Source: an uncultured Alphaproteobacteria bacterium
GTDB taxonomy: Bacteria > Pseudomonadota > Alphaproteobacteria > Methylaequorales > Methylaequoraceae
DNA: 63,424 bases
Direction of reading: 5' to 3'
NCBI GenBank assembly: GCA_902536485.1
Contig: CACAXP010000003.1
Span: 1-63,424, forward strand
The notes beneath the pieces are model-generated. The model did not search any database. It had not been told where the DNA came from and saw nothing but the letters and a program-made list of their open reading frames with translations. Of this stretch, positions 1-63,424 are shown one piece after another (position 1 is the first letter of the stretch; each line of letters opens with the position of its first letter). A program made the translations under genes and the position numbers.

Positions 1-2
1 TT

Positions 3-500
3 AATTGATTGAAGTGAATAGATCAGTCTATCTAAAAAATCGCCCTTTGCTGTTGATAGTAAATGAAGAACAACCTCTGTATCAGATGTTGACTGAAAAA
101 TTGCACCTGAATCTATTAGTTGCTTTTTTAATTTTTGTGTATTTGTGAGGTTTCCATTATGAGCGATAGCCACACCACCAAAGTTGAGTTCTGAGAATAG
201 TGGTTGTACATTTTTAAGTGCAGACTCGCCTGTTGTTCCATATCTATTATGACCTATAGAAATTTCTCCTTTAAGTTCATTTATCACATTTGATTCAGAG
301 AAAACTTCTGATACTTGACCCATTCCTCTATGAGCAAAAAAATTTTTGGCATCAGATGTAACAATTCCAGTAGAATCCTGACCCCTGTGTTGCAAAGCAT
401 GTAAACCTAGAACCGTTAAACTAGCTGCATCTTTATGATTAAAAACACCGAAGACTGCACATTCATCTTTTGGCTTTTTATTATGAAAAAAAAGTTTCAT
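3..500 (-). CDS. purF: Amidophosphoribosyltransferase, N-terminal part (runs off window edge)
   Basis: Manual translation from ATG at 500: MKLFFHNKKPKDECAVFGVF...ALQHRGQDSTG...IGHIRYGTTG...AHNGNLTN...SDTEV (class II glutamine amidotransferase motifs); follows cvpA. Confidence 0.95.
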   Translation of the reverse strand, partial: MKLFFHNKKPKDECAVFGVFNHKDAASLTVLGLHALQHRGQDSTGIVTSDAKNFFAHRGMGQVSEVFSESNVINELKGEISIGHNRYGTTGESALKNVQPLFSELNFGGVAIAHNGNLTNTQKLKKQLIDSGAIFQSTSDTEVVLHLLSTAKGDFLDRLIYSLQSI

Positions 501-501
501 T

Positions 502-1149
502 TTATTCTGAGTTCTCAATAAGGTATTCTAGACTTTTTTTATCTGCATCATTATAAATTTTACTATCTTTATCAATCAACTTTTTAAGTTTGATTTGTGA
601 GTCTATACTCTTTTCAAATAGAACCTCTGATTTTTCATCAATTTCAGTTCTTAAGGTTTCTGCGAATTCACTTTCTTCTTCAAGAAAGTTAACGATTTTT
701 TCGTTGGTTATAAGAGTAACAAAATTAAATTTTGATTTTTCAATCCATTCGAACTTGTCTCCTTTATAAAAAAAGTGAAATGAAAAAAAACATAAACAAA
801 TAATCAAATATCCCCTCAATATACCAAAAAAAAATCCACCTGTTCTATCTAAAAAACCAATCTGACTTTTTTTTATTAAACCTGAGATTTTTTTTGTTAA
901 AATTGAAAAAAAAATAAATATCATTAAAAAAGTTAGTAGATATGAAATTCCATTCGAGAAGAATAAATTATTCACAAACTTATTTATAAAATTAGTAAGT
1001 TTTCCACCAAAATTGTAAGACGCAAGCAATGCTAGAATCCAATTAATTAAAGACAGAGATTCATGCGAAAAGCCTCTCAGAAAAGAAAAAAAAGCTGATA
1101 CAAGTATGAAAAAAAGTATAAAAAAATCAAATATTAAATAATTTTCCAA
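502..1149 (-). CDS. cvpA: CvpA family membrane protein
   Basis: Four hydrophobic segments, RGF..E and DR..G..FG..RG motifs, directly upstream of purF. Confidence 0.9.
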   Translation of the reverse strand: MENYLIFDFFILFFILVSAFFSFLRGFSHESLSLINWILALLASYNFGGKLTNFINKFVNNLFFSNGISYLLTFLMIFIFFSILTKKISGLIKKSQIGFLDRTGGFFFGILRGYLIICLCFFSFHFFYKGDKFEWIEKSKFNFVTLITNEKIVNFLEEESEFAETLRTEIDEKSEVLFEKSIDSQIKLKKLIDKDSKIYNDADKKSLEYLIENSE

Positions 1150-1164
1150 ATATATACTCCATTA

Positions 1165-1878
1165 TTAATAAATTCCTTTAACAAAATTATTTAAAGATAA
1201 ATTTCCTTTTTTATTTATATCTTTTGATTTACCGTACCAGGAAATTTTTCCTTTTTTAATGAACGCGGTATAATCAGAGAACTCATAAACACTCTCCATA
1301 TCATGGGTTACAGTAATTGTTGTGATTTTTTTTTTTTTAACAAGTTCCTTTATTAGTGTGTTTATTTGTTTCCCTATTATTGGATCAAGACCGGTGGTTG
1401 GTTCGTCTAGAACAAGTATTTCTGGGTTTTGAAGAATTGCCCTTGCTAACCCTATCCTTTTTTGGACTCCAATTGAAAGGTTGGAAGGAAACTCATATAG
1501 AATTGATTTTGGAAGCGAAACTTCATCTAAAATCTCTGATAAATCATTATTTTTGTTAGCAAACATTAAGTTTTCTTTTATAGTCAGACTATCAAACAGA
1601 GCAGCGTTCTGAAATAATATTCCAAATTTTGACATGTACTTATTCATTTGAAGAAATGATAGATTTTTAATATTTTCAATTTTATCAAAAGAAATTGTTC
1701 CAGTGTCAAAGCTTAACAAACCATCAATGCATTTAGTTAAGACTGATTTACCTGAACCAGATTCTCCTATTATTGCTAAGGATTCGGATTCAAACACTTT
1801 AAGATCTAGTTTATTTAATACAACTTTATCACCAAATTTCTTAGAAACTTTATTTATATTAATTTTTAACTTTCTCAT
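1165..1878 (-). CDS. mlaF: MlaF-type ABC transporter ATPase (phospholipid asymmetry)
   Basis: Walker A GESGSGKS, FQNAALFDSL, LDEPTTGLDP; coupled to mlaE. Confidence 0.85.
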   Translation of the reverse strand: MRKLKININKVSKKFGDKVVLNKLDLKVFESESLAIIGESGSGKSVLTKCIDGLLSFDTGTISFDKIENIKNLSFLQMNKYMSKFGILFQNAALFDSLTIKENLMFANKNNDLSEILDEVSLPKSILYEFPSNLSIGVQKRIGLARAILQNPEILVLDEPTTGLDPIIGKQINTLIKELVKKKKITTITVTHDMESVYEFSDYTAFIKKGKISWYGKSKDINKKGNLSLNNFVKGIY

Positions 1879-2648
1879 AAGTCAAAAAAGAATGAAGTTA
1901 AAATATAGTTAGTTAATAAAATTAAAATTGATGAAGAAACAACTGAATAGGTAGTTGACAAACCAACACCTTGTGCACCTCCTTTTGCATTGAATCCGTG
2001 ATAACATCCCATTAATGAAATAATAAAACCAAAGACACATGCTTTGACTAAACCAGAGAATATATCAAGAAACTGAACAAAATTGTAAGTATTTTGTAAA
2101 TAAACAACAGGGTTAAAGTTTAGAACCTCCGTACAAATCAAATATCCACCAAAAACTCCAATGATATCTCCAACAAAAACCAAAAAAGGTAATGAAACTA
2201 TACCTGCTAAGATCCTTGGGATGAAAAGATAGTTATAGGGGTTTGTAGATAAGGTTTTTAAAGCATCTATTTGTTCAGTTACTTTCATGGTTCCAATTTC
2301 AGCTGCTATGGCTGCTCCGGATCGTCCAGCAACCATTAGTCCCGCAAGGACAGGAGCAAGTTCTCTTGTAATAGATAGTACAACTACATTGGGAATCGCA
2401 CTTTCTGCTGAGAATCTTGAAAATCCAGTGTAAGATTGTAGAGCTAAAACCATTCCTGTAAAAATCGAGGTTAAACCAACAACTGGCAGAGAGTTATAAC
2501 CTATCTTTATTAAGTGTTGTAGAAATATTTTTGGGTAAAATTTATCAAGAATTGAATATTTTAAGCAATCAAAGAAAAATAAAACAATTTCCCCTACGGA
2601 TGAAAAAATTCCAAAAAAAATTCTGCCTAATTTAAAAAATACATCCAT
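1875..2648 (-). CDS. mlaE: MlaE-type ABC transporter permease
   Basis: RELAPVLAGLMVAGRSGAAIAAEIGTMKVTEQIDAL signature. Confidence 0.92.
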   Translation of the reverse strand: MDVFFKLGRIFFGIFSSVGEIVLFFFDCLKYSILDKFYPKIFLQHLIKIGYNSLPVVGLTSIFTGMVLALQSYTGFSRFSAESAIPNVVVLSITRELAPVLAGLMVAGRSGAAIAAEIGTMKVTEQIDALKTLSTNPYNYLFIPRILAGIVSLPFLVFVGDIIGVFGGYLICTEVLNFNPVVYLQNTYNFVQFLDIFSGLVKACVFGFIISLMGCYHGFNAKGGAQGVGLSTTYSVVSSSILILLTNYILTSFFFDL

Positions 2649-2668
2649 AAAATTGAGAAAGTATTAAT

Positions 2669-3769
2669 TCATACATTGTCAATATAAATTTTTTTAGCTC
2701 TTTTACCAATATTATTTAAAATTTCATAGGGTATAGTTTTGGATTTTTTTGCAATAAAACTCAATTGAATATTATTACCAATTAGTTCAACAAAATCACC
2801 TACTTTAATTTCACTTTCATTTAATTCTGAAATATCTACTATAATGTAGTCCATAGAAATTGTTCCAATGATGGGAAGTTTTTTTTTAAAATATACGTAA
2901 GAAATATTACTTAAAACTCTTGGGTAGCCGTCAGCATAACCAAAAGCAACTATTGCAATTTTTTTTTTTTGTTTGGACTGAAATGTTTGGTTATACCCAT
3001 AGCTTTTTTTTGAGTTATCAATTAATTTAATTTGTAATATCCTAGCATGTAACTCCACTACACTTTTAAACGGTTTGGTTTCAATTGTTCCAAATACACA
3101 TCCTCCCGTTCGAATCAGATTATACTCAATTTTATTCAAGTTCATAATAGCATGGGAATTTGCAATACTGTGGATAGCATTAGGAAAGTGTTTTATAACT
3201 TTTTTAAATTTTAGATTTTGTTTGTTATTAAAATTATTAAGCTTTTCATCTGCTGATGCAAGATGAGACATTACACAAAATACTTTTATTCGAAATTTTT
3301 TGCAATATTCAATTACTGGGATTATTTCTTGTTCATCGATTCCTAGTCTGTTGATTCCAGTATCAAAGTGAAGTGTAGTTTTAGGCTTAGTACTGAGGTT
3401 TTTTGATAACTCATTAAATTTTTTTAATTCATCTAAAGAATTGATTGTAGCAATAATTTCATTTTGAAAGACTTTTTTTATTTCGCTTTTTTTGAGATTA
3501 ATTAAACCATTTAATAAAATGATATTTGATTTTCTGCACTCTTTTCTAACTTTAAGAGCTTCATCTAAAGTTGTCAAAAAAAAATCTCGGCAACCAATTT
3601 TTACAAGTTTTTTTGTTACCTCAACTAACCCAAGACCATAAGCATCAGATTTAAGAACACATCCAATTCTTGATTTTTTCAAAGTTTTTTTTAAGTTTTT
3701 ATAGTTATCACCTAAAAATCCTAAGTTTATTTTCAGCAACCCATTTTCATTAATCGTAATATTTTTCAT
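2669..3769 (-). CDS. alr: Alanine racemase
   Basis: VLKSDAYGLG (PLP lysine), DTGINRLG, GYADGYPR, GTISMD. Confidence 0.93.
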   Translation of the reverse strand: MKNITINENGLLKINLGFLGDNYKNLKKTLKKSRIGCVLKSDAYGLGLVEVTKKLVKIGCRDFFLTTLDEALKVRKECRKSNIILLNGLINLKKSEIKKVFQNEIIATINSLDELKKFNELSKNLSTKPKTTLHFDTGINRLGIDEQEIIPVIEYCKKFRIKVFCVMSHLASADEKLNNFNNKQNLKFKKVIKHFPNAIHSIANSHAIMNLNKIEYNLIRTGGCVFGTIETKPFKSVVELHARILQIKLIDNSKKSYGYNQTFQSKQKKKIAIVAFGYADGYPRVLSNISYVYFKKKLPIIGTISMDYIIVDISELNESEIKVGDFVELIGNNIQLSFIAKKSKTIPYEILNNIGKRAKKIYIDNV

Positions 3770-3789
3770 TATTGAGTCCAGTCAATTGA

Positions 3790-5241
3790 TTATTCAGCTA
3801 AATCAGAAAACTTAGTATTTGATGCATTGAAATGTAACTTTACTCTCGAAATTGGACCGTGTCTGTTTTTCGCTACTATTACTTCTGCTATATTATGAAT
3901 TTTCTCCATTTTATCAGTCCACATAATATGTTTTTCGGTACCTTCGGGTGGTTCTGTTCTTGCTAAATAATATTCTTCTCTATATAAGAAAACTACTAGA
4001 TCTGCGTCCTGTTCAATTGAACCAGATTCTCTTAAATCCGAAAGTTGTGGTCGCTTTTCTTCTCTATCTTCTACTTTTCTTGATAATTGTGAAAGAGCAA
4101 TAACAGGGATATTGAATTCCTTTGCAATTGCTTTTAAACCTCTTGTAATGTCAGAAATTTCCTTTACACGATTATCATTGAAGTTTCTACTCTCACTGCT
4201 AATAAGTTGTAAGTAATCTATTATAATCAGATCAAGTCCATCTTTTCTTTTTAGTCTTCTAGATCTTGATCTTATTGCTGACAATGTAAGCGCAGGTGAA
4301 TCATCAATAAATAGAGAAAGATTCTTAATTTTTTCACTATTTTTAAGAAGGTTTTCAAAATCCATCTTTGAAATATTGCCAGTACGTATTTTCTCTGATG
4401 GAATTTTTGACATTTCAGATAAAAGTCTTGTTGCAAGTTGTTCAGAAGACATTTCTAATGAAAAAAATAAAACATTATTTTTCTTTTTAAGATTTAATTT
4501 ATCCATACAAATATTTGATGCAATATTTGTGGCAAACGCTGTTTTCCCCATTGATGGTCTTCCTGCAATTATTATAAGATCAGATTTGTGAAGACCACCA
4601 ATTTTTTTATCTAAATCACTAAGTGCTGTTTTAAGAACAGCAACATCTGAGCTCTTTTTAAAAGCTTTCTCAGCATAGTCTAAGGTATCTGACAACACAT
4701 CAGTAAAAGTTTTTGGTCCTCTTTGTTTTTCTCCATCATTAGTCAAATTAAATAGATCTAATTCAACTTTTTCTATAATTGAATTAGAATTTTCACTTTG
4801 AAAGTCTGAGTAAGATTTATTGACTAGTTCAGTGCCTACATCAATTAATTCTCTTCTTAAATAAAGATCATAAATAAGTTCACCATACTGCTTGGCATTA
4901 ATAATACTTACAGAATTTTCAGCAATTTCTAGAAGATATTTCATACCACCGTTAGCTATAAAGTCTTCATTATTTTCTAAAAAAACTTTAATTGTAGTTA
5001 TGTCAGCAATCTGGTTATTCGTAATAAATCTTTTAAGAGTATCAAAAATAATAGAATTAATTTTACTTGAAAAATGCTTTGATTCTAAAAAATCTTCAAC
5101 CTTTTCAAGTGCTAAATTATTAGAAATAATAGCACCCAATAGTGATTGTTCTGCACCAACATTAATTGGGATACTTCTGGAAATATTTGCGTTGGATTCA
5201 GTAAGAATATTTTTTAAATTTGTGTTTCGTTCACTAACCAT
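3790..5241 (-). CDS. dnaB: Replicative DNA helicase
   Basis: AGRPSMGKT, FSLEMS, IDYLQL, LSQLSR, DLRESGSIEQDAD. Confidence 0.98.
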   Translation of the reverse strand: MVSERNTNLKNILTESNANISRSIPINVGAEQSLLGAIISNNLALEKVEDFLESKHFSSKINSIIFDTLKRFITNNQIADITTIKVFLENNEDFIANGGMKYLLEIAENSVSIINAKQYGELIYDLYLRRELIDVGTELVNKSYSDFQSENSNSIIEKVELDLFNLTNDGEKQRGPKTFTDVLSDTLDYAEKAFKKSSDVAVLKTALSDLDKKIGGLHKSDLIIIAGRPSMGKTAFATNIASNICMDKLNLKKKNNVLFFSLEMSSEQLATRLLSEMSKIPSEKIRTGNISKMDFENLLKNSEKIKNLSLFIDDSPALTLSAIRSRSRRLKRKDGLDLIIIDYLQLISSESRNFNDNRVKEISDITRGLKAIAKEFNIPVIALSQLSRKVEDREEKRPQLSDLRESGSIEQDADLVVFLYREEYYLARTEPPEGTEKHIMWTDKMEKIHNIAEVIVAKNRHGPISRVKLHFNASNTKFSDLAE

Positions 5242-5317
5242 TAGATTATATTATCAAAAAACTTTTTATAAGCATTAATTTTCTGTCTGTGAATTAAGTG
5301 GAAAACGTGTAAAACTT

Positions 5318-6274
5318 TCAGAAGTGAGTTAAAAAAAGTTTTAATAAGTAAAAACAGTAAAAAGTTATAAAAACTAACGAGAATTTTTTACTTAACTCAT
5401 TTTTTACGTAAAGAAGTAAAGAGAAACCGACTGTACAAATAAACAGAAAAATAACCTCAAAGAATAAAATATCTTTTGGAAAGCTAAATGCGTCAAATAA
5501 AGAAACAAAGCCAAGAATTAGCAGTAGATTATAAATGTTGGAACCAATAATATTTCCAATTATTAATTCAGACATCTTTTTTTGTGCTGCCCTGATTGAT
5601 GTTATGATTTCTGGTAAAGAGGTGCCTAGAGCAACTAAGGTTAAGGCAAGAAAAGAATCTGAAATCCCAAAGAAATTTGAGATTTCAATTACAGAGTCTA
5701 CTGTGAATTCTGCTCCAAAAAAAGTTAAAATGATTGAAAAAATTATAGTGGGTAGTCCAATGATTAATGGTTTTTTAAAAACTATTTTTGTAAAAAAATC
5801 ATTTGTTTCTAATTCATTTCCGTTTTTTGATAATGAATTATTAAATGATTTATATACATAATAAGAGAAAAGTAATAAAAAAACTATACCGATTTTGTAG
5901 TCAAAAATTAACAACCAAACTATAAGTAGAAAAAAAATATGAACTATTAAATGAAAAAAATTATCAAATCTAGATATTTTTCTTAAATCTATCTTTGAGA
6001 TAAAAAGTGCTGCTCCGAAAACTAAAAGAATATTTGATATGTTGGAGCCAATAACATTTCCTATAGAAATTTCAGGCGATTTTTTAATTATTGCATCAAT
6101 TGAAACTAGAAGTTCTGGAAGAGATGTCCCAAACCCAATTACAATTAGACCAATAAAAAAATCAGAAACACCATACTTTTTTCCAATTGCTACTGCACTC
6201 GATATAAGAATGTCTGCACCTTTAACGACAAGAAATAGTCCCATTAATAATGTGAAAACGTTTATTATTAACAT
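5318..6274 (-). CDS. Calcium/sodium antiporter (CaCA family, YrbG-like)
   Basis: Two alpha repeats GFGTSLPE and ALGTSLPE, each followed by GN(V/I)IGSNI. Confidence 0.92.
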   Translation of the reverse strand: MLIINVFTLLMGLFLVVKGADILISSAVAIGKKYGVSDFFIGLIVIGFGTSLPELLVSIDAIIKKSPEISIGNVIGSNISNILLVFGAALFISKIDLRKISRFDNFFHLIVHIFFLLIVWLLIFDYKIGIVFLLLFSYYVYKSFNNSLSKNGNELETNDFFTKIVFKKPLIIGLPTIIFSIILTFFGAEFTVDSVIEISNFFGISDSFLALTLVALGTSLPEIITSIRAAQKKMSELIIGNIIGSNIYNLLLILGFVSLFDAFSFPKDILFFEVIFLFICTVGFSLLLYVKNELSKKFSLVFITFYCFYLLKLFLTHF

Positions 6275-6317
6275 GGAAGAAAGCTGAGTGTTTTAGAAAT
6301 TTTGAAAGAACAAAAAA

Positions 6318-7073
6318 TTATTCTTTTTCTTTCTTTTTGGTTAAGTCATCTTTTTCTGACTTATTCGGTTTTTTTTGATCTGACTTGTCTTTAGTTTCAA
6401 CTTTATTTTCTACTGTATTTTCATCAGTTCTTACATCTAAATTTTTTACTTCTTTATTGGGAGTATTACCTTGTGTTTTATCTTTAATTGTTGATGTGTT
6501 ACTTTTTTTTTCTATATTTTCAGAAGAGGTAACTGGTTCATTTTGCTCAGCTGTTATTTTTTCTGATTTTATGTCCTCGATTTTCTTTTTTGGTTTTTCA
6601 AACTCATCTTTTTGAATCTTTGCATTTTCTTCTGAAGTTGCGATATTAATCCTCAAGTTACAACCAACCTCTGGATGTAACCTAATGTTAATGTCGTAAA
6701 TACCAATTTTTTTTATAGCATCATGAAAGTTTACATTTGAGGGCTTTATATTTATTTTTTTTTCAGAGAAGTAATTAGAAACATCCTTAGGTGAAACTGA
6801 GCCATATAATTGTCCATTATCACTAGCATTTCTGATGAAATTGACCTCTAATTTTGAAATTTTTTGTACGGTTAGCTTTGCATCCTCAATGATTTTTTTG
6901 TTTTTTTCTACCAAATCTTGTTTTATCTTTGAGAAATATTCTTTATTTTCATCATTAGCTCGTAAGGCTTTTTTTTGAGGAATGAGATAGTTTCTGGCAT
7001 ATCCATCCTTTACGTTAACAAGATCACCAATGCCACCCAACTTGTTCAGACTTTCTAATAATATAACTTCCAC
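6318..7073 (-). CDS. rplI: 50S ribosomal protein L9 with a long low-complexity C-terminal tail
   Basis: GTG start; EVILLE..LG.IGDLVNVKDGYARNYLIP, GQLYGSV, IRLHPEV. Confidence 0.96.
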   Translation of the reverse strand: MEVILLESLNKLGGIGDLVNVKDGYARNYLIPQKKALRANDENKEYFSKIKQDLVEKNKKIIEDAKLTVQKISKLEVNFIRNASDNGQLYGSVSPKDVSNYFSEKKINIKPSNVNFHDAIKKIGIYDINIRLHPEVGCNLRINIATSEENAKIQKDEFEKPKKKIEDIKSEKITAEQNEPVTSSENIEKKSNTSTIKDKTQGNTPNKEVKNLDVRTDENTVENKVETKDKSDQKKPNKSEKDDLTKKKEKE

Positions 7074-7078
7074 TTTGA

Positions 7079-8023
7079 TTATTCCAACTTTTTCGTAATT
7101 ATTCTTTTTAAACTTATATAATATCCGGTTAAAAATACTAATAAAAATAGAACATAGCCTAAAAAAATAAAAAGTAAAAATATTATTGAAATTTTTAAAA
7201 AAAAATTTACGTCTAAAGAATTTAAAAACTGGTGTGAATAAATAAGGCCTTGATAAAAAATTAAAAAACTTAAGACTATTGCAGCACTAAAAAAGTAAAA
7301 TTTCAGGTCACCTGTAAGTAATATTGTAAAAAGAATCAAAGTATTAAAAATTAAGAAAAATTTTACAGGTAAAAAAAACTTACTGAATTCAATGGAATAA
7401 TTTCTAGGAAAATTTATTTTTTTTAAAATAATATTTGTCAAAAAAAAATTTATAATTAGAAAGGTCATTAAGACAAAAGCATTTAAAGAAGGTATTGTTT
7501 TTATTAAAAAGTCAATTCTTTCCTCACTAATTATATTTTCTTGAATATTTGAGTTTTTTACAACGTTTGAAAAAAACTGAGATATAAAGTCTTTTAGTTC
7601 TTGATGATCAATTTGATAATAATAGAAAAAATTAAAAACTAGTAAAAGTGACAAAACAAAAAGGGTAAAAAAGATCATTACTTTTTCACTATTTATTAAT
7701 TTTTTTTTGTACAAATTTAAAAGTGTAAAAAGCAAAAAAATTATTGTTGAGGTGGTGACGTAATTAAGAAAAAATCTTAAAGTAAACTTTAGATTAAAAA
7801 AGTAAGCGTCATTTATAGATAAAAGAAAGAACCCGATATTTGTGAAAATAATTGAAAAAAAAAAATTTTTTTTAGAAACAATCTGACCTGTAAAAATCAA
7901 TGGGATAGAACATAGTATTGGAAATAAACTTGGAAATATTCTTAATATAAGCGCTTCAGACGAAAAAATAAGAACTGTTGAATAAAAGAGAACTAGTAGT
8001 TCTTTATTCTTTGCTAAAGACAT
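7079..8023 (-). CDS. DUF2232/YybS-like membrane protein
   Basis: Multi-TM protein in the usual slot between rpsR and rplI; ATG overlaps the rpsR stop (TGATG). Confidence 0.6.
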   Translation of the reverse strand: MSLAKNKELLVLFYSTVLIFSSEALILRIFPSLFPILCSIPLIFTGQIVSKKNFFFSIIFTNIGFFLLSINDAYFFNLKFTLRFFLNYVTTSTIIFLLFTLLNLYKKKLINSEKVMIFFTLFVLSLLLVFNFFYYYQIDHQELKDFISQFFSNVVKNSNIQENIISEERIDFLIKTIPSLNAFVLMTFLIINFFLTNIILKKINFPRNYSIEFSKFFLPVKFFLIFNTLILFTILLTGDLKFYFFSAAIVLSFLIFYQGLIYSHQFLNSLDVNFFLKISIIFLLFIFLGYVLFLLVFLTGYYISLKRIITKKLE

Positions 8024-8268
8024 CAATTAGAAACATAAGGTAACAGTGCTAGGAATCTTGCTCTCTTTATGGCAAGAGTAAGCTCTTTTTGCTTTTTTGT
8101 TGACACCTGAGTCACTCTACTGGGAAGGATTTTACCCTTTTCAGTAATGTATTTTTTTAAAATATGAATATTTTTATAGTCAACAGTTGGCGCATCTTTG
8201 CCAGATAAAGGACATGATTTTTTGTACAATAATTTAGATGAAGTGTTGTCGAATGCTTTGCTTTTCAT
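8023..8268 (-). CDS. rpsR: 30S ribosomal protein S18
   Basis: [23 protein letters not shown]...[13 protein letters not shown]. Confidence 0.97.
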
Positions 8269-8270
8269 AA

Positions 8271-8603
8271 TTATTTGTTCTCCACTTTACTCTCATCAAG
8301 TTGAGATGGGTTTTTATCTACTGATTTGATTTTAAGATTAAAAAATCTTAGAAAGTCGTCATCTTGTTTAACTAGACTATTAAATTCGTTCAAAATCTTT
8401 GTATCACACTCACTGTTTATTAAATAGTAATAACCTTTAGAGTTCTTCTTAATTTTATAAGCCAGAGTTCGGAGCCCCCAAGATTCAGTTTTCAGTATTT
8501 TTCCTCCAGAGTTGTTAATTTTTTCTGTGAAGGAATCAAATTTTTTTTTAGCGGAATTTGGTGAAATTTGACCACTTAGTATAAATACACTTTCATATAA
8601 CAT
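8271..8603 (-). CDS. rpsF: 30S ribosomal protein S6
   Basis: Start moved to ATG 8603 (AAGGA upstream): MLYESVFIL...[18 protein letters not shown]. Confidence 0.95.
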
Positions 8604-8730
8604 ATATATATTCCTTAAGGTTAAACTTGAAAAATCAAGTTTAGCTAATATTATTAGCAAGGTTACTATTTCAAGCTTATAACATTAACAAATTTATTTG
8701 AAAAGTAACCAATTTTTTTACAAAGTTGTT

Positions 8731-9693
8731 ATGAAAAAAATAGCCTTTATTTTTCCTGGTCAGGGTTCACAAATGGTTGGCATGGGCTTGGAACTTTATA
8801 AAAACCATATGAAAGCTAGAGAAGTTTTTGATGCTGTTGATGAATCTCTAAATCAAAAGCTTTCAAAAACTATTTTTTATGGGGATGAAGAACAATTAAA
8901 ATTAACATCTAACGCACAACCAGCATTAATGGTGATGAGCATTGCTTTGGTTAGAGTTCTTGAAAACGAATTAGGTAAAAAATTAACTGATTTCACAGAA
9001 ATTGTTTTAGGACATTCACTTGGGGAATACACCAGTCTTTGTAGCATAGATTCAATAGATATAAGCTCTGCAGCAAAATTACTTAGAATTAGGGGAAATT
9101 CAATGCAAAATTCTGTAAATAATATCGAAACAAGAATGGTTGCAGTCATTGGACTTAAACTTGAAATAATTGAAGAATTATTAAATAAATTCTCAACAGA
9201 AAAAGATTTTTTGTGTGAGGTAGCTAATGATAACTGTCCTGGTCAGATAATATTATCTGGATTAAAGAGGAGTGTTGATAAATTTTCTGAAGTACTAACT
9301 TCCTCTGGTGCAAGATCAATTATTGATTTGCAAGTTAGTGCTCCCTTTCATTGTTCATTAATGAAGCCAGCCGCTGAAGTCATGTCCAAAGCACTCGAAG
9401 ACGTAAACATTAAAAAGCCAACGATAAAATTTATTAACAATGTTTCTGCAGAATTCATTGATGAACCATATGAAATAAAAAAAAACCTAATCGAACAAGT
9501 TTACAATAGAGTAAGATGGAGAGAAAGTATAATTAAAGTATCAAAATCTAAAATTGACGAAATAATAGAAATAGGCTCAGGAAAAGTACTTACGGGGTTG
9601 AACAGAAGAATGAAGATTAAACAAGACTTTTCAAACATAACAACATTTAATGATATTGAAAACTTTATTAAGTCACACGGAGAAAACCTATGA
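8731..9693 (+). CDS. fabD: Malonyl-CoA:ACP transacylase
   Basis: FIFPGQGSQ, GHSLGEY, VSAPFHCSLM; start moved to ATG 8731. Confidence 0.97.
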   Translation: MKKIAFIFPGQGSQMVGMGLELYKNHMKAREVFDAVDESLNQKLSKTIFYGDEEQLKLTSNAQPALMVMSIALVRVLENELGKKLTDFTEIVLGHSLGEYTSLCSIDSIDISSAAKLLRIRGNSMQNSVNNIETRMVAVIGLKLEIIEELLNKFSTEKDFLCEVANDNCPGQIILSGLKRSVDKFSEVLTSSGARSIIDLQVSAPFHCSLMKPAAEVMSKALEDVNIKKPTIKFINNVSAEFIDEPYEIKKNLIEQVYNRVRWRESIIKVSKSKIDEIIEIGSGKVLTGLNRRMKIKQDFSNITTFNDIENFIKSHGENL

Positions 9694-10412
9694 AAAAAAA
9701 TGTTTTATTAACTGGTGCAACTGGCGGAATAGGTGAGGCAATATGTAATAAATTATCAAAAAACTACAATTTAGTTGTAGTGTCAAGAAATCAGGAAAAA
9801 CTAAAAAACTTTATGAAAGATAATCAGTCAATTATTAAAAGAATAACATGTGATTTAAAAGACTCTGTTCAAATCATAAAAATGATTGAGGAAGTTGTTT
9901 CGGCAAATTTAAATATTGATGTTTTAGTTAATAATGCTGGTGTCACTGATGATAGTTTATTTATAAGAATGAATTATGAAAAATGGCAAAATGTTATAAG
10001 AACAAATTTAGATTCAAACTTTTTATTGAGTAATTCTATTTCAAAGCTAATGATAAAAAAAAAATGGGGAAGAATTATTAATATCACTTCAATTGTAGGA
10101 CACACTGGTAATCTGGGTCAAGCTAATTACGTTGCCTCAAAATCTGGTATAACTGGAATGACAAAATCTATTGCTATGGAATTGGCTAAATGGAATATAA
10201 CTGTTAACTGTGTATCTCCTGGTTTTATAAAAACAAATATGACAGAAAGACTTAACGAGGAGCAGAAAAAAATTATAATAAATAAAATACCTTTGGGAAT
10301 GATTGGTTCGCCAATTGATATTGCAAATTGTGTTGAATTCTTAGCTTCAGAAGAATCAAGATATATCACTGGTGAAACGATTCATGTAAATGGTGGCATG
10401 GCAATGTTATAA
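9690..10412 (+). CDS. fabG: 3-oxoacyl-ACP reductase
   Basis: TGATGGIG, NNAG, GNLGQANYVASK, IHVNGG. Confidence 0.96.
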   Translation: MKKNVLLTGATGGIGEAICNKLSKNYNLVVVSRNQEKLKNFMKDNQSIIKRITCDLKDSVQIIKMIEEVVSANLNIDVLVNNAGVTDDSLFIRMNYEKWQNVIRTNLDSNFLLSNSISKLMIKKKWGRIINITSIVGHTGNLGQANYVASKSGITGMTKSIAMELAKWNITVNCVSPGFIKTNMTERLNEEQKKIIINKIPLGMIGSPIDIANCVEFLASEESRYITGETIHVNGGMAML

Positions 10413-10477
10413 TTATGTTTGATTTAAAAAAAAAAATATTTATTAATATAACTTTAACTTAATAGTAAGGGAAAAAT

Positions 10478-10714
10478 ATGAGTGATATTTCAGAAAGAGT
10501 AAAAAAGATTGTTGTTGAACATTTGGGTGTAGAGGCTGACAAGGTTGTTGATTCAGCAAGTTTTGTTGACGATCTAGGTGCAGATAGCCTAGATACAGTT
10601 GAATTGGTTATGGCATTTGAGGAGGAATTTAACATAGAGATTCCAGATGAGATTGCTGAAAAAATAACAACGATTAAAGATGCAATTGAACATATAGAAA
10701 AATCACAAAATTAA
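10478..10714 (+). CDS. acpP: Acyl carrier protein
   Basis: [20 protein letters not shown]. Confidence 0.98.
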
Positions 10715-10717
10715 AAC

Positions 10718-11971
10718 ATGAGACGAGTGGTCGTAACAGGAATTGGAATGTGCACGCCACTCGGATATGGCATTGATATAAATTGGAAAAAACTGATTAG
10801 CTCTCAATCAGGTATACGGAAACTTCATGGATTTGAAATTGATGATTTAACTTCAAAAATAGGAGGACAAGTCCCGTTAGAGGGAAATTCAAACCTATAC
10901 CCAGAAAATGTTTTAAATTCCAAAGACAGAAGAAAAATTGAACCTTTTATTGAATTTGCAATGATTTCTGCAAAAGAAGCAATAGAAGATTCTGGTTGGC
11001 TGCCAGAATCAGAAACAGATTCACAAAGAGCTGGAGTAATGGTTGGTTCTGGAATAGGAGGATTGGATGGGATAAGAACGAGTTCAGATAATTTAAGAAG
11101 AAGTCCAAGAAAAATATCACCGTTTTTCATTCCTTCTTGTCTAATAAATCTTGCATCTGGGCATATTTCTATAAAATATAAACTTAAAGGTCCTAATCAT
11201 TCAGTTGTAACAGCTTGTGCATCTGGGGCACATGCAATTGGGGACTCATTTAGAATTATCTCTTATGGAGATGCTGATGTGATGATAGCAGGTGGGACTG
11301 AAGCAGCTTGCACTCGGTTTGGTATTTCTGGTTTTTGTGCTATGAGAGCACTATCAACCAAATTTAATGATAATCCTGAAATGGCATCAAGACCGTGGGA
11401 TAAAGATAGAGATGGTTTTGTTTTATCTGAGGGGTCGGGGATGTTGGTTCTAGAAGAATTAGAGCATGCAAAAAAAAGGTCAGCTAAGATTTATGCTGAA
11501 ATTGTTGGTTATGGATTAACGGGTGATGCCTATCATCCAACAGCACCAGCAAGTGACGGTAGTGGAGGTTTTAGAGCCATGGAAATGGCTTTAAATGATG
11601 CAAAAATTTCTTCTGATCAAATTGATTACATAAATGCTCATGGCACATCGACACCACTAGGAGACGAGATAGAGTTTAATGCAGTAAAAAGAATTTTTGA
11701 AAATAATAAAAAAAAGTTGTATATGTCTTCTACTAAATCCTCAACAGGTCATTTACTAGGTGCTTCAGGAGCAATTGAATCAATTTTTTCAATCTTGTCA
11801 TTAACAAACGGAGTTATCCCACCTACATTAAATCTATCTAATCCATCCTCAGATTGTGAGAGTATAAACCTTGTGCCCAAAGAGAGTATTAATAATAGAA
11901 ATGCTTTTTCTTTGTCTAATTCATTTGGATTTGGGGGTACGAATGTCTCATTGATATTTAAGAAAAATTAA
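10718..11971 (+). CDS. fabF: Beta-ketoacyl-ACP synthase II
   Basis: VTACASG, INAHGTST, TGHLLGA, SNSFGFGG. Confidence 0.97.
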   Translation: MRRVVVTGIGMCTPLGYGIDINWKKLISSQSGIRKLHGFEIDDLTSKIGGQVPLEGNSNLYPENVLNSKDRRKIEPFIEFAMISAKEAIEDSGWLPESETDSQRAGVMVGSGIGGLDGIRTSSDNLRRSPRKISPFFIPSCLINLASGHISIKYKLKGPNHSVVTACASGAHAIGDSFRIISYGDADVMIAGGTEAACTRFGISGFCAMRALSTKFNDNPEMASRPWDKDRDGFVLSEGSGMLVLEELEHAKKRSAKIYAEIVGYGLTGDAYHPTAPASDGSGGFRAMEMALNDAKISSDQIDYINAHGTSTPLGDEIEFNAVKRIFENNKKKLYMSSTKSSTGHLLGASGAIESIFSILSLTNGVIPPTLNLSNPSSDCESINLVPKESINNRNAFSLSNSFGFGGTNVSLIFKKN

Positions 11972-11973
11972 TT

Positions 11974-12918
11974 GTGTCTAAAGCTACAGCTTTTTTTCTT
12001 TTTATTATTCTACTAAATATTTTTTCCATACTTATCTTTGATAAACATAAAAGTTACGATAAATCTAGTGTAATTATAAAGCCAGGAATGAATTTAGAGG
12101 AAATTTCAGAAGAACTTTTTTCTAAGAAAATAATTAAAAACTCAAATCTTTTTAAAATTTGGGTTAAATTAAGTTTTTCTGAAACAAAATTAAGGTTTGG
12201 AGAATTTATTTTCGAAAAAAGTAATTCAATTTATGATGTAACTGAAAAATTAATTAATGGCGATGTAGTTTTTCGCAAACTTACAATCATCGAGGGTTCC
12301 TACAAATATGAATTATTAAATATTCTCAAAGAAATTGATCCTCAATCATCCTTAAAATACGGTGATGTGAGTGACTTGATAATAGCTGATACATATAGTT
12401 ACCAAGTAACAGACTCTGCCGAGAGAATTTTAAATGATATTAAAAAGTTATCAAAAGACTTTTCTCATAAAATTTGGTCAGAGAGAGATACCACAATCCC
12501 ACTTAAAAGTATTAATGAAATGTTTATTTTAGCATCAATAGTGGAAAAAGAAACTGCAATAAAGAATGAAAAACCATTAATTTCAGGAGTTTTTTATAAT
12601 CGTTTAAAAAAAAATATGAGACTTCAGTCAGATCCAACAGTTATATATTCACTTACTGAAGGAAAATCTAGATTGAAAAGAAAACTAACAAGAAAGGATC
12701 TAAAGTTTAAATCACCACATAATACTTATGTTAACAAAGGCTTGCCACCTTCAATTATTGGCTTTCCTGGAAAGGATTCTCTTCTTTCAACTTCACTCCC
12801 CAAAAAAAGTAACTTACTATATTTCGTAGCAAAAAATGAGGGTGGAGAGCATTACTTTTCATCAAATTACAAACAGCATTTAAAAAATATTAAGGCTTCA
12901 AAAGATGAAAAAAAATAG
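11974..12918 (+). CDS. mltG: Endolytic murein transglycosylase MltG
   Basis: LASIVEKET, NRL..NMRLQSDPTV, SPHNTY..GLPP, LYFVA. Confidence 0.93.
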   Translation: MSKATAFFLFIILLNIFSILIFDKHKSYDKSSVIIKPGMNLEEISEELFSKKIIKNSNLFKIWVKLSFSETKLRFGEFIFEKSNSIYDVTEKLINGDVVFRKLTIIEGSYKYELLNILKEIDPQSSLKYGDVSDLIIADTYSYQVTDSAERILNDIKKLSKDFSHKIWSERDTTIPLKSINEMFILASIVEKETAIKNEKPLISGVFYNRLKKNMRLQSDPTVIYSLTEGKSRLKRKLTRKDLKFKSPHNTYVNKGLPPSIIGFPGKDSLLSTSLPKKSNLLYFVAKNEGGEHYFSSNYKQHLKNIKASKDEKK

Positions 12919-13528
12919 AAAGGGTCTTATGCTTGTACTATCATCTCCATCAGGAGCGGGAAAAACCACTATATGTAAGGAGATTTTAAAAAAAATTAAA
13001 GAGCTAAAATTATCCATTTCTTATACCACTAGGCCAAAAAGAAAAAGCGAAGTTGATGGATTGGATTATTTCTTTATCTCCGAAAAAAAATTTAAAGAAC
13101 TTCAGGCAAAAGACTTTTTTATTGAAAATGCGAAAGTTTTTGATCATTTGTACGGAACTCCAAAAAATTTTGTTGAAAAAAACTTACTTAAAGGAATTGA
13201 TGTACTTTTTGATATTGATTGGCAGGGTGCTCAGAAATTATCTAATTTTTCTAAAACAGATATTGTTTCAGTCTTTATCTTACCACCAAGCAATAAGATT
13301 CTTAAAGAAAGATTAAAAAAAAGAAATGAAGATTCCCTAGAGATTGTAAACAAAAGAATGAGTAAAGCAAAGTCAGAAATTAGTCATTGGATAGAATACG
13401 ATTACGTATTAATAAATGAGGATTTGGTAACATGTACTAATGAAGTGGTTGCAATTTTGAAAGCAGAGAGAAAAAAAAGAGACAGACAAAAGTTTATTTT
13501 TAGTTTTATTGAAAAGCTTTTAAATTAG
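12905..13528 (+). CDS. gmk: Guanylate kinase
   Basis: SSPSGAGKTT, SYTTRP, YGTP, DIDWQGA. Confidence 0.97.
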   Translation: MKKNRKGLMLVLSSPSGAGKTTICKEILKKIKELKLSISYTTRPKRKSEVDGLDYFFISEKKFKELQAKDFFIENAKVFDHLYGTPKNFVEKNLLKGIDVLFDIDWQGAQKLSNFSKTDIVSVFILPPSNKILKERLKKRNEDSLEIVNKRMSKAKSEISHWIEYDYVLINEDLVTCTNEVVAILKAERKKRDRQKFIFSFIEKLLN

Positions 13529-14296
13529 TTTTTCTGAAAGTTTTATAAATTGATTTGGGCTAATTTCTTCAGGTCTAAGAGAAGGGTCTATACCACAATT
13601 GAATATCTTTTCTTCAATATTAGAGCTAATTTTTGAAAGATTGTTTTTTAAGGTTTTTCTTTTATGCATAAAAGATAGCTTTAATAATTTGTCGAGTTTT
13701 TTGTAATCAAATTTAATCTTTTCTTTTGGAATAATTTCAATTACCGATGAGTAAACCTTTGGTTTTGGAAAAAAGTTTTCTGGTGCAACGTCAAATTTAA
13801 TTTTCACGTCAGCTACCACCTGAACCAAAACTGATGTTCTTCCATAATGCTTAGTTTTTTCTTTAGCTGAAAGTCTAGATGCAACTTCCTTTTGAACCAT
13901 TACCACAATAGACTTAAAAGAATGAATGTATTTTAACCAATTTAGAATGAGGGTAGTGGCTATATTATAAGGAAGGTTTCCAATTAAAACTATTTTATCT
14001 TTTGATAGTTTGTTAATTGATATTTTTAAAGCATCCTCAATTATCAGTTTAATTTTAATACTTTTATTTTTAATAAGATTTGTAAGCACAGTTTCCAGTT
14101 CTCGATCTTTTTCTATCAGAATGAGTTTAGAAGGTTTTTTTTTAATTAGAAATTCTGTTAAGTAACCTTTTCCAGGACCAACCTCAACAACTTCTTGATT
14201 TTTAAAATCCTTCAAAGAGCTAATTTTTTTTAAAATTTTTTTATTAATTAAAAAGTTTTGTCCTAAACTTTTTTTATGTTTAAACTCCACTTTCAT
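13520..14296 (-). CDS. rsmA: 16S rRNA adenine dimethyltransferase
   Basis: KKSLGQNFL, EVGPGKG, GNLPYNI, PKPKVYS; ATG 14296 overlaps pdxA stop (ATGA). Confidence 0.96.
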   Translation of the reverse strand: MKVEFKHKKSLGQNFLINKKILKKISSLKDFKNQEVVEVGPGKGYLTEFLIKKKPSKLILIEKDRELETVLTNLIKNKSIKIKLIIEDALKISINKLSKDKIVLIGNLPYNIATTLILNWLKYIHSFKSIVVMVQKEVASRLSAKEKTKHYGRTSVLVQVVADVKIKFDVAPENFFPKPKVYSSVIEIIPKEKIKFDYKKLDKLLKLSFMHKRKTLKNNLSKISSNIEEKIFNCGIDPSLRPEEISPNQFIKLSEKLI

Positions 14297-15312
14297 GAAT
14301 ATTTTTCTATAAATTTTAAACAAGCAACTAAACTGTCAGCTTTAGCTAAATTTTTGCGCGCAATATCAAAAGCAGGACCATGATCTGGAGATACTCTTAA
14401 AATCGGAAGTCCACCAGTTATATTTACAGAGTTAAAAAAATCAAGTGTTTTGACTGGCGATAACCCTTGATCGTGATACATACAAAACATTCCGTCATAA
14501 TCTTTTCTGTTATTTTTAAAAAAACAGGTGTCCCCACTTAAGGGACCATGTAAATTTAAATTTTTAGCCTGCAAGTCTTTAATAACCGGTAGTATAACTC
14601 TATTCTCTTCTTCACCAATAAAACCATCTTCTCCAGCATGAGGGTTTAATGCCAAAACACCAATATATGGTTCTTTTTTTTTCCATATAGTTTTTAATGA
14701 ATCGTTGAAAATCATTATTTTTTCCTTAAGGAATTCTTTCTTTAATTTACCAAATGTTTTTTTTAGAGGTATATGTGTGGTTGCAAGACCAATAACTAAG
14801 TTTTTTCCAGAATCAATTGGTTTTGTGGTTGTCAAAATCATTATTTCGTTTGAAGAGCGATTTATTAATTTTCTTGCCAAAAAACCTACATATTCTGTTT
14901 GACCATTGTAATTAAATCCAAATTGTTTCATTGTTCTTTTACATATAGGAAGTGTTACTAAAGCTGATGCCTCTTTATTCTTTACAAAATTGAAAGATTT
15001 GTTTAAAGAGTCTATTATAAATTTACTATTCTTTTTTTCAGGTTGACCCAACTTAAATTTGATTTTGTTTCCTAAATCATAAACTGGTAAATAACTATTA
15101 AAAATATCGAAAGTTTCACTGGGATTCTTAATTAGTTTTATTTTCGCATCAAATTTAAATAGATCAATAACAAATTCAATTTTTGATTTGTCATCAACAA
15201 CAAAAAAAGGTAAAAGTTTTTTTTTTTTACGGTTGATCCAGGTTTTAATTAAAATTTCAGAGCTTATACCTGATGGCTCACCCATAGAAATAACAATCGG
15301 TTTTTTTTTCAT
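14293..15312 (-). CDS. pdxA: 4-hydroxythreonine-4-phosphate dehydrogenase
   Basis: GEPSGI, THIPL, LNPHAGE, MYHDQGL, RVSPDHG. Confidence 0.96.
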   Translation of the reverse strand: MKKKPIVISMGEPSGISSEILIKTWINRKKKKLLPFFVVDDKSKIEFVIDLFKFDAKIKLIKNPSETFDIFNSYLPVYDLGNKIKFKLGQPEKKNSKFIIDSLNKSFNFVKNKEASALVTLPICKRTMKQFGFNYNGQTEYVGFLARKLINRSSNEIMILTTTKPIDSGKNLVIGLATTHIPLKKTFGKLKKEFLKEKIMIFNDSLKTIWKKKEPYIGVLALNPHAGEDGFIGEEENRVILPVIKDLQAKNLNLHGPLSGDTCFFKNNRKDYDGMFCMYHDQGLSPVKTLDFFNSVNITGGLPILRVSPDHGPAFDIARKNLAKADSLVACLKFIEKYS

Positions 15313-15318
15313 TATTCT

Positions 15319-16527
15319 TTATTTATTAAAAAACTTAACGTTTGTGTTTTTTCTAAGATTAGAAATTAAAGTATTAGCCATTTGGTTGAATTTTTGAGTG
15401 TAAATTTTTTTTTCTATATCAATCTTGGATATAGCTCTCTTTTTATCAACTTCTTTTTTACATAATTTAAGTCTCATAAATTCAGCTTCATTTTTTAAAA
15501 CATTTGTCATTTCTCCTTCATCCAATATTTCTAAATTAATTCTAAAAATTCTGCTCATTTCATCTAACAAAATTTTTTCAAATTTTGTTAATTCTACATT
15601 ATTTTCTAAAGTTTCAGAGACCATACCACAATTGACATCATCTTTTTGAATTTTTTTTAGTGTTACTTCATCGAAAGCGGATAACTTCAAAAAAGAATAT
15701 CTAAAGTTACTACTTCCATAAAATCTTTTTTTATTTAGTTTTATCACCTTGTATCCATCTGTATCTTGAAAGCTTAAAATTTCACCTGGTTTCATCTTTT
15801 GAAGTGATTCTTTAGTTGTGTTTTCAATGTTGTCCTCAAGTACCCATCTAGAACTCTGACTTTCCATAGTATATACTTCATTAAATTTCTTCGAGAGGTT
15901 TTCAAAGGTAATTCCTTTATCTAATAGCTTCAAAAATTCCTCCATTTTTTTTTTGGATCTTTTCCAATTTCCAGGTAAATCGTTCAAAAAAAGAATTTCA
16001 TTAAAGTCAAATTCATACTTACCTTTATTTTTTGTACGTTCGTCAAACGAATCCTGGATTTCTTGCTCACTAATATTGATTTTCGAGGCAATTGTTTTTT
16101 GTAAAAATTTTTTCCACAACAATTCTGAAGACATTTGATCTAGCAAAATATCAATGTCAAAACCTTCTTCTTCTAAAAATGATTTGAAACCATTAAAGTC
16201 GTCTTTAGAAAAGTTATAAATATTTGATGTGAAATTGATTAGTTCTTCCTCAGTATGACTTATATCATTCTTTTTTGCTTCTATCGTTTTTATTTTTTCT
16301 AATATAAGAAGTTCAAGCATTCTTTCTCTAACTGAATCTCTATTACTTATACTATCTTCAAGATTTAAAGATTTGAGAGCTAATTTGATTCTTTGTGAAA
16401 GGTCATATGTTGTTATGATTTCTCTGTCAATGCTCACAATCATTCCTTCAAACTTTTCCTGAGCAAAGAGTATGTTTTCAAAAAAAATTATTTTGAGTAA
16501 CAAAAATAAAATAATATTAGAGATCAC
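15319..16527 (-). CDS. surA: SurA-like periplasmic chaperone/PPIase
   Basis: SurA N-domain pattern (VSIDREIITTYDL...LILEKI) and lptD-surA-pdxA-rsmA order; probable GTG start at 16527. Confidence 0.75.
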   Translation of the reverse strand: MISNIILFLLLKIIFFENILFAQEKFEGMIVSIDREIITTYDLSQRIKLALKSLNLEDSISNRDSVRERMLELLILEKIKTIEAKKNDISHTEEELINFTSNIYNFSKDDFNGFKSFLEEEGFDIDILLDQMSSELLWKKFLQKTIASKINISEQEIQDSFDERTKNKGKYEFDFNEILFLNDLPGNWKRSKKKMEEFLKLLDKGITFENLSKKFNEVYTMESQSSRWVLEDNIENTTKESLQKMKPGEILSFQDTDGYKVIKLNKKRFYGSSNFRYSFLKLSAFDEVTLKKIQKDDVNCGMVSETLENNVELTKFEKILLDEMSRIFRINLEILDEGEMTNVLKNEAEFMRLKLCKKEVDKKRAISKIDIEKKIYTQKFNQMANTLISNLRKNTNVKFFNK

Positions 16528-18688
16528 TTTCCATAATTTCCTTGAGACTAAATAAAAAAATAAAATTATTAGATGTGGGGTCTTCTGGGTTGTGTGTATA
16601 TTGTCTAGTCCATGAGAAGGACATTCCAAAGCATTCATCTTCATATTTTATTTTTGTTCCGTAATTATATAATTTTAATTTGCCTTTCTTATCAAATGTT
16701 GAATGTACTGTAAAGTTCCAAAAGTCATAAAATTTTTGGTCGTACTTAATCGAGAACTGATTTTTACCATCAATTAAATTTTCACCATTTTGATCAATTA
16801 CAGCAGCATATCTATTATTTCCAATTGAAAGGTATGAGTTCTTTTGCCTAATAAGTAAATTTGAATACGCTGTTTTAATTGAGAAATTATCCTTATCGAT
16901 TACAAAGTATGAATTTAGATTAATCGCTTCAGCAGGCTTAAGAGTGAAATTTCCAACAATATCTGAAAACTTTTCATTAATGCCGGTGTTTTTATTTAAA
17001 TATTTATTTCTATTAAATTGATGACTTTGTCCAATTTGAATTGTTGTCAGGTCATTAAAAGAATCTTTTACAGTGCTAGTATAAGATACTCCGTAATCTA
17101 TTCTGGAAGATTGTTCTAACCTATCGTTACCGTGGATTCTGTTTACGTTAAACAAATCAATAAAATCAAGATCAAAATTATTTATATTACTTTCGTCAGG
17201 GATTTTCCTGTTAAACGCGTTTTGGGTACTTTTAACAAATAGAACTTTTGGTGTAAAAGTACTGATTATTTTTTTAGTAACTTTAAAGTAGGGCTTTGAA
17301 ACTTCAAGAGAAAGTTGAGGAAAAAAGTTTTTTTTATATTTATTATTTTCGAATCTTCCAGAAACTGGGTTTTCATATTTTTTTATATTGTATAAACCTG
17401 CATTTAAATGCCCCCCTAGTTTTAATAACGTACCATCATTAAGAATAGTAGGGAAAGTGAAATTTTGATTTATAAAAAACTTTTTACTATCAGTTCCCTC
17501 AGTTCTATTAAAACTTATAAACTCAATATTGGTATCATAATTTAATGTATTATTAAGAGGGCTAGATCTCCAATTTACTAAAAGTCTTGGAAGTATTCTG
17601 GGGGTTTGTTTTCTATCAAATTCTCTTCTGTTATCTTGAAAAAGATAAGATTCCAAACTGTATGAGTTAAATCCTCTTAGTGATTCTAATTTAATATTTG
17701 ATTCAAGAATGTGATCAAATTTATATTTATAGGTATTTTTATAATTTCTGTCAGTTGTTCTTTGTAATTTATAACTAGCATAATTTTTGGGATTAAGAAA
17801 AAAAATACCTTCAGAGTTAATATGACCTCTTTTTCTATCTTCTTTTATTTGATTGTTTGTTTGATTTTCAATAGTCCCACTAAACTCGTTTTTCATTTCA
17901 CCATTTTTAAAGTTTTTTCTGTGCTGTATAAGAAGAGCTGGATTTTTTTTTTGGGAAAACTTTGGTGTCACAGTTATGTCACTAAAGTCACTCAGTGGAT
18001 AATAATAGGGTAAGTTAGCCCCAAGTCCAAAATAATGCGTTTGAAAAATACTTGGAGGTAAAAATCCTTTTTTTCTTTTTACCAAAGGTGAGGGATGAGA
18101 AAAATATGGAAGATAAAAAACACTTTTGCCATGTACATCCAAAAATGCATTGTAATATTTTACGTCAAGCTTTTTTTTATCATGAATAATCTTTTTTGCT
18201 TTAAGTTGAATTAAAGGTGGGTCGTATTTTTTTGTTTTTTCATTGTAGCATAATTCACATGCAGTAAATGTTCCGTACTGTAATTGTTCCCAGTCTTTGT
18301 TTCTTCTTTCAACTTTCTTTGCTGCCAATCGTAAGAATATATTTTTATCTTTATAAATTCTAGGGATATAAATATGATTATTTTCGATTAAAGCATTTTC
18401 AAGTGTATTATCAGCTACAATTTTATCAGCTTTTAAAATACTTCCATCAGCATTAAAAATTTTTATATTTTCTCTAGCTGATAAAACCTTAGACTTATTG
18501 TTTACAAATACTTTATCAGCATAAAGCTTAAATTCTTGATCAATTATTTCAACATTTCCTGTAGCATAGATTCTAGTGTTTTCTTTATCGTAAGTAAATT
18601 GATCAGCATTGATTTCAATCTTTTCATTTGAATGACTGTTCAAGTTTACGAGAAAAAAAAGAATAAATAGTATTTTATCCATCTTCAA
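16517..18688 (-). CDS. lptD: LPS assembly protein LptD
   Basis: OstA-like N-terminus, FTACELC, PYFSHP..KRKKGFL, C-terminal YEDEC; real start probably ATG 18682. Confidence 0.9.
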   Translation of the reverse strand: MKMDKILFILFFLVNLNSHSNEKIEINADQFTYDKENTRIYATGNVEIIDQEFKLYADKVFVNNKSKVLSARENIKIFNADGSILKADKIVADNTLENALIENNHIYIPRIYKDKNIFLRLAAKKVERRNKDWEQLQYGTFTACELCYNEKTKKYDPPLIQLKAKKIIHDKKKLDVKYYNAFLDVHGKSVFYLPYFSHPSPLVKRKKGFLPPSIFQTHYFGLGANLPYYYPLSDFSDITVTPKFSQKKNPALLIQHRKNFKNGEMKNEFSGTIENQTNNQIKEDRKRGHINSEGIFFLNPKNYASYKLQRTTDRNYKNTYKYKFDHILESNIKLESLRGFNSYSLESYLFQDNRREFDRKQTPRILPRLLVNWRSSPLNNTLNYDTNIEFISFNRTEGTDSKKFFINQNFTFPTILNDGTLLKLGGHLNAGLYNIKKYENPVSGRFENNKYKKNFFPQLSLEVSKPYFKVTKKIISTFTPKVLFVKSTQNAFNRKIPDESNINNFDLDFIDLFNVNRIHGNDRLEQSSRIDYGVSYTSTVKDSFNDLTTIQIGQSHQFNRNKYLNKNTGINEKFSDIVGNFTLKPAEAINLNSYFVIDKDNFSIKTAYSNLLIRQKNSYLSIGNNRYAAVIDQNGENLIDGKNQFSIKYDQKFYDFWNFTVHSTFDKKGKLKLYNYGTKIKYEDECFGMSFSWTRQYTHNPEDPTSNNFIFLFSLKEIMESDL

Positions 18689-19769
18689 GATGTATTAATG
18701 AACTAAGTAATAAAAAATTAAAAATTAAAGGGGCTGCCCAAACACTGAGAAAAATATTTAGATCTGAACTTTGTCCAAAGGTTTTTATTAAATCAGAGGA
18801 AAAATGGAATAGCAATCCAACAATTAGTCCATACAATATTTTTAGAACATTTTTTTTAATTCTATCTCTTTTAATTGACAATGAACAACCTAATAAAACC
18901 ATAGAGATGAGAATCAATGGAAATGAAAAAAGGTAATTTTTATAAATTATATGTTTTTTAATTGCAAAACCAGATGATTCTAAATTTTTAATGTAATCAT
19001 TTAATCTCCAAAAACCTACTGTTTCTGGTGGTCTGAAGTTTTTTTCAATTTTTTCAGCATCAAGATTTATTGTAATATTTTCAACATCAAACAACACTGG
19101 AGATTTATTTATTTCAAGTTTAGTTCCTTTTGTTAGTTCCCATAATTTGTTATCAAGCATTTTAACGTTTTGAACATCAATTCTCTCTAAAAATTTGTTT
19201 TCTTGGCCAAATTTAAAAATTTTCACATTTTTTAATGTATTATTTTCGAAAGAGTAATGTTGAGCATTGATAACATATTCAAAGTCATCAGTTTTCTCTC
19301 TCAACCACAATCCCGTCTCTGAAATTGAAAATAGTCCATAACTTCCTTTGAAAAAATTACTCTCGTAATTTTTAAATTTTATATTCATATACGCAAAGAT
19401 TGGATTAAAAACAAAAACATAAAGAATACTAATTAAAAGTGCATTAAAAACCGCGGGTAAAATTAAAAACCATATTGAAAAGCCTGAAGCTCTAAGAACA
19501 ACTAACTCATTGTTTTTATTCAACTTCATGTATGTATGCATTGAACTTAATAGAAATACTGTAGGTAAAATTATCGGGAATAGGCTTGGAATATGAAGAA
19601 ATGCCATTTTTATCAAAATACTTATTTGGATTTCTTTTGTTGAGCTTCTCCTTATTAACTCAATAAGATCAATAGAAATAAAAAGAATACATGAAAATGA
19701 AAAAACTAACAGAAACGAAAAAAGATTTTCTTTTAATAGATATCTAAGAACTAATTTATTTGTTACCAT
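18675..19769 (-). CDS. lptG: LPS export permease LptG
   Basis: YjgP/YjgQ architecture, NNELVVLRASGFS, second of the lptF-lptG pair. Confidence 0.85.
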   Translation of the reverse strand: MVTNKLVLRYLLKENLFSFLLVFSFSCILFISIDLIELIRRSSTKEIQISILIKMAFLHIPSLFPIILPTVFLLSSMHTYMKLNKNNELVVLRASGFSIWFLILPAVFNALLISILYVFVFNPIFAYMNIKFKNYESNFFKGSYGLFSISETGLWLREKTDDFEYVINAQHYSFENNTLKNVKIFKFGQENKFLERIDVQNVKMLDNKLWELTKGTKLEINKSPVLFDVENITINLDAEKIEKNFRPPETVGFWRLNDYIKNLESSGFAIKKHIIYKNYLFSFPLILISMVLLGCSLSIKRDRIKKNVLKILYGLIVGLLFHFSSDLIKTFGQSSDLNIFLSVWAAPLIFNFLLLSSLIHLEDG

Positions 19770-20877
19770 TAATCAGCTTCTTAGATTTAAATATAATTAG
19801 GCATGAGCAAATTAGACAGAACATTGATGGTATAAAATTAATATAATGCATTCCATCAAATTTGATCGACAAATTGGATGATGTAATTGATATTACTTGT
19901 AAAAAAATAATTAATCCGAAAATTTTTAAAATTTTTGAAATATTGTCAACTCTATCGAATTTAAAACTGAGTAAAAAACATACTACTAACGTACTAAATG
20001 TTACCACGTTGATAGGAATAGCATATCTTACTGTTATTTCAGCCTTAAATGCTTGGAGGTTATATTGGTCATCAAGAGATTCAGGGTTTGGGTTTCTTAG
20101 TTCATACATTGATCTTTCTGAAGGTGACTTCCATCTATTAAAGAAATTATCGGTTTTATTTTGATTAATGCTCAATAAATATTCATCAAAATAAAGGATT
20201 GAAAGTTTTTGTTCTTTTGATTGAAATTGCTGAGAACCATTCTCTAAAAAAATTTTTGTGGCATTGGGGGCATTAATTATTTTACCTTTTTTTGCTATAA
20301 GAGTTGAGGGTCTTTCACTGTCTCTTGTATCGTGAATAAAAATATTTTTTAGCCCCTCGTTAGTAGTTTCTTTTATGAAAATTGTAAAGTCTTTTCCAAT
20401 AGTGTTAAATACACCTTCTTGAAGAAGGCTTGAAGAGTAATCATTTTTGATTGTATATAAAAGTAGTTTAAAGTTTTTATTTGACTTTGGTGTTTGATGA
20501 ATTGAAAAGAATGAACAAATTAATGCTATTATTAAACTATATAAAAGTGTTGGTTTTATAAGATCAATATTTGAATAACATGAGGACTGAAGTACTATTA
20601 GTTCCTTGTCATTATTCATCCTTGAATAAACAAAAAAAATTGATAAGGAAATTATTACGGGAAATAAAATTGGAATTATTTGTGGAATTGAATTCATTAT
20701 GAGTTGAAAGAAGATTAGAAACGGAAGATTTCTACTAATCATCAGCTCAATTAATTGAACACTTTTTGCTAGGCAAAATACTGAAATAATAAATAATAAT
20801 ATAAGTAATGAATTATTTAATAGTTGTTTAAAAATGTATCTATCGACTAAATTCATTGAATTTTTTTTAAAATACAA
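19756..20877 (-). CDS. lptF: LPS export permease LptF
   Basis: VDRYIF, DKELIVLQSS, NIFIHD; divergent from pepA; real start possibly ATG 20856. Confidence 0.85.
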   Translation of the reverse strand: MYFKKNSMNLVDRYIFKQLLNNSLLILLFIISVFCLAKSVQLIELMISRNLPFLIFFQLIMNSIPQIIPILFPVIISLSIFFVYSRMNNDKELIVLQSSCYSNIDLIKPTLLYSLIIALICSFFSIHQTPKSNKNFKLLLYTIKNDYSSSLLQEGVFNTIGKDFTIFIKETTNEGLKNIFIHDTRDSERPSTLIAKKGKIINAPNATKIFLENGSQQFQSKEQKLSILYFDEYLLSINQNKTDNFFNRWKSPSERSMYELRNPNPESLDDQYNLQAFKAEITVRYAIPINVVTFSTLVVCFLLSFKFDRVDNISKILKIFGLIIFLQVISITSSNLSIKFDGMHYINFIPSMFCLICSCLIIFKSKKLINGNK

Positions 20878-20920
20878 TATACATTATTTATAATAATTAA
20901 ACCTTATAATATATAGACAA

Positions 20921-22420
20921 ATGAAAATTAATTTTGAAAACCTTCCTGAACAAAATTATCACCTCCTTATTATCTCACCTGATAGTAAAAAAGTAAATTC
21001 TAATAATCATCTAGACAACAGTTCTGAAGATATACTAAACGGTTATTTGGAAAAAAAAAACAAAGAAAAGGAAATCATTGAAACTTTTTTATACAAAAAT
21101 ATTCAGAATCAACGGAAAAAGTCTGAACTTGTTTCCAAGTTTACTTACGTAAGGTTTGAACATTCTGACGATACTTCATCCCAACACTCTTTTTTTGGTA
21201 AATTACTTTCCTACCTTGAAAACAAAAAAGCTAAAAATGTCATGATTTTATTCAATGAAAACTTTAATGATGAAAAGAAAAAAAAAGAAATTATAGAAAA
21301 TTTGTTAATTGGATTTAAGTTGAAAGACTATAGATTTGAAAAATACAAAAATATTTCTAAAAAAGACTTCAAAATTGATGAAGTTCGTATTCTTGGATAT
21401 AACGGTAAATCTAGAACAGAATTAGAAAAAAAAATCAAACATAAAATTAAATGTCTAGACGGAATTTTTCTTACTAGAGACTTAGTTTCAGAGCCAGCAA
21501 ACGTTTTGTATCCTCAAAAATTTGTGGAATTTTGTAATGACTTAAAAAAAGTAGGTATTGAGACACAAATTTTTGACGAAAAAAAACTTAAGACTCTTGG
21601 GATGAACGCTTTATTAGGCGTTGCTCAGGGCTCAGTTCGTCCAGCAAGAGTTATGATAATGAAATGGAATGGTTCGAAAGAAAAGAAATCTTCACCTTTA
21701 GCCTTTATTGGCAAGGGAGTTACCTTTGATACGGGGGGCATCTCTATAAAGCCTTCATCGGGAATGGAAGATATGAAATGGGATATGGGTGGAGCAGGTG
21801 TAGTTGCAGGTCTAATGTATACATTGGCCTTAAGAAAAGCCAAAGCTAATGTCATTGGAGCTGTTGGCTTGGTTGAGAATATGCCTGATGGTAATGCTCA
21901 AAGGCCAGGAGACATTGTCGAATCATTATCTGGACAAACAATTGAAGTTTTGAATACGGATGCTGAAGGACGATTAGTTTTAGCTGATGTATTGTGGTAT
22001 ATTAACCAAAAATACAAGCCCAAATTTATGATTGATTTAGCGACTTTAACTGGTGCAATAATAGTTGCTCTAGGTGAAAGATATGCTGGACTATTCTCAA
22101 ACGATGATCTATTAGTAAATAAAATCATTGATGCCTCAAAAACTACCAAGGAGTTAGTATGGCAAATGCCAATGGATGATGAATTTGATAAGTTATTGAA
22201 TTGTCCTGTGGCTGATATGAAAAATATTACAGGAACTAGAGGGGCGGGAAGTATAACGGCTGCTCAGTTCTTAAAAAGATTTGTTGGTAAAACTAGCTGG
22301 GCCCACTTAGATATTGCCGGAGTAACTTGGTCAAAAAAAGGGACAAAATTTTCAAGACCTGGGGGAACGGGCTTCGGGGTAAGACTACTTGACGAGTTTG
22401 TAAGAAAAAATTATGGATAA
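20921..22420 (+). CDS. pepA: Leucyl aminopeptidase (M17)
   Basis: GKGVTFDTGGISIK, MKWDMGGA, NTDAEGRLVL, WAHLDIAG. Confidence 0.97.
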   Translation: MKINFENLPEQNYHLLIISPDSKKVNSNNHLDNSSEDILNGYLEKKNKEKEIIETFLYKNIQNQRKKSELVSKFTYVRFEHSDDTSSQHSFFGKLLSYLENKKAKNVMILFNENFNDEKKKKEIIENLLIGFKLKDYRFEKYKNISKKDFKIDEVRILGYNGKSRTELEKKIKHKIKCLDGIFLTRDLVSEPANVLYPQKFVEFCNDLKKVGIETQIFDEKKLKTLGMNALLGVAQGSVRPARVMIMKWNGSKEKKSSPLAFIGKGVTFDTGGISIKPSSGMEDMKWDMGGAGVVAGLMYTLALRKAKANVIGAVGLVENMPDGNAQRPGDIVESLSGQTIEVLNTDAEGRLVLADVLWYINQKYKPKFMIDLATLTGAIIVALGERYAGLFSNDDLLVNKIIDASKTTKELVWQMPMDDEFDKLLNCPVADMKNITGTRGAGSITAAQFLKRFVGKTSWAHLDIAGVTWSKKGTKFSRPGGTGFGVRLLDEFVRKNYG

Positions 22421-22865
22421 ACTTTATGAAATTAACTTTTATTATGTAAAATCAGATTTCTGTCACATTGTAAATTCTTTAGCTAAAAAACTTAGAGACA
22501 AAAAAGTTTTAGTTAATTTGTCAAATGAATTAGAAATGAATTTCTTAGATAAATACCTTTGGACAAAAGAAAAAAATGAATTTTTACCTCATAAAACATT
22601 CACTGAAAAACTTAATATTAAGGATAATTTAGTTTTATTTCATGGTGATTATCTTAAAATAAACAATTTACTTAATTTTGATATTATTTTAGTATCACCC
22701 GGGGTTAAAATAAAAAAAATTTCTAATTTAAAAAAATTCTTTTTTTTCTCCTATGACGAAGTAAACGAACAAATTATTTCAACAATATCAACCAAATTAA
22801 AAAATAAGATAAAAAAAATTAAGTGCTTTTATGAGTTTGATAAATTTAAATGGAAAACAATCTAA
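22413..22865 (+). CDS. holC: DNA polymerase III chi subunit (divergent)
   Basis: FY..., LD.YLWT...EFLPH motif; pepA-holC order. Confidence 0.8.
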   Translation: MDKLYEINFYYVKSDFCHIVNSLAKKLRDKKVLVNLSNELEMNFLDKYLWTKEKNEFLPHKTFTEKLNIKDNLVLFHGDYLKINNLLNFDIILVSPGVKIKKISNLKKFFFFSYDEVNEQIISTISTKLKNKIKKIKCFYEFDKFKWKTI

Positions 22866-22886
22866 ATTATTTAAGGAGACTTTTTT

Positions 22887-23315
22887 ATGGAGCTAACTTT
22901 ATCAATTATTAAACCAGACGCTGTCAAAAGAGGACTTACTGGAGAAATTAATACATTAATAGAGAAAAACAAAATGAGAATTGTTGCACAGAAAATGTTA
23001 CATCTTTCATTAGTTGATGCAAAAGGTTTTTATTTTGTTCACAAAGAAAGAGCTTTTTTTAACGATTTGTGCGAATATATGACATCTGGTCCAATTGTTG
23101 TACAAGTTCTCATGGGTAAAAACGTTGTAAGCAATTATAGGAACTTAATGGGAGCAACTAACCCAACCAATGCTGATGATGGTACTATAAGAAAAAAGTA
23201 TGGTTTATCTGTAGAAGAAAATTCAGTACACGGCTCAGATAGTGAAGAGAACTCAGAAATAGAAATCAGCTTTTTCTTTTCAAAAAGAGAAATATTTAAT
23301 CACTTGGGTAGTTAG
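22887..23315 (+). CDS. ndk: Nucleoside diphosphate kinase
   Basis: IIKPDAV, GATNP, NSVHGSDS. Confidence 0.98.
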   Translation: MELTLSIIKPDAVKRGLTGEINTLIEKNKMRIVAQKMLHLSLVDAKGFYFVHKERAFFNDLCEYMTSGPIVVQVLMGKNVVSNYRNLMGATNPTNADDGTIRKKYGLSVEENSVHGSDSEENSEIEISFFFSKREIFNHLGS

Positions 23316-23434
23316 AAAATTAAAAAAAACCATAATAGAAAAAGAAGTACCGTAACAATGACGCAAGATATTATGGTGAACTTGATAAACTTAGAATAAA
23401 AGCTTTCTTGGAATTTACTATCTATCTTTGCCAT
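23312..23434 (-). CDS. 40-aa single-TM peptide resembling aa3-type cytochrome c oxidase subunit IV (not in ORF track)
   Basis: Manual translation MAKIDSKFQESFYSKFIKFTIISCVIVTVLLFLLWFFLIF*; fills the ndk-purN gap exactly; Y..F.K + TM pattern. Confidence 0.55.
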   Translation of the reverse strand: MAKIDSKFQESFYSKFIKFTIISCVIVTVLLFLLWFFLIF

Positions 23435-23999
23435 AATTATATTTCTTTTCTAATAATTCAATAACTTTTATATATAAAATATGCTCCTCTTTCAATATCT
23501 TTTTCGCTAATCTTTCTTCATTATCTGTTTTTAAAACTTTCACTATTCTTTGATCTATTATTTCCCCAGTATCAACACCCTTGTCTACATAATGTATAGT
23601 ACAACCTGTATATTTAACTTTTTTTTCTAAAGCTTTTTTTACAGCATTTAATCCTTTGAAAGCAGGAAGAATAGAGGGGTGAATATTGATAATTTTTTTT
23701 TCCCAATTACACAGAAAACCTTTACTGAGAATTCTCATAAAACCTGCCAAACATACAAAATTGATTTTTTCTTCATGTAGAGTTTGCGAAAGTTTTTTTT
23801 CAAATTTATTAATTTGATTTTCAAGAATAATTTTGGTTTTAATACCCTTTTTTTCAACTTTAGTTAACACGGAAGAATTTTTATTATTAGAAATTACTAT
23901 TTTTACTTTTGATGACAAGGTTTTATTATTACATGCTTCAATAATGTTAAGCATGTTTGAGCCTCTCCCTGAAATTAGTATTGCTAAGTTAAATCCCAT
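23418..23999 (-). CDS. purN: Phosphoribosylglycinamide formyltransferase
   Basis: LISGRGSN, LAGFMRIL, NIHPSILP, GCTIHYV..GVDTG. Confidence 0.97.
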   Translation of the reverse strand: MGFNLAILISGRGSNMLNIIEACNNKTLSSKVKIVISNNKNSSVLTKVEKKGIKTKIILENQINKFEKKLSQTLHEEKINFVCLAGFMRILSKGFLCNWEKKIINIHPSILPAFKGLNAVKKALEKKVKYTGCTIHYVDKGVDTGEIIDQRIVKVLKTDNEERLAKKILKEEHILYIKVIELLEKKYNYGKDR

Positions 24000-25060
24000 T
24001 TACCAAAATTCTTAATTGATACTTTTTCTTCAACAATTTTTTTTGTTATTACTTCTCCAATTACATGCGAGTTAATTTTATTTTTTCTTAAAATGTTAAG
24101 TACAGCTTTTTTATTTTTATGATTAATGATCACAATTAACCCAATACCACAATTAAAAGTTTTCAGCATTTCCTTTGTTTTTATATTTGCTAATTTTTTT
24201 ATCCAAATAAATCTTTCAGGTATTACAAAATTTGGACAGTCAATTATCGCACACATTCCAGTCGGAATGATTCTTTCCAGATTTTCGTAGATACCTCCTC
24301 CAGTAATATGAGAAATAGCAAAAATTTTCTTTTTTTTAATAAGAGGAAGAATGGGCTTTACGTAAATTTTTGTTGGTTGAATCAAATCCTCACCTAACAA
24401 TTTAAAATTTGATTTAAATGGAGGCTTGCAATTAAGAGATATCTTTTTATCATTTAAAATTTTTCTAATAAGTGAAAATCCATTTGAATGAAAACCATTT
24501 GATTCTAACCCTAGAATAAGAGATTTTTTTTTAACTTTTTCTTTTCCAACTTTGTTCTCTCTTTCAACTGCACCTACCGCAAAACCAGCTATATCAAATT
24601 CCTCACCCTTATACATACCAGGCATTTCAGCTGTTTCTCCTCCTACTAGCGAACATCCGGCCTCACTGCAGGCGTCATTAATACTCTTGATCAAATCAAA
24701 AAAGATGTTATCCTTAATTTTTGATGATGAAATGTAATCAAGAAAAAAAAGTGGTTCTCCGCCATTCGCTAAAATGTCATTTACTGACATTGCAACTAAG
24801 TCAAACCCTAAATATTTTAAATTTTTTTGCTGTAAAGCCAATTTAAGTTTTGTACCTACTCCATCTGTACTACTTAATAGTAATGGGTCCTTATATTTGA
24901 GTTTTTTCAAATCAAAAATTGAACAAAATCCTCCTGGGTTTAAAATTACCTCTTTTCTAAAGTTTTTTTTTGAAATGGTTTCAAGTTTTTTTACCAACTT
25001 AGAAGATTTTTTTGTATCGACACCAGATGATTTGTATGTAGAAATTTTAAACTCCTTCAA
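23984..25060 (-). CDS. purM: Phosphoribosylformylglycinamidine cyclo-ligase
   Basis: TDGVGTKL, VAMSVND, GGETAEMPG, HSNGFSL, HITGGG. Confidence 0.97.
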   Translation of the reverse strand: MKEFKISTYKSSGVDTKKSSKLVKKLETISKKNFRKEVILNPGGFCSIFDLKKLKYKDPLLLSSTDGVGTKLKLALQQKNLKYLGFDLVAMSVNDILANGGEPLFFLDYISSSKIKDNIFFDLIKSINDACSEAGCSLVGGETAEMPGMYKGEEFDIAGFAVGAVERENKVGKEKVKKKSLILGLESNGFHSNGFSLIRKILNDKKISLNCKPPFKSNFKLLGEDLIQPTKIYVKPILPLIKKKKIFAISHITGGGIYENLERIIPTGMCAIIDCPNFVIPERFIWIKKLANIKTKEMLKTFNCGIGLIVIINHKNKKAVLNILRKNKINSHVIGEVITKKIVEEKVSIKNFGKWDLT

Positions 25061-25111
25061 TGTTTAGTTTTCAAATAATTAATGCTATAAGTTTATAACT
25101 TATACTTGAAA

Positions 25112-26212
25112 ATGTTAAAAATACTAAGCCTTATCATATTCTTTTTTTTTATACATATAGCAAGCTGTTTTGCCAATGAAGAAATTTATAACATTAAAAA
25201 TAACGAAGTTTATTTAGAAAATAATGGAAATGTCTTAGAGGTAAGGGAAAATGCCAAAAATATTTCATTTAAAAATGGATTCAATATACTAGCAAAAAAT
25301 ATCCTGACACCAGAGGACTTTTTAAGATTTTCTCAGATTTCAGACTTTAATCCAACGGAACTTGTAAGTGACTATAAAATAGAATCTGAAAAGATTACTG
25401 AAATAAACTATTACGCTGAAATATCAATCAATTTTAATCCAGAAAGAGTAAGAAAATTTTTTAGTGATAATAGTATTGACCTTAATATTTTTGTATCAGA
25501 AAGCTATTTAATTTTTCCTGTTTTTAAAAAATTTAATACATTTTATCTTTGGGACAAAGAAAACTTGTGGTACGACTTTTTACTGGAAGAATATGATCAA
25601 CAAAGTCTTCTTAAGCTTTTCTTCCCAAAAAAAAGTAACATTAATAGATTAAAAATTTCAGCAGAACAAATTATCAATATGAACGTAGGTAAGATTGATA
25701 ATTTTTTAGAACTCTATAATAAAAAAAAAGCTATAATTATATTTTTAGAGCAAAAGTTTGATATAAATAAAAATAATTTTGACATTAAGTTAGATGCAAA
25801 ACTTTTCTCAAACAAAGTTTTTACACAAATTAAAATTGGTGATGACGATTTTTTGATAGAAGGTAAAAACTCTTCAGAAATTGATTTAGTTGCAAAATTT
25901 GTAATTAATGAACTTCAAAACTGGTGGAAAAGTAGAATTGATTCAGAAGAACTTGCAAGCAATAGCGAGAGTTTAATTTTAATAAGTATTGATTCAGAAG
26001 ATATTAAAAAAAGCTTTTTTATTGAAGAAGCACTTTTTGAAATAATTGGAATTAATAATGCTAATATTAGAGAGTTAAGGGGAAAAAAAACAATTTATGA
26101 AATTTCTACAAACTATAGTATTAAAAACATAAACTTAAGGTTAGAAAGTAAAAGTTTAAGACTAATTAAATCCGAATCTTCAAGTAACCTCTATAAAGTT
26201 GAAAGTTATTAA
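25112..26212 (+). CDS. DUF2066-like exported protein
   Basis: Signal peptide; LW...W motif (FYLWDKENLWYDF); usual slot divergent from purM and upstream of hda. Confidence 0.55.
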   Translation: MLKILSLIIFFFFIHIASCFANEEIYNIKNNEVYLENNGNVLEVRENAKNISFKNGFNILAKNILTPEDFLRFSQISDFNPTELVSDYKIESEKITEINYYAEISINFNPERVRKFFSDNSIDLNIFVSESYLIFPVFKKFNTFYLWDKENLWYDFLLEEYDQQSLLKLFFPKKSNINRLKISAEQIINMNVGKIDNFLELYNKKKAIIIFLEQKFDINKNNFDIKLDAKLFSNKVFTQIKIGDDDFLIEGKNSSEIDLVAKFVINELQNWWKSRIDSEELASNSESLILISIDSEDIKKSFFIEEALFEIIGINNANIRELRGKKTIYEISTNYSIKNINLRLESKSLRLIKSESSSNLYKVESY

Positions 26213-26874
26213 TGAAGCAGGATGTTCTAAATTTCAGGTTTGAAAACAAAAAAGATTTTTATGTAACTTCAAAAAACTCTCTTGCTTTTGAATTAATTCA
26301 AAAGTGGCCTAATTGGAATAATCAGTTTTTTTTTTTATATGGACCTTCCAAATGTGGAAAAACAACAATGTGTAAAATTTGGCAAAAAAAATCTAAGGCT
26401 ATATTTCTTGATAAAAAAAAAATAGAAGAATTTTTTAACAACACATATAAAAAAGACTCTAACTTACATAATAACTGGATATTAGATAATGTTGATTTTT
26501 TTTTAAAAAAAAAAAATGACGAAAAATTACTGAATTTCATTAATATAATGAAAGAAAAAAAAAATTCCTTTTTTTTGATGACATCAAAAGTTCCACCTAG
26601 ACAGCTTTCCACAAAAATCAATGATTTATTGTCACGTATTTTAGACTCACTAGTTGTTCAAGTACATGAGCCAGACAATCTTCTTCTAGCAAAGATAATT
26701 AAAAAATATTTAGAAGAAAGAGAAATAAAAATTGATAAAAAAAAAATTGATTATCTTACTAATAGAATTGAAAGGTCATATCAATTTGCTATAAAAATAG
26801 CAAAAAAGATTGACAGTAAGTCTTTGGAAAGTCATTCAAATATTTCTTTTAGATTTTTAAAAAAAATTTTATAA
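26212..26874 (+). CDS. hda: DnaA regulatory inactivator Hda/HdaA
   Basis: NSLAFELIQKWPNW, GPSKCGKT, DLLSRI, LTNRIERS. Confidence 0.88.
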   Translation: MKQDVLNFRFENKKDFYVTSKNSLAFELIQKWPNWNNQFFFLYGPSKCGKTTMCKIWQKKSKAIFLDKKKIEEFFNNTYKKDSNLHNNWILDNVDFFLKKKNDEKLLNFINIMKEKKNSFFLMTSKVPPRQLSTKINDLLSRILDSLVVQVHEPDNLLLAKIIKKYLEEREIKIDKKKIDYLTNRIERSYQFAIKIAKKIDSKSLESHSNISFRFLKKIL

Positions 26875-26876
26875 AT

Positions 26877-27716
26877 TTAATTATTATATTCTATAACAAT
26901 TTTTTTTAATTCCTCTTTAAATTGTTTGTTTTTAATAGAATTTATAGTTTTTAATATATCAGAATAATTGGTTTTTTTTTTTGATATATATTTTATTTCT
27001 TGATCTTTTATCAATCTTTTAGCAGGAATATTCTTAGTTTTTGCTGTTTGTTCTCTCCTTCTACAAATTTCTTTCAGAAGATTAAATTTATGATCTTCCT
27101 TGTTATTAATTTTAATTTTTTGCCATGCTAGTCCTGGTTTTTTTAAGTAGTTATCTTTATCAAGTAACTTACTATGAAATTTGTTTATATTTCCACAAAT
27201 TTTTTTTTGTTTTAATTTCTCTAAGATAACTGAGTACAATTGTATTAGGTATCTAACATCATTACTGGCATAATTTAATTTTTTTTTAGAGAGTGGTCTT
27301 TTCCTCCAATCAATAAATTGGTGAGTTTTATCAATTTTTTGATTCAAAAAATAACTTATTGAATCAGCATATCCAAGTGAATTTGATATTCCTAGCAAAC
27401 TTATACAAATTTGCGTATCAATAATATTTTTAGGTAATTTTTTATAAAGATTAAAAAATATTTCTAAATCTTGTTGAGCAGCGTGAAAAATCTTAAGAAT
27501 CTTAGAGGAATATAAAATTTTTTTAATCAGAGATAAATCTAGTTTTTTATTAATAGGATCTATAAGAATAGTTTCGTCTTTATTGGCCATTTGAAGAAGG
27601 CAGAATTTAGGATAGTATGTGTTTACTCTATAAAATTCTGTATCTACAGCTACAACTTCATGTTTTTGACATTTTAGATAGAATTTTTTTAATTGATCAT
27701 TAGTATGTATTAACAC
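26877..27716 (-). CDS. rnd: Ribonuclease D (short form)
   Basis: AVDTEF, FHAAQQDLE, DTQI, DWRKRPLS...YASNDV, HRDC-like C-terminus. Confidence 0.93.
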   Translation of the reverse strand: MLIHTNDQLKKFYLKCQKHEVVAVDTEFYRVNTYYPKFCLLQMANKDETILIDPINKKLDLSLIKKILYSSKILKIFHAAQQDLEIFFNLYKKLPKNIIDTQICISLLGISNSLGYADSISYFLNQKIDKTHQFIDWRKRPLSKKKLNYASNDVRYLIQLYSVILEKLKQKKICGNINKFHSKLLDKDNYLKKPGLAWQKIKINNKEDHKFNLLKEICRRREQTAKTKNIPAKRLIKDQEIKYISKKKTNYSDILKTINSIKNKQFKEELKKIVIEYNN

Positions 27717-27755
27717 TAATAAAAATTATCATTTAAAATATATTGCTTCAATAGT

Positions 27756-29525
27756 ATGAGTTATTTTAGATCACATAACTGCGGTGAATTATCTGTAAAG
27801 GATATAGATAAAAAAGCTTCTGTTTCAGGGTGGATTAACAAAAAAAGAGATCATGGTGGTGTGCTTTTCATAGATTTAAGAGATCACTTTGGAATCACAC
27901 AATGTGTTGTAAATTCTGACAACAAAATGTTTTCAGAATTAGAAACCCTTAAACTTGAAAGTATTATAAAAATTACAGGGAAAGTTGTTAAAAGATCATT
28001 AGATACTATTAATAAAAACCTTCCGACTGGTGAGATTGAAATTTCATCTGAAAAAATAGAAATTTTAAATGAATCAGAACAAATCCCTTTTCAAGTAGCA
28101 ATTGATGATGATTCACCAGAAGAACTAAGGTTGAAATATAGATATATAGATCTGAGAAGAGAAAAAAATAAAAAAAATATAATTTTACGTTCCAAAATTA
28201 TAAACAGTCTGAGATCTAAGATGATAAGTAGAGGTTTTTTAGAAATTCAAACACCTATTCTGACATCTTCCTCACCCGAGGGAGCGAGAGACTTTTTAGT
28301 TCCTAGTAGACTTCATAATGGAAAGTTTTATGCCTTACCTCAAGCTCCGCAAATTTTTAAACAACTTTTAATGGTGTCAACTTTCGATAAATACTTTCAG
28401 ATTGCACCTTGTTTTAGAGATGAGGATGCAAGAGCAGACAGGTCTCCTGGAGAGTTTTATCAACTAGATTTTGAAATGTCTTTTGCCGAACAAGAGGATA
28501 TATTTAACGAAATTGAACCAGTGTTATTCGAAGTTTTTAAAGAAAATTCAAACTTTGAAGTTTCAACCCCACCTTTCAAAAGAATTAAATATTTAGACTC
28601 AATGGAAATGTATGGAACTGATAAGCCTGATTTAAGAAATCCACTAATAATATCAGATGTTACCCAATGTTTTAAAAATTCTGGTTTTAAAATTTTTGAA
28701 TCTAATATAGAGAAAGGTTTTGTTGTAAGAGCAATAAAAGCACCTAAATCAAGCTCAAAACCAAGAGCATGGTTTGATAAACTTAATGGATGGGCAAGAG
28801 ATGAAGGTCAGAAGGGGTTAGGTTACGTAATATTAGAAGATAATAATTTTAAAGGCCCTATTTCAAATAATATGAATGAGGAAAATCTTGAATCTTTAAA
28901 AACACAAATTGATCTTAAAAACAATGATGCTGTTTTTTTTGTATGTGATGAAAAAGTAAGTGCAATTAAATTTTCAGCTTTGGTTAGAACAAAGATTTGT
29001 GATGAGTTGCAGCTCTTAGAAAAGAATACATTTAAATTTTGTTGGATTGTAGATTATCCGATGTATGAGCTTGACCCTATCACAAAAAAAATAGACTTTA
29101 GTCATAACCCTTTTTCCATGCCACAAGGAGGTATGCAATCTCTTTTAGAAAAAGATCCTCTTGAAATACTGGCTTGGCAATTTGATATAGTGTGCAACGG
29201 TATTGAACTTTCATCTGGTGCTATAAGAAATCATAAGAGAGATATTATGGTTAAGGCTTTTGAAATAGCTGGTTACTCTGAAAAAGAATTGAGTTCAAGG
29301 TTTGGTTCTTTATTTAATGCTTTCAAGTTTGGTGCCCCACCACATGGAGGTTCTGCTCCAGGTATAGATAGGATTATTATGCTTATATCAGGTGAAGAAA
29401 ATCTTAGAGAAATTGTAGCTTTTCCAATGAATCAGCAAGCTGAAGATTTGATGATGGGTTCTCCAAATATAGTGAATGAGTCTCAACTTCGTGAATTGGG
29501 TCTTGAATTAAAAAAAAAAAAATAA
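27756..29525 (+). CDS. aspS: Aspartyl-tRNA synthetase (non-discriminating type)
   Basis: RDHGGVLFIDLRD, PEGARDFLVPSR, CFRDED.RADR, GAPPHGG. Confidence 0.98.
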   Translation: MSYFRSHNCGELSVKDIDKKASVSGWINKKRDHGGVLFIDLRDHFGITQCVVNSDNKMFSELETLKLESIIKITGKVVKRSLDTINKNLPTGEIEISSEKIEILNESEQIPFQVAIDDDSPEELRLKYRYIDLRREKNKKNIILRSKIINSLRSKMISRGFLEIQTPILTSSSPEGARDFLVPSRLHNGKFYALPQAPQIFKQLLMVSTFDKYFQIAPCFRDEDARADRSPGEFYQLDFEMSFAEQEDIFNEIEPVLFEVFKENSNFEVSTPPFKRIKYLDSMEMYGTDKPDLRNPLIISDVTQCFKNSGFKIFESNIEKGFVVRAIKAPKSSSKPRAWFDKLNGWARDEGQKGLGYVILEDNNFKGPISNNMNEENLESLKTQIDLKNNDAVFFVCDEKVSAIKFSALVRTKICDELQLLEKNTFKFCWIVDYPMYELDPITKKIDFSHNPFSMPQGGMQSLLEKDPLEILAWQFDIVCNGIELSSGAIRNHKRDIMVKAFEIAGYSEKELSSRFGSLFNAFKFGAPPHGGSAPGIDRIIMLISGEENLREIVAFPMNQQAEDLMMGSPNIVNESQLRELGLELKKKK

Positions 29526-29693
29526 TTATTTGATTTTTTGTTCCTTGAAAATCACGTGTTTTCTGACTTTAGGGTCATACTTTTTAAGCTCTAACTTTTC
29601 GGTTTTTAATTTTGGATTTTTAAACTTTACATAAAAGTAACCAGTATCAGCTGTGCTCACCATTTTTACTTGTATTGTATTTGACTTAGCCAT
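29526..29693 (-). CDS. rpmG: 50S ribosomal protein L33 (55 aa, not in ORF track)
   Basis: Manual translation [55 protein letters not shown]. Confidence 0.97.
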
Positions 29694-29734
29694 AAGGTTT
29701 TATATAATTTTATAATATTCTGTCAAGATTATCT

Positions 29735-30088
29735 TCACTTATCTTTTACAAAAATCTGAAAGGCTAAAAATGCTCCTTTTACTTTTGGCAGAAGCCAAAG
29801 GGTAAGGACTAATGTAATAATTGGCCATATAATCATTTGAATCATTGTGGGGAAACTAAAGTTTTTTTCGGTTAATAATATAAGGGGGATCAAAATATGT
29901 CCTACTATAAAAATTGTACAATAAGCTGGACCATCATCGGATTTATATTCAGAAAAATTTATTCCACATTTAGAGCACTTTTTATGTGTCTTTACATATC
30001 TTGAAAAAATAGGAAACAAACCGCAATTAGGACATTTTTTTGCAAAACCTCTTCTCAAAAATTTTAATTTATTTTTTTGCATCATCAC
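29735..30088 (-). CDS. DUF983 membrane protein
   Basis: CPNCG...C.KCG, SDDGPAY.TIFIVGH, LPKVKG; usual rnr-DUF983 order. Confidence 0.88.
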   Translation of the reverse strand: MMMQKNKLKFLRRGFAKKCPNCGLFPIFSRYVKTHKKCSKCGINFSEYKSDDGPAYCTIFIVGHILIPLILLTEKNFSFPTMIQMIIWPIITLVLTLWLLPKVKGAFLAFQIFVKDK

Positions 30089-31547
30089 CTAATTTTTTTA
30101 CCTTAAATAGTAGAATCTTACCATTTCGATTATTGATTTTTTTTATTTTAAATTTTACTATTTCTCCAAGTTTATATTGGTTTTCATGTTTTTCTTCGTA
30201 TTTCCGACTAAAAGTTTTATTATATCTAGCTAGTCCGGAAAATGGAAAGTTAATTGCTTTAATAAAAATTCCAAAATTTTCAACCGAATCAATGAATCCT
30301 TTAAATTCATGATTCCTAAATTTTTTTAAATGATAACTTGACGCTACATCAAATATTGTTCTCTCAATAGAATCTGCTTTTTTTTCTTGGGTGTTAAGGT
30401 GATCAACAAATTCAATTCGAGAATTTTTTTTTTTAAAAAAATAAGAGTCAATCAAGTCTCGGTGAACTACAAGATCTGAATACCTCCTGATTGGTGATGT
30501 AAAATGAACGTAGTAATCAAGCGAAAGACCAAAGTGTCCTTTATTTTCAGTACCATAAAATGCTTTTGACTGTGATCGAAGCAACATATCGTTAAGAAAA
30601 CTTATTTTATTTTCTTTTAAAATTTCTATGATCTTATTAAAATCACACTGCGAATTAAACAAACCAGAGTGATTGAGGTTATATTGTGATATTATTTCTT
30701 TAAGTATTCTTGTTTTTTCACTAGGAGGTTTTTCGTGATTTCTAAAAACAGATTTTATGTTGTTACTTTTTAAATAATGACCAACTATTGTATTAGCGAG
30801 AACCATGAATTCTTCGATAAGCTTATATGATTCCAATTTTTTTTTTTTAATTAAATTTATATTTTTTTCATTATTTGTCTGAATAATATATTCATCAGGA
30901 TCAAAAGATATTTTATTTCTCTTTTTTGAATTTTCTCGAAGAACCTTGAATGTATTAAAGAGATTTAAGACAATTGAAAAAAGCTTATTATTTTTGTTCT
31001 TTTCTAAAAAAATATTTTCGGCTTCTTGGTAGGTTAATCTTGCTATAGATTTAATTACCGCTCTATAGAATTTAAATTTTTTTACTTTTCCATCATCAAG
31101 ATCGATCTCTAAAACCACACTTTTTCTTTTCTTTTTTGGAACTAGAGAACATAAGTTATTTGAGAGTTCTTCAGGTAACATTGGTATTACTTTATTTGGA
31201 AAGTAAAAAGAATTCCCTCTTTTTTTTGCTTCAATATCAATTAAATCACCTTTTTCAACATAAAAACTTACATCAGCAATAGCTATCATTATCTTTGTTT
31301 TTTTTTTATTACATTCTGACCAAACGGCATCATCAAAATCTTTACTATCCTCACCATCAATTGTAACAAAGGGAATATTAGTCAAATCAGAATGATGAAT
31401 AGAGTTTTTATACTTTAAATTTTTAGAAAATTTATTAAGAGCTTTTGAAAATCCTTGCCTTAAACCATTAAATTTAATTTCATTTTCAACTATGTCTGAC
31501 AGGGTGACTTCTTTAATTTTTTTTCTTTGTTTTTTTCTTTTCATCAA
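30069..31547 (-). CDS. rnr: Ribonuclease R lacking N-terminal HTH/cold-shock domains
   Basis: TIDGEDSKDFDDA, LIEEFMVLAN, HFGL...Y.HFTSPIRRYSDL, C-terminal S1; only 492 aa. Confidence 0.9.
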   Translation of the reverse strand: MMKRKKQRKKIKEVTLSDIVENEIKFNGLRQGFSKALNKFSKNLKYKNSIHHSDLTNIPFVTIDGEDSKDFDDAVWSECNKKKTKIMIAIADVSFYVEKGDLIDIEAKKRGNSFYFPNKVIPMLPEELSNNLCSLVPKKKRKSVVLEIDLDDGKVKKFKFYRAVIKSIARLTYQEAENIFLEKNKNNKLFSIVLNLFNTFKVLRENSKKRNKISFDPDEYIIQTNNEKNINLIKKKKLESYKLIEEFMVLANTIVGHYLKSNNIKSVFRNHEKPPSEKTRILKEIISQYNLNHSGLFNSQCDFNKIIEILKENKISFLNDMLLRSQSKAFYGTENKGHFGLSLDYYVHFTSPIRRYSDLVVHRDLIDSYFFKKKNSRIEFVDHLNTQEKKADSIERTIFDVASSYHLKKFRNHEFKGFIDSVENFGIFIKAINFPFSGLARYNKTFSRKYEEKHENQYKLGEIVKFKIKKINNRNGKILLFKVKKLGDDAKK

Positions 31548-33960
31548 TTATTTTAACAGCATCTGATACGGTAAGTTTTTTTTCGCTTAATTCAGATGGT
31601 ATAGGGTAGTTTTTTTTATTGTAAGATAAATAATCTGATCTTCCTTTAATCCCTTTTTTCTTAAAAATTTTTAAGTTTGTTTCAGGATGTTGGCCAACAA
31701 TAACTTCTTTTTGTTCAGATGTTTTTTTTTGAATTAATTCAACTGCTCTATTTATTCCAACAATAGTCACATCATCTTCTTTTAGTGATAAAAATTTATT
31801 GTCATGTTTTAAATAAGGGCCGTAAGGACCCACCGAAGCAATAATATCTTTTTTTGTTTCAGGATGAATACCCACAATTCTGGGTAATGTTAAAAATTTT
31901 AATGCTTTATCCAAATCTATATCTTCATTTTTAAGATTTTTAGGTATGCTGGTTCTTTTTTTCTTATTTTCTGAATTTTCAGTTTCCAAATATCTTCCAT
32001 ATCGTCCAACTTTAAGAAAAACTTTGTTTTTAGTTTCAGGATGTATTCCTATTTCTTTTCCGTCACCAGATAGTTCTTTGTTATCTTCATCAGAGCCTAT
32101 TGCATGACTATATCCACAACCACTTCCATCTTTGTTATAGTTAGTGCATCCAATAAATGGTCCTGTAAATGCAAACTTTATTATAAGGTTTCCATCTATA
32201 CATTTGGGGCATTTATTTTCTTTAAGAATTTCAGGGGATAAAGAGCTTACTTTTTCAATAACTTCTGAAATACTGGTATTTTCCACATTATTTACTGTTT
32301 TATTTAAAATTTCTAAAAAATTATTTAATATTTCTTTCCAATTAAGTTTGGACTCAGTAACAAGATCAAGCTGTTCCTCAAGGTTAGCTGTGAACTGATA
32401 ATCAACAAATTGATTGAAGAAGCTATCAAAAAATTTTGATAATATTTTTCCTTTAGAGGTGGGTATTAAAGATTTATTTTTTATTATTATATAGTTTCTT
32501 TCTTCTAATTTAGTAAAAATTGATACATATGTCGAAGGTCTTCCTATTCCAAGTTCTTCTAGCTTCTTAACAAGGCCAGCTTCCGAGTACCTATTTGGTG
32601 GTTTTGTAAAGTTTTGTTTGATATCTATATTATGTTGATGAAGTATCGCATTTGATTGAAGTTCAGGAAGAGTTTGGGCTTCTTTATCTTTTTCCGAATA
32701 GTTGTAAACTTTTTTAAATCCACTGAATTTTTCAATAGAACCAGAGGCTTTCAATAAAAAGTTTTCACTTTTAATGTAATAAGTAGTTTCTAGACTGACA
32801 CTAGGTGACATTTGTGATGCAAATGTTCTTTTCCATATTAAATCATAAAGTTTAAACTGATTTTCATTGAGTTCAGTTTTTATATCCGAGGGTTTTCTTT
32901 CTAATTCTGTTGGTGTAACAGCTTCATGACCTTGCTGAACAAACTTTGACCTTTCCTTATAGCTTACTGGTTTTTCGGGAAGAAAACTGGTTCCAAATTC
33001 GCTAGTAATTATCTTTCTTAATTTTTCAATTTCACTACTCTTCATTTTATTAGAGTCTGATCTGTGATAAGTAATTAATGCTCCTAGTGAACCTACACCA
33101 TCTTTTAATTCTTGCGCAATTGAGTTAGTTAGTTTTGGACTAAAACCTAATTTAGATGAAGCATCTTGAAGTAATAAAGAATTAGAGAATGGGGAATAAG
33201 GGTTCCTTTTTTTTTCTCTTTTATTAAGAGAATTAAGGAAAAATTTTTCTTTTTTTATTGCCTCTTGAAGCGCCTTAGCTTTTTTTTCATTATTAATAGT
33301 AAATTTATCAAATTTTTTCTGCCCCTGACTTACTATGGTGCATTCAATTTTATGTTTTCTGTTATCTGTTAATTCAATATTTACATCCCAGAATTCTTTG
33401 GATACAAAAACATCGATTTCCTTTTCCTTTTCACATAAAATTTTTAGTGCCGGCGATTGAACTCTTCCTGCTGAGGAACCAAATATAGTCCTTCTTTTTG
33501 TAATAGGAGAAATTTTATATCCAAAAAACCTATCTAAGAACCTTCTTGTGATTGCTGCATTTACAAGATTTTGATTAATTTCTCTTGGGTTATTTATTGC
33601 CGATAGAATGTCTTCTTTCCTTACGGCTGGAAATTCAATCCGTTTAAATTTTTTCCCATCAATTAATTTTTTTTCTCTACAAATTTCTACAAGATGCCAT
33701 GCAATTAGTTCTCCCTCTCTATCTGGATCAAGCGCAAGATAAATTTCATCAGAATCTTTTATTGATTTGATAATAGGATCAATTTTTTTCTTGTCTATCT
33801 CCCAGTCTTTCACAAAATAGTCATTTTTTTCATCAATACCAATGCCACTTCTAGGAAGATCTCTGAAGTGACCGATACTTGCGACTACTTGGAAATTATC
33901 ATCTAAATAATTTTTTATTGTCTTTGCCTTGGCAGGTGATTCAACAACTAAAAGTTTCAT
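31513..33960 (-). CDS. topA: DNA topoisomerase I
   Basis: VVESPAKAKTI, DPDREGE, SAGRVQS, ITYHRSDS, GIGRPSTY, one Zn ribbon and C-terminal repeats (GRYGRY, GPYGPY). Confidence 0.97.
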   Translation of the reverse strand: MKLLVVESPAKAKTIKNYLDDNFQVVASIGHFRDLPRSGIGIDEKNDYFVKDWEIDKKKIDPIIKSIKDSDEIYLALDPDREGELIAWHLVEICREKKLIDGKKFKRIEFPAVRKEDILSAINNPREINQNLVNAAITRRFLDRFFGYKISPITKRRTIFGSSAGRVQSPALKILCEKEKEIDVFVSKEFWDVNIELTDNRKHKIECTIVSQGQKKFDKFTINNEKKAKALQEAIKKEKFFLNSLNKREKKRNPYSPFSNSLLLQDASSKLGFSPKLTNSIAQELKDGVGSLGALITYHRSDSNKMKSSEIEKLRKIITSEFGTSFLPEKPVSYKERSKFVQQGHEAVTPTELERKPSDIKTELNENQFKLYDLIWKRTFASQMSPSVSLETTYYIKSENFLLKASGSIEKFSGFKKVYNYSEKDKEAQTLPELQSNAILHQHNIDIKQNFTKPPNRYSEAGLVKKLEELGIGRPSTYVSIFTKLEERNYIIIKNKSLIPTSKGKILSKFFDSFFNQFVDYQFTANLEEQLDLVTESKLNWKEILNNFLEILNKTVNNVENTSISEVIEKVSSLSPEILKENKCPKCIDGNLIIKFAFTGPFIGCTNYNKDGSGCGYSHAIGSDEDNKELSGDGKEIGIHPETKNKVFLKVGRYGRYLETENSENKKKRTSIPKNLKNEDIDLDKALKFLTLPRIVGIHPETKKDIIASVGPYGPYLKHDNKFLSLKEDDVTIVGINRAVELIQKKTSEQKEVIVGQHPETNLKIFKKKGIKGRSDYLSYNKKNYPIPSELSEKKLTVSDAVKIIDEKKKTKKKN

Positions 33961-33994
33961 AATCAAAACTTCATATAATTTAAAGAAACAAAAG

Positions 33995-34585
33995 TCAAAA
34001 TTTAATTTTTTTTTTTAGGACGATTTTTGTTTCATTCCCAGTTAATAATCTTTGAATGTTTGAAAAGTGTTTAATCAAAATTAAAAAACTAACAATAATG
34101 AAATAAATATAATTTAAATCAAAAGCAATAGTTGATAATAAATTAGTAATTAAAGCGATAATTGCTGAAAGTGATGAATATTTGAAAATAAATGCACATA
34201 AAAGCCAAGTAAGAGTAAATAAGAGAAAAAGCTGAAAATTATAAGCTAGCAGAACACCAATAAATGTTGCCACTCCTTTACCACCTTTAAATTTTAACCA
34301 TACAGGAAAAATATGTCCAACAATCACAAAAGTCATTGATAAACCAACTACATGACTATTTAGCATTAGAGTAATTTTGATAGCGATGAAACCTTTTAAA
34401 ACATCTAACATTAATGTAAGTAGGCCAAGCATAAGCCCTGAAGTTCTAAGAACATTTGTCGCACCGATATTTTTGGATCCAATGCTACGAGGATCGTCTT
34501 TTTTAAAAATATATGAAATTACTAGACCAAATGGAACAGATCCACATAGATAGGAAAACAAAATTACTAATAAATCATAATTCAT
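33995..34585 (-). CDS. plsY: Glycerol-3-phosphate acyltransferase
   Basis: GSKNIGATNVLR, GHIFPVWLKFKGGKGVAT, KHFSNI.RL..G.E. Confidence 0.97.
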   Translation of the reverse strand: MNYDLLVILFSYLCGSVPFGLVISYIFKKDDPRSIGSKNIGATNVLRTSGLMLGLLTLMLDVLKGFIAIKITLMLNSHVVGLSMTFVIVGHIFPVWLKFKGGKGVATFIGVLLAYNFQLFLLFTLTWLLCAFIFKYSSLSAIIALITNLLSTIAFDLNYIYFIIVSFLILIKHFSNIQRLLTGNETKIVLKKKIKF

Positions 34586-35897
34586 AAACTAATCTACCTC
34601 TTACAAAGGTCATCAAGTTTTTTCCCTCAACAAGCATTCCGTCAAAGGGAGAATTTTTTGATTTTCCATGAAATTTTTCTGGATTGACTTTCCATGGTTT
34701 TGAAGTTGAAAAAATACAAAGATCAGCCTCCTTTTTTTTTTCTATTTTTCCAACATCCAATTTTAATATTTTTGCTGGGTTGATAGTAATCAAATTCATG
34801 GCTTTTATTAGATCAATCTTTTTGTTATTTACTAAACTTAAAGTCAGTGGTAATAAAGTTTCTAGTCCAATACCACCAAATTCTGCTTGGTTAAAAGGAA
34901 GCCTTTTTGCATCTTGGTCTTGGGGTGTATGATCGGATGAGATTGCATCAATAGTACCATCACAAATTCCTTCAACAATACTTTCTCTATCTTCCTCATT
35001 CCGTAGAGGAGGAGAAAGTTTTGAAAAAGTTCTATAATTTTCTAAAGAAAGCTCATTAAGAATAAAATATGGTGGGGCAGTATCACATGTAACAGGTAAA
35101 CCATTTTTTTTTGCTTTCCTAATTATTTCAACAGTTTCTTTTGTTGAGATATGACTTACATGATATCTACAGTTAGTCTCTTTAACCATCCATAAATCTC
35201 TTTGTACTATCATTGCTTCTGCATAACTAGGTATTCCTAATAAACCCATTCTTGTTGAAATTTCTCCCTCATTTGCAACTCCATTACCTTTTAAGTAAGG
35301 ATCTTCAGCATGTTGAATTATTAATCCATCAAAAGATTTTGCATAATTCAATGCTCTTCTCATAACTCTAGTGTTCGAAATTGTTTTATAACCATCAGTA
35401 AAGCCAACAGCTCCAGAGTCTTTCATTAGACGAAGTTCACAAATCTCTTTTCCTTCAAAATTTCTTGTAATGCATCCTGTGCAAAAGATTTTACTGAGAG
35501 CAACCTCTCTAGCTCTTCTTTGGATACTATGAATTATTGCCGGTTGATCAATTGGAGGTAATGTGTTTGGCATACATATAATTGATGTTATGCCTCCACT
35601 AGCAGCTGCTTTAGACGCACTTTCTATTGTTTCTTTATGTTCCAACCCAGGCTCAGTGATATTGACTCTCATGTCAACTAGACCTGCAGCAACGTATAAT
35701 CCTTCACATTCTATTACAATAGTTTTAGGATCAATTTTGTTGGTTAAATTTTTGTCGATGTCTTCTATAATTTTATCTTTAATGAAAATGTCGTTCTTCA
35801 AAATTCTATTCTTTACATTATCTATTACCAAACAATTTTTGAGTAGATAACTCTGTGATGAGTTTTTGCTGCTATTGAAGTTTTTCTTACTTTTCAT
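34575..35897 (-). CDS. pyrC: Dihydroorotase-family protein, probably non-catalytic PyrC'
   Basis: Amidohydrolase fold, MPNT.P, KLSPPLR, SDHTP, KSKNSPF; DxHxH motif reads DMRVN. Confidence 0.85.
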
Positions 35898-36849
35898 TGT
35901 TTAATTTATTTTCAACTATCGTTTTTAAACAAGCCATTCTTACAGCGACTCCCATTTGTACTTGTTCAAAGATCGCAGATCTATCTAAATCATCTGCTAA
36001 CTCAGAATCAATCTCAACACCTCTGTTCATTGGTCCAGGATGTAAAACTAAAGCATTTTCATCAGCATAATTTAATTTCTCTCTATCGAGTCCATAATAT
36101 CTAAAATATTCTCTTATTGAAGGAACAAAAGAACCTGACATTCGTTCAAGTTGAAGTCTAAGCATAATTATAATATCAACATTTTTCAGCCCACTTTTCA
36201 TTTCATAAAAAACCTTTACTCCCAAAGATTCGATATTTTTAGGAATTAAAGTAGCTGGACCTATTACACGAGTCTCTGCCCCTAAAGTGTTTAAAAGATG
36301 AATATTTGAGCGAGCTACTCTGCTATGCATTATATCCCCACATATAGCGACTTTTAAGCCAGAAATCTTTCCTTTTCTTTTTTTAATTGTAAGTGCATCA
36401 AGAAGTGCTTGTGTGGGGTGCTCATGGGGACCATCCCCTGCATTTATAACACCGCAGTTCACTTTTTCCGATAGTAATTTTACTGCCCCAGCATCTTGAT
36501 GTCTGACTACCAAAACATCTGGCTGCATAGCATTTAAGGTCATAGCTGTATCTATCAAGGTTTCACCTTTCTTAATAGCACTGGAGGCCACAGAAATATT
36601 TAACATGTCTGCCCCTAATTTTTTACCTGCTAATTCAAAGGAGGTTCTAGTTCTTGTTGAGTTTTCAAAAAAAAGATTGATACAAATCTTATTTTTTAAA
36701 TAATTTAGTTTTTCTGTTTCTTCTTTATCTAAATGCATCGCAAAATGCTCTGATAATTCTAGTAAATAATTTAGATCTGGTGGGGTTAAACCCTCGATTC
36801 CTAGGAGATGATGATGTGGAAACTTAATTAATGATTCATTGTTTATCAT
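35887..36849 (-). CDS. pyrB: Aspartate carbamoyltransferase catalytic subunit
   Basis: [33 protein letters not shown]. Confidence 0.98.
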
Positions 36850-36894
36850 TAAAATGGCATATTAAACCTTTTAAAATTTTCTTCAAGAGGGTAA

Positions 36895-38118
36895 TTAAAT
36901 AATACCTTCATCTTTAAGTCTTTTAATTTCTGGAATTGAAATTTTTAGAAACTTTTTTAGAAACTTTTTCGTGTCTTCACCCAAAGTTGGAGGTGTTTTT
37001 TTATATCTTATTTTTGATACTGAAAAATTCATAGGACTTCCAACTATATTTATTTTTCCAGTTTTCGATTTTTTATGTTTCATATTTATTTTCATTTTTC
37101 TTGATTTCACTTGAGGGTCACTGAAAACTTGTTCAATATTATTTATTGGTCCGCATGGTACATTTATTTTTGTTAGTCCCTGAACCCATTCTTTAATTGT
37201 TTTTTTTAAAATAGTTTTCCCTATAATTTTATTAAGTTCTTTTCGATTTTTTACTCTTGATGAATTACTTTTAAATTTAGAATTTTCACATAAATCATAT
37301 AAACCAGAGAATTGGCAAAAATTTTTAAACTGTCTGTCGTTAGCAATAGCTAAAACCATCAATCCGTCCTTTGCTTTAACAGTCTGGTATGGAACTATTG
37401 ATGGGTGATCGTTTCCAATTCTATCTGGAATCTTTCCTGATATTAAATAACTTTGAGCAACGTAACTTAACCATGAAACTTGAGAATCTAAGAGAGATAT
37501 GTCTAAATGTTGACCTAATGATGTTTGATCTCTAAATCTTAAGGCAGATAGTATTGAAATAGTTGCATATAGACCAGTTATTATATCTGAAACTCCAACC
37601 CCAATCTTAGTTGGCAGACCTTTTTTTTCTCCTGTAATACTCATTATTCCTCCCATCGCCTGAACAAGGTAGTCATAACCTCCTCTAGATGCATAAGGTC
37701 CATTCTGTCCAAAACCCGTTATTGAGCAATAAATTATTTTTGGATTAATTTTTTTTATACTTTTATAGTCTAACCCGTACTGCTTTAGATTTCCTGCTCT
37801 AAAGTTTTCTACCAGAACATCACACTTCTTGATGATTTTTTTTGCGAGAACTTGCCCTTTTTTTTTTGTTAGATCTATTGTTACGGAATGTTTATTGCGA
37901 TTAACACTCAGATAATATGCACTTTCTTTTGGATCTGTTGCATTGCTATCTAAATATGGTGGACCAAGATTTCTTGAATCATCTCCTGTTATTGGTCTTT
38001 CAACTTTAATAATATTTGCACCTAAATCTCCTAAAATCTGAGTAGCTGTTGGTCCAGCTAAAACTCTTGTAAGATCGAACACGTTAATACCTTTAAGAGA
38101 TTCTTTTTTTTTTGTCAT
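36895..38118 (-). CDS. Family III CoA-transferase (CaiB/BaiF)
   Basis: DLTRVLAGP, IKVERP..GDDSR, NRNKHS, ENFRAG, ITGFGQ.GP....GYD. Confidence 0.93.
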   Translation of the reverse strand: MTKKKESLKGINVFDLTRVLAGPTATQILGDLGANIIKVERPITGDDSRNLGPPYLDSNATDPKESAYYLSVNRNKHSVTIDLTKKKGQVLAKKIIKKCDVLVENFRAGNLKQYGLDYKSIKKINPKIIYCSITGFGQNGPYASRGGYDYLVQAMGGIMSITGEKKGLPTKIGVGVSDIITGLYATISILSALRFRDQTSLGQHLDISLLDSQVSWLSYVAQSYLISGKIPDRIGNDHPSIVPYQTVKAKDGLMVLAIANDRQFKNFCQFSGLYDLCENSKFKSNSSRVKNRKELNKIIGKTILKKTIKEWVQGLTKINVPCGPINNIEQVFSDPQVKSRKMKINMKHKKSKTGKINIVGSPMNFSVSKIRYKKTPPTLGEDTKKFLKKFLKISIPEIKRLKDEGII

Positions 38119-38582
38119 AAATTTATATTTTCTCTAAAAAAATCATCTAAAATAATTTTTGCAGCAAACTTATCTAACTTTTTTCTTTGTTCTTTTAAAT
38201 TTTTAAAAATATTTTGTGTTATCTCTTCAGCCTCAAAACTAGTATAGCTCTCGTCCCAAAAAAAAATAGGTAATTCATTATTTTTATTTTTTAAAAAATT
38301 ATCTATGTTTTTTGTGATGTCTTCTATCATTTGACATGATTTATTTTTTTTTTCAGATTCAGATAAAGGTAGACCTACAAGAATACCTCCTGGATAAAAT
38401 TCTTTGATAATTTTAAATAATTCAGAGTAAAGATTTTTTTTTGAAAAAACAAATAGTGGAGTTACAATAAAATGTTTTTGATCTGAGATTGCACTTCCAA
38501 TTTTACTTTTTCCAATATCTAAAGATATTATTCTTTTATTCATTGTAAGATTCAAAAACTCTTTTATATTGCGAATTAACAT
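38115..38582 (-). CDS. ruvX: Holliday junction resolvase-like/pre-16S nuclease RuvX (YqgF)
   Basis: SLDIGKSKIGSAISD, VGLPL, WDESYTS, D.FAA.IIL. Confidence 0.9.
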   Translation of the reverse strand: MLIRNIKEFLNLTMNKRIISLDIGKSKIGSAISDQKHFIVTPLFVFSKKNLYSELFKIIKEFYPGGILVGLPLSESEKKNKSCQMIEDITKNIDNFLKNKNNELPIFFWDESYTSFEAEEITQNIFKNLKEQRKKLDKFAAKIILDDFFRENINL

Positions 38583-38634
38583 ACCTAGTGTTATTTATAC
38601 ATTTATTTAAAATAATTTTAACCAGAATTATACA

Positions 38635-38922
38635 ATGTCAATTGATAACAAAACCGTAAAAAAAGTCTCTAAACTTGCAAAAATAAGAATCAATGAACAA
38701 GAAGAATCAAAACTTATTGAGGAGTTAAATAATATTCTTGGATGGGTAGATGAGCTAAAAAAAGTGGATACCGAGAAAATAGAACCAATGCTATCAGTTT
38801 TTAATGAATCTATGGTTATGAGAAAGGATGAGGTGTTCTCTGAAACCTCCGACGAATTAGTTCTTAAAAATGCTCCAGAGAGTAAATCTGGCTTTTTTGT
38901 TGTACCAAAGGTAGTAGAGTAG
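38635..38922 (+). CDS. gatC: Asp/Glu-tRNA amidotransferase subunit C
   Basis: VSKLAKI, MRKDEV, NAPE...FFVVPKVVE. Confidence 0.96.
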   Translation: MSIDNKTVKKVSKLAKIRINEQEESKLIEELNNILGWVDELKKVDTEKIEPMLSVFNESMVMRKDEVFSETSDELVLKNAPESKSGFFVVPKVVE

Positions 38923-38923
38923 A

Positions 38924-40375
38924 GTGATAGACTTTAAAAACTTAGATATTTCTACTACTAAAGAATGTCTTCTAAAAAAAGAATTTAGCTCACTTGAACT
39001 TACAAAATTTTTTATCGATAGAATTGAAAAGTCAGACCTTAATTGTTTCATAACTAATACATTTGAGAATGCAATTGAAATGGCAAAAGAATCTGATAAA
39101 AAAATTTCGAGAAATAGAGAAATTAGAGATTTAGAGGGTATCCCCATTGGTATGAAAGATCTTTTTTGTACTAAAGGAGTTAGAACAACTGCTGGTTCAA
39201 AAATTTTAGAGAATTTCATCCCCTTTTATGAATCAACTGTTTCAAACAATTTAATAAATGATGGTGCGGTAATTCTTGGAAAAACAAATATGGATGAATT
39301 TGCAATGGGTTCTGCTAATACCACCAGTTTCTTTGGCAATGTAATAAATCCTTTAAAATCTAGTGAAGAAGATACCAAAGATCTTGTTCCAGGTGGGTCT
39401 TCAGGAGGATCAGCATCTTCAGTTGCCGCAAATTTATGTATGGCAGCCACTGGTTCAGATACTGGTGGTTCAATAAGACAACCAGCGTCTTTTTGCGGAT
39501 TGGTTGGATTAAAACCAAGTTATGGAAGATGTTCTAGATTTGGTATGATAGCTTTTGCGTCCTCGTTAGATCAAGCAGGCCCAATTACAAAAACAGTAAA
39601 AGATGCAGCATTAATGTTGCAGTCGATGAGTAGCTATGATGAGAAGGATTCTACAAGTTCTAGAAAACCAATTCCTCAGTATCTTGATTTTCTTAATTTT
39701 GATATTAAGGGAAAAAAAATTGGTCTGCCAACAGAATACAAAGTTGAAGGTCTTAATTCAGATATTGTTAAAGTTTGGGATGACACAATTAACTTATTTA
39801 AAAAAAATGGTGCAGAAATAGTAAATATTTCTCTTCCACATACAAGCTTTGCGCTACCGACATATTATATTATTGCTCCAGCAGAGGCATCTGCTAATCT
39901 TGCAAGATATGATGGGGTTAAGTATGGATTTAGGGAAAATAGTGACGATCTTGAAGATATGTATGAACTTACAAGGGCTAAAGGTTTTGGAGATGAGGTT
40001 AAAAGAAGACTAATGATAGGAACATATGTATTATCAGCTGGTTACTATGATGCCTATTATCTAAAAGCTCTTAAAGTTAGACAATTAATTTCAGATGATT
40101 TTAAAAGCGCATTTGAAAAATGCGATGTAATTCTTACGCCGACCACACCAAATGTAGCCTTTCCAATTGGAGAAAAGCAAAAAGATCCAATTGAAATGTA
40201 CCTTAATGACGTTTTGACAGTGCCCGCGAGTTTAGCAGGCCTTCCTGCAATTTCAGTAACTGCAGGTAAAAATTCCATGAACCTTCCTATTGGTATGCAA
40301 GTTATAGGAAAACCTTTTGACGAAATTTCAATACTTGCTGCAGGAAAATTGATAGAGGAGTATAGAGGTTTTTGA
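38924..40375 (+). CDS. gatA: Asp/Glu-tRNA amidotransferase subunit A
   Basis: KDLFC, GKTNMDEFAMGS, PGGSSGGSA, GSDTGGSIRQP. Confidence 0.98.
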   Translation: MIDFKNLDISTTKECLLKKEFSSLELTKFFIDRIEKSDLNCFITNTFENAIEMAKESDKKISRNREIRDLEGIPIGMKDLFCTKGVRTTAGSKILENFIPFYESTVSNNLINDGAVILGKTNMDEFAMGSANTTSFFGNVINPLKSSEEDTKDLVPGGSSGGSASSVAANLCMAATGSDTGGSIRQPASFCGLVGLKPSYGRCSRFGMIAFASSLDQAGPITKTVKDAALMLQSMSSYDEKDSTSSRKPIPQYLDFLNFDIKGKKIGLPTEYKVEGLNSDIVKVWDDTINLFKKNGAEIVNISLPHTSFALPTYYIIAPAEASANLARYDGVKYGFRENSDDLEDMYELTRAKGFGDEVKRRLMIGTYVLSAGYYDAYYLKALKVRQLISDDFKSAFEKCDVILTPTTPNVAFPIGEKQKDPIEMYLNDVLTVPASLAGLPAISVTAGKNSMNLPIGMQVIGKPFDEISILAAGKLIEEYRGF

Positions 40376-41826
40376 TGAGTTATTTAATTGATGGAAAAAC
40401 TGGTGAATGGGAGTTGGTTATGGGACTTGAAGTTCATGCTCAAATAAAATCTAATTCCAAATTATTTTCTAAAGCATCTACGTTCTGGGGAGGAAAGCCA
40501 AACTCTCAAGTCGAATTAGTTGATTCAGGAATGCCTGGAGCTCTTCCTGTAATTAATGAATATTGCGTTGATCAAGCTATAAAAACTGGATTAAGTTTAA
40601 ATGCAAAAATTAACAAAAAGTCTATTTTTGATAGGAAAAACTATTTTTATCCAGACCTTCCACAAGGATATCAAATTTCACAATTTGAGCACCCTATTGT
40701 AGGTAATGGTTTTTTAGTAATTGAAACAGAAGATGGTCAAAAAAGAATTGGTATTACTAGAATTCACCTTGAACAAGACGCTGGTAAAAGTATACATGAT
40801 CAGGATCATCAAAATTCCTTTATAGATCTTAACAGATCTGGCTGTGCATTAATGGAAATAGTTTCAGAACCTGATTTGAATAGTCCACAAGAGGCTGCTC
40901 AATACGTAAAAAAACTAAGAGCTATTTTAAGGTGTATTGGGAGCTGCGATGGTAATATGGAAAGAGGAAATCTTAGGGCAGATGTTAATGTTTCTGTGAG
41001 AAAACCTGGACAAGAATTAGGAACAAGATGTGAGATTAAGAATGTAAATTCAATTAAGTTTATTCAGCAAGCCATTGAATATGAATCTAGAAGGCAAGTT
41101 GAATTGCTTGAGAACGGACAGAATATAAGTCAAGAAACAAGGCTTTTTGATCCAAATAATGGCGAAACAAGGACTATGAGAGGAAAGGAAGAGTCTCACG
41201 ATTATAGATATTTCCCCGACCCAGATCTTCCACCTTTGCTGATAAATGATGATAGAATAGAAAAGATTAAAAGCGAGTTGCCAGAATTGCCAGATGAAAA
41301 AAAGAAAAGATTCAAAGAGCAATATAAATTAAAAGATTATGATGCGGAAATTCTTGTTGAAGATCAGTTTGTATCATCTTTTTTTGAAGAATTAGCAGAA
41401 AAAAGAGATTCAAAAATTGTAGTAAGCTGGGTTACCGTTGAACTTTTCTCTTACTTAAAAAAAAAAGATATACAACTTCAAGATTCTAAAATTAAATCAA
41501 AAAAGATTGGGAATCTTTTAGATTTAATTATTAATGGTTCTATTTCAAATAGACAAGCAAAAGAAATTTTTGAAGAGTATATAGAAACAGATTTAGAGGC
41601 TTCAGATTTTATAAAGAAAAAAGGGGTTAAACAGCTTTCTGATAAATCAGAAATAGAGGCTCTAATAAAATCAGTTTTACAAAAAAATGTGGAAATGGTA
41701 AATGATTATAAAAAGGGGAAAGATAAACTTTTTGGATTTTTTGTTGGTCAAGTAATGAAAAAATCAAAAGGAAAAGCAAACCCCCAGTTAGTTAACCAGG
41801 TTCTAAAAGACTTGTTATCAAAATAA
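40375..41826 (+). CDS. gatB: Asp/Glu-tRNA amidotransferase subunit B
   Basis: GLEVHAQ, RKNYFYPDLPQGYQISQ, HLEQDAGK, DYRYFPDPDL. Confidence 0.98.
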   Translation: MSYLIDGKTGEWELVMGLEVHAQIKSNSKLFSKASTFWGGKPNSQVELVDSGMPGALPVINEYCVDQAIKTGLSLNAKINKKSIFDRKNYFYPDLPQGYQISQFEHPIVGNGFLVIETEDGQKRIGITRIHLEQDAGKSIHDQDHQNSFIDLNRSGCALMEIVSEPDLNSPQEAAQYVKKLRAILRCIGSCDGNMERGNLRADVNVSVRKPGQELGTRCEIKNVNSIKFIQQAIEYESRRQVELLENGQNISQETRLFDPNNGETRTMRGKEESHDYRYFPDPDLPPLLINDDRIEKIKSELPELPDEKKKRFKEQYKLKDYDAEILVEDQFVSSFFEELAEKRDSKIVVSWVTVELFSYLKKKDIQLQDSKIKSKKIGNLLDLIINGSISNRQAKEIFEEYIETDLEASDFIKKKGVKQLSDKSEIEALIKSVLQKNVEMVNDYKKGKDKLFGFFVGQVMKKSKGKANPQLVNQVLKDLLSK

Positions 41827-41827
41827 A

Positions 41828-41919
41828 GGAGAGGTGGCCGAGTGGCTGAAGGCGACGGTTTGCTAAACCGTTATAGGTGGTAACATCTATCGAGGGTTCG
41901 AATCCCTTCCTCTCCGCCA
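41828..41919 (+). tRNA. tRNA-Ser (anticodon GCT), CCA encoded
   Basis: Acceptor stem GGAGAGG/CCTCTCC, anticodon arm ACGGT-TTGCTAA-ACCGT, long variable arm, GGTTCGAATCC T-arm, ends GCCA. Confidence 0.98.
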
Positions 41920-41926
41920 TTTCTAA

Positions 41927-42361
41927 TCAAATAGATCGTTGTAATGATTTTATGAATATATAAATAAGTTGAAAAATATAATATAAAACCCCTAATAACT
42001 GTATGTATATAGAAAAAATAGTAAGCCTCATTCCTTTTCGCCTTTGTGTCAGGTCTTCATTTACATCCGATATTGAAATTGCATGAATTGTTCTTCCAAT
42101 ACATAAAATAATCATAGCCGGCACAGCAAATACAAGAAGATTGTTGAAATATAAAAGAAGACTTAAAAAAAAGTTGATTGGAACTGTTTCGCAAAAATTT
42201 GCATGCGCCCTAATTGCTCTTTCGAGCTTCACACTTTTAAATCCAAATGAAGACTTTGTTAATCTTCTCTGACTAACAACGTTCCTGAACAGTTTAATAT
42301 AAAAAAGTGATAAGTAGATTATTAGTAAGAAATATATTAATTCTAAATAGGTTTTAAACAT
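41927..42361 (-). CDS. MAPEG family membrane protein
   Basis: ERAIRAHANFCETVP...GRTIHA motif with TM helices. Confidence 0.8.
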   Translation of the reverse strand: MFKTYLELIYFLLIIYLSLFYIKLFRNVVSQRRLTKSSFGFKSVKLERAIRAHANFCETVPINFFLSLLLYFNNLLVFAVPAMIILCIGRTIHAISISDVNEDLTQRRKGMRLTIFSIYIQLLGVLYYIFQLIYIFIKSLQRSI

Positions 42362-42415
42362 TGAAAAAAAATAAAATTACTAAATATTAATTTATCACTG
42401 ATATTATAATCTGCT

Positions 42416-43834
42416 ATGAAAAAAAAAATTGGAATACATTGGTTTAGAAATGATTTAAGGACGATTGATAACCCATCTTTAAACCATCTTTCCAGAAATT
42501 ACGAAAATGTTTTAGGGGTTTATATTTTTGATGAAGTTAATACTGATCCAAAACTTGGTTCTGCAAGCAAGGTTTGGTTAAATCACTCTCTAAAATATTT
42601 AAAAAAGCAGTTAAACGGAAACTTAATTATCTTAAAAGGAAACCCTAAAGAGTGTTTAGATGAATTAATTAATTTTTTTGATGTCCAAGAAGTTTCCTGG
42701 AATCGTTGCTATGAACCATGGATAATTAATAGAGATAAAAGTTTAAAGATTTATTTGAATGAAAAAACAAAAGTCAATTCATTCAATGGTTCTTTGTTGT
42801 GGGAACCTTGGGAAATTTTAAAAAATGATGGCACCCCTTATAAGGTTTTTACACCGTTTTACAAAAGAGGTTGTTTGTCAGCACCCAGCCCGAGGGTACC
42901 AAAATCTGAAAAGATTAATTTTTTTAATCATAATTTTAGATATACAGATGTCTCTGATTTAGATTTACTTAGTAATAAAAAATGGGAGAATCAAATTTTA
43001 TCCAAATGGAAAGTTGGTGAAGATAATTCAATTGAAATCATGCAATCATTTTTAAAAAATGGAGTCCAAAATTATTCAGAGGGCAGAAACTTTCCAAATA
43101 AAAAAAATGTATCCAGACTATCACCCTATCTTCATTGGGGCCAGATTTCTCCCAACTCTCTGTGGTATGAAGTAAATAACTTAAAAAATGTAAAAGATAA
43201 TGATGTTGAAGTTTTTAAAAGTGAATTAGGTTGGAGGGAATTTGCTTACTATTTATTATACCATTTTCCATATATTCAAAGGAAAAATTTAAAAAGTAAT
43301 TTTGATAATTTTAAGTGGTTGGAAGATCCAATTAGTTTTAAAAAATGGTCTAAGGGTCTTACCGGAATACCAATAGTTGATGCTGGTATGAGGGAACTAT
43401 GGAAAACTGGATATATGCATAATAGACCAAGAATGATTGTAAGTTCATTTTTGGTAAAAAACTTACTTATTCATTGGAGGAGGGGAGAAGAGTGGTTCTG
43501 GGACTGCCTTTTTGATGCAGATGCAGCAAGTAATTCAGCCAGTTGGCAATGGGTAGCAGGCACTGGTACCGATTCAACTCCATATTTTAGAATTTTTAAC
43601 CCCGTAACCCAAGGTCAAAAATTTGATCCAACTGGAGAATATATAAGAACATATGTACCAGAGTTAAAAAATCTACCTATAAAATTTCTTTTTAGTCCTT
43701 GGGAATGCCCAAATGAAATTTTAACAAATTTAAATTTTAAATTAGGACAAGATTATCCTCATCCAATTGTTGATTTGAAAGAATCAAGACAAAGAGCACT
43801 TTCAACTTATGAGCAATTGAGAAAGAGAAACTAA
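42416..43834 (+). CDS. phr: CPD DNA photolyase (class I/III)
   Basis: WFRNDLR..DN, SRLSPYLHWG, WREF, GYMHNRPRM, WQWVAGTG.D..PYFRIFNP. Confidence 0.95.
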   Translation: MKKKIGIHWFRNDLRTIDNPSLNHLSRNYENVLGVYIFDEVNTDPKLGSASKVWLNHSLKYLKKQLNGNLIILKGNPKECLDELINFFDVQEVSWNRCYEPWIINRDKSLKIYLNEKTKVNSFNGSLLWEPWEILKNDGTPYKVFTPFYKRGCLSAPSPRVPKSEKINFFNHNFRYTDVSDLDLLSNKKWENQILSKWKVGEDNSIEIMQSFLKNGVQNYSEGRNFPNKKNVSRLSPYLHWGQISPNSLWYEVNNLKNVKDNDVEVFKSELGWREFAYYLLYHFPYIQRKNLKSNFDNFKWLEDPISFKKWSKGLTGIPIVDAGMRELWKTGYMHNRPRMIVSSFLVKNLLIHWRRGEEWFWDCLFDADAASNSASWQWVAGTGTDSTPYFRIFNPVTQGQKFDPTGEYIRTYVPELKNLPIKFLFSPWECPNEILTNLNFKLGQDYPHPIVDLKESRQRALSTYEQLRKRN

Positions 43835-45324
43835 TGAAAAAAAAAATTTTTGTAATATTGGGTAATCAACTATTTAATCTTTCTTTTTTTCTAAAATTTA
43901 AAAAAGATCATATTTTTTTTCTCTCAGAGGATTTGGGTTTATGCACCTATGAAAAACATCATAAACAAAAAATTTTACTATTTTTGTCGGCAATGAGATC
44001 TTTTCGAGACGAACTTGAAAATAATGGTTTTGAAGTTATTTACAAAAAAATAGAAGATGACGACTTTGAAGAGGCCTTCATGGTCAAATTAATAAAGTTG
44101 ATTAAAGAAATGAATATCAATTCTGTTTCTGTTTTTGAAATCGAAGACAAACCTTTTGAGAAAAAATTCTTATCTGAGTTGAAAAACTATAAGTTAAACT
44201 ATTTGTCTTCTCCAATGTTTTTAACTTCACGAGCCGAATTTAAAAGCTATTTATCAAGTACAAAAAAACCATTTATGGCAAACTTTTATAAACTGCAGAG
44301 GAAAAAAAATAATTTTCTGATAGATGAAAATGATAATCCAACTGGTGGTAAATGGAGCTTTGATGAAGAAAATAGAAAAAAAATTCCAAAAGAATTTGAT
44401 TTTCCAGAAAAAATCACACCAAACGAAACCGAACACACAAAATATCTTAAAAATATTATTGAAGAAAAGTTTCAGGATCATGTTGGCTCTACTGACGATT
44501 TTTGGATATGTACGACGAGACAAGAGGCCTGGAAAAAGTTTAATCATTTTTTAGAAAAAAAAATTAATTTATTTGGTGACTACGAAGATGCAGTTGATCA
44601 GCGAGATAACTTTCTTTTCCATTCTTCACTTAGCCCATTAATGAATATAGGTCTAATTACTCCAGGAGAAGTGATTGAAAAACTTAAACAAATTATCAAC
44701 AAAGTAAAAATTAATTCATTGGAAGGCTACTTTAGACAAATAGCTGGATGGAGAGAGTTTATTAAAGGGGTTTACCAAAACTATGATGAAAAATTTGAAC
44801 AGTCTAATTTCTTTGGCCACAAACGATTAATGAAAAAAAGTTGGTATGATGGAACAACAGGAATTTTTCCCTTAGATTATTCAATTAAAAATGCTTCTAA
44901 ATACGCCTGGACACATCATATTGAACGTTTAATGATTCAATCAAATATTATGAATTTATGTGAAATTGAACCTTCTAATGCTTACCAATGGTTTATGGAA
45001 CATTACATGGATTCGTCAGAATGGGTTATGTACCCAAATGTATATGGTATGGGTTTATTCAGTGATGGCGGAGTATTTTCAACCAAACCTTATATTTGTG
45101 GTTCATCATATTTTAGAAAAATGATGGATTTTAAAAAAGATGATTGGTGTGATGTCCTTGATGGTCTTTATTGGCGCTTCATTCAGAATAATAAGGATTT
45201 TTTTGTTAAAAACCCAAGGCTGTCCATGATGGTAAGAGTATTAGATAAAATGAACAAAGACAGAAAAAAGAAAATAATAACCCTTGCCGATGAGTTTATT
45301 GAAACAAACACATATAAATCATGA
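43834..45324 (+). CDS. Bacterial cryptochrome/(6-4) photolyase family protein lacking the 4Fe-4S ligands
   Basis: [51 protein letters not shown]...TKPY. Confidence 0.9.
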
Positions 45325-45449
45325 AAAATAAAGAAATTAAGTTTTGTCAAACTTGTGAAAGGCCCTTTGAATGGCGAAAGAAATGGAAAAGGGATTGGGA
45401 AAATGTAAAATATTGCTCAAAAAAATGTTCTAAGAAGCATCTAGTTTAG
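45321..45449 (+). CDS. DUF2256 small Cys-rich protein (42 aa, not in ORF track)
   Basis: Manual translation [46 protein letters not shown] overlap with upstream gene. Confidence 0.9.
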
Positions 45450-46083
45450 TGTATCTCAGATATGGTTTGATTTTTTCAAAATCACCAAAAGTATCTTTTG
45501 CATCTTTATCAGAAACTGCAGGTACAATTATAACCTTGTCATTTTTTTTCCAATTAGCAGGTGTAGCGACTTTATGCTTGCTGGTTAGTTGAACTGAATC
45601 TAAAACTCTAATAATTTCTTCAAAGTTTCTCCCGGTTGTCATTGGATAGGTAAGCATCATCCGTATTTTTTTCTCTGGATCGATTAAAAAAACAGACCTT
45701 ACTGTTGCATTTGTCATCGCTGTCCTAGATTCACTTGGTGCTTCATCAGCAGGTAGCATGTTATAGAGTTTTGCAATTTTGAGATTTTCATCTGCTATTA
45801 AAGGATAATTTACTGATGTACCTTGAACGTCTTCTATGTCTTTTTTCCATAAATTATGATCCTCTACGGAATCAATACTCAAACCTATAAGCTTACAGTT
45901 TCTTTTTGTGAAATCTTTTTCGATACTTGCCATGTAACCCAACTCAGTTGTACAGACTGGAGTAAAGTCTTTAGGATGAGAAAACAATATTGCCCAAGAA
46001 TCACGCAACCACTGATGAAACTCTATTTCACCAATAGTTGAGTTTGCTTTGAAATTTGGAGCAATTTCGTTAATTTTTAACAC
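45430..46083 (-). CDS. 1-Cys peroxiredoxin (Prx6 subfamily)
   Basis: [31 protein letters not shown]. Confidence 0.95.
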
Positions 46084-46181
46084 AATTCTGATTATACTAA
46101 AAAAATTTTTTTTGATAAAGTTTTATTATTTTCATGATATTAAAAAAAATTATAACAATATAGATTTTAATTGTTTATAAG

Positions 46182-47306
46182 ATGATTTATATGTTGTCAT
46201 CAATTAACAAAATTAATCTCAAAAAGTTAAAAGACCCATTCTTAATCTATAAACCAAAAATTCTAAAACAAAGTGTAAATTATTTTAAAAAGAATTTCTC
46301 TGGTGAAGCTTTGTACGCAGTTAAAGCCAACCCATCTAAATTTGTGTTGAAAAAAATCTATGAGCTAGGCATTAGATCCTTTGATGTTGCATCAATTAAT
46401 GAAATTAAATTAGTAAAAAATTTATTTGATAACTCAAAAATCTTTTTTATGAATCCTGTGAAGCCTAGACATGTAATAAATGAAGCTTATCATAAATACG
46501 GAGTAAGAGATTTTTCGCTAGATAATGATACCGAATTACATAAAATATTAGAGTCTACTGGTTCAGCAAAAGATTTAAATCTTCACTTAAGGATTTCTGT
46601 TCCAAATAATTCTTCAAAAATTAATTTATCAAAAAAATTTGGTACTGATGGATTTAAATCAAAAGTTCTTCTTAACAAAATAAAGAATATTTCGAGAAAA
46701 GTCGGAGTTTCTTTTCACTTAGGATCTCAATGTATAAATCCAAATGCTTACAAAATTGCAATAAATAAAACATCTTCTTTAATTAGGGCATCTAATTTAG
46801 ATGTTGATTTTTTCAATGTTGGTGGTGGTTTTCCGGCAGAATATTCTGGTTTAAAGCTACAACCTTTAACTAATTATTTCAAAGTAATTAATACTGAGTT
46901 TGAAAAAAATTTTAAAAATTCCAAAACCAAATTATTATCGGAACCAGGAAGAGTATTAGTATCCAAGTCAATGTCCTTGATTGTCAGGGTCGATTTGCGA
47001 AAAAAAAATATTTTATATATTAATGACGGTACACACAGCTTTCTTCACGATGCAGGTGCCCATGATTTTATCTATCCTGTAAAAATATTTAATAAAGAAG
47101 AAAAATCAAAACTTAAACCATTTAGCTTTTACGGACCAACTTGTGATTCTAACGATTTTATGAGGGGACCTTTTCTTCTTCCAGAATCAATAAATGAAGG
47201 AGATTATCTTCAAATAGAAGAGATGGGAGCATACTCACTTTCAATGAAAAATAACTTTAATGGATTTTTTTCTAAACCTAAAATCTTTATTGATGAGGAA
47301 AAGTAG
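46182..47306 (+). CDS. Fold-type III PLP decarboxylase (ornithine/lysine decarboxylase)
   Basis: YAVKANP, FDVAS, KFG, HLGSQC, GGGFP, SEPGR, GPTCDS.D, GAY. Confidence 0.92.
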   Translation: MIYMLSSINKINLKKLKDPFLIYKPKILKQSVNYFKKNFSGEALYAVKANPSKFVLKKIYELGIRSFDVASINEIKLVKNLFDNSKIFFMNPVKPRHVINEAYHKYGVRDFSLDNDTELHKILESTGSAKDLNLHLRISVPNNSSKINLSKKFGTDGFKSKVLLNKIKNISRKVGVSFHLGSQCINPNAYKIAINKTSSLIRASNLDVDFFNVGGGFPAEYSGLKLQPLTNYFKVINTEFEKNFKNSKTKLLSEPGRVLVSKSMSLIVRVDLRKKNILYINDGTHSFLHDAGAHDFIYPVKIFNKEEKSKLKPFSFYGPTCDSNDFMRGPFLLPESINEGDYLQIEEMGAYSLSMKNNFNGFFSKPKIFIDEEK

Positions 47307-47331
47307 GCAACTCATTTATTATACTTTAATC

Positions 47332-48189
47332 TCATAAAATATAGTAAACACCAACTGACAAAATTAATACACCTAAAATTTTAGGCTTAGTTATCTTTTC
47401 CTCGAAAAATAATTTACCAAATAAAACTGAACTTAATTGTCCAATTGATCTTTTAATTGTTTCCATTATCGGAACATAATTGAAGAGAATGGCGTAGAAT
47501 TGGAGAACAGTAGCAATTATCCCAGTTAAAATTGTAATTAGAATTAATCCCCAATTTTTTTTTAAACTAAAAAATTCATATTTTCCCTTTTTCAAAAGAA
47601 AAATTAAAAGAATTACGAGGCCAAACGATTGAATAAGACCATGAATATTTATTGAACTATGCTCAAGACATAATTTATCCAATACAGGTGTCAAACTCCA
47701 TATTAGAGAAACAACAATCATTAATTTAGCGCTGTTATTGATTGCTAAAACTTTAAAGCTTTTAAGAATTTCACCCATTGTTATTTTCTTTGAATAAAGT
47801 ACAAGAGTTCCAAAGATAATTAAAAAAACTCCAATGTATTGAAAGTATGATAATTTTTCATTTAGAAAGAAAAAAGAAAAAAATGAACTAAATAGTGGTG
47901 ATAATGATAGAAGAGGGATGGTTAAACTAAGATCTGATTGTTTTATAGCTTTTAAAAATAAAAGTGCAGAGAATAAACTTATGAGAATTAAGATTAGTCC
48001 TGGAAAAATATAGCTCTTTAAATTTAAGAAAGGAACTTCATAAAATACCCAACTTCCAAAAATCAGTGTTTGTGCGAGAGTGAATATCAATAGTAAATTA
48101 ACGGAATTTATTTTTTGAAGACAGAGTTTTCTTGTTAAATCAAATGCAGCCCAAAAAAAAGCAGATATAATACAGATTAATATAGACAC
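47332..48189 (-). CDS. EamA/DMT family transporter
   Basis: About 10 TM segments in two repeats; A.KQSDLSLTIPLLSLSP, FFEEK. Confidence 0.85.
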   Translation of the reverse strand: MSILICIISAFFWAAFDLTRKLCLQKINSVNLLLIFTLAQTLIFGSWVFYEVPFLNLKSYIFPGLILILISLFSALLFLKAIKQSDLSLTIPLLSLSPLFSSFFSFFFLNEKLSYFQYIGVFLIIFGTLVLYSKKITMGEILKSFKVLAINNSAKLMIVVSLIWSLTPVLDKLCLEHSSINIHGLIQSFGLVILLIFLLKKGKYEFFSLKKNWGLILITILTGIIATVLQFYAILFNYVPIMETIKRSIGQLSSVLFGKLFFEEKITKPKILGVLILSVGVYYIL

Positions 48190-48192
48190 AAA

Positions 48193-49221
48193 ATGAAATT
48201 CTTAGTTAAAATTTTTTTATTGTTATTTCTTGTATCATGTTCATCACATGATATCAAAGCCAGTAAATATGCTAAAATTAATGATTTTAATCAATATGAA
48301 AATAACTATTTAAGTGAAGAAAAAAGAGCCATAAAAAAATCTAAATTTTTTAGTTTCTTTTTTAAAAATATCTTTTTCCCACCGGGGAAAAAAAAATTTA
48401 ATTTAATGGATGTTGATGAACAAATTTATAATAGTGATTTATCATTACTTACATGGGCAGGTCACTCAACATTTTTACTCCAGTTTAAAAATACTAACAT
48501 TTTAATTGACCCGCACTTTTCATTAAGAGCATCTCCATTATCCTACATTGGACCAAAGAGATATATGCCCTCAGTTTTTAATAAAAATAATCTACCTAGG
48601 ATAGATGTTGTTGCAATAAGTCATAATCATTATGATCATCTAGATATTAAAACTCTAAAAAGCATAAATAAAAAATTTCCAGAAGCAAAGTTTCTTGTAC
48701 CTCTTGGTGATAAAGAACTACTTTTAAAAAATAATATTCAAAACGTAAAAGAATTTGATTGGTGGGAAAATCATAATATTAATGGTGTGAAATTTATTTT
48801 TACACCAGTTCAACATTGGTCAAAAAGAACTTTTTTTGATTTAAATAAATCGTTATGGGGTGGTTGGTGGGTTGAATCCAATAATTTTAAATTTTTGCAT
48901 CTAGGGGATACAGGATATACCAAGGACTTTAAAGATATAAAAAAAAAATTGGGTAAACCTGATCTTGTAGCTATTCCAATAGGAGCTTACAAACCTAGAG
49001 ATATTATGAGATATAGTCACCTTAACCCTGATGAGGCTTTGAAAACATTTATTGATTTAGAGGCAAAAAAAGCAGTTGCTATGCATTGGGGTACATTTAT
49101 CCTTAGTCAAGAGGCTGTAGATGAACCAATCAATGAAATAAAAAGTAACTTAAAAAACCAAGGTATTGAAGAGAGCAATTTTTTAATTTTAAAACACGGT
49201 GAAACTATTAATCTTAATTAG
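48193..49221 (+). CDS. Metallo-beta-lactamase fold hydrolase (NAPE-PLD/RomA-like), probable lipoprotein
   Basis: TWAGHSTF, SHNHYDHLD, PVQHWSKR, GDTGY, PIGAY, MHWGTF; lipobox LVSC. Confidence 0.88.
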   Translation: MKFLVKIFLLLFLVSCSSHDIKASKYAKINDFNQYENNYLSEEKRAIKKSKFFSFFFKNIFFPPGKKKFNLMDVDEQIYNSDLSLLTWAGHSTFLLQFKNTNILIDPHFSLRASPLSYIGPKRYMPSVFNKNNLPRIDVVAISHNHYDHLDIKTLKSINKKFPEAKFLVPLGDKELLLKNNIQNVKEFDWWENHNINGVKFIFTPVQHWSKRTFFDLNKSLWGGWWVESNNFKFLHLGDTGYTKDFKDIKKKLGKPDLVAIPIGAYKPRDIMRYSHLNPDEALKTFIDLEAKKAVAMHWGTFILSQEAVDEPINEIKSNLKNQGIEESNFLILKHGETINLN

Positions 49222-50010
49222 TTACATGCCAGGAATTCTTAAAAGACTTGTCCCTGCTTGGTCTAACTCCTCTGCCATTTGAATTAATTTAACATGCATT
49301 TCAAATTTTCGCATTTGGTCAATTGTATTGACCATTTCTTCAACAGCATTTACATTACTTTTTTCTAAGAAGCCAGCAGCTAATTTTGCTTGTTGATTTG
49401 GTTCTATTGGAATTTGTTCTATTGTGCCGTCTTCATTTATATTAGGATCAAACCTTATTTTTCCATCAAGAGATTTTTTTAAGAGATCTCCTTCTTGTGG
49501 AACATATGTAGCGATGGTTCCAGCATTTACAGGAAGTTCTCCTGGTGCAGCTGCAATTGGTTGAATTAGAATTTCACCTTGAGAAGTTACGTTAATTTCT
49601 CTAAAAGCGGGGATTACTAATGGTTGCATGCCAGCATCAAGAACTTTATTTCCTGCCCCATCAAGTAATTCACCATTTTCATTAACGCTGAAATCTCCTC
49701 GTCTAGAAAATGCAGGCTCGGCGTTATTTGGTTGAACTACAAAATATCCGTCACCATTAATAGCAACATCCATAGGATTTTGTGTATTATCCAACATCCC
49801 TTGTTCAACACTAAACTTTCCAACCTCCCTAGCTGCAACTATTCTAGGCTCAAGACCTTCTTGTCTGTTTAAATAAATTGAACTAAAGTCTGTAACTACG
49901 TCTTGTTTAAAACCAGGTGTTGAAAGATTGGAAAGATTGTGTGCTGTTGCAACTTGGTTTTCCATTAGCATTTTCATACTATTCAATGCTGTTTGTACCA
50001 TTCTATCCAT
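49222..50010 (-). CDS. flgF: Flagellar proximal rod protein FlgF
   Basis: AHNLSN.STPGFK, T.NPMDVAI.GDGYF, LEKSNVNAVEEMV; follows flgE. Confidence 0.9.
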   Translation of the reverse strand: MDRMVQTALNSMKMLMENQVATAHNLSNLSTPGFKQDVVTDFSSIYLNRQEGLEPRIVAAREVGKFSVEQGMLDNTQNPMDVAINGDGYFVVQPNNAEPAFSRRGDFSVNENGELLDGAGNKVLDAGMQPLVIPAFREINVTSQGEILIQPIAAAPGELPVNAGTIATYVPQEGDLLKKSLDGKIRFDPNINEDGTIEQIPIEPNQQAKLAAGFLEKSNVNAVEEMVNTIDQMRKFEMHVKLIQMAEELDQAGTSLLRIPGM

Positions 50011-50045
50011 TTATAAACTCCTGATTAATTTAAATTTTCTATTTA

Positions 50046-53000
50046 TTACATTCTAATGTTAACGATTGCCTGTGTAGTAGCAGCCGTTGTTTCAATAGAT
50101 TTAGCGTTAGCCTGGAAGTTTCTTTGTGCTGTGATTAAGTTCACAAGTTCTTCAGTAATATCTACATTAGATCTTTCTAATGAACCTGATAATACAGTAC
50201 CAAAACCCTCTGCACCTGCTTCACCAACCGTCGCGGTTCCTGATACCGCAGTTTCAACGTAAGTTGCGTTACCGATCTGTTTCAAACCATTTTGGTTGTT
50301 AAAATTCGCTAGAACTAGCTTTCCCAGTGGGTTGTTCTGACCATTAGTGTAGTTTGCTCTAACTGTTCCATTGGCATCAACTTCAAGACCATCTAATCTT
50401 CCGGATGTAAAACCATCCTGATTAACTGTTGACACGAAGAATGGTTGAGCTAACTGGGTAGACTTTGTAAAGTCAATGTCAAGGTCAATACTAAAACCTG
50501 CTTCTTGTTTCTCGTAATGAACTCCTTGTTTTGGACTTAGGATTCTACCAGATTTATCAAATGTTAACTCACCTTCATCAATATAAAGTGGGAAGAAGCC
50601 ATCAACTAAGTTGGCAGGAGGTGTGGTTACCTTGTTACCATTGGCATCAACAAATAAGTTTAGTCCATCTGCGTTTGTAGCTTGTTGTAAATTATAAATT
50701 TGAGGTACTGAGCCAACACCCAAATCAACATCGTCAAGGCCAAACTTATTAGATCCTCTGACTTTAATTGTTGAGTCTCTACCTGTTGTACCATTAGTAA
50801 ATGTGAATTTATTTGTAGTGGAGTCGTATTTTACGGTAATACCTCCACCAACATTTCCTGTAGAGTCTTCAATCTGATTAATTCTTTGTTGAAGAGCCTC
50901 TGCTAATGTTGTTCCCACATAAAAACCTTGGGGAATTTCAATGACACCCGCAATACCATTTACAGATACGTTAAATATATTTTCATTAGCTTGTGTTGTT
51001 AATCTAAATACTTGAGTTAAATCCTCAGTAGCTGATGCACCAACTGCTTGCGCCGGTTGAGCTGCTAGACCTTTTGCTGCTGTTGTTATGGCATTTGTTT
51101 TTGTTACACCAACTCCAAGAAGGTTGTTATCTCCACCAAAAAAGTCTGTAGTGTCTGTTACTGAACCATCAGTTGTTGACAATAAATATCTCCCTACAGC
51201 AATGTTAGATGCAGTTTGTGCTGTGGTTACTCCAATGGCACCATTAGCTGCAATTGTTTCTCCCGTAGTTCCGCTACTAAATTCAAAAGCTTTTAACTCA
51301 CTGTTATACCCAACCTTAACTCCAAATCTTTTATCGTTAAGCTGAATCTCAGCACCATCTGCAACGAATGTAGCCGCAGAAAATTTTTCACCACCACGAA
51401 TTAGTGTTTCTGATGTGTCATCAGCAGTAGGAATACCCAGATTATTAGTTGTTGTTGCTGTTGATGCACCAAAAATTTTAAAACTGTTAAAGTTACTGTT
51501 AGTACCAGTTCCGATTAAGTTTCTGTCTACTTCAAATTGAAGTCTTTGATTTAAAACGTCATAAGTTACTTCAATGGGAGGATCTTTTTCGTCAACCCAA
51601 TGCGTTGCTGCCTTAGTTTTATCGGCAGTTGATCCATCACCATTTAAATATAAATCATGATTTGCTGCAGAAGTATTTTCACCAATACCAACAAGATTGG
51701 CTGTATTCAAAGCTGCCCCAGTAGATAGTTTGTCAGCTTTAAGTGTAAAAACTTCGTCAAAATCATCAATTATATTTTTGCTGAATTTTGTTACCATTTG
51801 TGCATTAGTATAATCATGCTTAGTAGCGGTTCCGATTTCTCTCATTACCAACTTTTTATTACTGAAGTTTTCAGTTGCGCCTTTATAAACACTTTGAGCT
51901 CCCTCAAAATAGGCTTCTACTGCAGTTGATTCTGCACTGTAAATTTTGGCTACATTATTAGCGTTTAAAGCTATAGAGAAATCACTGTCAGGAAAGTTCA
52001 TGCCCGCAGTACTGCACTCAACATAGTATTGAAGAGCTCCACCAACACTCTCCGAACCAACTGAGGCAACCGTGAATTCACGTCCATTAACAAAGTCACC
52101 ATTGGTTGTGTCAGCGGCTGCATTATAAAAATTTCCCATGAGTCTAATTTTTGAATTAGCTGAAAGAGGAGGGTTGGTTGTTCCAAAATGGAATCTTACC
52201 GTATTTTCTGATTGATCATAAACTATAGCTTGGTTTGCATTAGCTGTTGCACCACCAGGATTGTTTGACATAGCAGTCTCCGTATCATAAACATTTAATT
52301 GTGGTGTCTTGCCATAATAAGAGTAAGTCATAAATCGATTAGTTTGTATACCACTATTAGCTTGTAACTCAGCGTTTGTATTAGAAGCTGTGTTAGAGGC
52401 TGACTTAGCTTGTGCATGTTTGAAGCTAAAGACTTGGTTTTGGTCTAGAATTGTTCCTATTGTTTTACCTGAAGCTCTGTAAAATAAACTATTATCAACA
52501 CCTAATGCAGCTGCTTTATCAACAGTATCAGCAGGATACGTAACAGCATATTCATTAAGTGAAGCATTAAGACGAGCTTGTGTATGAGCTAAAAATTGCT
52601 CTCTTGTAAAATCAGGTGATGCACCAGTCAATACTATTCCCTCTCTTGTAGATACATAGGATGCACCTAGGAGGTCAACGGATACAGCTGTTGTCAAACC
52701 TGTTGATGTTCCATCAGCATTTAACTTTAATAAGTCAATAGTCAAAGTATCATCAACGTTTTGAACGATCTGTATTTTCTTATCATCACCGTAAGCAGCA
52801 TTAATTGATCTTTGAATTTCTGTAGCGAGTTGTGTAGCGTTGTAAGAACCAGGTCTAATATCGATATTTACTGGTTGGTCACTGTTATCAACATTTATTG
52901 TCATAAAGTTTTTACCCCAATAAACATTTGATGTAGTGTCACCACTTTCTCTAGTTGAGTTGAATTTCATTGGATCGGTAACAACAGTAACTGTTTTGTC

Positions 53001-53942
53001 ACCTTCTTCACCAAAATCAAAACTACTCGATTCACCAGTTACTTTGGCTGGAGTAGAGTCTACTAAAGTTTTCAAATCATCTAATTTATAAAGTGCAGAA
53101 CCTTTTCCTTCCAAGAAGTAGTTATCATCTGGAACTTTTGTTGTTTGTTGTCCAAAACGATCAATAAAGATTGGTTGCTTTGTATCATTAACAGCTTTAA
53201 CTAAATCAGGATCAATAACAGTGTCATTAATCACTAATCTTGTTTCATACTTGTTGGTAGGATCAGATGCAGAAGCAGCCTGAGTTCTTATAAAATAAAT
53301 TGTTGCAATTGTTGGGTTACCCAAATCATCAAAGATTGTAATTGATGTTGAATTGTTAAAAGTAGTGGGATCATTGGGATTAAAAACATAACCACTTGCA
53401 AATTGTGGATCATCAGAAATCACATCACTTGTTGCTGAAACGTTCACACCTAATTCAATTGACGTTGTCGCTTTTGGTGTTCCGGATGTAACTGGTAACT
53501 GGAGAGGAACGGCACTAACTAAATCTTTTGCAGTAACAGATCCATCATCGTTGACTGGAAAAGTTAGAAGAAACTGTCCTGATGAGTCAGTTACGTATCT
53601 ATCGTTGTTTACGTTAAATGATCCATTACGTGTATAAACTGTCTGTCCTGAAGTCAAAGATGGTTTTAAGGAGAAGAAACCTTGACCTGAAATTGCCATA
53701 TCAAGCACGTTAAGTGAGGAGGTAATGTTACCTTGTGTAAACTGTTGCTTAACACTTTTTAAGATTGTACCAGAACCAATAGAGGAGGAAGCGTTCTGTA
53801 ATGGAGATGTTGCAAATATATCACCAAATTCTGCTCTCGATCTTTTAAAACCGGTCGTGTTAACGTTTGCGATATTGTTCGACGTTGCCGAAATATCCGA
53901 CTGTGCTCCGTTAAGTCCTGTAAGTGCTGTATAAAATGACAT
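50046..53942 (-). CDS. flgE: Flagellar hook protein FlgE, giant (1298 aa)
   Basis: N-terminal SNNIANVNTTGFKRSRAEFGD, YTRNGSF, FlaE/D2 motif ITIFDDLGN, C-terminal LERSNVDITEELVNLITAQRNFQANAK; between flgD and flgF. Confidence 0.93.
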   Translation of the reverse strand: MSFYTALTGLNGAQSDISATSNNIANVNTTGFKRSRAEFGDIFATSPLQNASSSIGSGTILKSVKQQFTQGNITSSLNVLDMAISGQGFFSLKPSLTSGQTVYTRNGSFNVNNDRYVTDSSGQFLLTFPVNDDGSVTAKDLVSAVPLQLPVTSGTPKATTSIELGVNVSATSDVISDDPQFASGYVFNPNDPTTFNNSTSITIFDDLGNPTIATIYFIRTQAASASDPTNKYETRLVINDTVIDPDLVKAVNDTKQPIFIDRFGQQTTKVPDDNYFLEGKGSALYKLDDLKTLVDSTPAKVTGESSSFDFGEEGDKTVTVVTDPMKFNSTRESGDTTSNVYWGKNFMTINVDNSDQPVNIDIRPGSYNATQLATEIQRSINAAYGDDKKIQIVQNVDDTLTIDLLKLNADGTSTGLTTAVSVDLLGASYVSTREGIVLTGASPDFTREQFLAHTQARLNASLNEYAVTYPADTVDKAAALGVDNSLFYRASGKTIGTILDQNQVFSFKHAQAKSASNTASNTNAELQANSGIQTNRFMTYSYYGKTPQLNVYDTETAMSNNPGGATANANQAIVYDQSENTVRFHFGTTNPPLSANSKIRLMGNFYNAAADTTNGDFVNGREFTVASVGSESVGGALQYYVECSTAGMNFPDSDFSIALNANNVAKIYSAESTAVEAYFEGAQSVYKGATENFSNKKLVMREIGTATKHDYTNAQMVTKFSKNIIDDFDEVFTLKADKLSTGAALNTANLVGIGENTSAANHDLYLNGDGSTADKTKAATHWVDEKDPPIEVTYDVLNQRLQFEVDRNLIGTGTNSNFNSFKIFGASTATTTNNLGIPTADDTSETLIRGGEKFSAATFVADGAEIQLNDKRFGVKVGYNSELKAFEFSSGTTGETIAANGAIGVTTAQTASNIAVGRYLLSTTDGSVTDTTDFFGGDNNLLGVGVTKTNAITTAAKGLAAQPAQAVGASATEDLTQVFRLTTQANENIFNVSVNGIAGVIEIPQGFYVGTTLAEALQQRINQIEDSTGNVGGGITVKYDSTTNKFTFTNGTTGRDSTIKVRGSNKFGLDDVDLGVGSVPQIYNLQQATNADGLNLFVDANGNKVTTPPANLVDGFFPLYIDEGELTFDKSGRILSPKQGVHYEKQEAGFSIDLDIDFTKSTQLAQPFFVSTVNQDGFTSGRLDGLEVDANGTVRANYTNGQNNPLGKLVLANFNNQNGLKQIGNATYVETAVSGTATVGEAGAEGFGTVLSGSLERSNVDITEELVNLITAQRNFQANAKSIETTAATTQAIVNIRM

Positions 53943-53964
53943 GTGTTTTCTCCTCTATTGTTAA

Positions 53965-54669
53965 TTAATCATTTGATTTAAATTTTATTGCATCAGAAGC
54001 AGAGATCTCTCCATAATCTTTTGTTTCTAATATTACATCCTCAGTATTTTTTGGTGCGGATGCGGCAATAACCTTGTTATAAACGGCTGTTGTCAAGCCG
54101 TCACTTGCTTCACCATTTCCAGCATAAGCTTGAATGGTTAAGCGTGTTTTATCTTTTCTGATGTCTTCAGGTATATCTACCCAGCTAAATCCAACCAAAC
54201 CTTTTTCATTAGAACCTAAATTCATAGTATGAACAATTTCTCCAGATGGACTTGTAAAAGTTAGACCAACATCATTAGAATATCCCGGTAAGTCAACAAC
54301 CCCATGAATTTCTCCCTTGTCATCAGGGCTAGCGACCTGACCAGGTACTAGAACAGAATGTCCAAGAAATTGTGCAGCTGTTGCTACTCTATTAGGTTCA
54401 AGCTTTGAACCCAAATTTGTCAAATTATTGTTTATTTCAGTAATTCCCGTTACAGTTGAAAATTGAGCCATTTGGGCAATAAAATCTCCATTATCCATGG
54501 GTGCAAAAGGATCTTGATTTTGAAGCTGTGCAGTCATAAGTTTAAGGAAATCTTCTTGACCTAAAGTATTTTTATTTCCTTGTTTTTGAACTTCTTCTTG
54601 TGTTTTTACACCAAGTTTTGAAAGTATTGCGTTAAGTGATTGTTCAGATGATTTATTAATGTCAGTCAT
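53965..54669 (-). CDS. flgD: Flagellar hook capping protein FlgD
   Basis: LGQEDFLKLMTAQLQNQDPF.PMDNGDFIAQMAQFSTV. Confidence 0.96.
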   Translation of the reverse strand: MTDINKSSEQSLNAILSKLGVKTQEEVQKQGNKNTLGQEDFLKLMTAQLQNQDPFAPMDNGDFIAQMAQFSTVTGITEINNNLTNLGSKLEPNRVATAAQFLGHSVLVPGQVASPDDKGEIHGVVDLPGYSNDVGLTFTSPSGEIVHTMNLGSNEKGLVGFSWVDIPEDIRKDKTRLTIQAYAGNGEASDGLTTAVYNKVIAASAPKNTEDVILETKDYGEISASDAIKFKSND

Positions 54670-54682
54670 ATTTTACCTCAGA

Positions 54683-55096
54683 TTATTTTCCCATATTTGC
54701 TGTTTTAAGCATTAGAGCTTTAATTGTTGTAATTACTTCTACGTTATTTTGATATTGTCTAGACGCTTCAAGCATATCTACATATTCTTCTTCAACATCC
54801 ACTGGAGCTTTGTATATAAAACCTTCGTTATCAGCCATAGGATGACCTGGCTTAAAAACTTTTATTGGTTCAATATCCATCTTTTCGACAGTTACAGCGT
54901 CAACTGTGGAAATTCCTCTTTTTCTTATTAAATCAAAATATTTTGTTTCAAAAACTGGTTTGACTGGCTTGTAGGCATCCTGAGGGTTTTGGGCAATGTT
55001 ATCAGCATTTGCTAAATTACTTGCAATTGCATTAAGCCTTACAAGTTGAGCACCCATTGCTCTTTGAGCTATTTTATATACATTTTTAATATCCAT
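54683..55096 (-). CDS. flgC: Flagellar rod protein FlgC
   Basis: RLNAIASNLANA, PGHP.AD.EG, V...EE.VDMLEASRQYQNN. Confidence 0.95.
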   Translation of the reverse strand: MDIKNVYKIAQRAMGAQLVRLNAIASNLANADNIAQNPQDAYKPVKPVFETKYFDLIRKRGISTVDAVTVEKMDIEPIKVFKPGHPMADNEGFIYKAPVDVEEEYVDMLEASRQYQNNVEVITTIKALMLKTANMGK

Positions 55097-55485
55097 TATT
55101 CGCCCCTAATTGCACTCATTAAACCTGATAGCTTAGAGTTAATAAAATTTAGTGTTGTTTGGTATCTCATAGTATTTTCAGCAAATTCTGTTTGTTCAAT
55201 TGATAATTCAACAGTATTTCCATCCATTGAAGGGTGAAGGGGTTTTCTGTATTGAACTTTTCCAGGAAGATTCTTGGATGCAAGTGCAATGTGTCCGTCT
55301 TTAGAAGTTTTTAAAGGACCTACGCTTAAAGCTTTTGCTAATTCTACGTCAAAGTCTAAATCTCTAGCTTTAAAATTAGGAGTTGCTGCATTAGCTATAT
55401 TAGAAGCAAGAATTTCATTTCTATTGTTTCTAATTCTTAATGCATTGCTGTAAACCTCGAATTGTTGTTTAATACTGTCAGTCAT
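55096..55485 (-). CDS. flgB: Flagellar rod protein FlgB
   Basis: LASNIANAATPNFKARDLDF, DGNTVEL..EQ. Confidence 0.96.
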   Translation of the reverse strand: MTDSIKQQFEVYSNALRIRNNRNEILASNIANAATPNFKARDLDFDVELAKALSVGPLKTSKDGHIALASKNLPGKVQYRKPLHPSMDGNTVELSIEQTEFAENTMRYQTTLNFINSKLSGLMSAIRGE

Positions 55486-55517
55486 AATTTTATTTTTTTT
55501 AAATTTGGTTTAGAATT

Positions 55518-55533
55518 TGCAAATTAAATGCCA
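55518..55533 (-). promoter_or_regulatory. Sigma54 (-24/-12) promoter of flgBCDEF
   Basis: Minus strand TGGCAT-TTAAT-TTGCA, 32 nt upstream of the flgB ATG. Confidence 0.85.
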
Positions 55534-55551
55534 AAAGAAAGGATAATGAAA

Positions 55552-56679
55552 ATGGATGAAAAATTTTCTATGAATACTGAGCTTGATCCTGAGGTAGTTA
55601 AGGTAAGAGATAAAATAATAAGTAAAATAGGTAATAAGCCATTAGATGAAGTTAACTCAATAATAAAAAAGTTACTAAATGATCAAACAGATGAAGTTAC
55701 TAGGCTTGGTTTGCTAGCAGCAAGAGTAAAAATTATAAGAGCAAAAATTGAGTCGTTATACGAACGAAAAGTAGAAATAAAACAAAAAGTTGTTTCTGAA
55801 CCAAGTGAAAAAGCTCTAGTTCAAGACCAAAAAGAAGATAAAGATAAAGATAAAGATAAAGATGAAAAATGGATTCGAGTTGTTATGTTGCAATCAGGCG
55901 ATGTTAACGGTAAACAAATAGATAAAGGAGTTGTTTTGGATGTTAAAGAGGAAGATGGAAAAAAATTAATTGAGGCAAAAAAAGCAGAAATAGTGGTGGA
56001 AAAAAAACCTGAAGTGAAAGAAGAAAAAGGAGAAAAAGAAGACGTAAAGCAAAAAAAAGATACAAAAGAGGAGGAAAAGCCGGCGGAAGATAAAAAAGAT
56101 GAAATAAAGCCTGAAAAAGAAGAAAAAGAAGAGGTAAAGGCAGAAAAAGAAGAGGTAAAGGCAGAAAAAGAAGAAAAAGAAGAGGTAAAGGCAGAAAAAG
56201 AAGAAAAACTAGATGAAAAAGATAGAGAAAAACTAGTCGTTAAGAAGGATGATGAAGAAAACGTTAGTCAATCTAAGGCTGACGTAGAGAAAACAGAAAC
56301 ATCTGCTGAAGATAAAACCACAACACCCGAGCCGGAAGAAATAGTTAAAAACGAAGATGAAGCAGAAAACAATTTGGAAGAGAATAAAAAAGGTGAAGAA
56401 GATGAGGGGAGTAAGGACCTATTAGAGCGACATCAAGAAAGAGTAGAGGAGGTTAATGAGGAAAAGTCTCCAGACACTTATGAGAAAGATTCTAATACAA
56501 AAAGTAAGGATGACGAATTTTCTGAAAATAAAAAAAATGAAAGTGAACCTGAAACAAAAGAGGTTTCAACAATTAATGATTCAAATAAAGATGAATCCAA
56601 AGGTGATATAACAACTGAAAATAAAAAAGATATCAAGGAGGATAATAGAGATAATGAAGTTTCAAACCAAAAAGAATAG
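55552..56679 (+). CDS. Hypothetical protein: helical N-terminus, small globular module, long Glu/Lys/Asp-rich tail
   Basis: Long ORF; start placed at ATG 55552 (AAAGGA at usual spacing) because ATG 55528 lies inside the flgB promoter. Confidence 0.75.
   Translation: MDEKFSMNTELDPEVVKVRDKIISKIGNKPLDEVNSIIKKLLNDQTDEVTRLGLLAARVKIIRAKIESLYERKVEIKQKVVSEPSEKALVQDQKEDKDKDKDKDEKWIRVVMLQSGDVNGKQIDKGVVLDVKEEDGKKLIEAKKAEIVVEKKPEVKEEKGEKEDVKQKKDTKEEEKPAEDKKDEIKPEKEEKEEVKAEKEEVKAEKEEKEEVKAEKEEKLDEKDREKLVVKKDDEENVSQSKADVEKTETSAEDKTTTPEPEEIVKNEDEAENNLEENKKGEEDEGSKDLLERHQERVEEVNEEKSPDTYEKDSNTKSKDDEFSENKKNESEPETKEVSTINDSNKDESKGDITTENKKDIKEDNRDNEVSNQKE
55837..55863 (+). repeat. In-frame hexamer microsatellite (GATAAA)4.5 encoding DKDKDKDKD
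   Basis: Read directly from sequence. Confidence 0.9.
56113..56208 (+). repeat. In-frame tandem repeat: three 21-bp units GAAAAAGAAGAGGTAAAGGCA (EKEEVKA) interleaved with GAAAAAGAA
   Basis: Perfect units at 56122, 56143 and 56173. Confidence 0.9.
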
Positions 56680-57028
56680 TTATAAATATTTTAATATTAT
56701 CTATTTGTTAATTTTCTTTCCTCTTTTAATTGGATGTGAAGACTTGTTTTTAAGGTTTAAATATGAAACATACGAATGCACAAAAAATTATTTTAAATTA
56801 AAGAGTGTATTCATAAAAAATTATGATCCAGGAGACTTAGTAGATGTTGAAATTGACAATAGTGGCTATAAGTTAAAAATTAAAGAAAATAATGAAAGCC
56901 TTATGATTATTGAGCGGGAAGATCCATTCATATCAATTAGGATTGAAAAAAAAACATCAAAGCTAAATGTTAACTTTAAAAACCATATTCAAAATATTGA
57001 ATGTAGTAAGCATGTTTTCAAAATGTAA
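56654..57028 (+). CDS. Hypothetical lipoprotein
   Basis: Basic N-terminus, hydrophobic stretch and lipobox LIGC. Confidence 0.6.
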   Translation: MKFQTKKNSYKYFNIIYLLIFFPLLIGCEDLFLRFKYETYECTKNYFKLKSVFIKNYDPGDLVDVEIDNSGYKLKIKENNESLMIIEREDPFISIRIEKKTSKLNVNFKNHIQNIECSKHVFKM

Positions 57029-57030
57029 TT

Positions 57031-57456
57031 TTAGGATCTACCGTGGTACTTAATAATAGGCTCAATTTCTTCTTTAGTCATACCTGTTGTCTGTGAAATT
57101 TCATCAATAGATTTACCCTGATTAGCCATTTTAATTGCATTCGTCATGTTTGAATCTCCTTCAGACGAATCTGCTAGTCTAGAGATTTCTTGATCAAGCC
57201 TCTCTAAAGTATACTTATAGTTGTTCAAAATTTTTTTTTGGTCAGAAAGGGATAATTCTAGTGCTCGAAATTCTTCAATCAAATCTTTAATTGCTCTTTC
57301 TAAAATATTTAACTTTTTTTTATTTTGTTTGTTTTTTTGAAAATCAAGATAAAAACCAATCACAATTAGAATTAATGATAATAGAAATATTAGCAATAGA
57401 ACCTTTGCAGTATTATTTATGGGATCGAGTTGAATGAAATTTTGTAAAAAATCCAT
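57031..57456 (-). CDS. DUF2802-like membrane-anchored protein
   Basis: N-terminal TM, coiled coil, C-terminal A.KMA.QG.SIDEI....GMT.EE...II..H pattern. Confidence 0.7.
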   Translation of the reverse strand: MDFLQNFIQLDPINNTAKVLLLIFLLSLILIVIGFYLDFQKNKQNKKKLNILERAIKDLIEEFRALELSLSDQKKILNNYKYTLERLDQEISRLADSSEGDSNMTNAIKMANQGKSIDEISQTTGMTKEEIEPIIKYHGRS

Positions 57457-57492
57457 AATCTATCATAAATTTATAACTTAATTACTACAACA

Positions 57493-57768
57493 CTAATTAA
57501 TTTTTCTGTTTTTGATAAAATTTTGAAAATCAGATAAAAATTTTTTTTTATCCTCTTGTTTTGAAGATATTTTTTTTATTAAAATTTCTAACTTTTCGAT
57601 ATCATTTTTATTAAATTGAGAATCAAAATTTTCAGATGAACTAATTATATTTTTGATATTAGAAGAAATTTCATTTATTTGTTTTTCGAGAGATTGCAAC
57701 TCACTTGGGTTGTGAGAATCAAAACTTTTTTCTAAAAGTTTTAATAAATTTTTTAGACCATTCTGCAT
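57493..57768 (-). CDS. Hypothetical helical protein in the FlgN position
   Basis: 91-aa amphipathic helical ORF directly after flgM; no recognisable motif. Confidence 0.5.
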   Translation of the reverse strand: MQNGLKNLLKLLEKSFDSHNPSELQSLEKQINEISSNIKNIISSSENFDSQFNKNDIEKLEILIKKISSKQEDKKKFLSDFQNFIKNRKIN

Positions 57769-57790
57769 TACCTAGAAAGATAAAAAAGTT

Positions 57791-58105
57791 CTACTCTTTC
57801 ATTTCTTTATAAGCGTCAAACAAAGCATCGGCTATTTTATCTAAATCAATAGGATAAGAGCCATTAGCAATAGCATTCTTAATTCGCGATGTTGCGGCTT
57901 GATCTATTGGAGGTTCTTTTGCCATATCCTTAATTTTCTCTTTAGTTACGAATTTGGAAACCTCGCTACTGTCATATTTTTGTTTAGCGTTAGAATGATC
58001 GATTCCTTTAACCTGAATACTACTAGATTTCTTGGAATCAGAACTCACTTTGTTACTTCCAGCACTGCCAAGACTGTTTAGATTATTTTTAATTTGATCA
58101 ACCAT
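57791..58105 (-). CDS. flgM: Anti-sigma28 factor FlgM
   Basis: C-terminal PPID......IK.AIANGSYPIDLDKIADAL. Confidence 0.9.
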   Translation of the reverse strand: MVDQIKNNLNSLGSAGSNKVSSDSKKSSSIQVKGIDHSNAKQKYDSSEVSKFVTKEKIKDMAKEPPIDQAATSRIKNAIANGSYPIDLDKIADALFDAYKEMKE

Positions 58106-58139
58106 AATATAATTTTCCTAATTTAATTCATTATTATAA

Positions 58140-58166
58140 TAAACGTCACTTTTTTAGTTTTGTTTA
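58140..58166 (-). promoter_or_regulatory. Possible sigma28 (FliA) promoter of flgM
   Basis: TAAA-N15-GACGTTTA against consensus TAAA-N15-GCCGATAA; weak in AT-rich DNA but correctly placed. Confidence 0.4.
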
Positions 58167-58855
58167 GTTTTTAACACAACTTTTTTTTCATTTTTTGCAT
58201 ATCCGTTAATAATTTTTCCACTTTTGATGTTTTTAACTCTAATTTTTCCCATAAAATCAGCACTATTTAGAGCAATTCCTTCTTCTTTAATTGTAATACT
58301 TCCAACCTTATTTTCTATTATTATAATGCTATTCTTTTCTATTAGCCAATCCTTTTCAAAATTTGAATGATATAGTGCTTTTCCAGATGAAATAGAATTT
58401 TTAAGTTTTTTTCCAACTATTTTACTTTTTTCTTCAACCAAATTATTCTTTATAATAATAGATTTCTTGACATAAACTAAGTCATCCTCATTAATCACTG
58501 CTCCAGCAGACTTAGGGTTTTTAAGAGTTATAACATTAAATTTTTTTTTATTTTTTTCTTTTAAACTATATGATTTTTTATTTTTGGATTTATTTCTTGT
58601 TATTAAACTCCATTCGTTAGGATATAAACAACTGATTTTAATAAGATTGAATGAACCTGAAATATCTGAGATTAACATATTATTATTTGTGCAAGAGGGA
58701 TATTTCAAACTCTTGAGGAGTTTAACATTACCAGATTGATTATTTTTTTTTAACCATTCATTAACTAAACCTTCTATTTCCTTTCCATTAATTGAGTTAG
58801 AGGCTTTGGAGTCACAAAAAAAACTAATGAAAACAAAAAACAAAAAGAGCTTCAT
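58154..58855 (-). CDS. flgA: P-ring assembly chaperone FlgA
   Basis: Signal peptide, SAF-like domain, C-terminal G.ALNS...G.IRVKN..SG.II; upstream of flgM. Confidence 0.85.
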   Translation of the reverse strand: MKLFLFFVFISFFCDSKASNSINGKEIEGLVNEWLKKNNQSGNVKLLKSLKYPSCTNNNMLISDISGSFNLIKISCLYPNEWSLITRNKSKNKKSYSLKEKNKKKFNVITLKNPKSAGAVINEDDLVYVKKSIIIKNNLVEEKSKIVGKKLKNSISSGKALYHSNFEKDWLIEKNSIIIIENKVGSITIKEEGIALNSADFMGKIRVKNIKSGKIINGYAKNEKKVVLKTKQN

Positions 58856-58860
58856 ATTAT

Positions 58861-59298
58861 TTAGTTTCCGTAAAAATAAATATGATTTCTTTGGCTTGAT
58901 TTTGAATTTGAATTTTTGTCAGGAGCTTTTCTTACTAAATTCATTATCTCACTTACAGAAGGAATTTTTAAAACTTTTCCTGCGTACAAAAAATGAGGAT
59001 TTTCTCTTACAAATGCATGCTTGTTTATTTCTATTAAGGATATTTCAATGATTTTCATATTTAAACCTGTATTACCATAATATTTATTAAGAATTTCGCT
59101 AAGTGATTCACCTTCCTTAACTTTATGGTTGACAGAATAGTTATGATCTTTAATAAACCTATTGTTTTTATTGATATTTTTTTTGTTTAACTCGTTGTTT
59201 AAATTTTGATTATTGTATTCAAGAATAACAAAGGGTTCATTGGATTTGATTTCAAATCCTAAAAAAGTAATAAAAAGTATAATAAAAAAATTCTTCAT
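58861..59298 (-). CDS. Secreted stand-alone LysM protein (FimV/HubP-type LysM)
   Basis: VKEGESLSEI...INKHAF..ENPHFLYAGKVLKIP; ATG 59298 lies 1 nt after the flgT stop. Confidence 0.7.
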   Translation of the reverse strand: MKNFFIILFITFLGFEIKSNEPFVILEYNNQNLNNELNKKNINKNNRFIKDHNYSVNHKVKEGESLSEILNKYYGNTGLNMKIIEISLIEINKHAFVRENPHFLYAGKVLKIPSVSEIMNLVRKAPDKNSNSKSSQRNHIYFYGN

Positions 59299-59299
59299 T

Positions 59300-60478
59300 T
59301 TAATTTGTAAACCTAATAATTTTTCCATTCAAATCTTCTGTTTTATTTGATGGATTTAGTATATCAAGAATTGAAAAGTTTCCGCTCGTTTTTTTTACTG
59401 TCACAGCAACCCAATCATTCATGGAATGATTAATGTTCCTGTTAGACACGTAACCTACATTTCCAATTTCAAGACCATGATTAATTCCTATTGGTACGGT
59501 TAGGACCCCTTTAACAATTTCAGCTTTTGCTTCAAGAGGATGGCACTTTAATTCATCAATAACTCTGAATTGAATTTTTGATAAACTCTTTGAAATTAAA
59601 CTTGTAATTTTATCATAAGGGACTCTGTAAAAAGCATCAACATGAGAATATCCAGTTTCATTTCCTAAATAAATTGAAAATGTGTAGTTCAATGAATCAA
59701 TTAAATTTAATCTTGGTCCTTCATAAATGTTCAGTTTCAAATTTATTATCAATTCATCGGAAAATCTTGTTAGCCTTCCTTTTCCTCTATTAATATTTAT
59801 TATTGGATGTAAACCAAATTCACCACTTTTTATTGAATCAACTTCGCCCTCCACCAGAGAAGTATAATCTAGTTCTAGGGGTTTGTTCGCTAATGTTTTT
59901 GGATTAAAGGCAAATCCAGTTAAATCTATTAGATTTAGGTTATTAAACTCTTTTAAATTTTTATATATATTTGAGGAAATAATTGATGGAAATTTTTGAC
60001 TGTAAGCCGGAAGACTGCTAGACACCCTAAAATAAGGTCTTAGATAACTTAAATTAATTTGTTCTCTAGCATCACAGTTTTGGGTTTCATTAACGCTTAC
60101 AAGAAAAGCTCGTATTTTAACTAAAAAGTGTGTAGGATCCTCTTTTTCCTCAATGATAACAAAATCTTTTATAGAAGATGAGGGTCTGATTAATATATTT
60201 TCATTTAGAGATGTATTTGTGTTCACAGAAGAATAACCATCAACTTTTGCACCAGCTTGAAGGCTTGCCATATACAAAGCATCATCTAAAGCTCTTTTTT
60301 TTGCCGTTTCTACATCACCTTCAATAATGACAGCACGTCCTTCAGAAACTACTTCAGTGTGCTTAAATTCTTGGGCGACAAGAAAAGTTGTAAAAAATAA
60401 AAAAAATAATAGGGATGAAAAAAAGAGTGTTAGCTCTTTTAGTAATCCATCAACTTTATTATAAGGAATTCTTTTCAA
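59300..60478 (-). CDS. flgT: Flagellar H-ring/T-ring assembly protein FlgT
   Basis: FlgT N-domain VSEGRAVI..GD...AKKRALDDAL..A...AGA.V and C-domain C.PLEAK...V.IG..HGL..G. Confidence 0.82.
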   Translation of the reverse strand: MKRIPYNKVDGLLKELTLFFSSLLFFLFFTTFLVAQEFKHTEVVSEGRAVIIEGDVETAKKRALDDALYMASLQAGAKVDGYSSVNTNTSLNENILIRPSSSIKDFVIIEEKEDPTHFLVKIRAFLVSVNETQNCDAREQINLSYLRPYFRVSSSLPAYSQKFPSIISSNIYKNLKEFNNLNLIDLTGFAFNPKTLANKPLELDYTSLVEGEVDSIKSGEFGLHPIININRGKGRLTRFSDELIINLKLNIYEGPRLNLIDSLNYTFSIYLGNETGYSHVDAFYRVPYDKITSLISKSLSKIQFRVIDELKCHPLEAKAEIVKGVLTVPIGINHGLEIGNVGYVSNRNINHSMNDWVAVTVKKTSGNFSILDILNPSNKTEDLNGKIIRFTN

Positions 60479-60490
60479 TCTAATATCCCT

Positions 60491-60994
60491 TTACAATGTT
60501 TGTGCTTGTCTAAACAAATAAGCAACCATGTCTTGGTCAATCTCCAAAACAGTCTCATAGGTATCTGAACCAGTTGGATTAATCCTTACAGTTCTGGCTC
60601 CTCTGATAACTCCAGAGACAATACCCCTGAATGTGTCATTTTGAACCATTAAATCAATTACAGTTGTATTACTGTCAACTTTTAAGCCATGTATTTGTTC
60701 AGCTAATTCTCTCATTGCAGACATTCTTGCTGCTCTGATAGCCATAAGCCTTCTTTGTTCAATATTTTGCCCTGGTTGGGTCGAAACTACAGCATATCCA
60801 GTTGCTGTTAGAGTAGGGAAGGTAATTGATGCACCGTCTAATAATTCTCTAGTTTTGTTTAATTGGTTTGTTGGTGCGGAATAGTCATCACCTAAATTAT
60901 TTTTACTAAGTTTAGGTTGATTTAGATTATCCATTAAATTTGTTGCACAGGATTGCATAAATAAAATTGCAATTGCTAAAACTATATTTTTCAT
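60491..60994 (-). CDS. flgP: Flagellar lipoprotein FlgP (LPP20 family)
   Basis: Lipobox MQSC; ATGYAVV...RLMAIRAARMSAMRELAEQIHGL.V. Confidence 0.88.
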   Translation of the reverse strand: MKNIVLAIAILFMQSCATNLMDNLNQPKLSKNNLGDDYSAPTNQLNKTRELLDGASITFPTLTATGYAVVSTQPGQNIEQRRLMAIRAARMSAMRELAEQIHGLKVDSNTTVIDLMVQNDTFRGIVSGVIRGARTVRINPTGSDTYETVLEIDQDMVAYLFRQAQTL

Positions 60995-61036
60995 ATTTTT
61001 TGTCCTTAATTAAATTTATAACTTATGAGAAGTCGT

Positions 61037-61052
61037 TGCATAATTTATGCCA
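61037..61052 (-). promoter_or_regulatory. Sigma54 promoter of the flgP-flgT-LysM-flgA-flgM operon
   Basis: Minus strand TGGCAT-AAATT-ATGCA, 42 nt upstream of the flgP ATG. Confidence 0.75.
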
Positions 61053-61087
61053 CATCACTTAAATCGTTGTTTTGCATTTAATCTTTG

Positions 61088-61103
61088 TGGCATAGCCCTT
61101 GCA
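61088..61103 (+). promoter_or_regulatory. Sigma54 promoter of flhA-flhF
   Basis: TGGCAT-AGCCC-TTGCA, 90 nt upstream of the flhA ATG. Confidence 0.85.
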
Positions 61104-61193
61104 TCTCTTTATATATATGAAAAAAAAATTAATAAATGAAGGTAAACCAGGGCTTTCAGATGGTCAATTTTTTGACTCTAGAGGTATTGAAGT

Positions 61194-63329
61194 ATGGATT
61201 TAGTTTTACGACAGTTTGAAAAAGCAAATTTTTTAAGTTTGATTAGAACGTTCAGTATACCTGTTGGAATTATAATTTTGATTACCATGATGGTGATTCC
61301 CTTAAGTCCATGGTTACTAGATTTGTTATTAACATCAAATTTGCTTATTTCCTTACTTGTATTGATGGTAGCTTTACAAGCTTTTAGACCATTAGATTTT
61401 TCAAGTTTTCCAACAGTATTATTATTTGCCACCGTTTTGAGATTAGGACTCAATGTGGCATCAACCAGAGTTATCTTAAAAAACGGTCATTCAGGAACAG
61501 ATTCAGCTGGAAGTATAATTGAAGCTTTTGGTGAGTTTGTAATGTCAGGAAGTTACGCAGTTGGTCTTTTTGTTTTTGCAATTTTAGTAATAATCAATTT
61601 AATTGTAATTACAAAAGGTGCTGGAAGAGTGTCTGAAGTAGCAGCAAGATTTACTTTAGATGCAATGCCTGGAAAACAGATGGCTATTGACGCGGATCTC
61701 AATGCAGGGATATTAACTAGTGAAGAGGCGAAAGAGCGAAGAAAAGAAATCGCTAAAGAGGGGGAATTTTATGGGGCTATGGATGGTGCAGCGAAGTTCG
61801 TAAAAGGAGATGCGATAGCTGGTATTTTAATTCTTATTATTAATATAATTGGTGGGTTAATTATCGGTACTACACAACATGACTTAAGTTTATCTGAATC
61901 AGCTGAAACTTATATTCTATTAACAGTAGGTGATGGTCTTGTTGCTCAAATTCCTTCATTATTATTAGCCATGGCTACTGCAACAATTGTTACAAGAATC
62001 TCTTCTGACAACGATGATTTAGCAGGACAGATTTCAAATCAAATGGGATTATCAAAGGCGTGGGTTCCAGTTTCTGCAGTTCTGTTATTATTTGGTTTAG
62101 TTCCAGGAATGCCAAATACTTTATTCCTTGCTGGCTCGCTTCTTTCTGGAATTATAGCATGGTACACATCAAAGCAATCTGATGATTCTGATTCTAATCT
62201 TAATAAAGAGGATACTAGCGAAGAAAATCCAGGAAAAATTGATATGGATGAAGTTTCAGATAATTCTTCAATTTCTCTTGACCTTGGTTATGGACTTATT
62301 TCAATGGTTGATTCAAATGATAAAAAATCTGCAGGACCACTTATTTCAAAAATAACTGGTATAAGAAGACAAGTTTCTAAAGATCTGGGTTTTATTATTC
62401 CCAATGTGAGAGTCAGAGATGACTTATCATTAGACGCAAATGCCTATCAAATTAAAATTGGTCACACTATTGTTGCTGAAGATTTAATATATGCTGACAG
62501 AAAATTAGCTATGCCAGGTAACGAAACTCAAATGAAAATTCAAGGAATTAAAGTTAAGGATCCATCCTTTGGATTAGATGCGTATTGGATTGAAAAGCAC
62601 ATGGTCGCAAAAGCTGAATCTCAACATTATATGGTTGTTGAACCTGAGGCAGTAATTGGTACTCATTTGAACCAAGTTTTATTAAAATATGCAGGAGAGT
62701 TGTTAAGCCAAGACGATGTTCAGTCATTACTAGATAATTTGTCAAAAGTTAATCCTCAACTAGTTCAATCAGTTGTTCCAAAACTAGTTCCTTTACATCA
62801 TTTAACATTGATTTTAAGAAATCTTTTAGTAGAGAGAGTTCCAATAAGTGATCTGAAAAAAATTTTAGAAGCTTTGTCTAACCTTTCAGAAAAAAAATTA
62901 TCTCCAGATGAACTATCAGAAGCTGTAAGACCAGTTATTTCATCTTTGTTGATTCAAAAAATATCAAATGTAAAAGATTCCTTGAACATAGTTACATTTA
63001 ATCCTGATTTTGAACAAATGCTTATTACAATGGCAAAAAAAAGCAGTTCAGAGGGATTATTAATTGATCCAAGTTTAGCTAAGGAAATGATTCAATCGAT
63101 TATAGAAATAGGTGAGAAGTTTTCTGCTGATAACAGTTCCTTAGTTATTGTTACCTCGCCTATAATAAGAAAAGATCTGTCAATTCTATTGCGCCAGCAT
63201 GTAGAAGACGTTGTAGTTCTATCTTTCACAGAGCTACCTGAAAACAAAAGAGTGAAAGTAATTGCTACAGTTGGAGAAAAAATATCAACTTCAGATAAGG
63301 AGAAAAATAATGAAAACGCAAACATTTAA
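61194..63329 (+). CDS. flhA: Flagellar export gate protein FlhA
   Basis: FSSFPTVLL, ITKGAGRVSEVAARFTLDAMPGKQMAIDADLNAG, GAMDGAAKFVKGDA, GDGLVAQIP. Confidence 0.98.
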   Translation: MDLVLRQFEKANFLSLIRTFSIPVGIIILITMMVIPLSPWLLDLLLTSNLLISLLVLMVALQAFRPLDFSSFPTVLLFATVLRLGLNVASTRVILKNGHSGTDSAGSIIEAFGEFVMSGSYAVGLFVFAILVIINLIVITKGAGRVSEVAARFTLDAMPGKQMAIDADLNAGILTSEEAKERRKEIAKEGEFYGAMDGAAKFVKGDAIAGILILIINIIGGLIIGTTQHDLSLSESAETYILLTVGDGLVAQIPSLLLAMATATIVTRISSDNDDLAGQISNQMGLSKAWVPVSAVLLLFGLVPGMPNTLFLAGSLLSGIIAWYTSKQSDDSDSNLNKEDTSEENPGKIDMDEVSDNSSISLDLGYGLISMVDSNDKKSAGPLISKITGIRRQVSKDLGFIIPNVRVRDDLSLDANAYQIKIGHTIVAEDLIYADRKLAMPGNETQMKIQGIKVKDPSFGLDAYWIEKHMVAKAESQHYMVVEPEAVIGTHLNQVLLKYAGELLSQDDVQSLLDNLSKVNPQLVQSVVPKLVPLHHLTLILRNLLVERVPISDLKKILEALSNLSEKKLSPDELSEAVRPVISSLLIQKISNVKDSLNIVTFNPDFEQMLITMAKKSSSEGLLIDPSLAKEMIQSIIEIGEKFSADNSSLVIVTSPIIRKDLSILLRQHVEDVVVLSFTELPENKRVKVIATVGEKISTSDKEKNNENANI

Positions 63330-63423
63330 GGCAAAGGACGTTAAGTCTGCTATTAATTTAGTTAATGACGAATTTGGTGAAAAAGCAATAATATTATCAA
63401 CAAAGAAAAATAATGGATTTGTT
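63310..63423 (+). CDS. flhF: FlhF SRP-family GTPase, N-terminus only (runs off window edge)
   Basis: Manual translation MKTQTFKAKDVKSAINLVNDEFGEKAIILSTKKNNGFV matches the FlhF B-domain start; overlaps flhA end. Confidence 0.8.
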   Translation, partial: MKTQTFKAKDVKSAINLVNDEFGEKAIILSTKKNNGFV

Positions 63424-63424
63424 G

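Follow-up and report, generated by a model that had tools for sequence, protein, structure and literature searches.

Sole Flagellum of Probable Fla1/fla3 Descent in the Streamlined Marine Alphaproteobacterial Order TMED127

Introduction

Oligotrophs with low-GC genomes of 1.5 Mb are taken, under genome-streamlining theory, to be non-motile. Rhodobacter sphaeroides (Cereibacter), which has several chemotaxis systems, carries Fla1 as a single subpolar flagellum. The same system is called fla3 in Octadecabacter, where it is the only flagellar cluster (PMC5030684, PMC12363192), and in Rhodobacterales fla3 occurs sporadically as a second system and has spread through the transfer of operons (PMC12363192).

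Members of the order TMED127 ("Methylaequorales") are marine, lanthanide-dependent methylotrophs with genomes of ~1.5 Mb and 29% GC. They reach a relative abundance of up to ~4% in marine metagenomes from ~48 degrees N to S, count among the transcriptionally most active methanol oxidisers of surface seawater, and have been called a deep-branching alphaproteobacterial order (PMC12542740). The one paper devoted to TMED127 makes no mention of flagella or motility (PMC12542740), and the accessible literature holds no report of motility in the order. Here, we report a flagellar gene cluster at the end of a 63,424-nucleotide stretch of a TMED127 genome (the window), which an original prediction, made from the sequence alone, had described as a gammaproteobacterial/Fla1-type polar flagellum in a streamlined, AT-rich alphaproteobacterium.

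Results

The alphaproteobacterial host was confirmed and assigned to TMED127 by its XoxF methanol dehydrogenase (a hallmark of the order, present in 14/14 genera, host genome included) and by its relatedness to single-cell genome AG-901-J22, its nearest named relative (FlhA 84% identical), classified as o__TMED127;g__MED-G10 (Table S3, PMC12542740). The predicted streamlining and AT-richness agree with the genome size and GC content of the order. The host genome is a draft, 63% complete, in 49 contigs.

The first 49 kb of the window are ordinary chromosomal housekeeping sequence (gatA, gatB, aspS, topA, lptD, pepA, fabF, and photolyases). The features that follow are listed below (coordinates in the window, strand, description).

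48193-49221, convergent MBL-fold gene, adjoins flgF
49222-50010, minus, flgF, proximal rod protein (Pfam Flg_bbr_C and LlgE_F_G_D1)
50046-53942, minus, flgE, giant hook protein, 1298 aa (Flg_bb_rod, D1, FlgE_D2, Flg_bbr_C)
53965-54669, minus, flgD, hook cap (Pfam FlgD, E = 2.6e-23)
54683-55096, minus, flgC, rod protein (Flg_bbr_C and Flg_bb_rod; 38% identical to E. coli FlgC)
55096-55485, minus, flgB, rod protein (36% full-length identity to E. coli FlgB; weak Pfam Flg_bb_rod)
55506-55521, sigma54-type site before orf376, one mismatch
55518-55533, minus, sigma54 (-24/-12) promoter of flgBCDEF, TGGCATTTAATTTGCA, perfect; flgB starts 33 bp downstream
55549-56679, plus, orf376, acidic/basic conserved protein of unknown function (no Pfam/NCBIfam family)
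56654-57028, plus, orf124, conserved unknown (no family found)
57031-57456, minus, DUF2802 protein (Pfam DUF2802, 37.3 bits; cut-off, 33.5)
57493-57768, minus, orf91 (no family found; dN/dS 0.17)
57791-58105, minus, flgM, anti-sigma28 factor (Pfam FlgM)
58154-58855, minus, flgA, P-ring chaperone (Pfam ChapFlgA)
58861-59328, minus, small protein with a LysM domain, encoded between flgA and flgT (Pfam LysM, 21.5 bits; cut-off, 20.9)
59300-60478, minus, flgT, H-ring/outer-ring assembly protein (FlgT_N, 39.7 bits; cut-off, 28.8)
60491-60994, minus, flgP, LPP20-family lipoprotein (Pfam LPP20)
61037-61052, minus, sigma54-type promoter facing flgP, TGGCATAAATTATGCA, one mismatch, in the flgP/flhA divergent gap
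61088-61103, plus, sigma54 promoter of flhA-flhF, TGGCATAGCCCTTGCA, perfect, upstream of flhA
61194-63329, plus, flhA, export-gate protein (Pfam FHIPEP, 775 bits, E = 7e-233)
63310-63424, plus, 5' end of flhF, first 38 codons, cut by the contig end (N-terminus match to single-cell genome L001)

All genes named in the original prediction lie where it placed them, with intact frames, and Pfam domains and identity to E. coli proteins bear out its layout of a flgBCDEF operon, a flgP-flgT-LysM-flgA-flgM series divergent from flhA-flhF, and a DUF2802 gene. As its last gene, flgF closes the flgBCDEF operon (flgG-L lie on a separate contig, C8); its orthologues, 63-78% identical, hold the same position in seven genera. 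The hook protein FlgE has an 880-aa insert, its Pfam domains being confined to both ends, and the giant full-length form is retained order-wide at 74-89% identity. Cluster GC ranges from 0.26 to 0.37, against 0.296 for the contig.

The sigma54 promoters claimed from the sequence were upheld: a search of the whole window with the consensus TGGYAY-N5-TTGCW returned only two perfect matches, one in each divergent gap. RpoN, two enhancer-binding proteins, and MotAB are encoded on contig C4. The genes for the two enhancer-binding proteins are adjacent and divergent, upstream of fliE; one product, at 383 aa, is too short to accommodate an HTH domain. This 383-aa protein, encoded directly upstream of fliE, may resemble R. 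sphaeroides FleT as described by Poggio et al. 2005. In the Fla1 hierarchy, sigma54-dependent control by RpoN with the enhancer-binding proteins FleQ and FleT precedes FliA/FlgM.

FlgT was modelled with AlphaFold (pLDDT 70.5), and the best PDB match of the model (Foldseek) was Vibrio FlgT 3W1E (E = 9.5e-17, 385 aligned columns, full length). It also matched LPHT-ring entry 8Z5N, the following match being ten orders of magnitude weaker; a plain sequence search of the PDB gave no match. TM-scores were only 0.38-0.41, which we attribute to differing domain orientations. The protein thus has the FlgT_N domain and, as modelled, the three-domain FlgT fold.

The 38 residues of flhF in the window are identical at 36 positions (95%) to the N-terminus of a 385-aa FlhF-like protein in L001, a single-cell genome of the same family, in which genes for FlhF-like, MinD/FlhG-like, and FliA proteins directly follow flhA. 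L001 FliA was recognised by TIGR02479 (201 bits, above cut-off). The FlhF-like protein matched TIGR03499 at E = 2.7e-21 but at 76.8 bits, below the curated cut-off of 174, and gave no Pfam SRP54 match at E < 1e-5; its position and N-terminal domain would fit FlhF. FlgM is encoded in the window, and FliA and FlhG were observed in close relatives only.

The remaining flagellar genes are located on further contigs of the host's draft, as the original prediction required. They include flgG-L, the fliE-fliR operon ending in flhB (contig C4), rpoN, and intact genes for filament and motor: flagellins (one of ~520 aa and three of ~265 aa), FliD, three FliS, FlgL, MotA, MotB, the FliG/M/N switch, and a hook-filament junction protein, FlgK, of 1790 aa.

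FlhA was found in 37/42 TMED127 species genomes, including 9/9 high-quality genomes and 14/14 genera, always in single copy and at 73-95% identity. Flagellin was likewise found in 37/42 genomes and 14/14 genera. Flagellar genes make up ~60 kb, or ~4% of a 1.5-Mb genome, and dN/dS across the cluster genes (reference, a same-genus genome) was 0.01-0.17, with flgE at 0.06, indicating purifying selection.

No CheW or MCPsignal domain was detected in any of the 42 TMED127 genomes (positive controls run), and no CheA in the order. High-quality genomes encode five REC-domain proteins each, none of them a single-domain CheY. CheW was present in 11/16 alphaproteobacterial genomes with native-type FlhA vs 0/51 genomes that belong to TMED127 (42) or otherwise bear FlgT (9). 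Since CheA, CheW, MCPs, and single-domain CheY are all missing, swimming is predicted to be undirected, and TMED127 cells probably swim without steering.

Comparison with described systems

The cluster of Octadecabacter arcticus 238 (plasmid pOA238_118) has the same flgP-flgT-...-flgA-flgM layout divergent from flhA. Both systems have FlgT and FlgP, with RpoN within the flagellar loci, and the window's flgP product is 54% identical to that of the LPP20 gene adjoining flgT in pOA238_118. TMED127 differs in an extra LysM gene between flgT and flgA, which has no match in the Octadecabacter cluster, and in keeping flhF-flhG-fliA after flhA, none of which was matched in the Octadecabacter stretch examined. 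It also differs from Fla1/fla3 systems in the size of FlgE and FlgK, and from R. sphaeroides in having no chemotaxis system. In contrast to that of Rhodobacterales, the TMED127 flagellum is sole, chromosomal, and order-wide.

The gammaproteobacterial polar flagellum (Vibrio/Pseudomonas/Shewanella) shares with TMED127 the order flhA-flhF-flhG-fliA (flhG in 42/47 and fliA in 46/47 gamma/beta loci), control by sigma54 and sigma28, the DUF2802 gene, FlgT, and FlgP. TMED127 has no flhB/fliR upstream of flhA, whereas flhB lies within 10 kb of flhA in 43/47 gamma/beta loci (directly upstream where inspected), and no cheY-cheZ-cheA-cheB after fliA. Conversely, flgP and flgT adjoin flhA in TMED127 but do so in only 1/47 and 0/47 gamma/beta loci, respectively; the arrangement flgP-flgT-flgA-flgM divergent from flhA is absent from 46/47. 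The earlier label "Vibrio-type" is too specific, given the placement of flhB and the missing che genes. Native alphaproteobacterial flagella (Caulobacter, rhizobia, Azospirillum, and Rhodobacterales fla1/fla2) belong to the same host class and have homologous core structural proteins; they differ in lacking FlgT and in forming a separate FlhA clade.

The phylogeny was built from FlhA alone, a single marker (support as ultrafast bootstrap/SH-aLRT), with Octadecabacter fla3 representing the Fla1 type. FlhA of TMED127 forms a clade (100/100) with eight FlgT-bearing alphaproteobacterial FlhAs, including that of pOA238_118, and is sister to the eight. This group joins gamma/beta FlhAs at 100/100 and is nested within them, after the beta/enteric split, at 92/94; an initial tree, sampled differently, placed it as sister to the main gamma/beta clade. 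TMED127 was sister to no named gammaproteobacterial group. Native alphaproteobacterial FlhAs form a separate, 100%-supported clade. Amino-acid composition of TMED127 FlhA was flagged as deviant in both trees. FlhA identity is 43-45% to gammaproteobacteria, 35-41% to native alphaproteobacterial types, and 55% to Octadecabacter. The predicted kinship stands for Fla1, for separation from native alphaproteobacterial flagella and, probably, for a position inside the gamma/beta radiation, but the closest relatives in the tree belong to the Alphaproteobacteria rather than the Gammaproteobacteria.

Discussion

We think it likely that this flagellum belongs to the Fla1/fla3 lineage, that it is the only flagellum of the host, encoded at three or four chromosomal loci, and that its history and working are as proposed here. 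The lineage would have entered the Alphaproteobacteria from the gamma/beta flagellar radiation, as the FlhA tree suggests. The last common ancestor of TMED127 would already have carried a Fla1-type flagellum, which has since passed down vertically and become fully adapted to a genome of 29% GC. The tree supports the ancient transfer proposed in the original prediction. In operation, RpoN and the two enhancer-binding proteins would turn on early/middle genes (flhA-flhF, flgBCDEF, flgP-flgM, and fliE-flhB), FlhF and FlhG would set the place and number of flagella, and FliA, once FlgM is exported, would be free to act on the flagellin genes. A ring assembled from FlgT and FlgP would encircle the LP rings, MotAB would drive rotation, and undirected swimming would raise encounter rates with no gradient following.

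From the fragmented, incomplete draft and from the GC of flgE (0.37), which exceeds that of the contig, one might suspect that the flagellar block is recently acquired, or an artefact of binning or assembly, with a join to the alphaproteobacterial backbone near 49.2 kb. The GC rise is common to flgE orthologues, however, and we infer that it tracks the Gly/Ala/Thr-rich composition of hook proteins. Seven other genera retain the gene order photolyase-orf217-ODC-EamA-(MBL)-flgF...flhA, with the junction and flanking genes unchanged, and the cluster also occurs in a single-cell genome and on a single contig of 1,487,008 bp. FlhA divergence, moreover, follows genus and family levels. The conserved synteny refutes a chimeric join, and we assign that explanation practically no probability. 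A more serious, though still unlikely, alternative is that no transfer took place: the polar flagellum with FlgT, FlgP, FlhF, FlhG, and sigma54 control would be the ancestral proteobacterial type, kept by deep-branching alphaproteobacteria such as TMED127, and the native type (Caulobacter, rhizobia, and Rhodospirillales) a fast-evolving derivative or old paralogue. FlhF/FlhG and sigma54 control also occur outside the Proteobacteria and are therefore old characters, and flhF comes after flhA in Bacillota records. The FlgT-type alphaproteobacterial FlhAs form one alpha-only clade of seven or more families, a single alphaproteobacterial FlhA clade is not rejected with one outgroup (AU p = 0.154), and, like the deep branching of TMED127, a published origin of fla3 "from other alphaproteobacterial orders" (PMC12363192) is in keeping with descent without transfer. 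Six outgroups, by contrast, reject that single clade (AU p = 2.3e-6, lnL difference 117.8), and the FlgT-type group falls inside the gamma/beta FlhAs. FlgT_N was found in only 12/401 sampled alphaproteobacterial genomes, a rarity that vertical descent could explain only through a great many losses or through an alphaproteobacterial ancestor with both systems side by side.

Transfer or not, the genes may be real and serve something other than swimming, as a secretion or attachment device or as a conditionally silent relic of the kind seen in other bacteria that retain flagellar genes although they have been described as non-motile. Chemotaxis is wholly absent, FlgE and FlgK are highly unusual, and Octadecabacter strains with only the fla3 cluster have been described as non-motile (PMC5030684), so that the presence of flagellar genes is no proof of swimming. 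Nevertheless, flagellins, FliD, FliS, FlgK, FlgL, both stator proteins, and the switch are present and intact, and a relic is hard to reconcile with strong purifying selection on ~60 kb across 14 genera of a streamlined lineage. Secretion-only systems such as that of Buchnera are without flagellin and stators. We consider a non-swimming role improbable.

More tentatively, TMED127 and at least six other alphaproteobacterial families with small genomes (1.6-2.6 Mb) may have a single Fla1-type flagellar lineage in common, with chemotaxis given up in all of them, and form an unrecognised oligotrophic-ocean guild of "blind swimmers"; the unusually built flagellum (FlgE insert and 1790-aa FlgK) might then serve undirected or speed-modulated motility. 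If true, such a guild would contradict the textbook pairing of streamlining with non-motility. For TMED127 itself, a flagellum kept under strong purifying selection without a chemotaxis pathway would mean that encounter rates, access to methanol and the phycosphere, and exposure to phages and grazers need to be modelled differently. The "foreign" Fla1/fla3 of Rhodobacter is probably, in entire marine alphaproteobacterial lineages, a resident flagellum passed on by vertical descent, making TMED127 and its kin candidate sources of Rhodobacterales fla3 clusters.

Several small genes accompany the cluster across relatives. The LysM gene and the N-terminal half of orf376 are conserved in all relatives compared and in L002, an alphaproteobacterial metagenome-assembled genome with FlhA 57% identical to that of the host; orf124 has orthologues in L002 and in most of the relatives compared. 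A 91-aa gene was called at the position of orf91 in further TMED127 contigs, and from this position it may be flgN, a chaperone gene found beside flgM.

The window covers all of contig C3 (63,424 bp), which belongs to a 1.02-Mb draft genome (49 contigs; 62.6% completeness; 0.04% contamination; GC content, ~29 to 30%), and the first 49 kb of the window carries usual chromosomal genes (gatA, gatB, aspS, topA, lptD, pepA, fabF, and photolyases). The flagellar genes described in the original prediction were confirmed; all of those named were found between position 49,222 and the contig end, with intact reading frames and the base composition of the host.

Flagellar genes in the window
From 49,222 on, minus strand: flgF, flgE, flgD, flgC, and flgB
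55549-57028, plus strand: orf376 and orf124 (conserved, no assigned role)
Minus strand: DUF2802 gene, 91-codon gene, flgM, flgA, LysM gene, flgT, and flgP
Plus strand: flhA, then the first 38 codons of flhF (20-nt overlap with flhA)

The 91-codon gene beside flgM may be flgN. A sigma54 promoter scan of the 63-kb window (consensus TGGYAY-N5-TTGCW) returned only two perfect matches, upstream of flgB and flhA, both in divergent flagellar gaps; sites with one mismatch faced flgP and orf376. No family was found in Pfam or NCBIfam for the E-, K-, and D-rich orf376 or for orf124; both genes, with a sigma54-like site ahead, are kept at the same position across the host order and in an alphaproteobacterial metagenome-assembled genome (MAG; L002) whose FlhA is 57% identical to that of the window, and they probably encode lineage-specific flagellar proteins.

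The nearest named FlhA (84% identical) was that of the single-cell genome SAG AG-901-J22, classified as c__Alphaproteobacteria;o__TMED127;f__TMED127;g__MED-G10 (Table S3, PMC12542740). Assignment of the host to the low-GC subclade of SAR116 or to HIMB59/AEGEAN-169 was rejected, as this single-cell genome is missing from the genome tables of those groups and present in that of TMED127. TMED127 (“Methylaequorales”) is an order that branches deeply among alphaproteobacteria and has one family and 12 genera, with genomes of ~1.5 Mb and lanthanide-dependent XoxF5 methylotrophy (PMC12542740). Counts below refer to an order set of 42 species from 14 genera in a single family, in which a methanol/ethanol-family PQQ dehydrogenase was found in 14/14 genera, host genome included. 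The TMED127 paper makes no mention of flagella or motility (PMC12542740).

The remaining flagellar genes were located on other contigs of the host genome (C4, C8, and C42) using E. coli queries in tblastn and then Pfam domain searches.

Flagellar genes outside the window
C4:339-1040 (minus) and C4:1246-2397 (plus): a pair of sigma54 enhancer-binding proteins, adjacent and divergent, upstream of fliE
C4: fliE, fliF, fliG, fliH, fliI, (fliJ), fliK, fliL, fliM, fliN, (fliO), fliP, fliQ, fliR, and flhB
C4: motA, motB, and rpoN
C8: flgG, flgH, flgI, and rod-binding flgJ
C8: flgK (1790 aa) and flgL
C8: four flagellins (one long, the others short), fliD, and three fliS
C42:118-939 (minus) and L001:15163-15957 (minus; L001 is a single-cell genome of the same family): extra FlgG/FlgF-like rod paralogue (264 to 273 aa)

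The flhA gene of L001 precedes flhF, a MinD-type flhG, and fliA. The flagellar loci together span ~60.7 kb, or ~4% of a 1.5-Mb genome. The 383-aa enhancer-binding protein on C4 stops 16 residues past the AAA+ lid domain, which leaves no space for a DNA-binding domain and is reminiscent of FleT of Rhodobacter sphaeroides. The flhA-flhF-flhG-fliA operon ends convergent to the extra rod gene, which adjoins a TRAP transporter. The filament locus (C8:14222-26391) encodes a flagellin of 524 aa, three of 264 to 268 aa, and three FliS paralogues, together with a GT-D-like glycosyltransferase and a TPR protein of 560 aa; for a 1.5-Mb genome, this is a rich filament toolkit, and it hints at flagellin glycosylation.

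FlgT_N was detected in only 12 of 401 sampled alphaproteobacterial genomes. Carriers outside TMED127 had genomes of 1.6 to 2.6 Mb; where flhA was found, its product was 51 to 59% identical to that of the window, and in most it adjoined flgT. A tblastn search of plasmids recovered an FlhA with 55% identity on pOA238_118 of Octadecabacter arcticus 238, where an annotated LPP20-FlgT-FlgA-FlgM block is divergent from flhA, as in the window. The only flagellar cluster of Octadecabacter is fla3, the type that encodes “Fla1” of R. sphaeroides (PMC5030684, PMC12363192). We place the window flagellum in the Fla1/fla3 lineage as a new member, an assignment that we regard as solid. As a sequence search of the PDB gave no match to FlgT, its structure was predicted (AlphaFold, 12 sequences; pLDDT, 70.5; pTM, 0.63) and compared using Foldseek; the best matches were Vibrio FlgT 3W1E (E = 9.5e-17, full-length alignment) and LPHT-ring entry 8Z5N, both ten orders of magnitude better than the next. 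The TMED127 gene order is a mosaic of fla3 and gamma-/betaproteobacterial relatives: its upstream side (flgP/flhA) resembles fla3 and its downstream side (flhF-flhG-fliA) resembles gamma/beta loci, but flhB, near flhA in 43/47 of the latter, is not so placed in TMED127.

The window FlhA was 43 to 49% identical to those of gamma-/betaproteobacterial and unclassified loci (named gamma/beta genomes, ≤45%) and 35 to 41% identical to those of 15 other alphaproteobacterial families. A tree of 62 FlhAs was inferred under LG+C20 PMSF (supports given as ultrafast bootstrap/SH-aLRT) with six nonproteobacterial outgroups, for which FlhAs of Bacillota, Acidobacteriota, and Thermomicrobiota from the plasmid collection were added to that of Listeria. 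The native alphaproteobacterial FlhAs formed a clade with 100% SH-aLRT in a quick tree of the same rows. All gamma/beta FlhAs and the FlhAs of FlgT-type alphaproteobacteria formed one clade (100/100), from which a beta/enteric group branched off first; 13 gammaproteobacterial FlhAs then stood opposite a nested series with a MAG from Burkholderiales outermost, an unclassified Pseudomonadota MAG next, and TMED127 together with eight other FlgT-type alphaproteobacterial FlhAs innermost (supports, 92/94, 97/99, 100/100, and 100/100). The competing arrangement, all alphaproteobacterial FlhAs in one clade, cost 117.8 lnL and was rejected with six outgroups (AU p = 2.3e-6), placing the window FlhA outside the native clade as had been anticipated; with Listeria as a single long outgroup the test was nonsignificant (p = 0.154), so the result depends on adequate rooting. 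An origin of this FlhA inside the gamma/beta flagellar radiation is thus well supported by one marker. The original prediction, a gammaproteobacterial/Fla1-type polar flagellum anciently transferred into a streamlined alphaproteobacterial chromosome, is supported with refinements as to Fla1/fla3 type and an FlhA of the gamma/beta radiation, and the remaining apparatus lies elsewhere in the genome; the FlhA tree points to no particular donor. The closest FlhA outside the alphaproteobacterial clade (49% identical) was that of the unclassified MAG “Pseudomonadota bacterium DC_HB_01_SPN181219-bin053” (L003), which has a layout in common with TMED127 (flgFEDCB ... flhA-flhG-fliA) and could mark the donor lineage.

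FlhA was single copy in 37/42 TMED127 species, including all nine high-quality genomes and all 14 genera (identity, 73 to 95%), and flagellin was spread across the order in the same way. Seven other genera share with the window the order photolyase-orf217-ODC-EamA-(MBL)-flgF...flhA; the 49.2-kb junction, proposed as a place to look for a chimeric join, therefore goes back to an ancestor of much of the order, and no such join was found. Flagellar dN/dS (LysM gene left out) was 0.01 to 0.17 against a genome of the same genus (dS, 0.28 to 2.1) and, against another genus, equal to or below that of housekeeping neighbors. An abundant order of streamlined methylotrophs has this Fla1/fla3-type system as its sole flagellum, fixed in the chromosome; functional swimming is likely. 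A near-complete TMED127 genome from public metagenome assemblies (L146; ENA ERZ28548058; single contig of 1,487,008 bp) carries the same flagellar cluster, with several genes (flhF, fliA, and flgA) broken into pieces, which was taken to reflect long-read frameshift errors and not decay.

The most surprising traits of the system are a lack of chemotaxis and the giant size of its hook (FlgE) and junction (FlgK) proteins. Neither CheW nor MCPsignal domains were detected in any of the 42 TMED127 genomes, and CheW was absent from nine of nine other alphaproteobacterial genomes with FlgT; it was present in 11/16 with native-type FlhA, and these searches gave the expected results for the named control genomes. 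The five flagellated controls of the native-type set that had no CheW were all small (1.4 to 2.1 Mb). The only matches to an E. coli CheY seed were a regulator of the OmpR type on C10 and a multidomain one on C27. Each high-quality TMED127 genome had five receiver-domain (Pfam REC) proteins, three of ~230 aa and two NtrC-like ones of ~470 aa, and the REC scan of five genomes returned no single-domain CheY-type regulator. FliM (C4:10260-11237) and 120 homologues strictly conserve an N-terminal KLS(S/T)EEV(N/S)ALM(E/D)GL peptide, which corresponds to the CheY-P docking motif. FlhG, present in the order, binds the FliM N terminus during C-ring assembly (PMC12826062), and this binding may explain retention of the peptide without CheY.

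The giant FlgE (window positions 50046 to 53942) was ~1260 to 1540 aa in every TMED127 genus examined. L002 retains at least its first 700 residues, part of the insert included (L002:59-2074), and the hook gene of the sister MAG L003 (L003:729-2030) is of normal size (~430 aa), which places the origin of the expansion within the alphaproteobacterial FlgT-type lineage. The giant FlgE is paralleled outside the window by the 1790-aa FlgK (C8:29378-34750, minus strand; L143:378-5750, the corresponding locus on C8), which is ~3 times as long as E. coli FlgK and has a D1 domain and rod N- and C-terminal domains at both ends, with an insert of >1300 aa between.

What the first reader, a model, noticed from the sequence alone, without database searches (positions are those of the whole stretch)
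50046..53942. Giant 1298-aa hook protein FlgE with an insertion of about 880 aa
Seen: normal D0/D1 ends and a D2 start (ITIFDDLGN, near aa 200) and end (GELTFDKSG, near aa 1125), separated by about 880 aa of Thr/Asn/Gly/Ala-rich, beta-prone sequence (about nt 50590-53210). Established: Salmonella FlgE is about 400 aa and Campylobacter FlgE about 850 aa with extra outer domains. Inference: the hook has a very thick outer shell of extra domains. Possible roles are mechanical reinforcement, adhesion or evasion of flagellotropic phage or grazers. About 3.9 kb is a large cost for a streamlined genome.
Basis: partly seen in the sequence, partly recalled or inferred. Interest (0 to 1): 0.8.

Follow-up and report, generated by a model that had tools for sequence, protein, structure and literature searches.

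The report
Giant flagellar hook protein FlgE
This small marine alphaproteobacterium builds its flagellar hook from a 1298-residue FlgE, three times the usual size. The extra ~850 residues are conserved and predicted to be folded, and related giant hook proteins occur in SAR116 and other marine groups with no solved structure.

Summary
The ORF at 50046-53942 lies on the minus strand, which the finding did not state. It encodes a 1298-aa FlgE inside flgB-C-D-E-F, with a good ribosome-binding site.

Normal D0, D1 and D2 ends flank an insert of about 850 aa (aa ~262-1110) within D2. The insert is not an assembly fusion, not low-complexity and not disordered:
- Every sampled genus of the same GTDB family has a version of 1262-1551 aa.
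- At least 199 species genomes carry the insert, including SAR116/Puniceispirillales and the PS1 clade, with ORFs of 1244-1547 aa.
- dN/dS is 0.02-0.07 in the two conserved arms and 0.05-0.20 in the variable middle.
- AlphaFold2 with a deep alignment gives mean pLDDT 88.

No Pfam family and no PDB sequence or fold match covers the insert, and Campylobacter D3/D4 do not match it.

It is the only hook gene found, so the hook should carry a thick extra shell. I estimate a diameter of 26-35 nm against 18 nm in Salmonella. FlgK in the same genome is also giant (1790 aa), while most flagellins are minimal (~266 aa).

The most likely role, by inference only, is mechanical stiffening of the hook and junction. 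I rate it a new variant of a known kind that is widespread in marine plankton but undescribed.

The parts
50046..53942 (-). flgE coding sequence: 1298 aa plus stop, 138 kDa, pI 4.6
53950..53956 (-). Ribosome-binding site AGAGGAG, 7 nt upstream of the ATG at 53940-53942
   Evidence: read directly from the sequence
53493..53942 (-). aa 1-150: N-terminal D0 helix, linker and the N-terminal part of D1. The N-terminus MSFYTALTGLNG is shared by all full-length giants found.
   Evidence: Pfam PF00460 at 3-33 and PF22692 at 83-127
53160..53492 (-). aa 151-261: N-terminal half of domain D2, including ITIFDDLGN at 201-209
   Evidence: PF07559; NF004240 aligns 1-256; Foldseek hits to FlgE D2 structures 9wx3 and 8z5y
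52563..53159 (-). aa 262-460: conserved N-arm of the insert. It contains a strand-strand-helix unit at aa ~345-383 (PVNIDIRPGSYNATQLATEIQRSIN).
   Evidence: 53-79% identity across 56 non-redundant giants; dN/dS 0.016-0.049; pLDDT mostly 85-95; unit matches aa 987-1023
51603..52562 (-). aa 461-780: variable middle of the insert, proposed as the exposed tip. It is the site of large indels and domain swaps in relatives.
   Evidence: 14-47% identity; insertions of 120-170 aa after aa ~520, ~720 and ~755-768 in relatives; dN/dS 0.05-0.20; pLDDT about 90 in both AF2 runs
50613..51602 (-). aa 781-1110: conserved C-arm of the insert. It holds a second copy of the strand-strand-helix unit (aa 987-1023) and two FxFxSGTTG hairpins (aa 874-897 and 1034-1060). 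This is the most widely shared part of the insert.
   Evidence: 50-74% identity; dN/dS 0.024-0.073; hhalign and HMM self-matches; found in 199 species genomes
50049..50612 (-). aa 1111-1298: C-terminal half of D2 (GELTFDKSG at 1124-1132), the C-terminal part of D1 and the D0 helix
   Evidence: PF06429 at 1252-1295; NF005286 aligns 1125-1295; PDB FlgE chains align 1154-1297
53965..54669 (-). flgD, hook cap, 234 aa, ordinary size
   Evidence: PF03963 and NF005176
54683..55485 (-). flgC (54683-55096) and flgB (55096-55485), the proximal rod genes at the head of the operon
   Evidence: TIGR01395 and TIGR01396 above their cut-offs
49222..50010 (-). flgF, 262 aa, the last gene of the flgBCDEF block
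   Evidence: NF009280 and TIGR02490

Best explanation
SHOWN. This is the organism's flagellar hook protein FlgE. Its D0, D1 and D2 core is closest to the FlgE chains of 434-437 aa in PDB entries 9yee and 8z5u, the latter from a polar flagellum. A module of about 850 aa (90 kDa) is nested inside D2. The module has three parts: a conserved N-arm (aa 262-460), a fast-evolving middle rich in indels (aa 461-780) and a conserved C-arm (aa 781-1110). The two arms contain an ancient internal duplication. The whole module is predicted to be folded and mostly beta. It is under purifying selection and is conserved across a family of small-genome marine Alphaproteobacteria. Its arms are also shared with SAR116, PS1 and other marine lineages. 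No second FlgE was found.

INFERRED. Each of the roughly 120 hook subunits carries these domains on the outside of D2. The hook would then be a tube 26-35 nm thick, against 18 nm in Salmonella and 28 nm in Campylobacter. I propose that the conserved arms form a lattice-contacting inner shell and the variable middle forms the exposed outermost layer. The same genome's FlgK (1790 aa) would carry the decoration on to the hook-filament junction, while the filament, made mostly of ~266-aa flagellins, stays thin.

MOST LIKELY FUNCTION (inference, about 45-50% likely). The shell reinforces or stiffens the universal joint, as D3/D4 do in Campylobacter. This would raise resistance to breakage or buckling in a single polar flagellum whose gene set includes the motor-ring proteins FlgT and FlgP.
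For: - Identity and context.
- Sole hook gene: in relatives 98-99% complete, the other matches are 263-281-aa FlgF/FlgG-type frames.
- Not an artefact: 1262-1551-aa versions occur in 22 family genomes; about 70 full-length ORFs of 1244-1547 aa occur in independent SAGs, MAGs and long-read MAGs; 872 clusters were found in metagenomes.
- Folded: AF2 mean pLDDT 88.2 and pTM 0.77, with only 17 residues below 50.
- Constrained: dN/dS for arms, middle and core (values in the summary).
- Architecture and duplication.
- Exposed tip: large indels and module swaps in the middle. The extra module of the 1537-aa variants is homologous to part of the FlgK insert (39% identity, E 2e-20).
- Hook- and junction-specific decoration: FlgK is 1790 aa here and 1697-1803 aa across the family. 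Flagellins are 264-268 aa plus one of 524 aa.
- Precedent for reinforcement: extra FlgE domains widen the Campylobacter hook to 280 A and make it more robust (PMC5097172).
- FlgT and an LPP20/FlgP-like gene lie in the window.
- Diameter estimate.
Against:
- I could not obtain model coordinates. Domain boundaries, radial order and lattice contacts are inferred from conservation, not seen.
- The closest solved hook, from a polar flagellum (8z5u), has a FlgE of only 437 aa, so a polar flagellum does not in itself need a giant hook protein.
- A thick, tightly bonded shell would oppose the bending that a universal joint needs, so the outer layers may be loosely packed and add little stiffness.
- The raised dN/dS and domain turnover of the middle would also fit an environmental-interface role.
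Confidence: 0.55

Rival explanations
1. The outer domains mainly act as an environmental interface. They could shield the hook core from flagellotropic phages or grazers, vary antigenically, or bind particles or polysaccharide. Any mechanical effect would be secondary.
For: - The middle 320 aa evolve 3-8 times faster than the arms (dN/dS up to 0.20).
- Whole domains are gained, lost and swapped there.
- The best fold matches outside flagella are surface domains of phage tail sheath proteins (E 1e-4, prob 1.0).
- A weak glycosyltransferase-like gene lies next to flgK.
Against: - The hook is a tiny fraction of the flagellar surface, and most flagellins here are minimal ~266-aa forms without outer domains. 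An interface function would be expected on the filament.
- About 530 of the 850 inserted residues (the arms) are almost as conserved as the core, which is unlike a purely diversifying surface.
- dN/dS stays well below 1 everywhere I measured it.
Confidence: 0.22
2. The giant FlgE and giant FlgK together form a proteinaceous collar or sheath-like adaptor around the hook-filament transition, for example to anchor or protect the junction. The key function would lie in FlgE-FlgK outer-domain contacts, not in hook stiffness as such.
For: - FlgK is giant in every family genome that has it (1697-1803 aa).
- FlgE variants of 1537-1551 aa carry a module homologous to part of the FlgK insert.
- Both inserts share a PVxIDI..xSY.A..L-type motif.
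Against: - The FlgE and FlgK inserts of this genome have no significant overall similarity.
- Whether SAR116 and PS1 carriers of giant FlgE also have a giant FlgK was not determined. The 16 other-family genomes lacked a close FlgK match, but none of them was shown to carry giant FlgE.
- There is no structural evidence.
Confidence: 0.12
3. Artefact or non-functional sequence: an assembly chimera, a pseudogene read-through, or a disordered low-complexity spacer.
For: The genome is an incomplete draft (62.6% complete, 49 contigs). The first AF2 run with a shallow alignment gave a mean pLDDT of 51.
Against: - The same architecture is intact in well over 90 independent assemblies.
- There are no stops, the RBS is good, and there are no repeats.
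- Purifying selection is strong.
- pLDDT is 88 with a deeper alignment.
Confidence: 0.01

Closest known systems
Campylobacter jejuni / Helicobacter FlgE with extra domains D3 and D4 (PDB 5jxl, 5az4, 5npy; 865 aa in C. jejuni)
   Same: - It is a hook protein with extra domains nested in D2.
- Those domains lie outside the conserved D0-D1-D2 core and widen the hook (280 A against 180 A).
- They add contacts between subunits and make the hook more robust (PMC5097172).
- This is the best functional analogy.
   Different: - The insert here is about twice as large (~850 aa against ~460 aa).
- It has no detectable sequence similarity or fold similarity (5az4 prob 0.03, 5jxl prob 0.04) to D3/D4.
- It occurs in free-living marine Alphaproteobacteria, whereas the paper states that D3/D4 occur only in Epsilonproteobacteria.
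- An independent origin is therefore likely.
Polar-flagellum FlgE of 434-437 aa (PDB 8z5u/8z5y 'L-hook of the polar flagellum', and 9yee)
   Same: It is the closest solved relative of the core: E 1e-69 for the single sequence and 1e-100 for the profile. It aligns with aa 4-247 and 1154-1297. The window also carries FlgT and an LPP20/FlgP-like gene.
   Different: Those proteins have only about 77 residues where this one has about 930 (chain residues 214-290 against query 223-1153).
Giant flagellins of marine Gammaproteobacteria (Bermanella marisrubri, Oleibacter marinus; PMC6248924)
   Same: It is an axial flagellar protein above 1000 aa in marine bacteria, enlarged by an insertion in the outward-facing region. 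That paper's abstract reports thick flagellar filaments in those two species.
   Different: That case concerns the filament protein. Here the hook and junction proteins are giant, most flagellins are minimal (264-268 aa) and one is 524 aa.
Flagellin hook IN motif (Pfam PF07196) and surface domains of phage tail sheath proteins
   Same: - The duplicated unit (xVxIDxxxGxYTxxxLAxxIxxRIN) looks like an IN-type motif.
- The genome's own 524-aa flagellin has a true PF07196 hit.
- One distant giant FlgE has a sub-threshold hit (E 0.005).
- Foldseek links part of the model to myovirus tail sheath proteins (E 1e-4).
   Different: PF07196 does not hit this protein even at E <= 10. My HMM of the unit does not significantly hit the flagellin (iE 0.5). 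The sheath matches cover only 134-239 columns of 1041. These are leads, not membership.

Membership tests
Flagellar hook protein FlgE | N-terminal D0 rod/hook helix (Pfam PF00460) and C-terminal D0 helix (PF06429) | tested here: met
   PF00460 at aa 3-33 (33.3 bits, cut-off 20.7). PF06429 at aa 1252-1295 (54.6 bits, cut-off 23)..
Flagellar hook protein FlgE | D1 domain and the FlgE-specific D2 domain | tested here: met
   PF22692 at 83-127 (40.9 bits) and PF07559 split in two stretches (54 bits, cut-off 22.7). Foldseek matches FlgE D2 and hook structures 9wx3, 8z5y and 3a69 with prob 1.0.
Flagellar hook protein FlgE | Whole-protein score above an NCBIfam FlgE equivalog cut-off | tested here: not met
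   The best model, NF004240, scores 374.5 bits against a cut-off of 472; NF004238 scores 371.3 against 400. Both halves of the models align (1-256 and 1125-1296), so the shortfall is caused by the 850-aa insert. The subfamily model TIGR03506 is passed (273.5 against 70.25).
Flagellar hook protein FlgE | Gene position between flgD and flgF/flgG, and being the only FlgE-type gene | tested here: met
   The order is flgB-flgC-flgD-flgE-flgF. In 98-99% complete relatives the other matches are FlgF/FlgG-sized frames of 263-281 aa.
Epsilonproteobacterial FlgE with D3/D4 | Insert homologous in sequence to Campylobacter or Helicobacter D3/D4 | tested here: not met
   5jxl, 5az4 and 5npy align only with core positions (query 1145-1297, or profile 1086-1260). 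Nothing matches the insert at E <= 1.
Epsilonproteobacterial FlgE with D3/D4 | Insert with the D3/D4 folds | tested here: not met
   Foldseek gives 5az4 E 0.055 with prob 0.03, and 5jxl E 0.46 with prob 0.04. Caveat: the query was the whole 1041-residue model, not single domains.
Epsilonproteobacterial FlgE with D3/D4 | Extra domains nested within D2 and facing outward | tested here: inconclusive
   Nesting within D2 is shown by the split Pfam, NCBIfam and PDB alignments. The outward orientation is inferred from the known hook architecture and was not modelled.
Flagellin hook IN motif domain (PF07196) | Significant match to PF07196 | tested here: inconclusive
   This protein has no hit at E <= 10. 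One relative, P0157, has a sub-threshold hit (E 0.0054, 17.3 bits against a cut-off of 22.7). The similarity is visible by eye only.

The most novel reading that the evidence does not exclude
Several abundant marine alphaproteobacterial lineages (this small-genome family, SAR116/Puniceispirillales, PS1 and others) share an undescribed type of super-thick hook of roughly 30-35 nm. In this family at least, the hook-filament junction is giant as well. Both would be built from nested, modular outer domains that are exchanged between FlgE and FlgK. This armour would change the mechanics of the universal joint, for example giving a hook that resists buckling and so a different swimming pattern for very small, fast polar flagellates. 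It would be a second, independent invention of the Campylobacter solution, on a larger scale.
Probability: 0.35. Interest if true: 0.75.

Novelty: new variant of a known kind. Interest (0 to 1): 0.66.

Why it matters
The hook is the universal joint of the bacterial flagellum, and its stiffness sets how polar flagellates turn and how much load the flagellum survives. The only hooks with extra outer domains that have been solved are those of Campylobacter and Helicobacter. They are described as specific to Epsilonproteobacteria, and C. jejuni FlgE (865 aa) as 'one of the longest'.

Here an unrelated and much larger outer module (FlgE of 1244-1650 aa) turns out to be conserved in some of the most abundant heterotrophic bacterioplankton, paired in this family with a 1700-1800-aa FlgK. 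I found no paper that mentions it.

In a genome of about 1.3-1.5 Mb, flgE and flgK together take about 9.3 kb under strong purifying selection, so the structure should matter for fitness.

SAR116 isolates are now in culture (PMC12262181). If they carry the gene, hook diameter, structure and mechanics become directly testable. The ~850 residues also have no Pfam family and no solved structural relative.

Tried and rejected
- Plus-strand reading of the coordinates: full of stops.
- blastp of the protein against itself: no internal repeats.
- Tandem Repeats Finder: only trivial hits.
- Pfam on the insert alone at E <= 10: only chance hits, RM6_Med14 and Nyv1.
- First AF2 run with 48 close homologues: mean pLDDT 51, with only aa ~449-799 confident. 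The Foldseek search of that model was meaningless. I replaced it with a run on a 70-sequence alignment enriched with SAR116, PS1 and metagenomic giants.
A 6-sequence alignment worked.
- Homology of the FlgE and FlgK inserts within this genome: not significant. Only the extra module of the 1537-1551-aa FlgE variants matches FlgK.
- Link of the duplicated unit to Flagellin_IN: not established.
- Names of the organisms behind the more distant giants (P0124-P0167): none on record.
- Two paper-reading runs failed on terms that were too short.
- I considered and rejected a phage or mobile origin of the whole gene. The core is a standard FlgE in a standard operon and is the only hook gene.
Full report
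**1. Observation**

The window holds an uninterrupted ORF at 50046..53942 on the minus strand (1298 aa, ATG start). The plus strand of the same interval is full of stops. A ribosome-binding site AGAGGAG lies 7 nt before the ATG, and the gene follows flgD by 22 nt.

Pfam finds the rod/hook N-terminal helix at aa 3-33 and the FlgE/F/G D1 domain at 83-127. It finds FlgE_D2 in two stretches and the C-terminal helix at 1252-1295. NCBIfam FlgE equivalogs align to aa 1-256 and 1125-1296 but stay under their whole-protein cut-offs because of the gap between.

Solved FlgE chains of 434-437 aa (9yee, 8z5u) align to aa 4-247 and 1154-1297 at E about 1e-69. The quoted motifs are at aa 201-209 and 1124-1132.

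The neighbours are flgB, flgC and flgD upstream and flgF downstream. Further along the strand lie flgM, flgA, a LysM protein, a FlgT-like gene and an LPP20/FlgP-like gene, with flhA on the other strand.

The insert is not low-complexity. Its composition is close to that of the core, and there are no tandem repeats or blastp self-matches.

**2. It is real and conserved**

A search of 41 related genomes found the same giant gene without internal stops in 22 genomes of the same GTDB family:
- Most have a version of 1262-1309 aa.
- Five genomes have versions of 1539-1551 aa.
- The other matches in near-complete relatives are FlgF/FlgG-sized frames, so this is the only hook gene.
- Other families in that sample have FlgE frames of 406-886 aa.

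The insert alone (aa 250-1130) hits 872 protein clusters at 90% identity in metagenomes. It also hits 412 representatives at 50% identity, 68 of them below 1e-30. These include full FlgE proteins of 1090-1650 aa.

A scan of one genome per GTDB species with the conserved C-arm found 199 species genomes. The best 80 include the following groups:
- SAGs and MAGs labelled Alphaproteobacteria, 'Pelagibacteraceae bacterium TMED13' or 'Rickettsiales bacterium MED...'. This is the window's own clade, with GC 31-35%.
- SAR116/Puniceispirillales.
- A PS1-clade SAG.
- 'Rhodobiaceae' and 'Rhodobacteraceae/Paracoccaceae' MAGs.

In those loci the full-length ORFs are 1244-1547 aa and all begin MSFYTALTGLNG. 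In an even sample of 400 genomes of the class, 6 genomes from 5 other families carry the C-arm, with mostly intact frames of 1254-1516 aa. The feature is thus rare across Alphaproteobacteria as a whole but shared by several marine planktonic lineages.

**3. Anatomy of the insert**

I aligned 56 non-redundant giants against the window protein. The regions differ as follows.

| Region | aa | Identity to window protein |
|---|---|---|
| Core, N-terminal | 1-250 | 53-93% |
| N-arm | ~250-460 | 53-79% |
| Middle | ~460-780 | 14-47% |
| C-arm | ~780-1125 | 50-74% |
| Core, C-terminal | 1125-1298 | 67-93% |

The middle has large insertions in relatives after aa ~520, ~720 and ~755-768.

Nei-Gojobori dN/dS among family members:

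| Region | dN/dS |
|---|---|
| Core | 0.005-0.039 |
| N-arm | 0.016-0.049 |
| C-arm | 0.024-0.073 |
| Middle | 0.052-0.201 |

The whole insert is therefore under purifying selection. The arms are almost as constrained as the core, and the middle is three to eight times more relaxed.

Profile comparisons show an old internal duplication:
- aa 874-894 matches aa 1034-1054 (hhalign probability 90%).
- aa 349-382 matches aa 990-1023 (probability about 25%).
- HMMs built from either unit reproduce both matches in every giant tested (iE from 1e-3 to 1e-9).
- This partly supports another first-stage note about nested repeats.

**4. Fold**

With 48 close homologues AF2 gave mean pLDDT 51. With 70 sequences including the SAR116, PS1 and metagenomic giants, it gave mean pLDDT 88.2 and pTM 0.77 for aa 150-1190. 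Of the residues, 579 are at pLDDT 90 or above and only 17 are below 50. The fold is mostly beta, with a few helices that include the two duplicated units. The insert is therefore predicted to be folded, not disordered.

Comparisons with known structures gave these results:
- Foldseek against the PDB matches only the FlgE D2/D1 parts (9wx3, 8z5y, 9go6, 3a69).
- The Campylobacter chains 5az4 and 5jxl, which carry D3/D4, score at probability 0.03-0.04.
- A profile of the family against all PDB sequences hits only core positions 1-250 and 1086-1260.
- Pfam has nothing for the insert.
- Against predicted viral structures, the best matches are myovirus tail sheath proteins (E 1e-4, prob 1.0, 134-239 columns). 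This is a lead that one domain resembles surface domains of another helical tube.
- I could not cut the model into domains or read its coordinates. Domain borders and radial order are inferred.

**5. Context in the same genome**

On contig C8 the hook-associated protein FlgK is 1790 aa, with an insert of about 1300 aa. It is 1697-1803 aa throughout the family.

The rest of the set is ordinary:
- FlgL is 427 aa.
- FliD is 552 aa.
- Three flagellins are 264-268 aa, which is the minimal form.
- One flagellin is 524 aa.

The extra ~250-aa module of the 1537-1551-aa FlgE variants is homologous to part of the FlgK insert (39% identity, E 2e-20; 47-48% identity). Outer modules have therefore moved between the two proteins. 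The FlgE and FlgK inserts of this genome are otherwise not significantly similar.

**6. Interpretation**

Shown: this is the sole FlgE, carrying a folded, selected, modular 90-kDa addition nested in D2.

Inferred from the established hook architecture (D0 inside, D2 outside, 11 protofilaments, axial rise of about 4.1 A per subunit): the addition lies outside D2. I calibrated packing on Campylobacter, where 50 kDa extra gives a 28-nm hook against 18 nm (PMC5097172). That packing fraction is 0.41. The 96 kDa extra here then gives a hook about 35 nm wide, or 26 nm if packed solid.

The arms are conserved and the middle is variable. This fits an inner shell that makes lattice contacts and an exposed tip.

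I favour a mechanical role specific to the universal joint, at about 45-50% likelihood, for three reasons:
- The hook and the junction are enlarged while most of the filament proteins are not.
- The arms are as constrained as the core.
- Campylobacter provides an experimentally supported precedent for reinforcement.

The main rival is an environmental-interface role (phage or grazer evasion, or adhesion). The turnover of the middle region supports it. The tiny surface share of the hook and the bare filament argue against it.

A FlgE-FlgK collar is a third possibility. Artefact is excluded.

**7. Comparison with the known, and novelty**

FlgE membership is met on all domain and context criteria. 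Only the NCBIfam equivalog scores fail, and that follows from the insert.

It works like the Campylobacter/Helicobacter D3/D4 hook but is not a member of that group. There is no sequence or fold similarity, the size is doubled, and the phylum differs. The paper states that D3/D4 occur only in Epsilonproteobacteria.

Yoon et al. call the 865-aa C. jejuni FlgE 'one of the longest'. Literature searches found nothing on giant FlgE or FlgK in SAR116 or other marine Alphaproteobacteria. The two large SAR116 genomics papers do not mention flagella, and the more recent one, read here, mentions neither motility nor hooks.

Databases simply label these proteins 'flagellar hook protein FlgE'.

**Verdict**

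This is a new variant of a known kind. It is real and widespread in marine plankton, lacks any solved structural relative, and its function is still inferred.

Noticed in passing
Own genome contig C8:29378-34750 (minus); locus L087:9381-14750: FlgK (hook-associated protein 1) is 1790 aa. It has normal ends (Flg_bb_rod 6-35, FlgK_D1 97-332, D2-like 342-417, Flg_bbr_C 1747-1784) and an unannotated insert of about 1300 aa. It is 1697-1803 aa in all family genomes that have it.
   Followed up: partly
P0103 aa 784-1009 (1537-aa FlgE of a sister genus) against own FlgK aa 881-925, 1135-1312 and 1386-1472: The extra ~250-aa module that makes some family FlgEs 1537-1551 aa long is homologous to repeats in the FlgK insert (39% identity, E 2e-20). 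The repeats have the form 'HGxxTGDxVxY ... GLTxGQTYYAIKVDxNxFKLA'. Pfam gives only a weak E1_FCCH hit.
   Followed up: partly
Protein P0141 (2492 aa, metagenomic): This is a non-hook protein with 28 ALTTAQ repeats, a FlgE_D2 domain, the C-arm module (44% identity to aa 934-1129) and a FlgD Ig-like domain, but no D0 or D1. The hook's outer module is therefore reused in another giant protein of unknown role.
   Followed up: no
Own genome contig C8:17524-28398: The flagellin set is asymmetric. Three minimal flagellins (264-268 aa) and one 524-aa flagellin with a true Flagellin_IN motif sit beside FliD (552 aa) and FlgL (427 aa). The same pattern holds across the family.
   Followed up: partly
Own genome contig C8:28446-29366 (minus): A 306-aa gene between flgK and flgL has a weak GT-D-fold glycosyltransferase-like match (E 3.5e-4, below cut-off). 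It may hint at glycosylation of flagellar proteins.
   Followed up: no
window 58154-60994 (minus): flgA, a LysM protein, a FlgT_N-containing protein and an LPP20/FlgP-like lipoprotein lie in a row, with flgM at 57791-58105 and flhA at 61194-63329. These suggest outer motor-ring components of the kind known from polar flagella (also noted by the first stage).
   Followed up: partly
window 50001-54000: flgE has 37% G+C against 26-31% in most of the window. This is probably a consequence of its Gly/Ala/Thr-rich composition, but I did not test that against horizontal transfer.
   Followed up: no
window 55528-56679 (+) and 56654-57028 (+): Two ORFs (383 and 124 aa) divergent from flgB have no Pfam match at E <= 0.01.
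   Followed up: no
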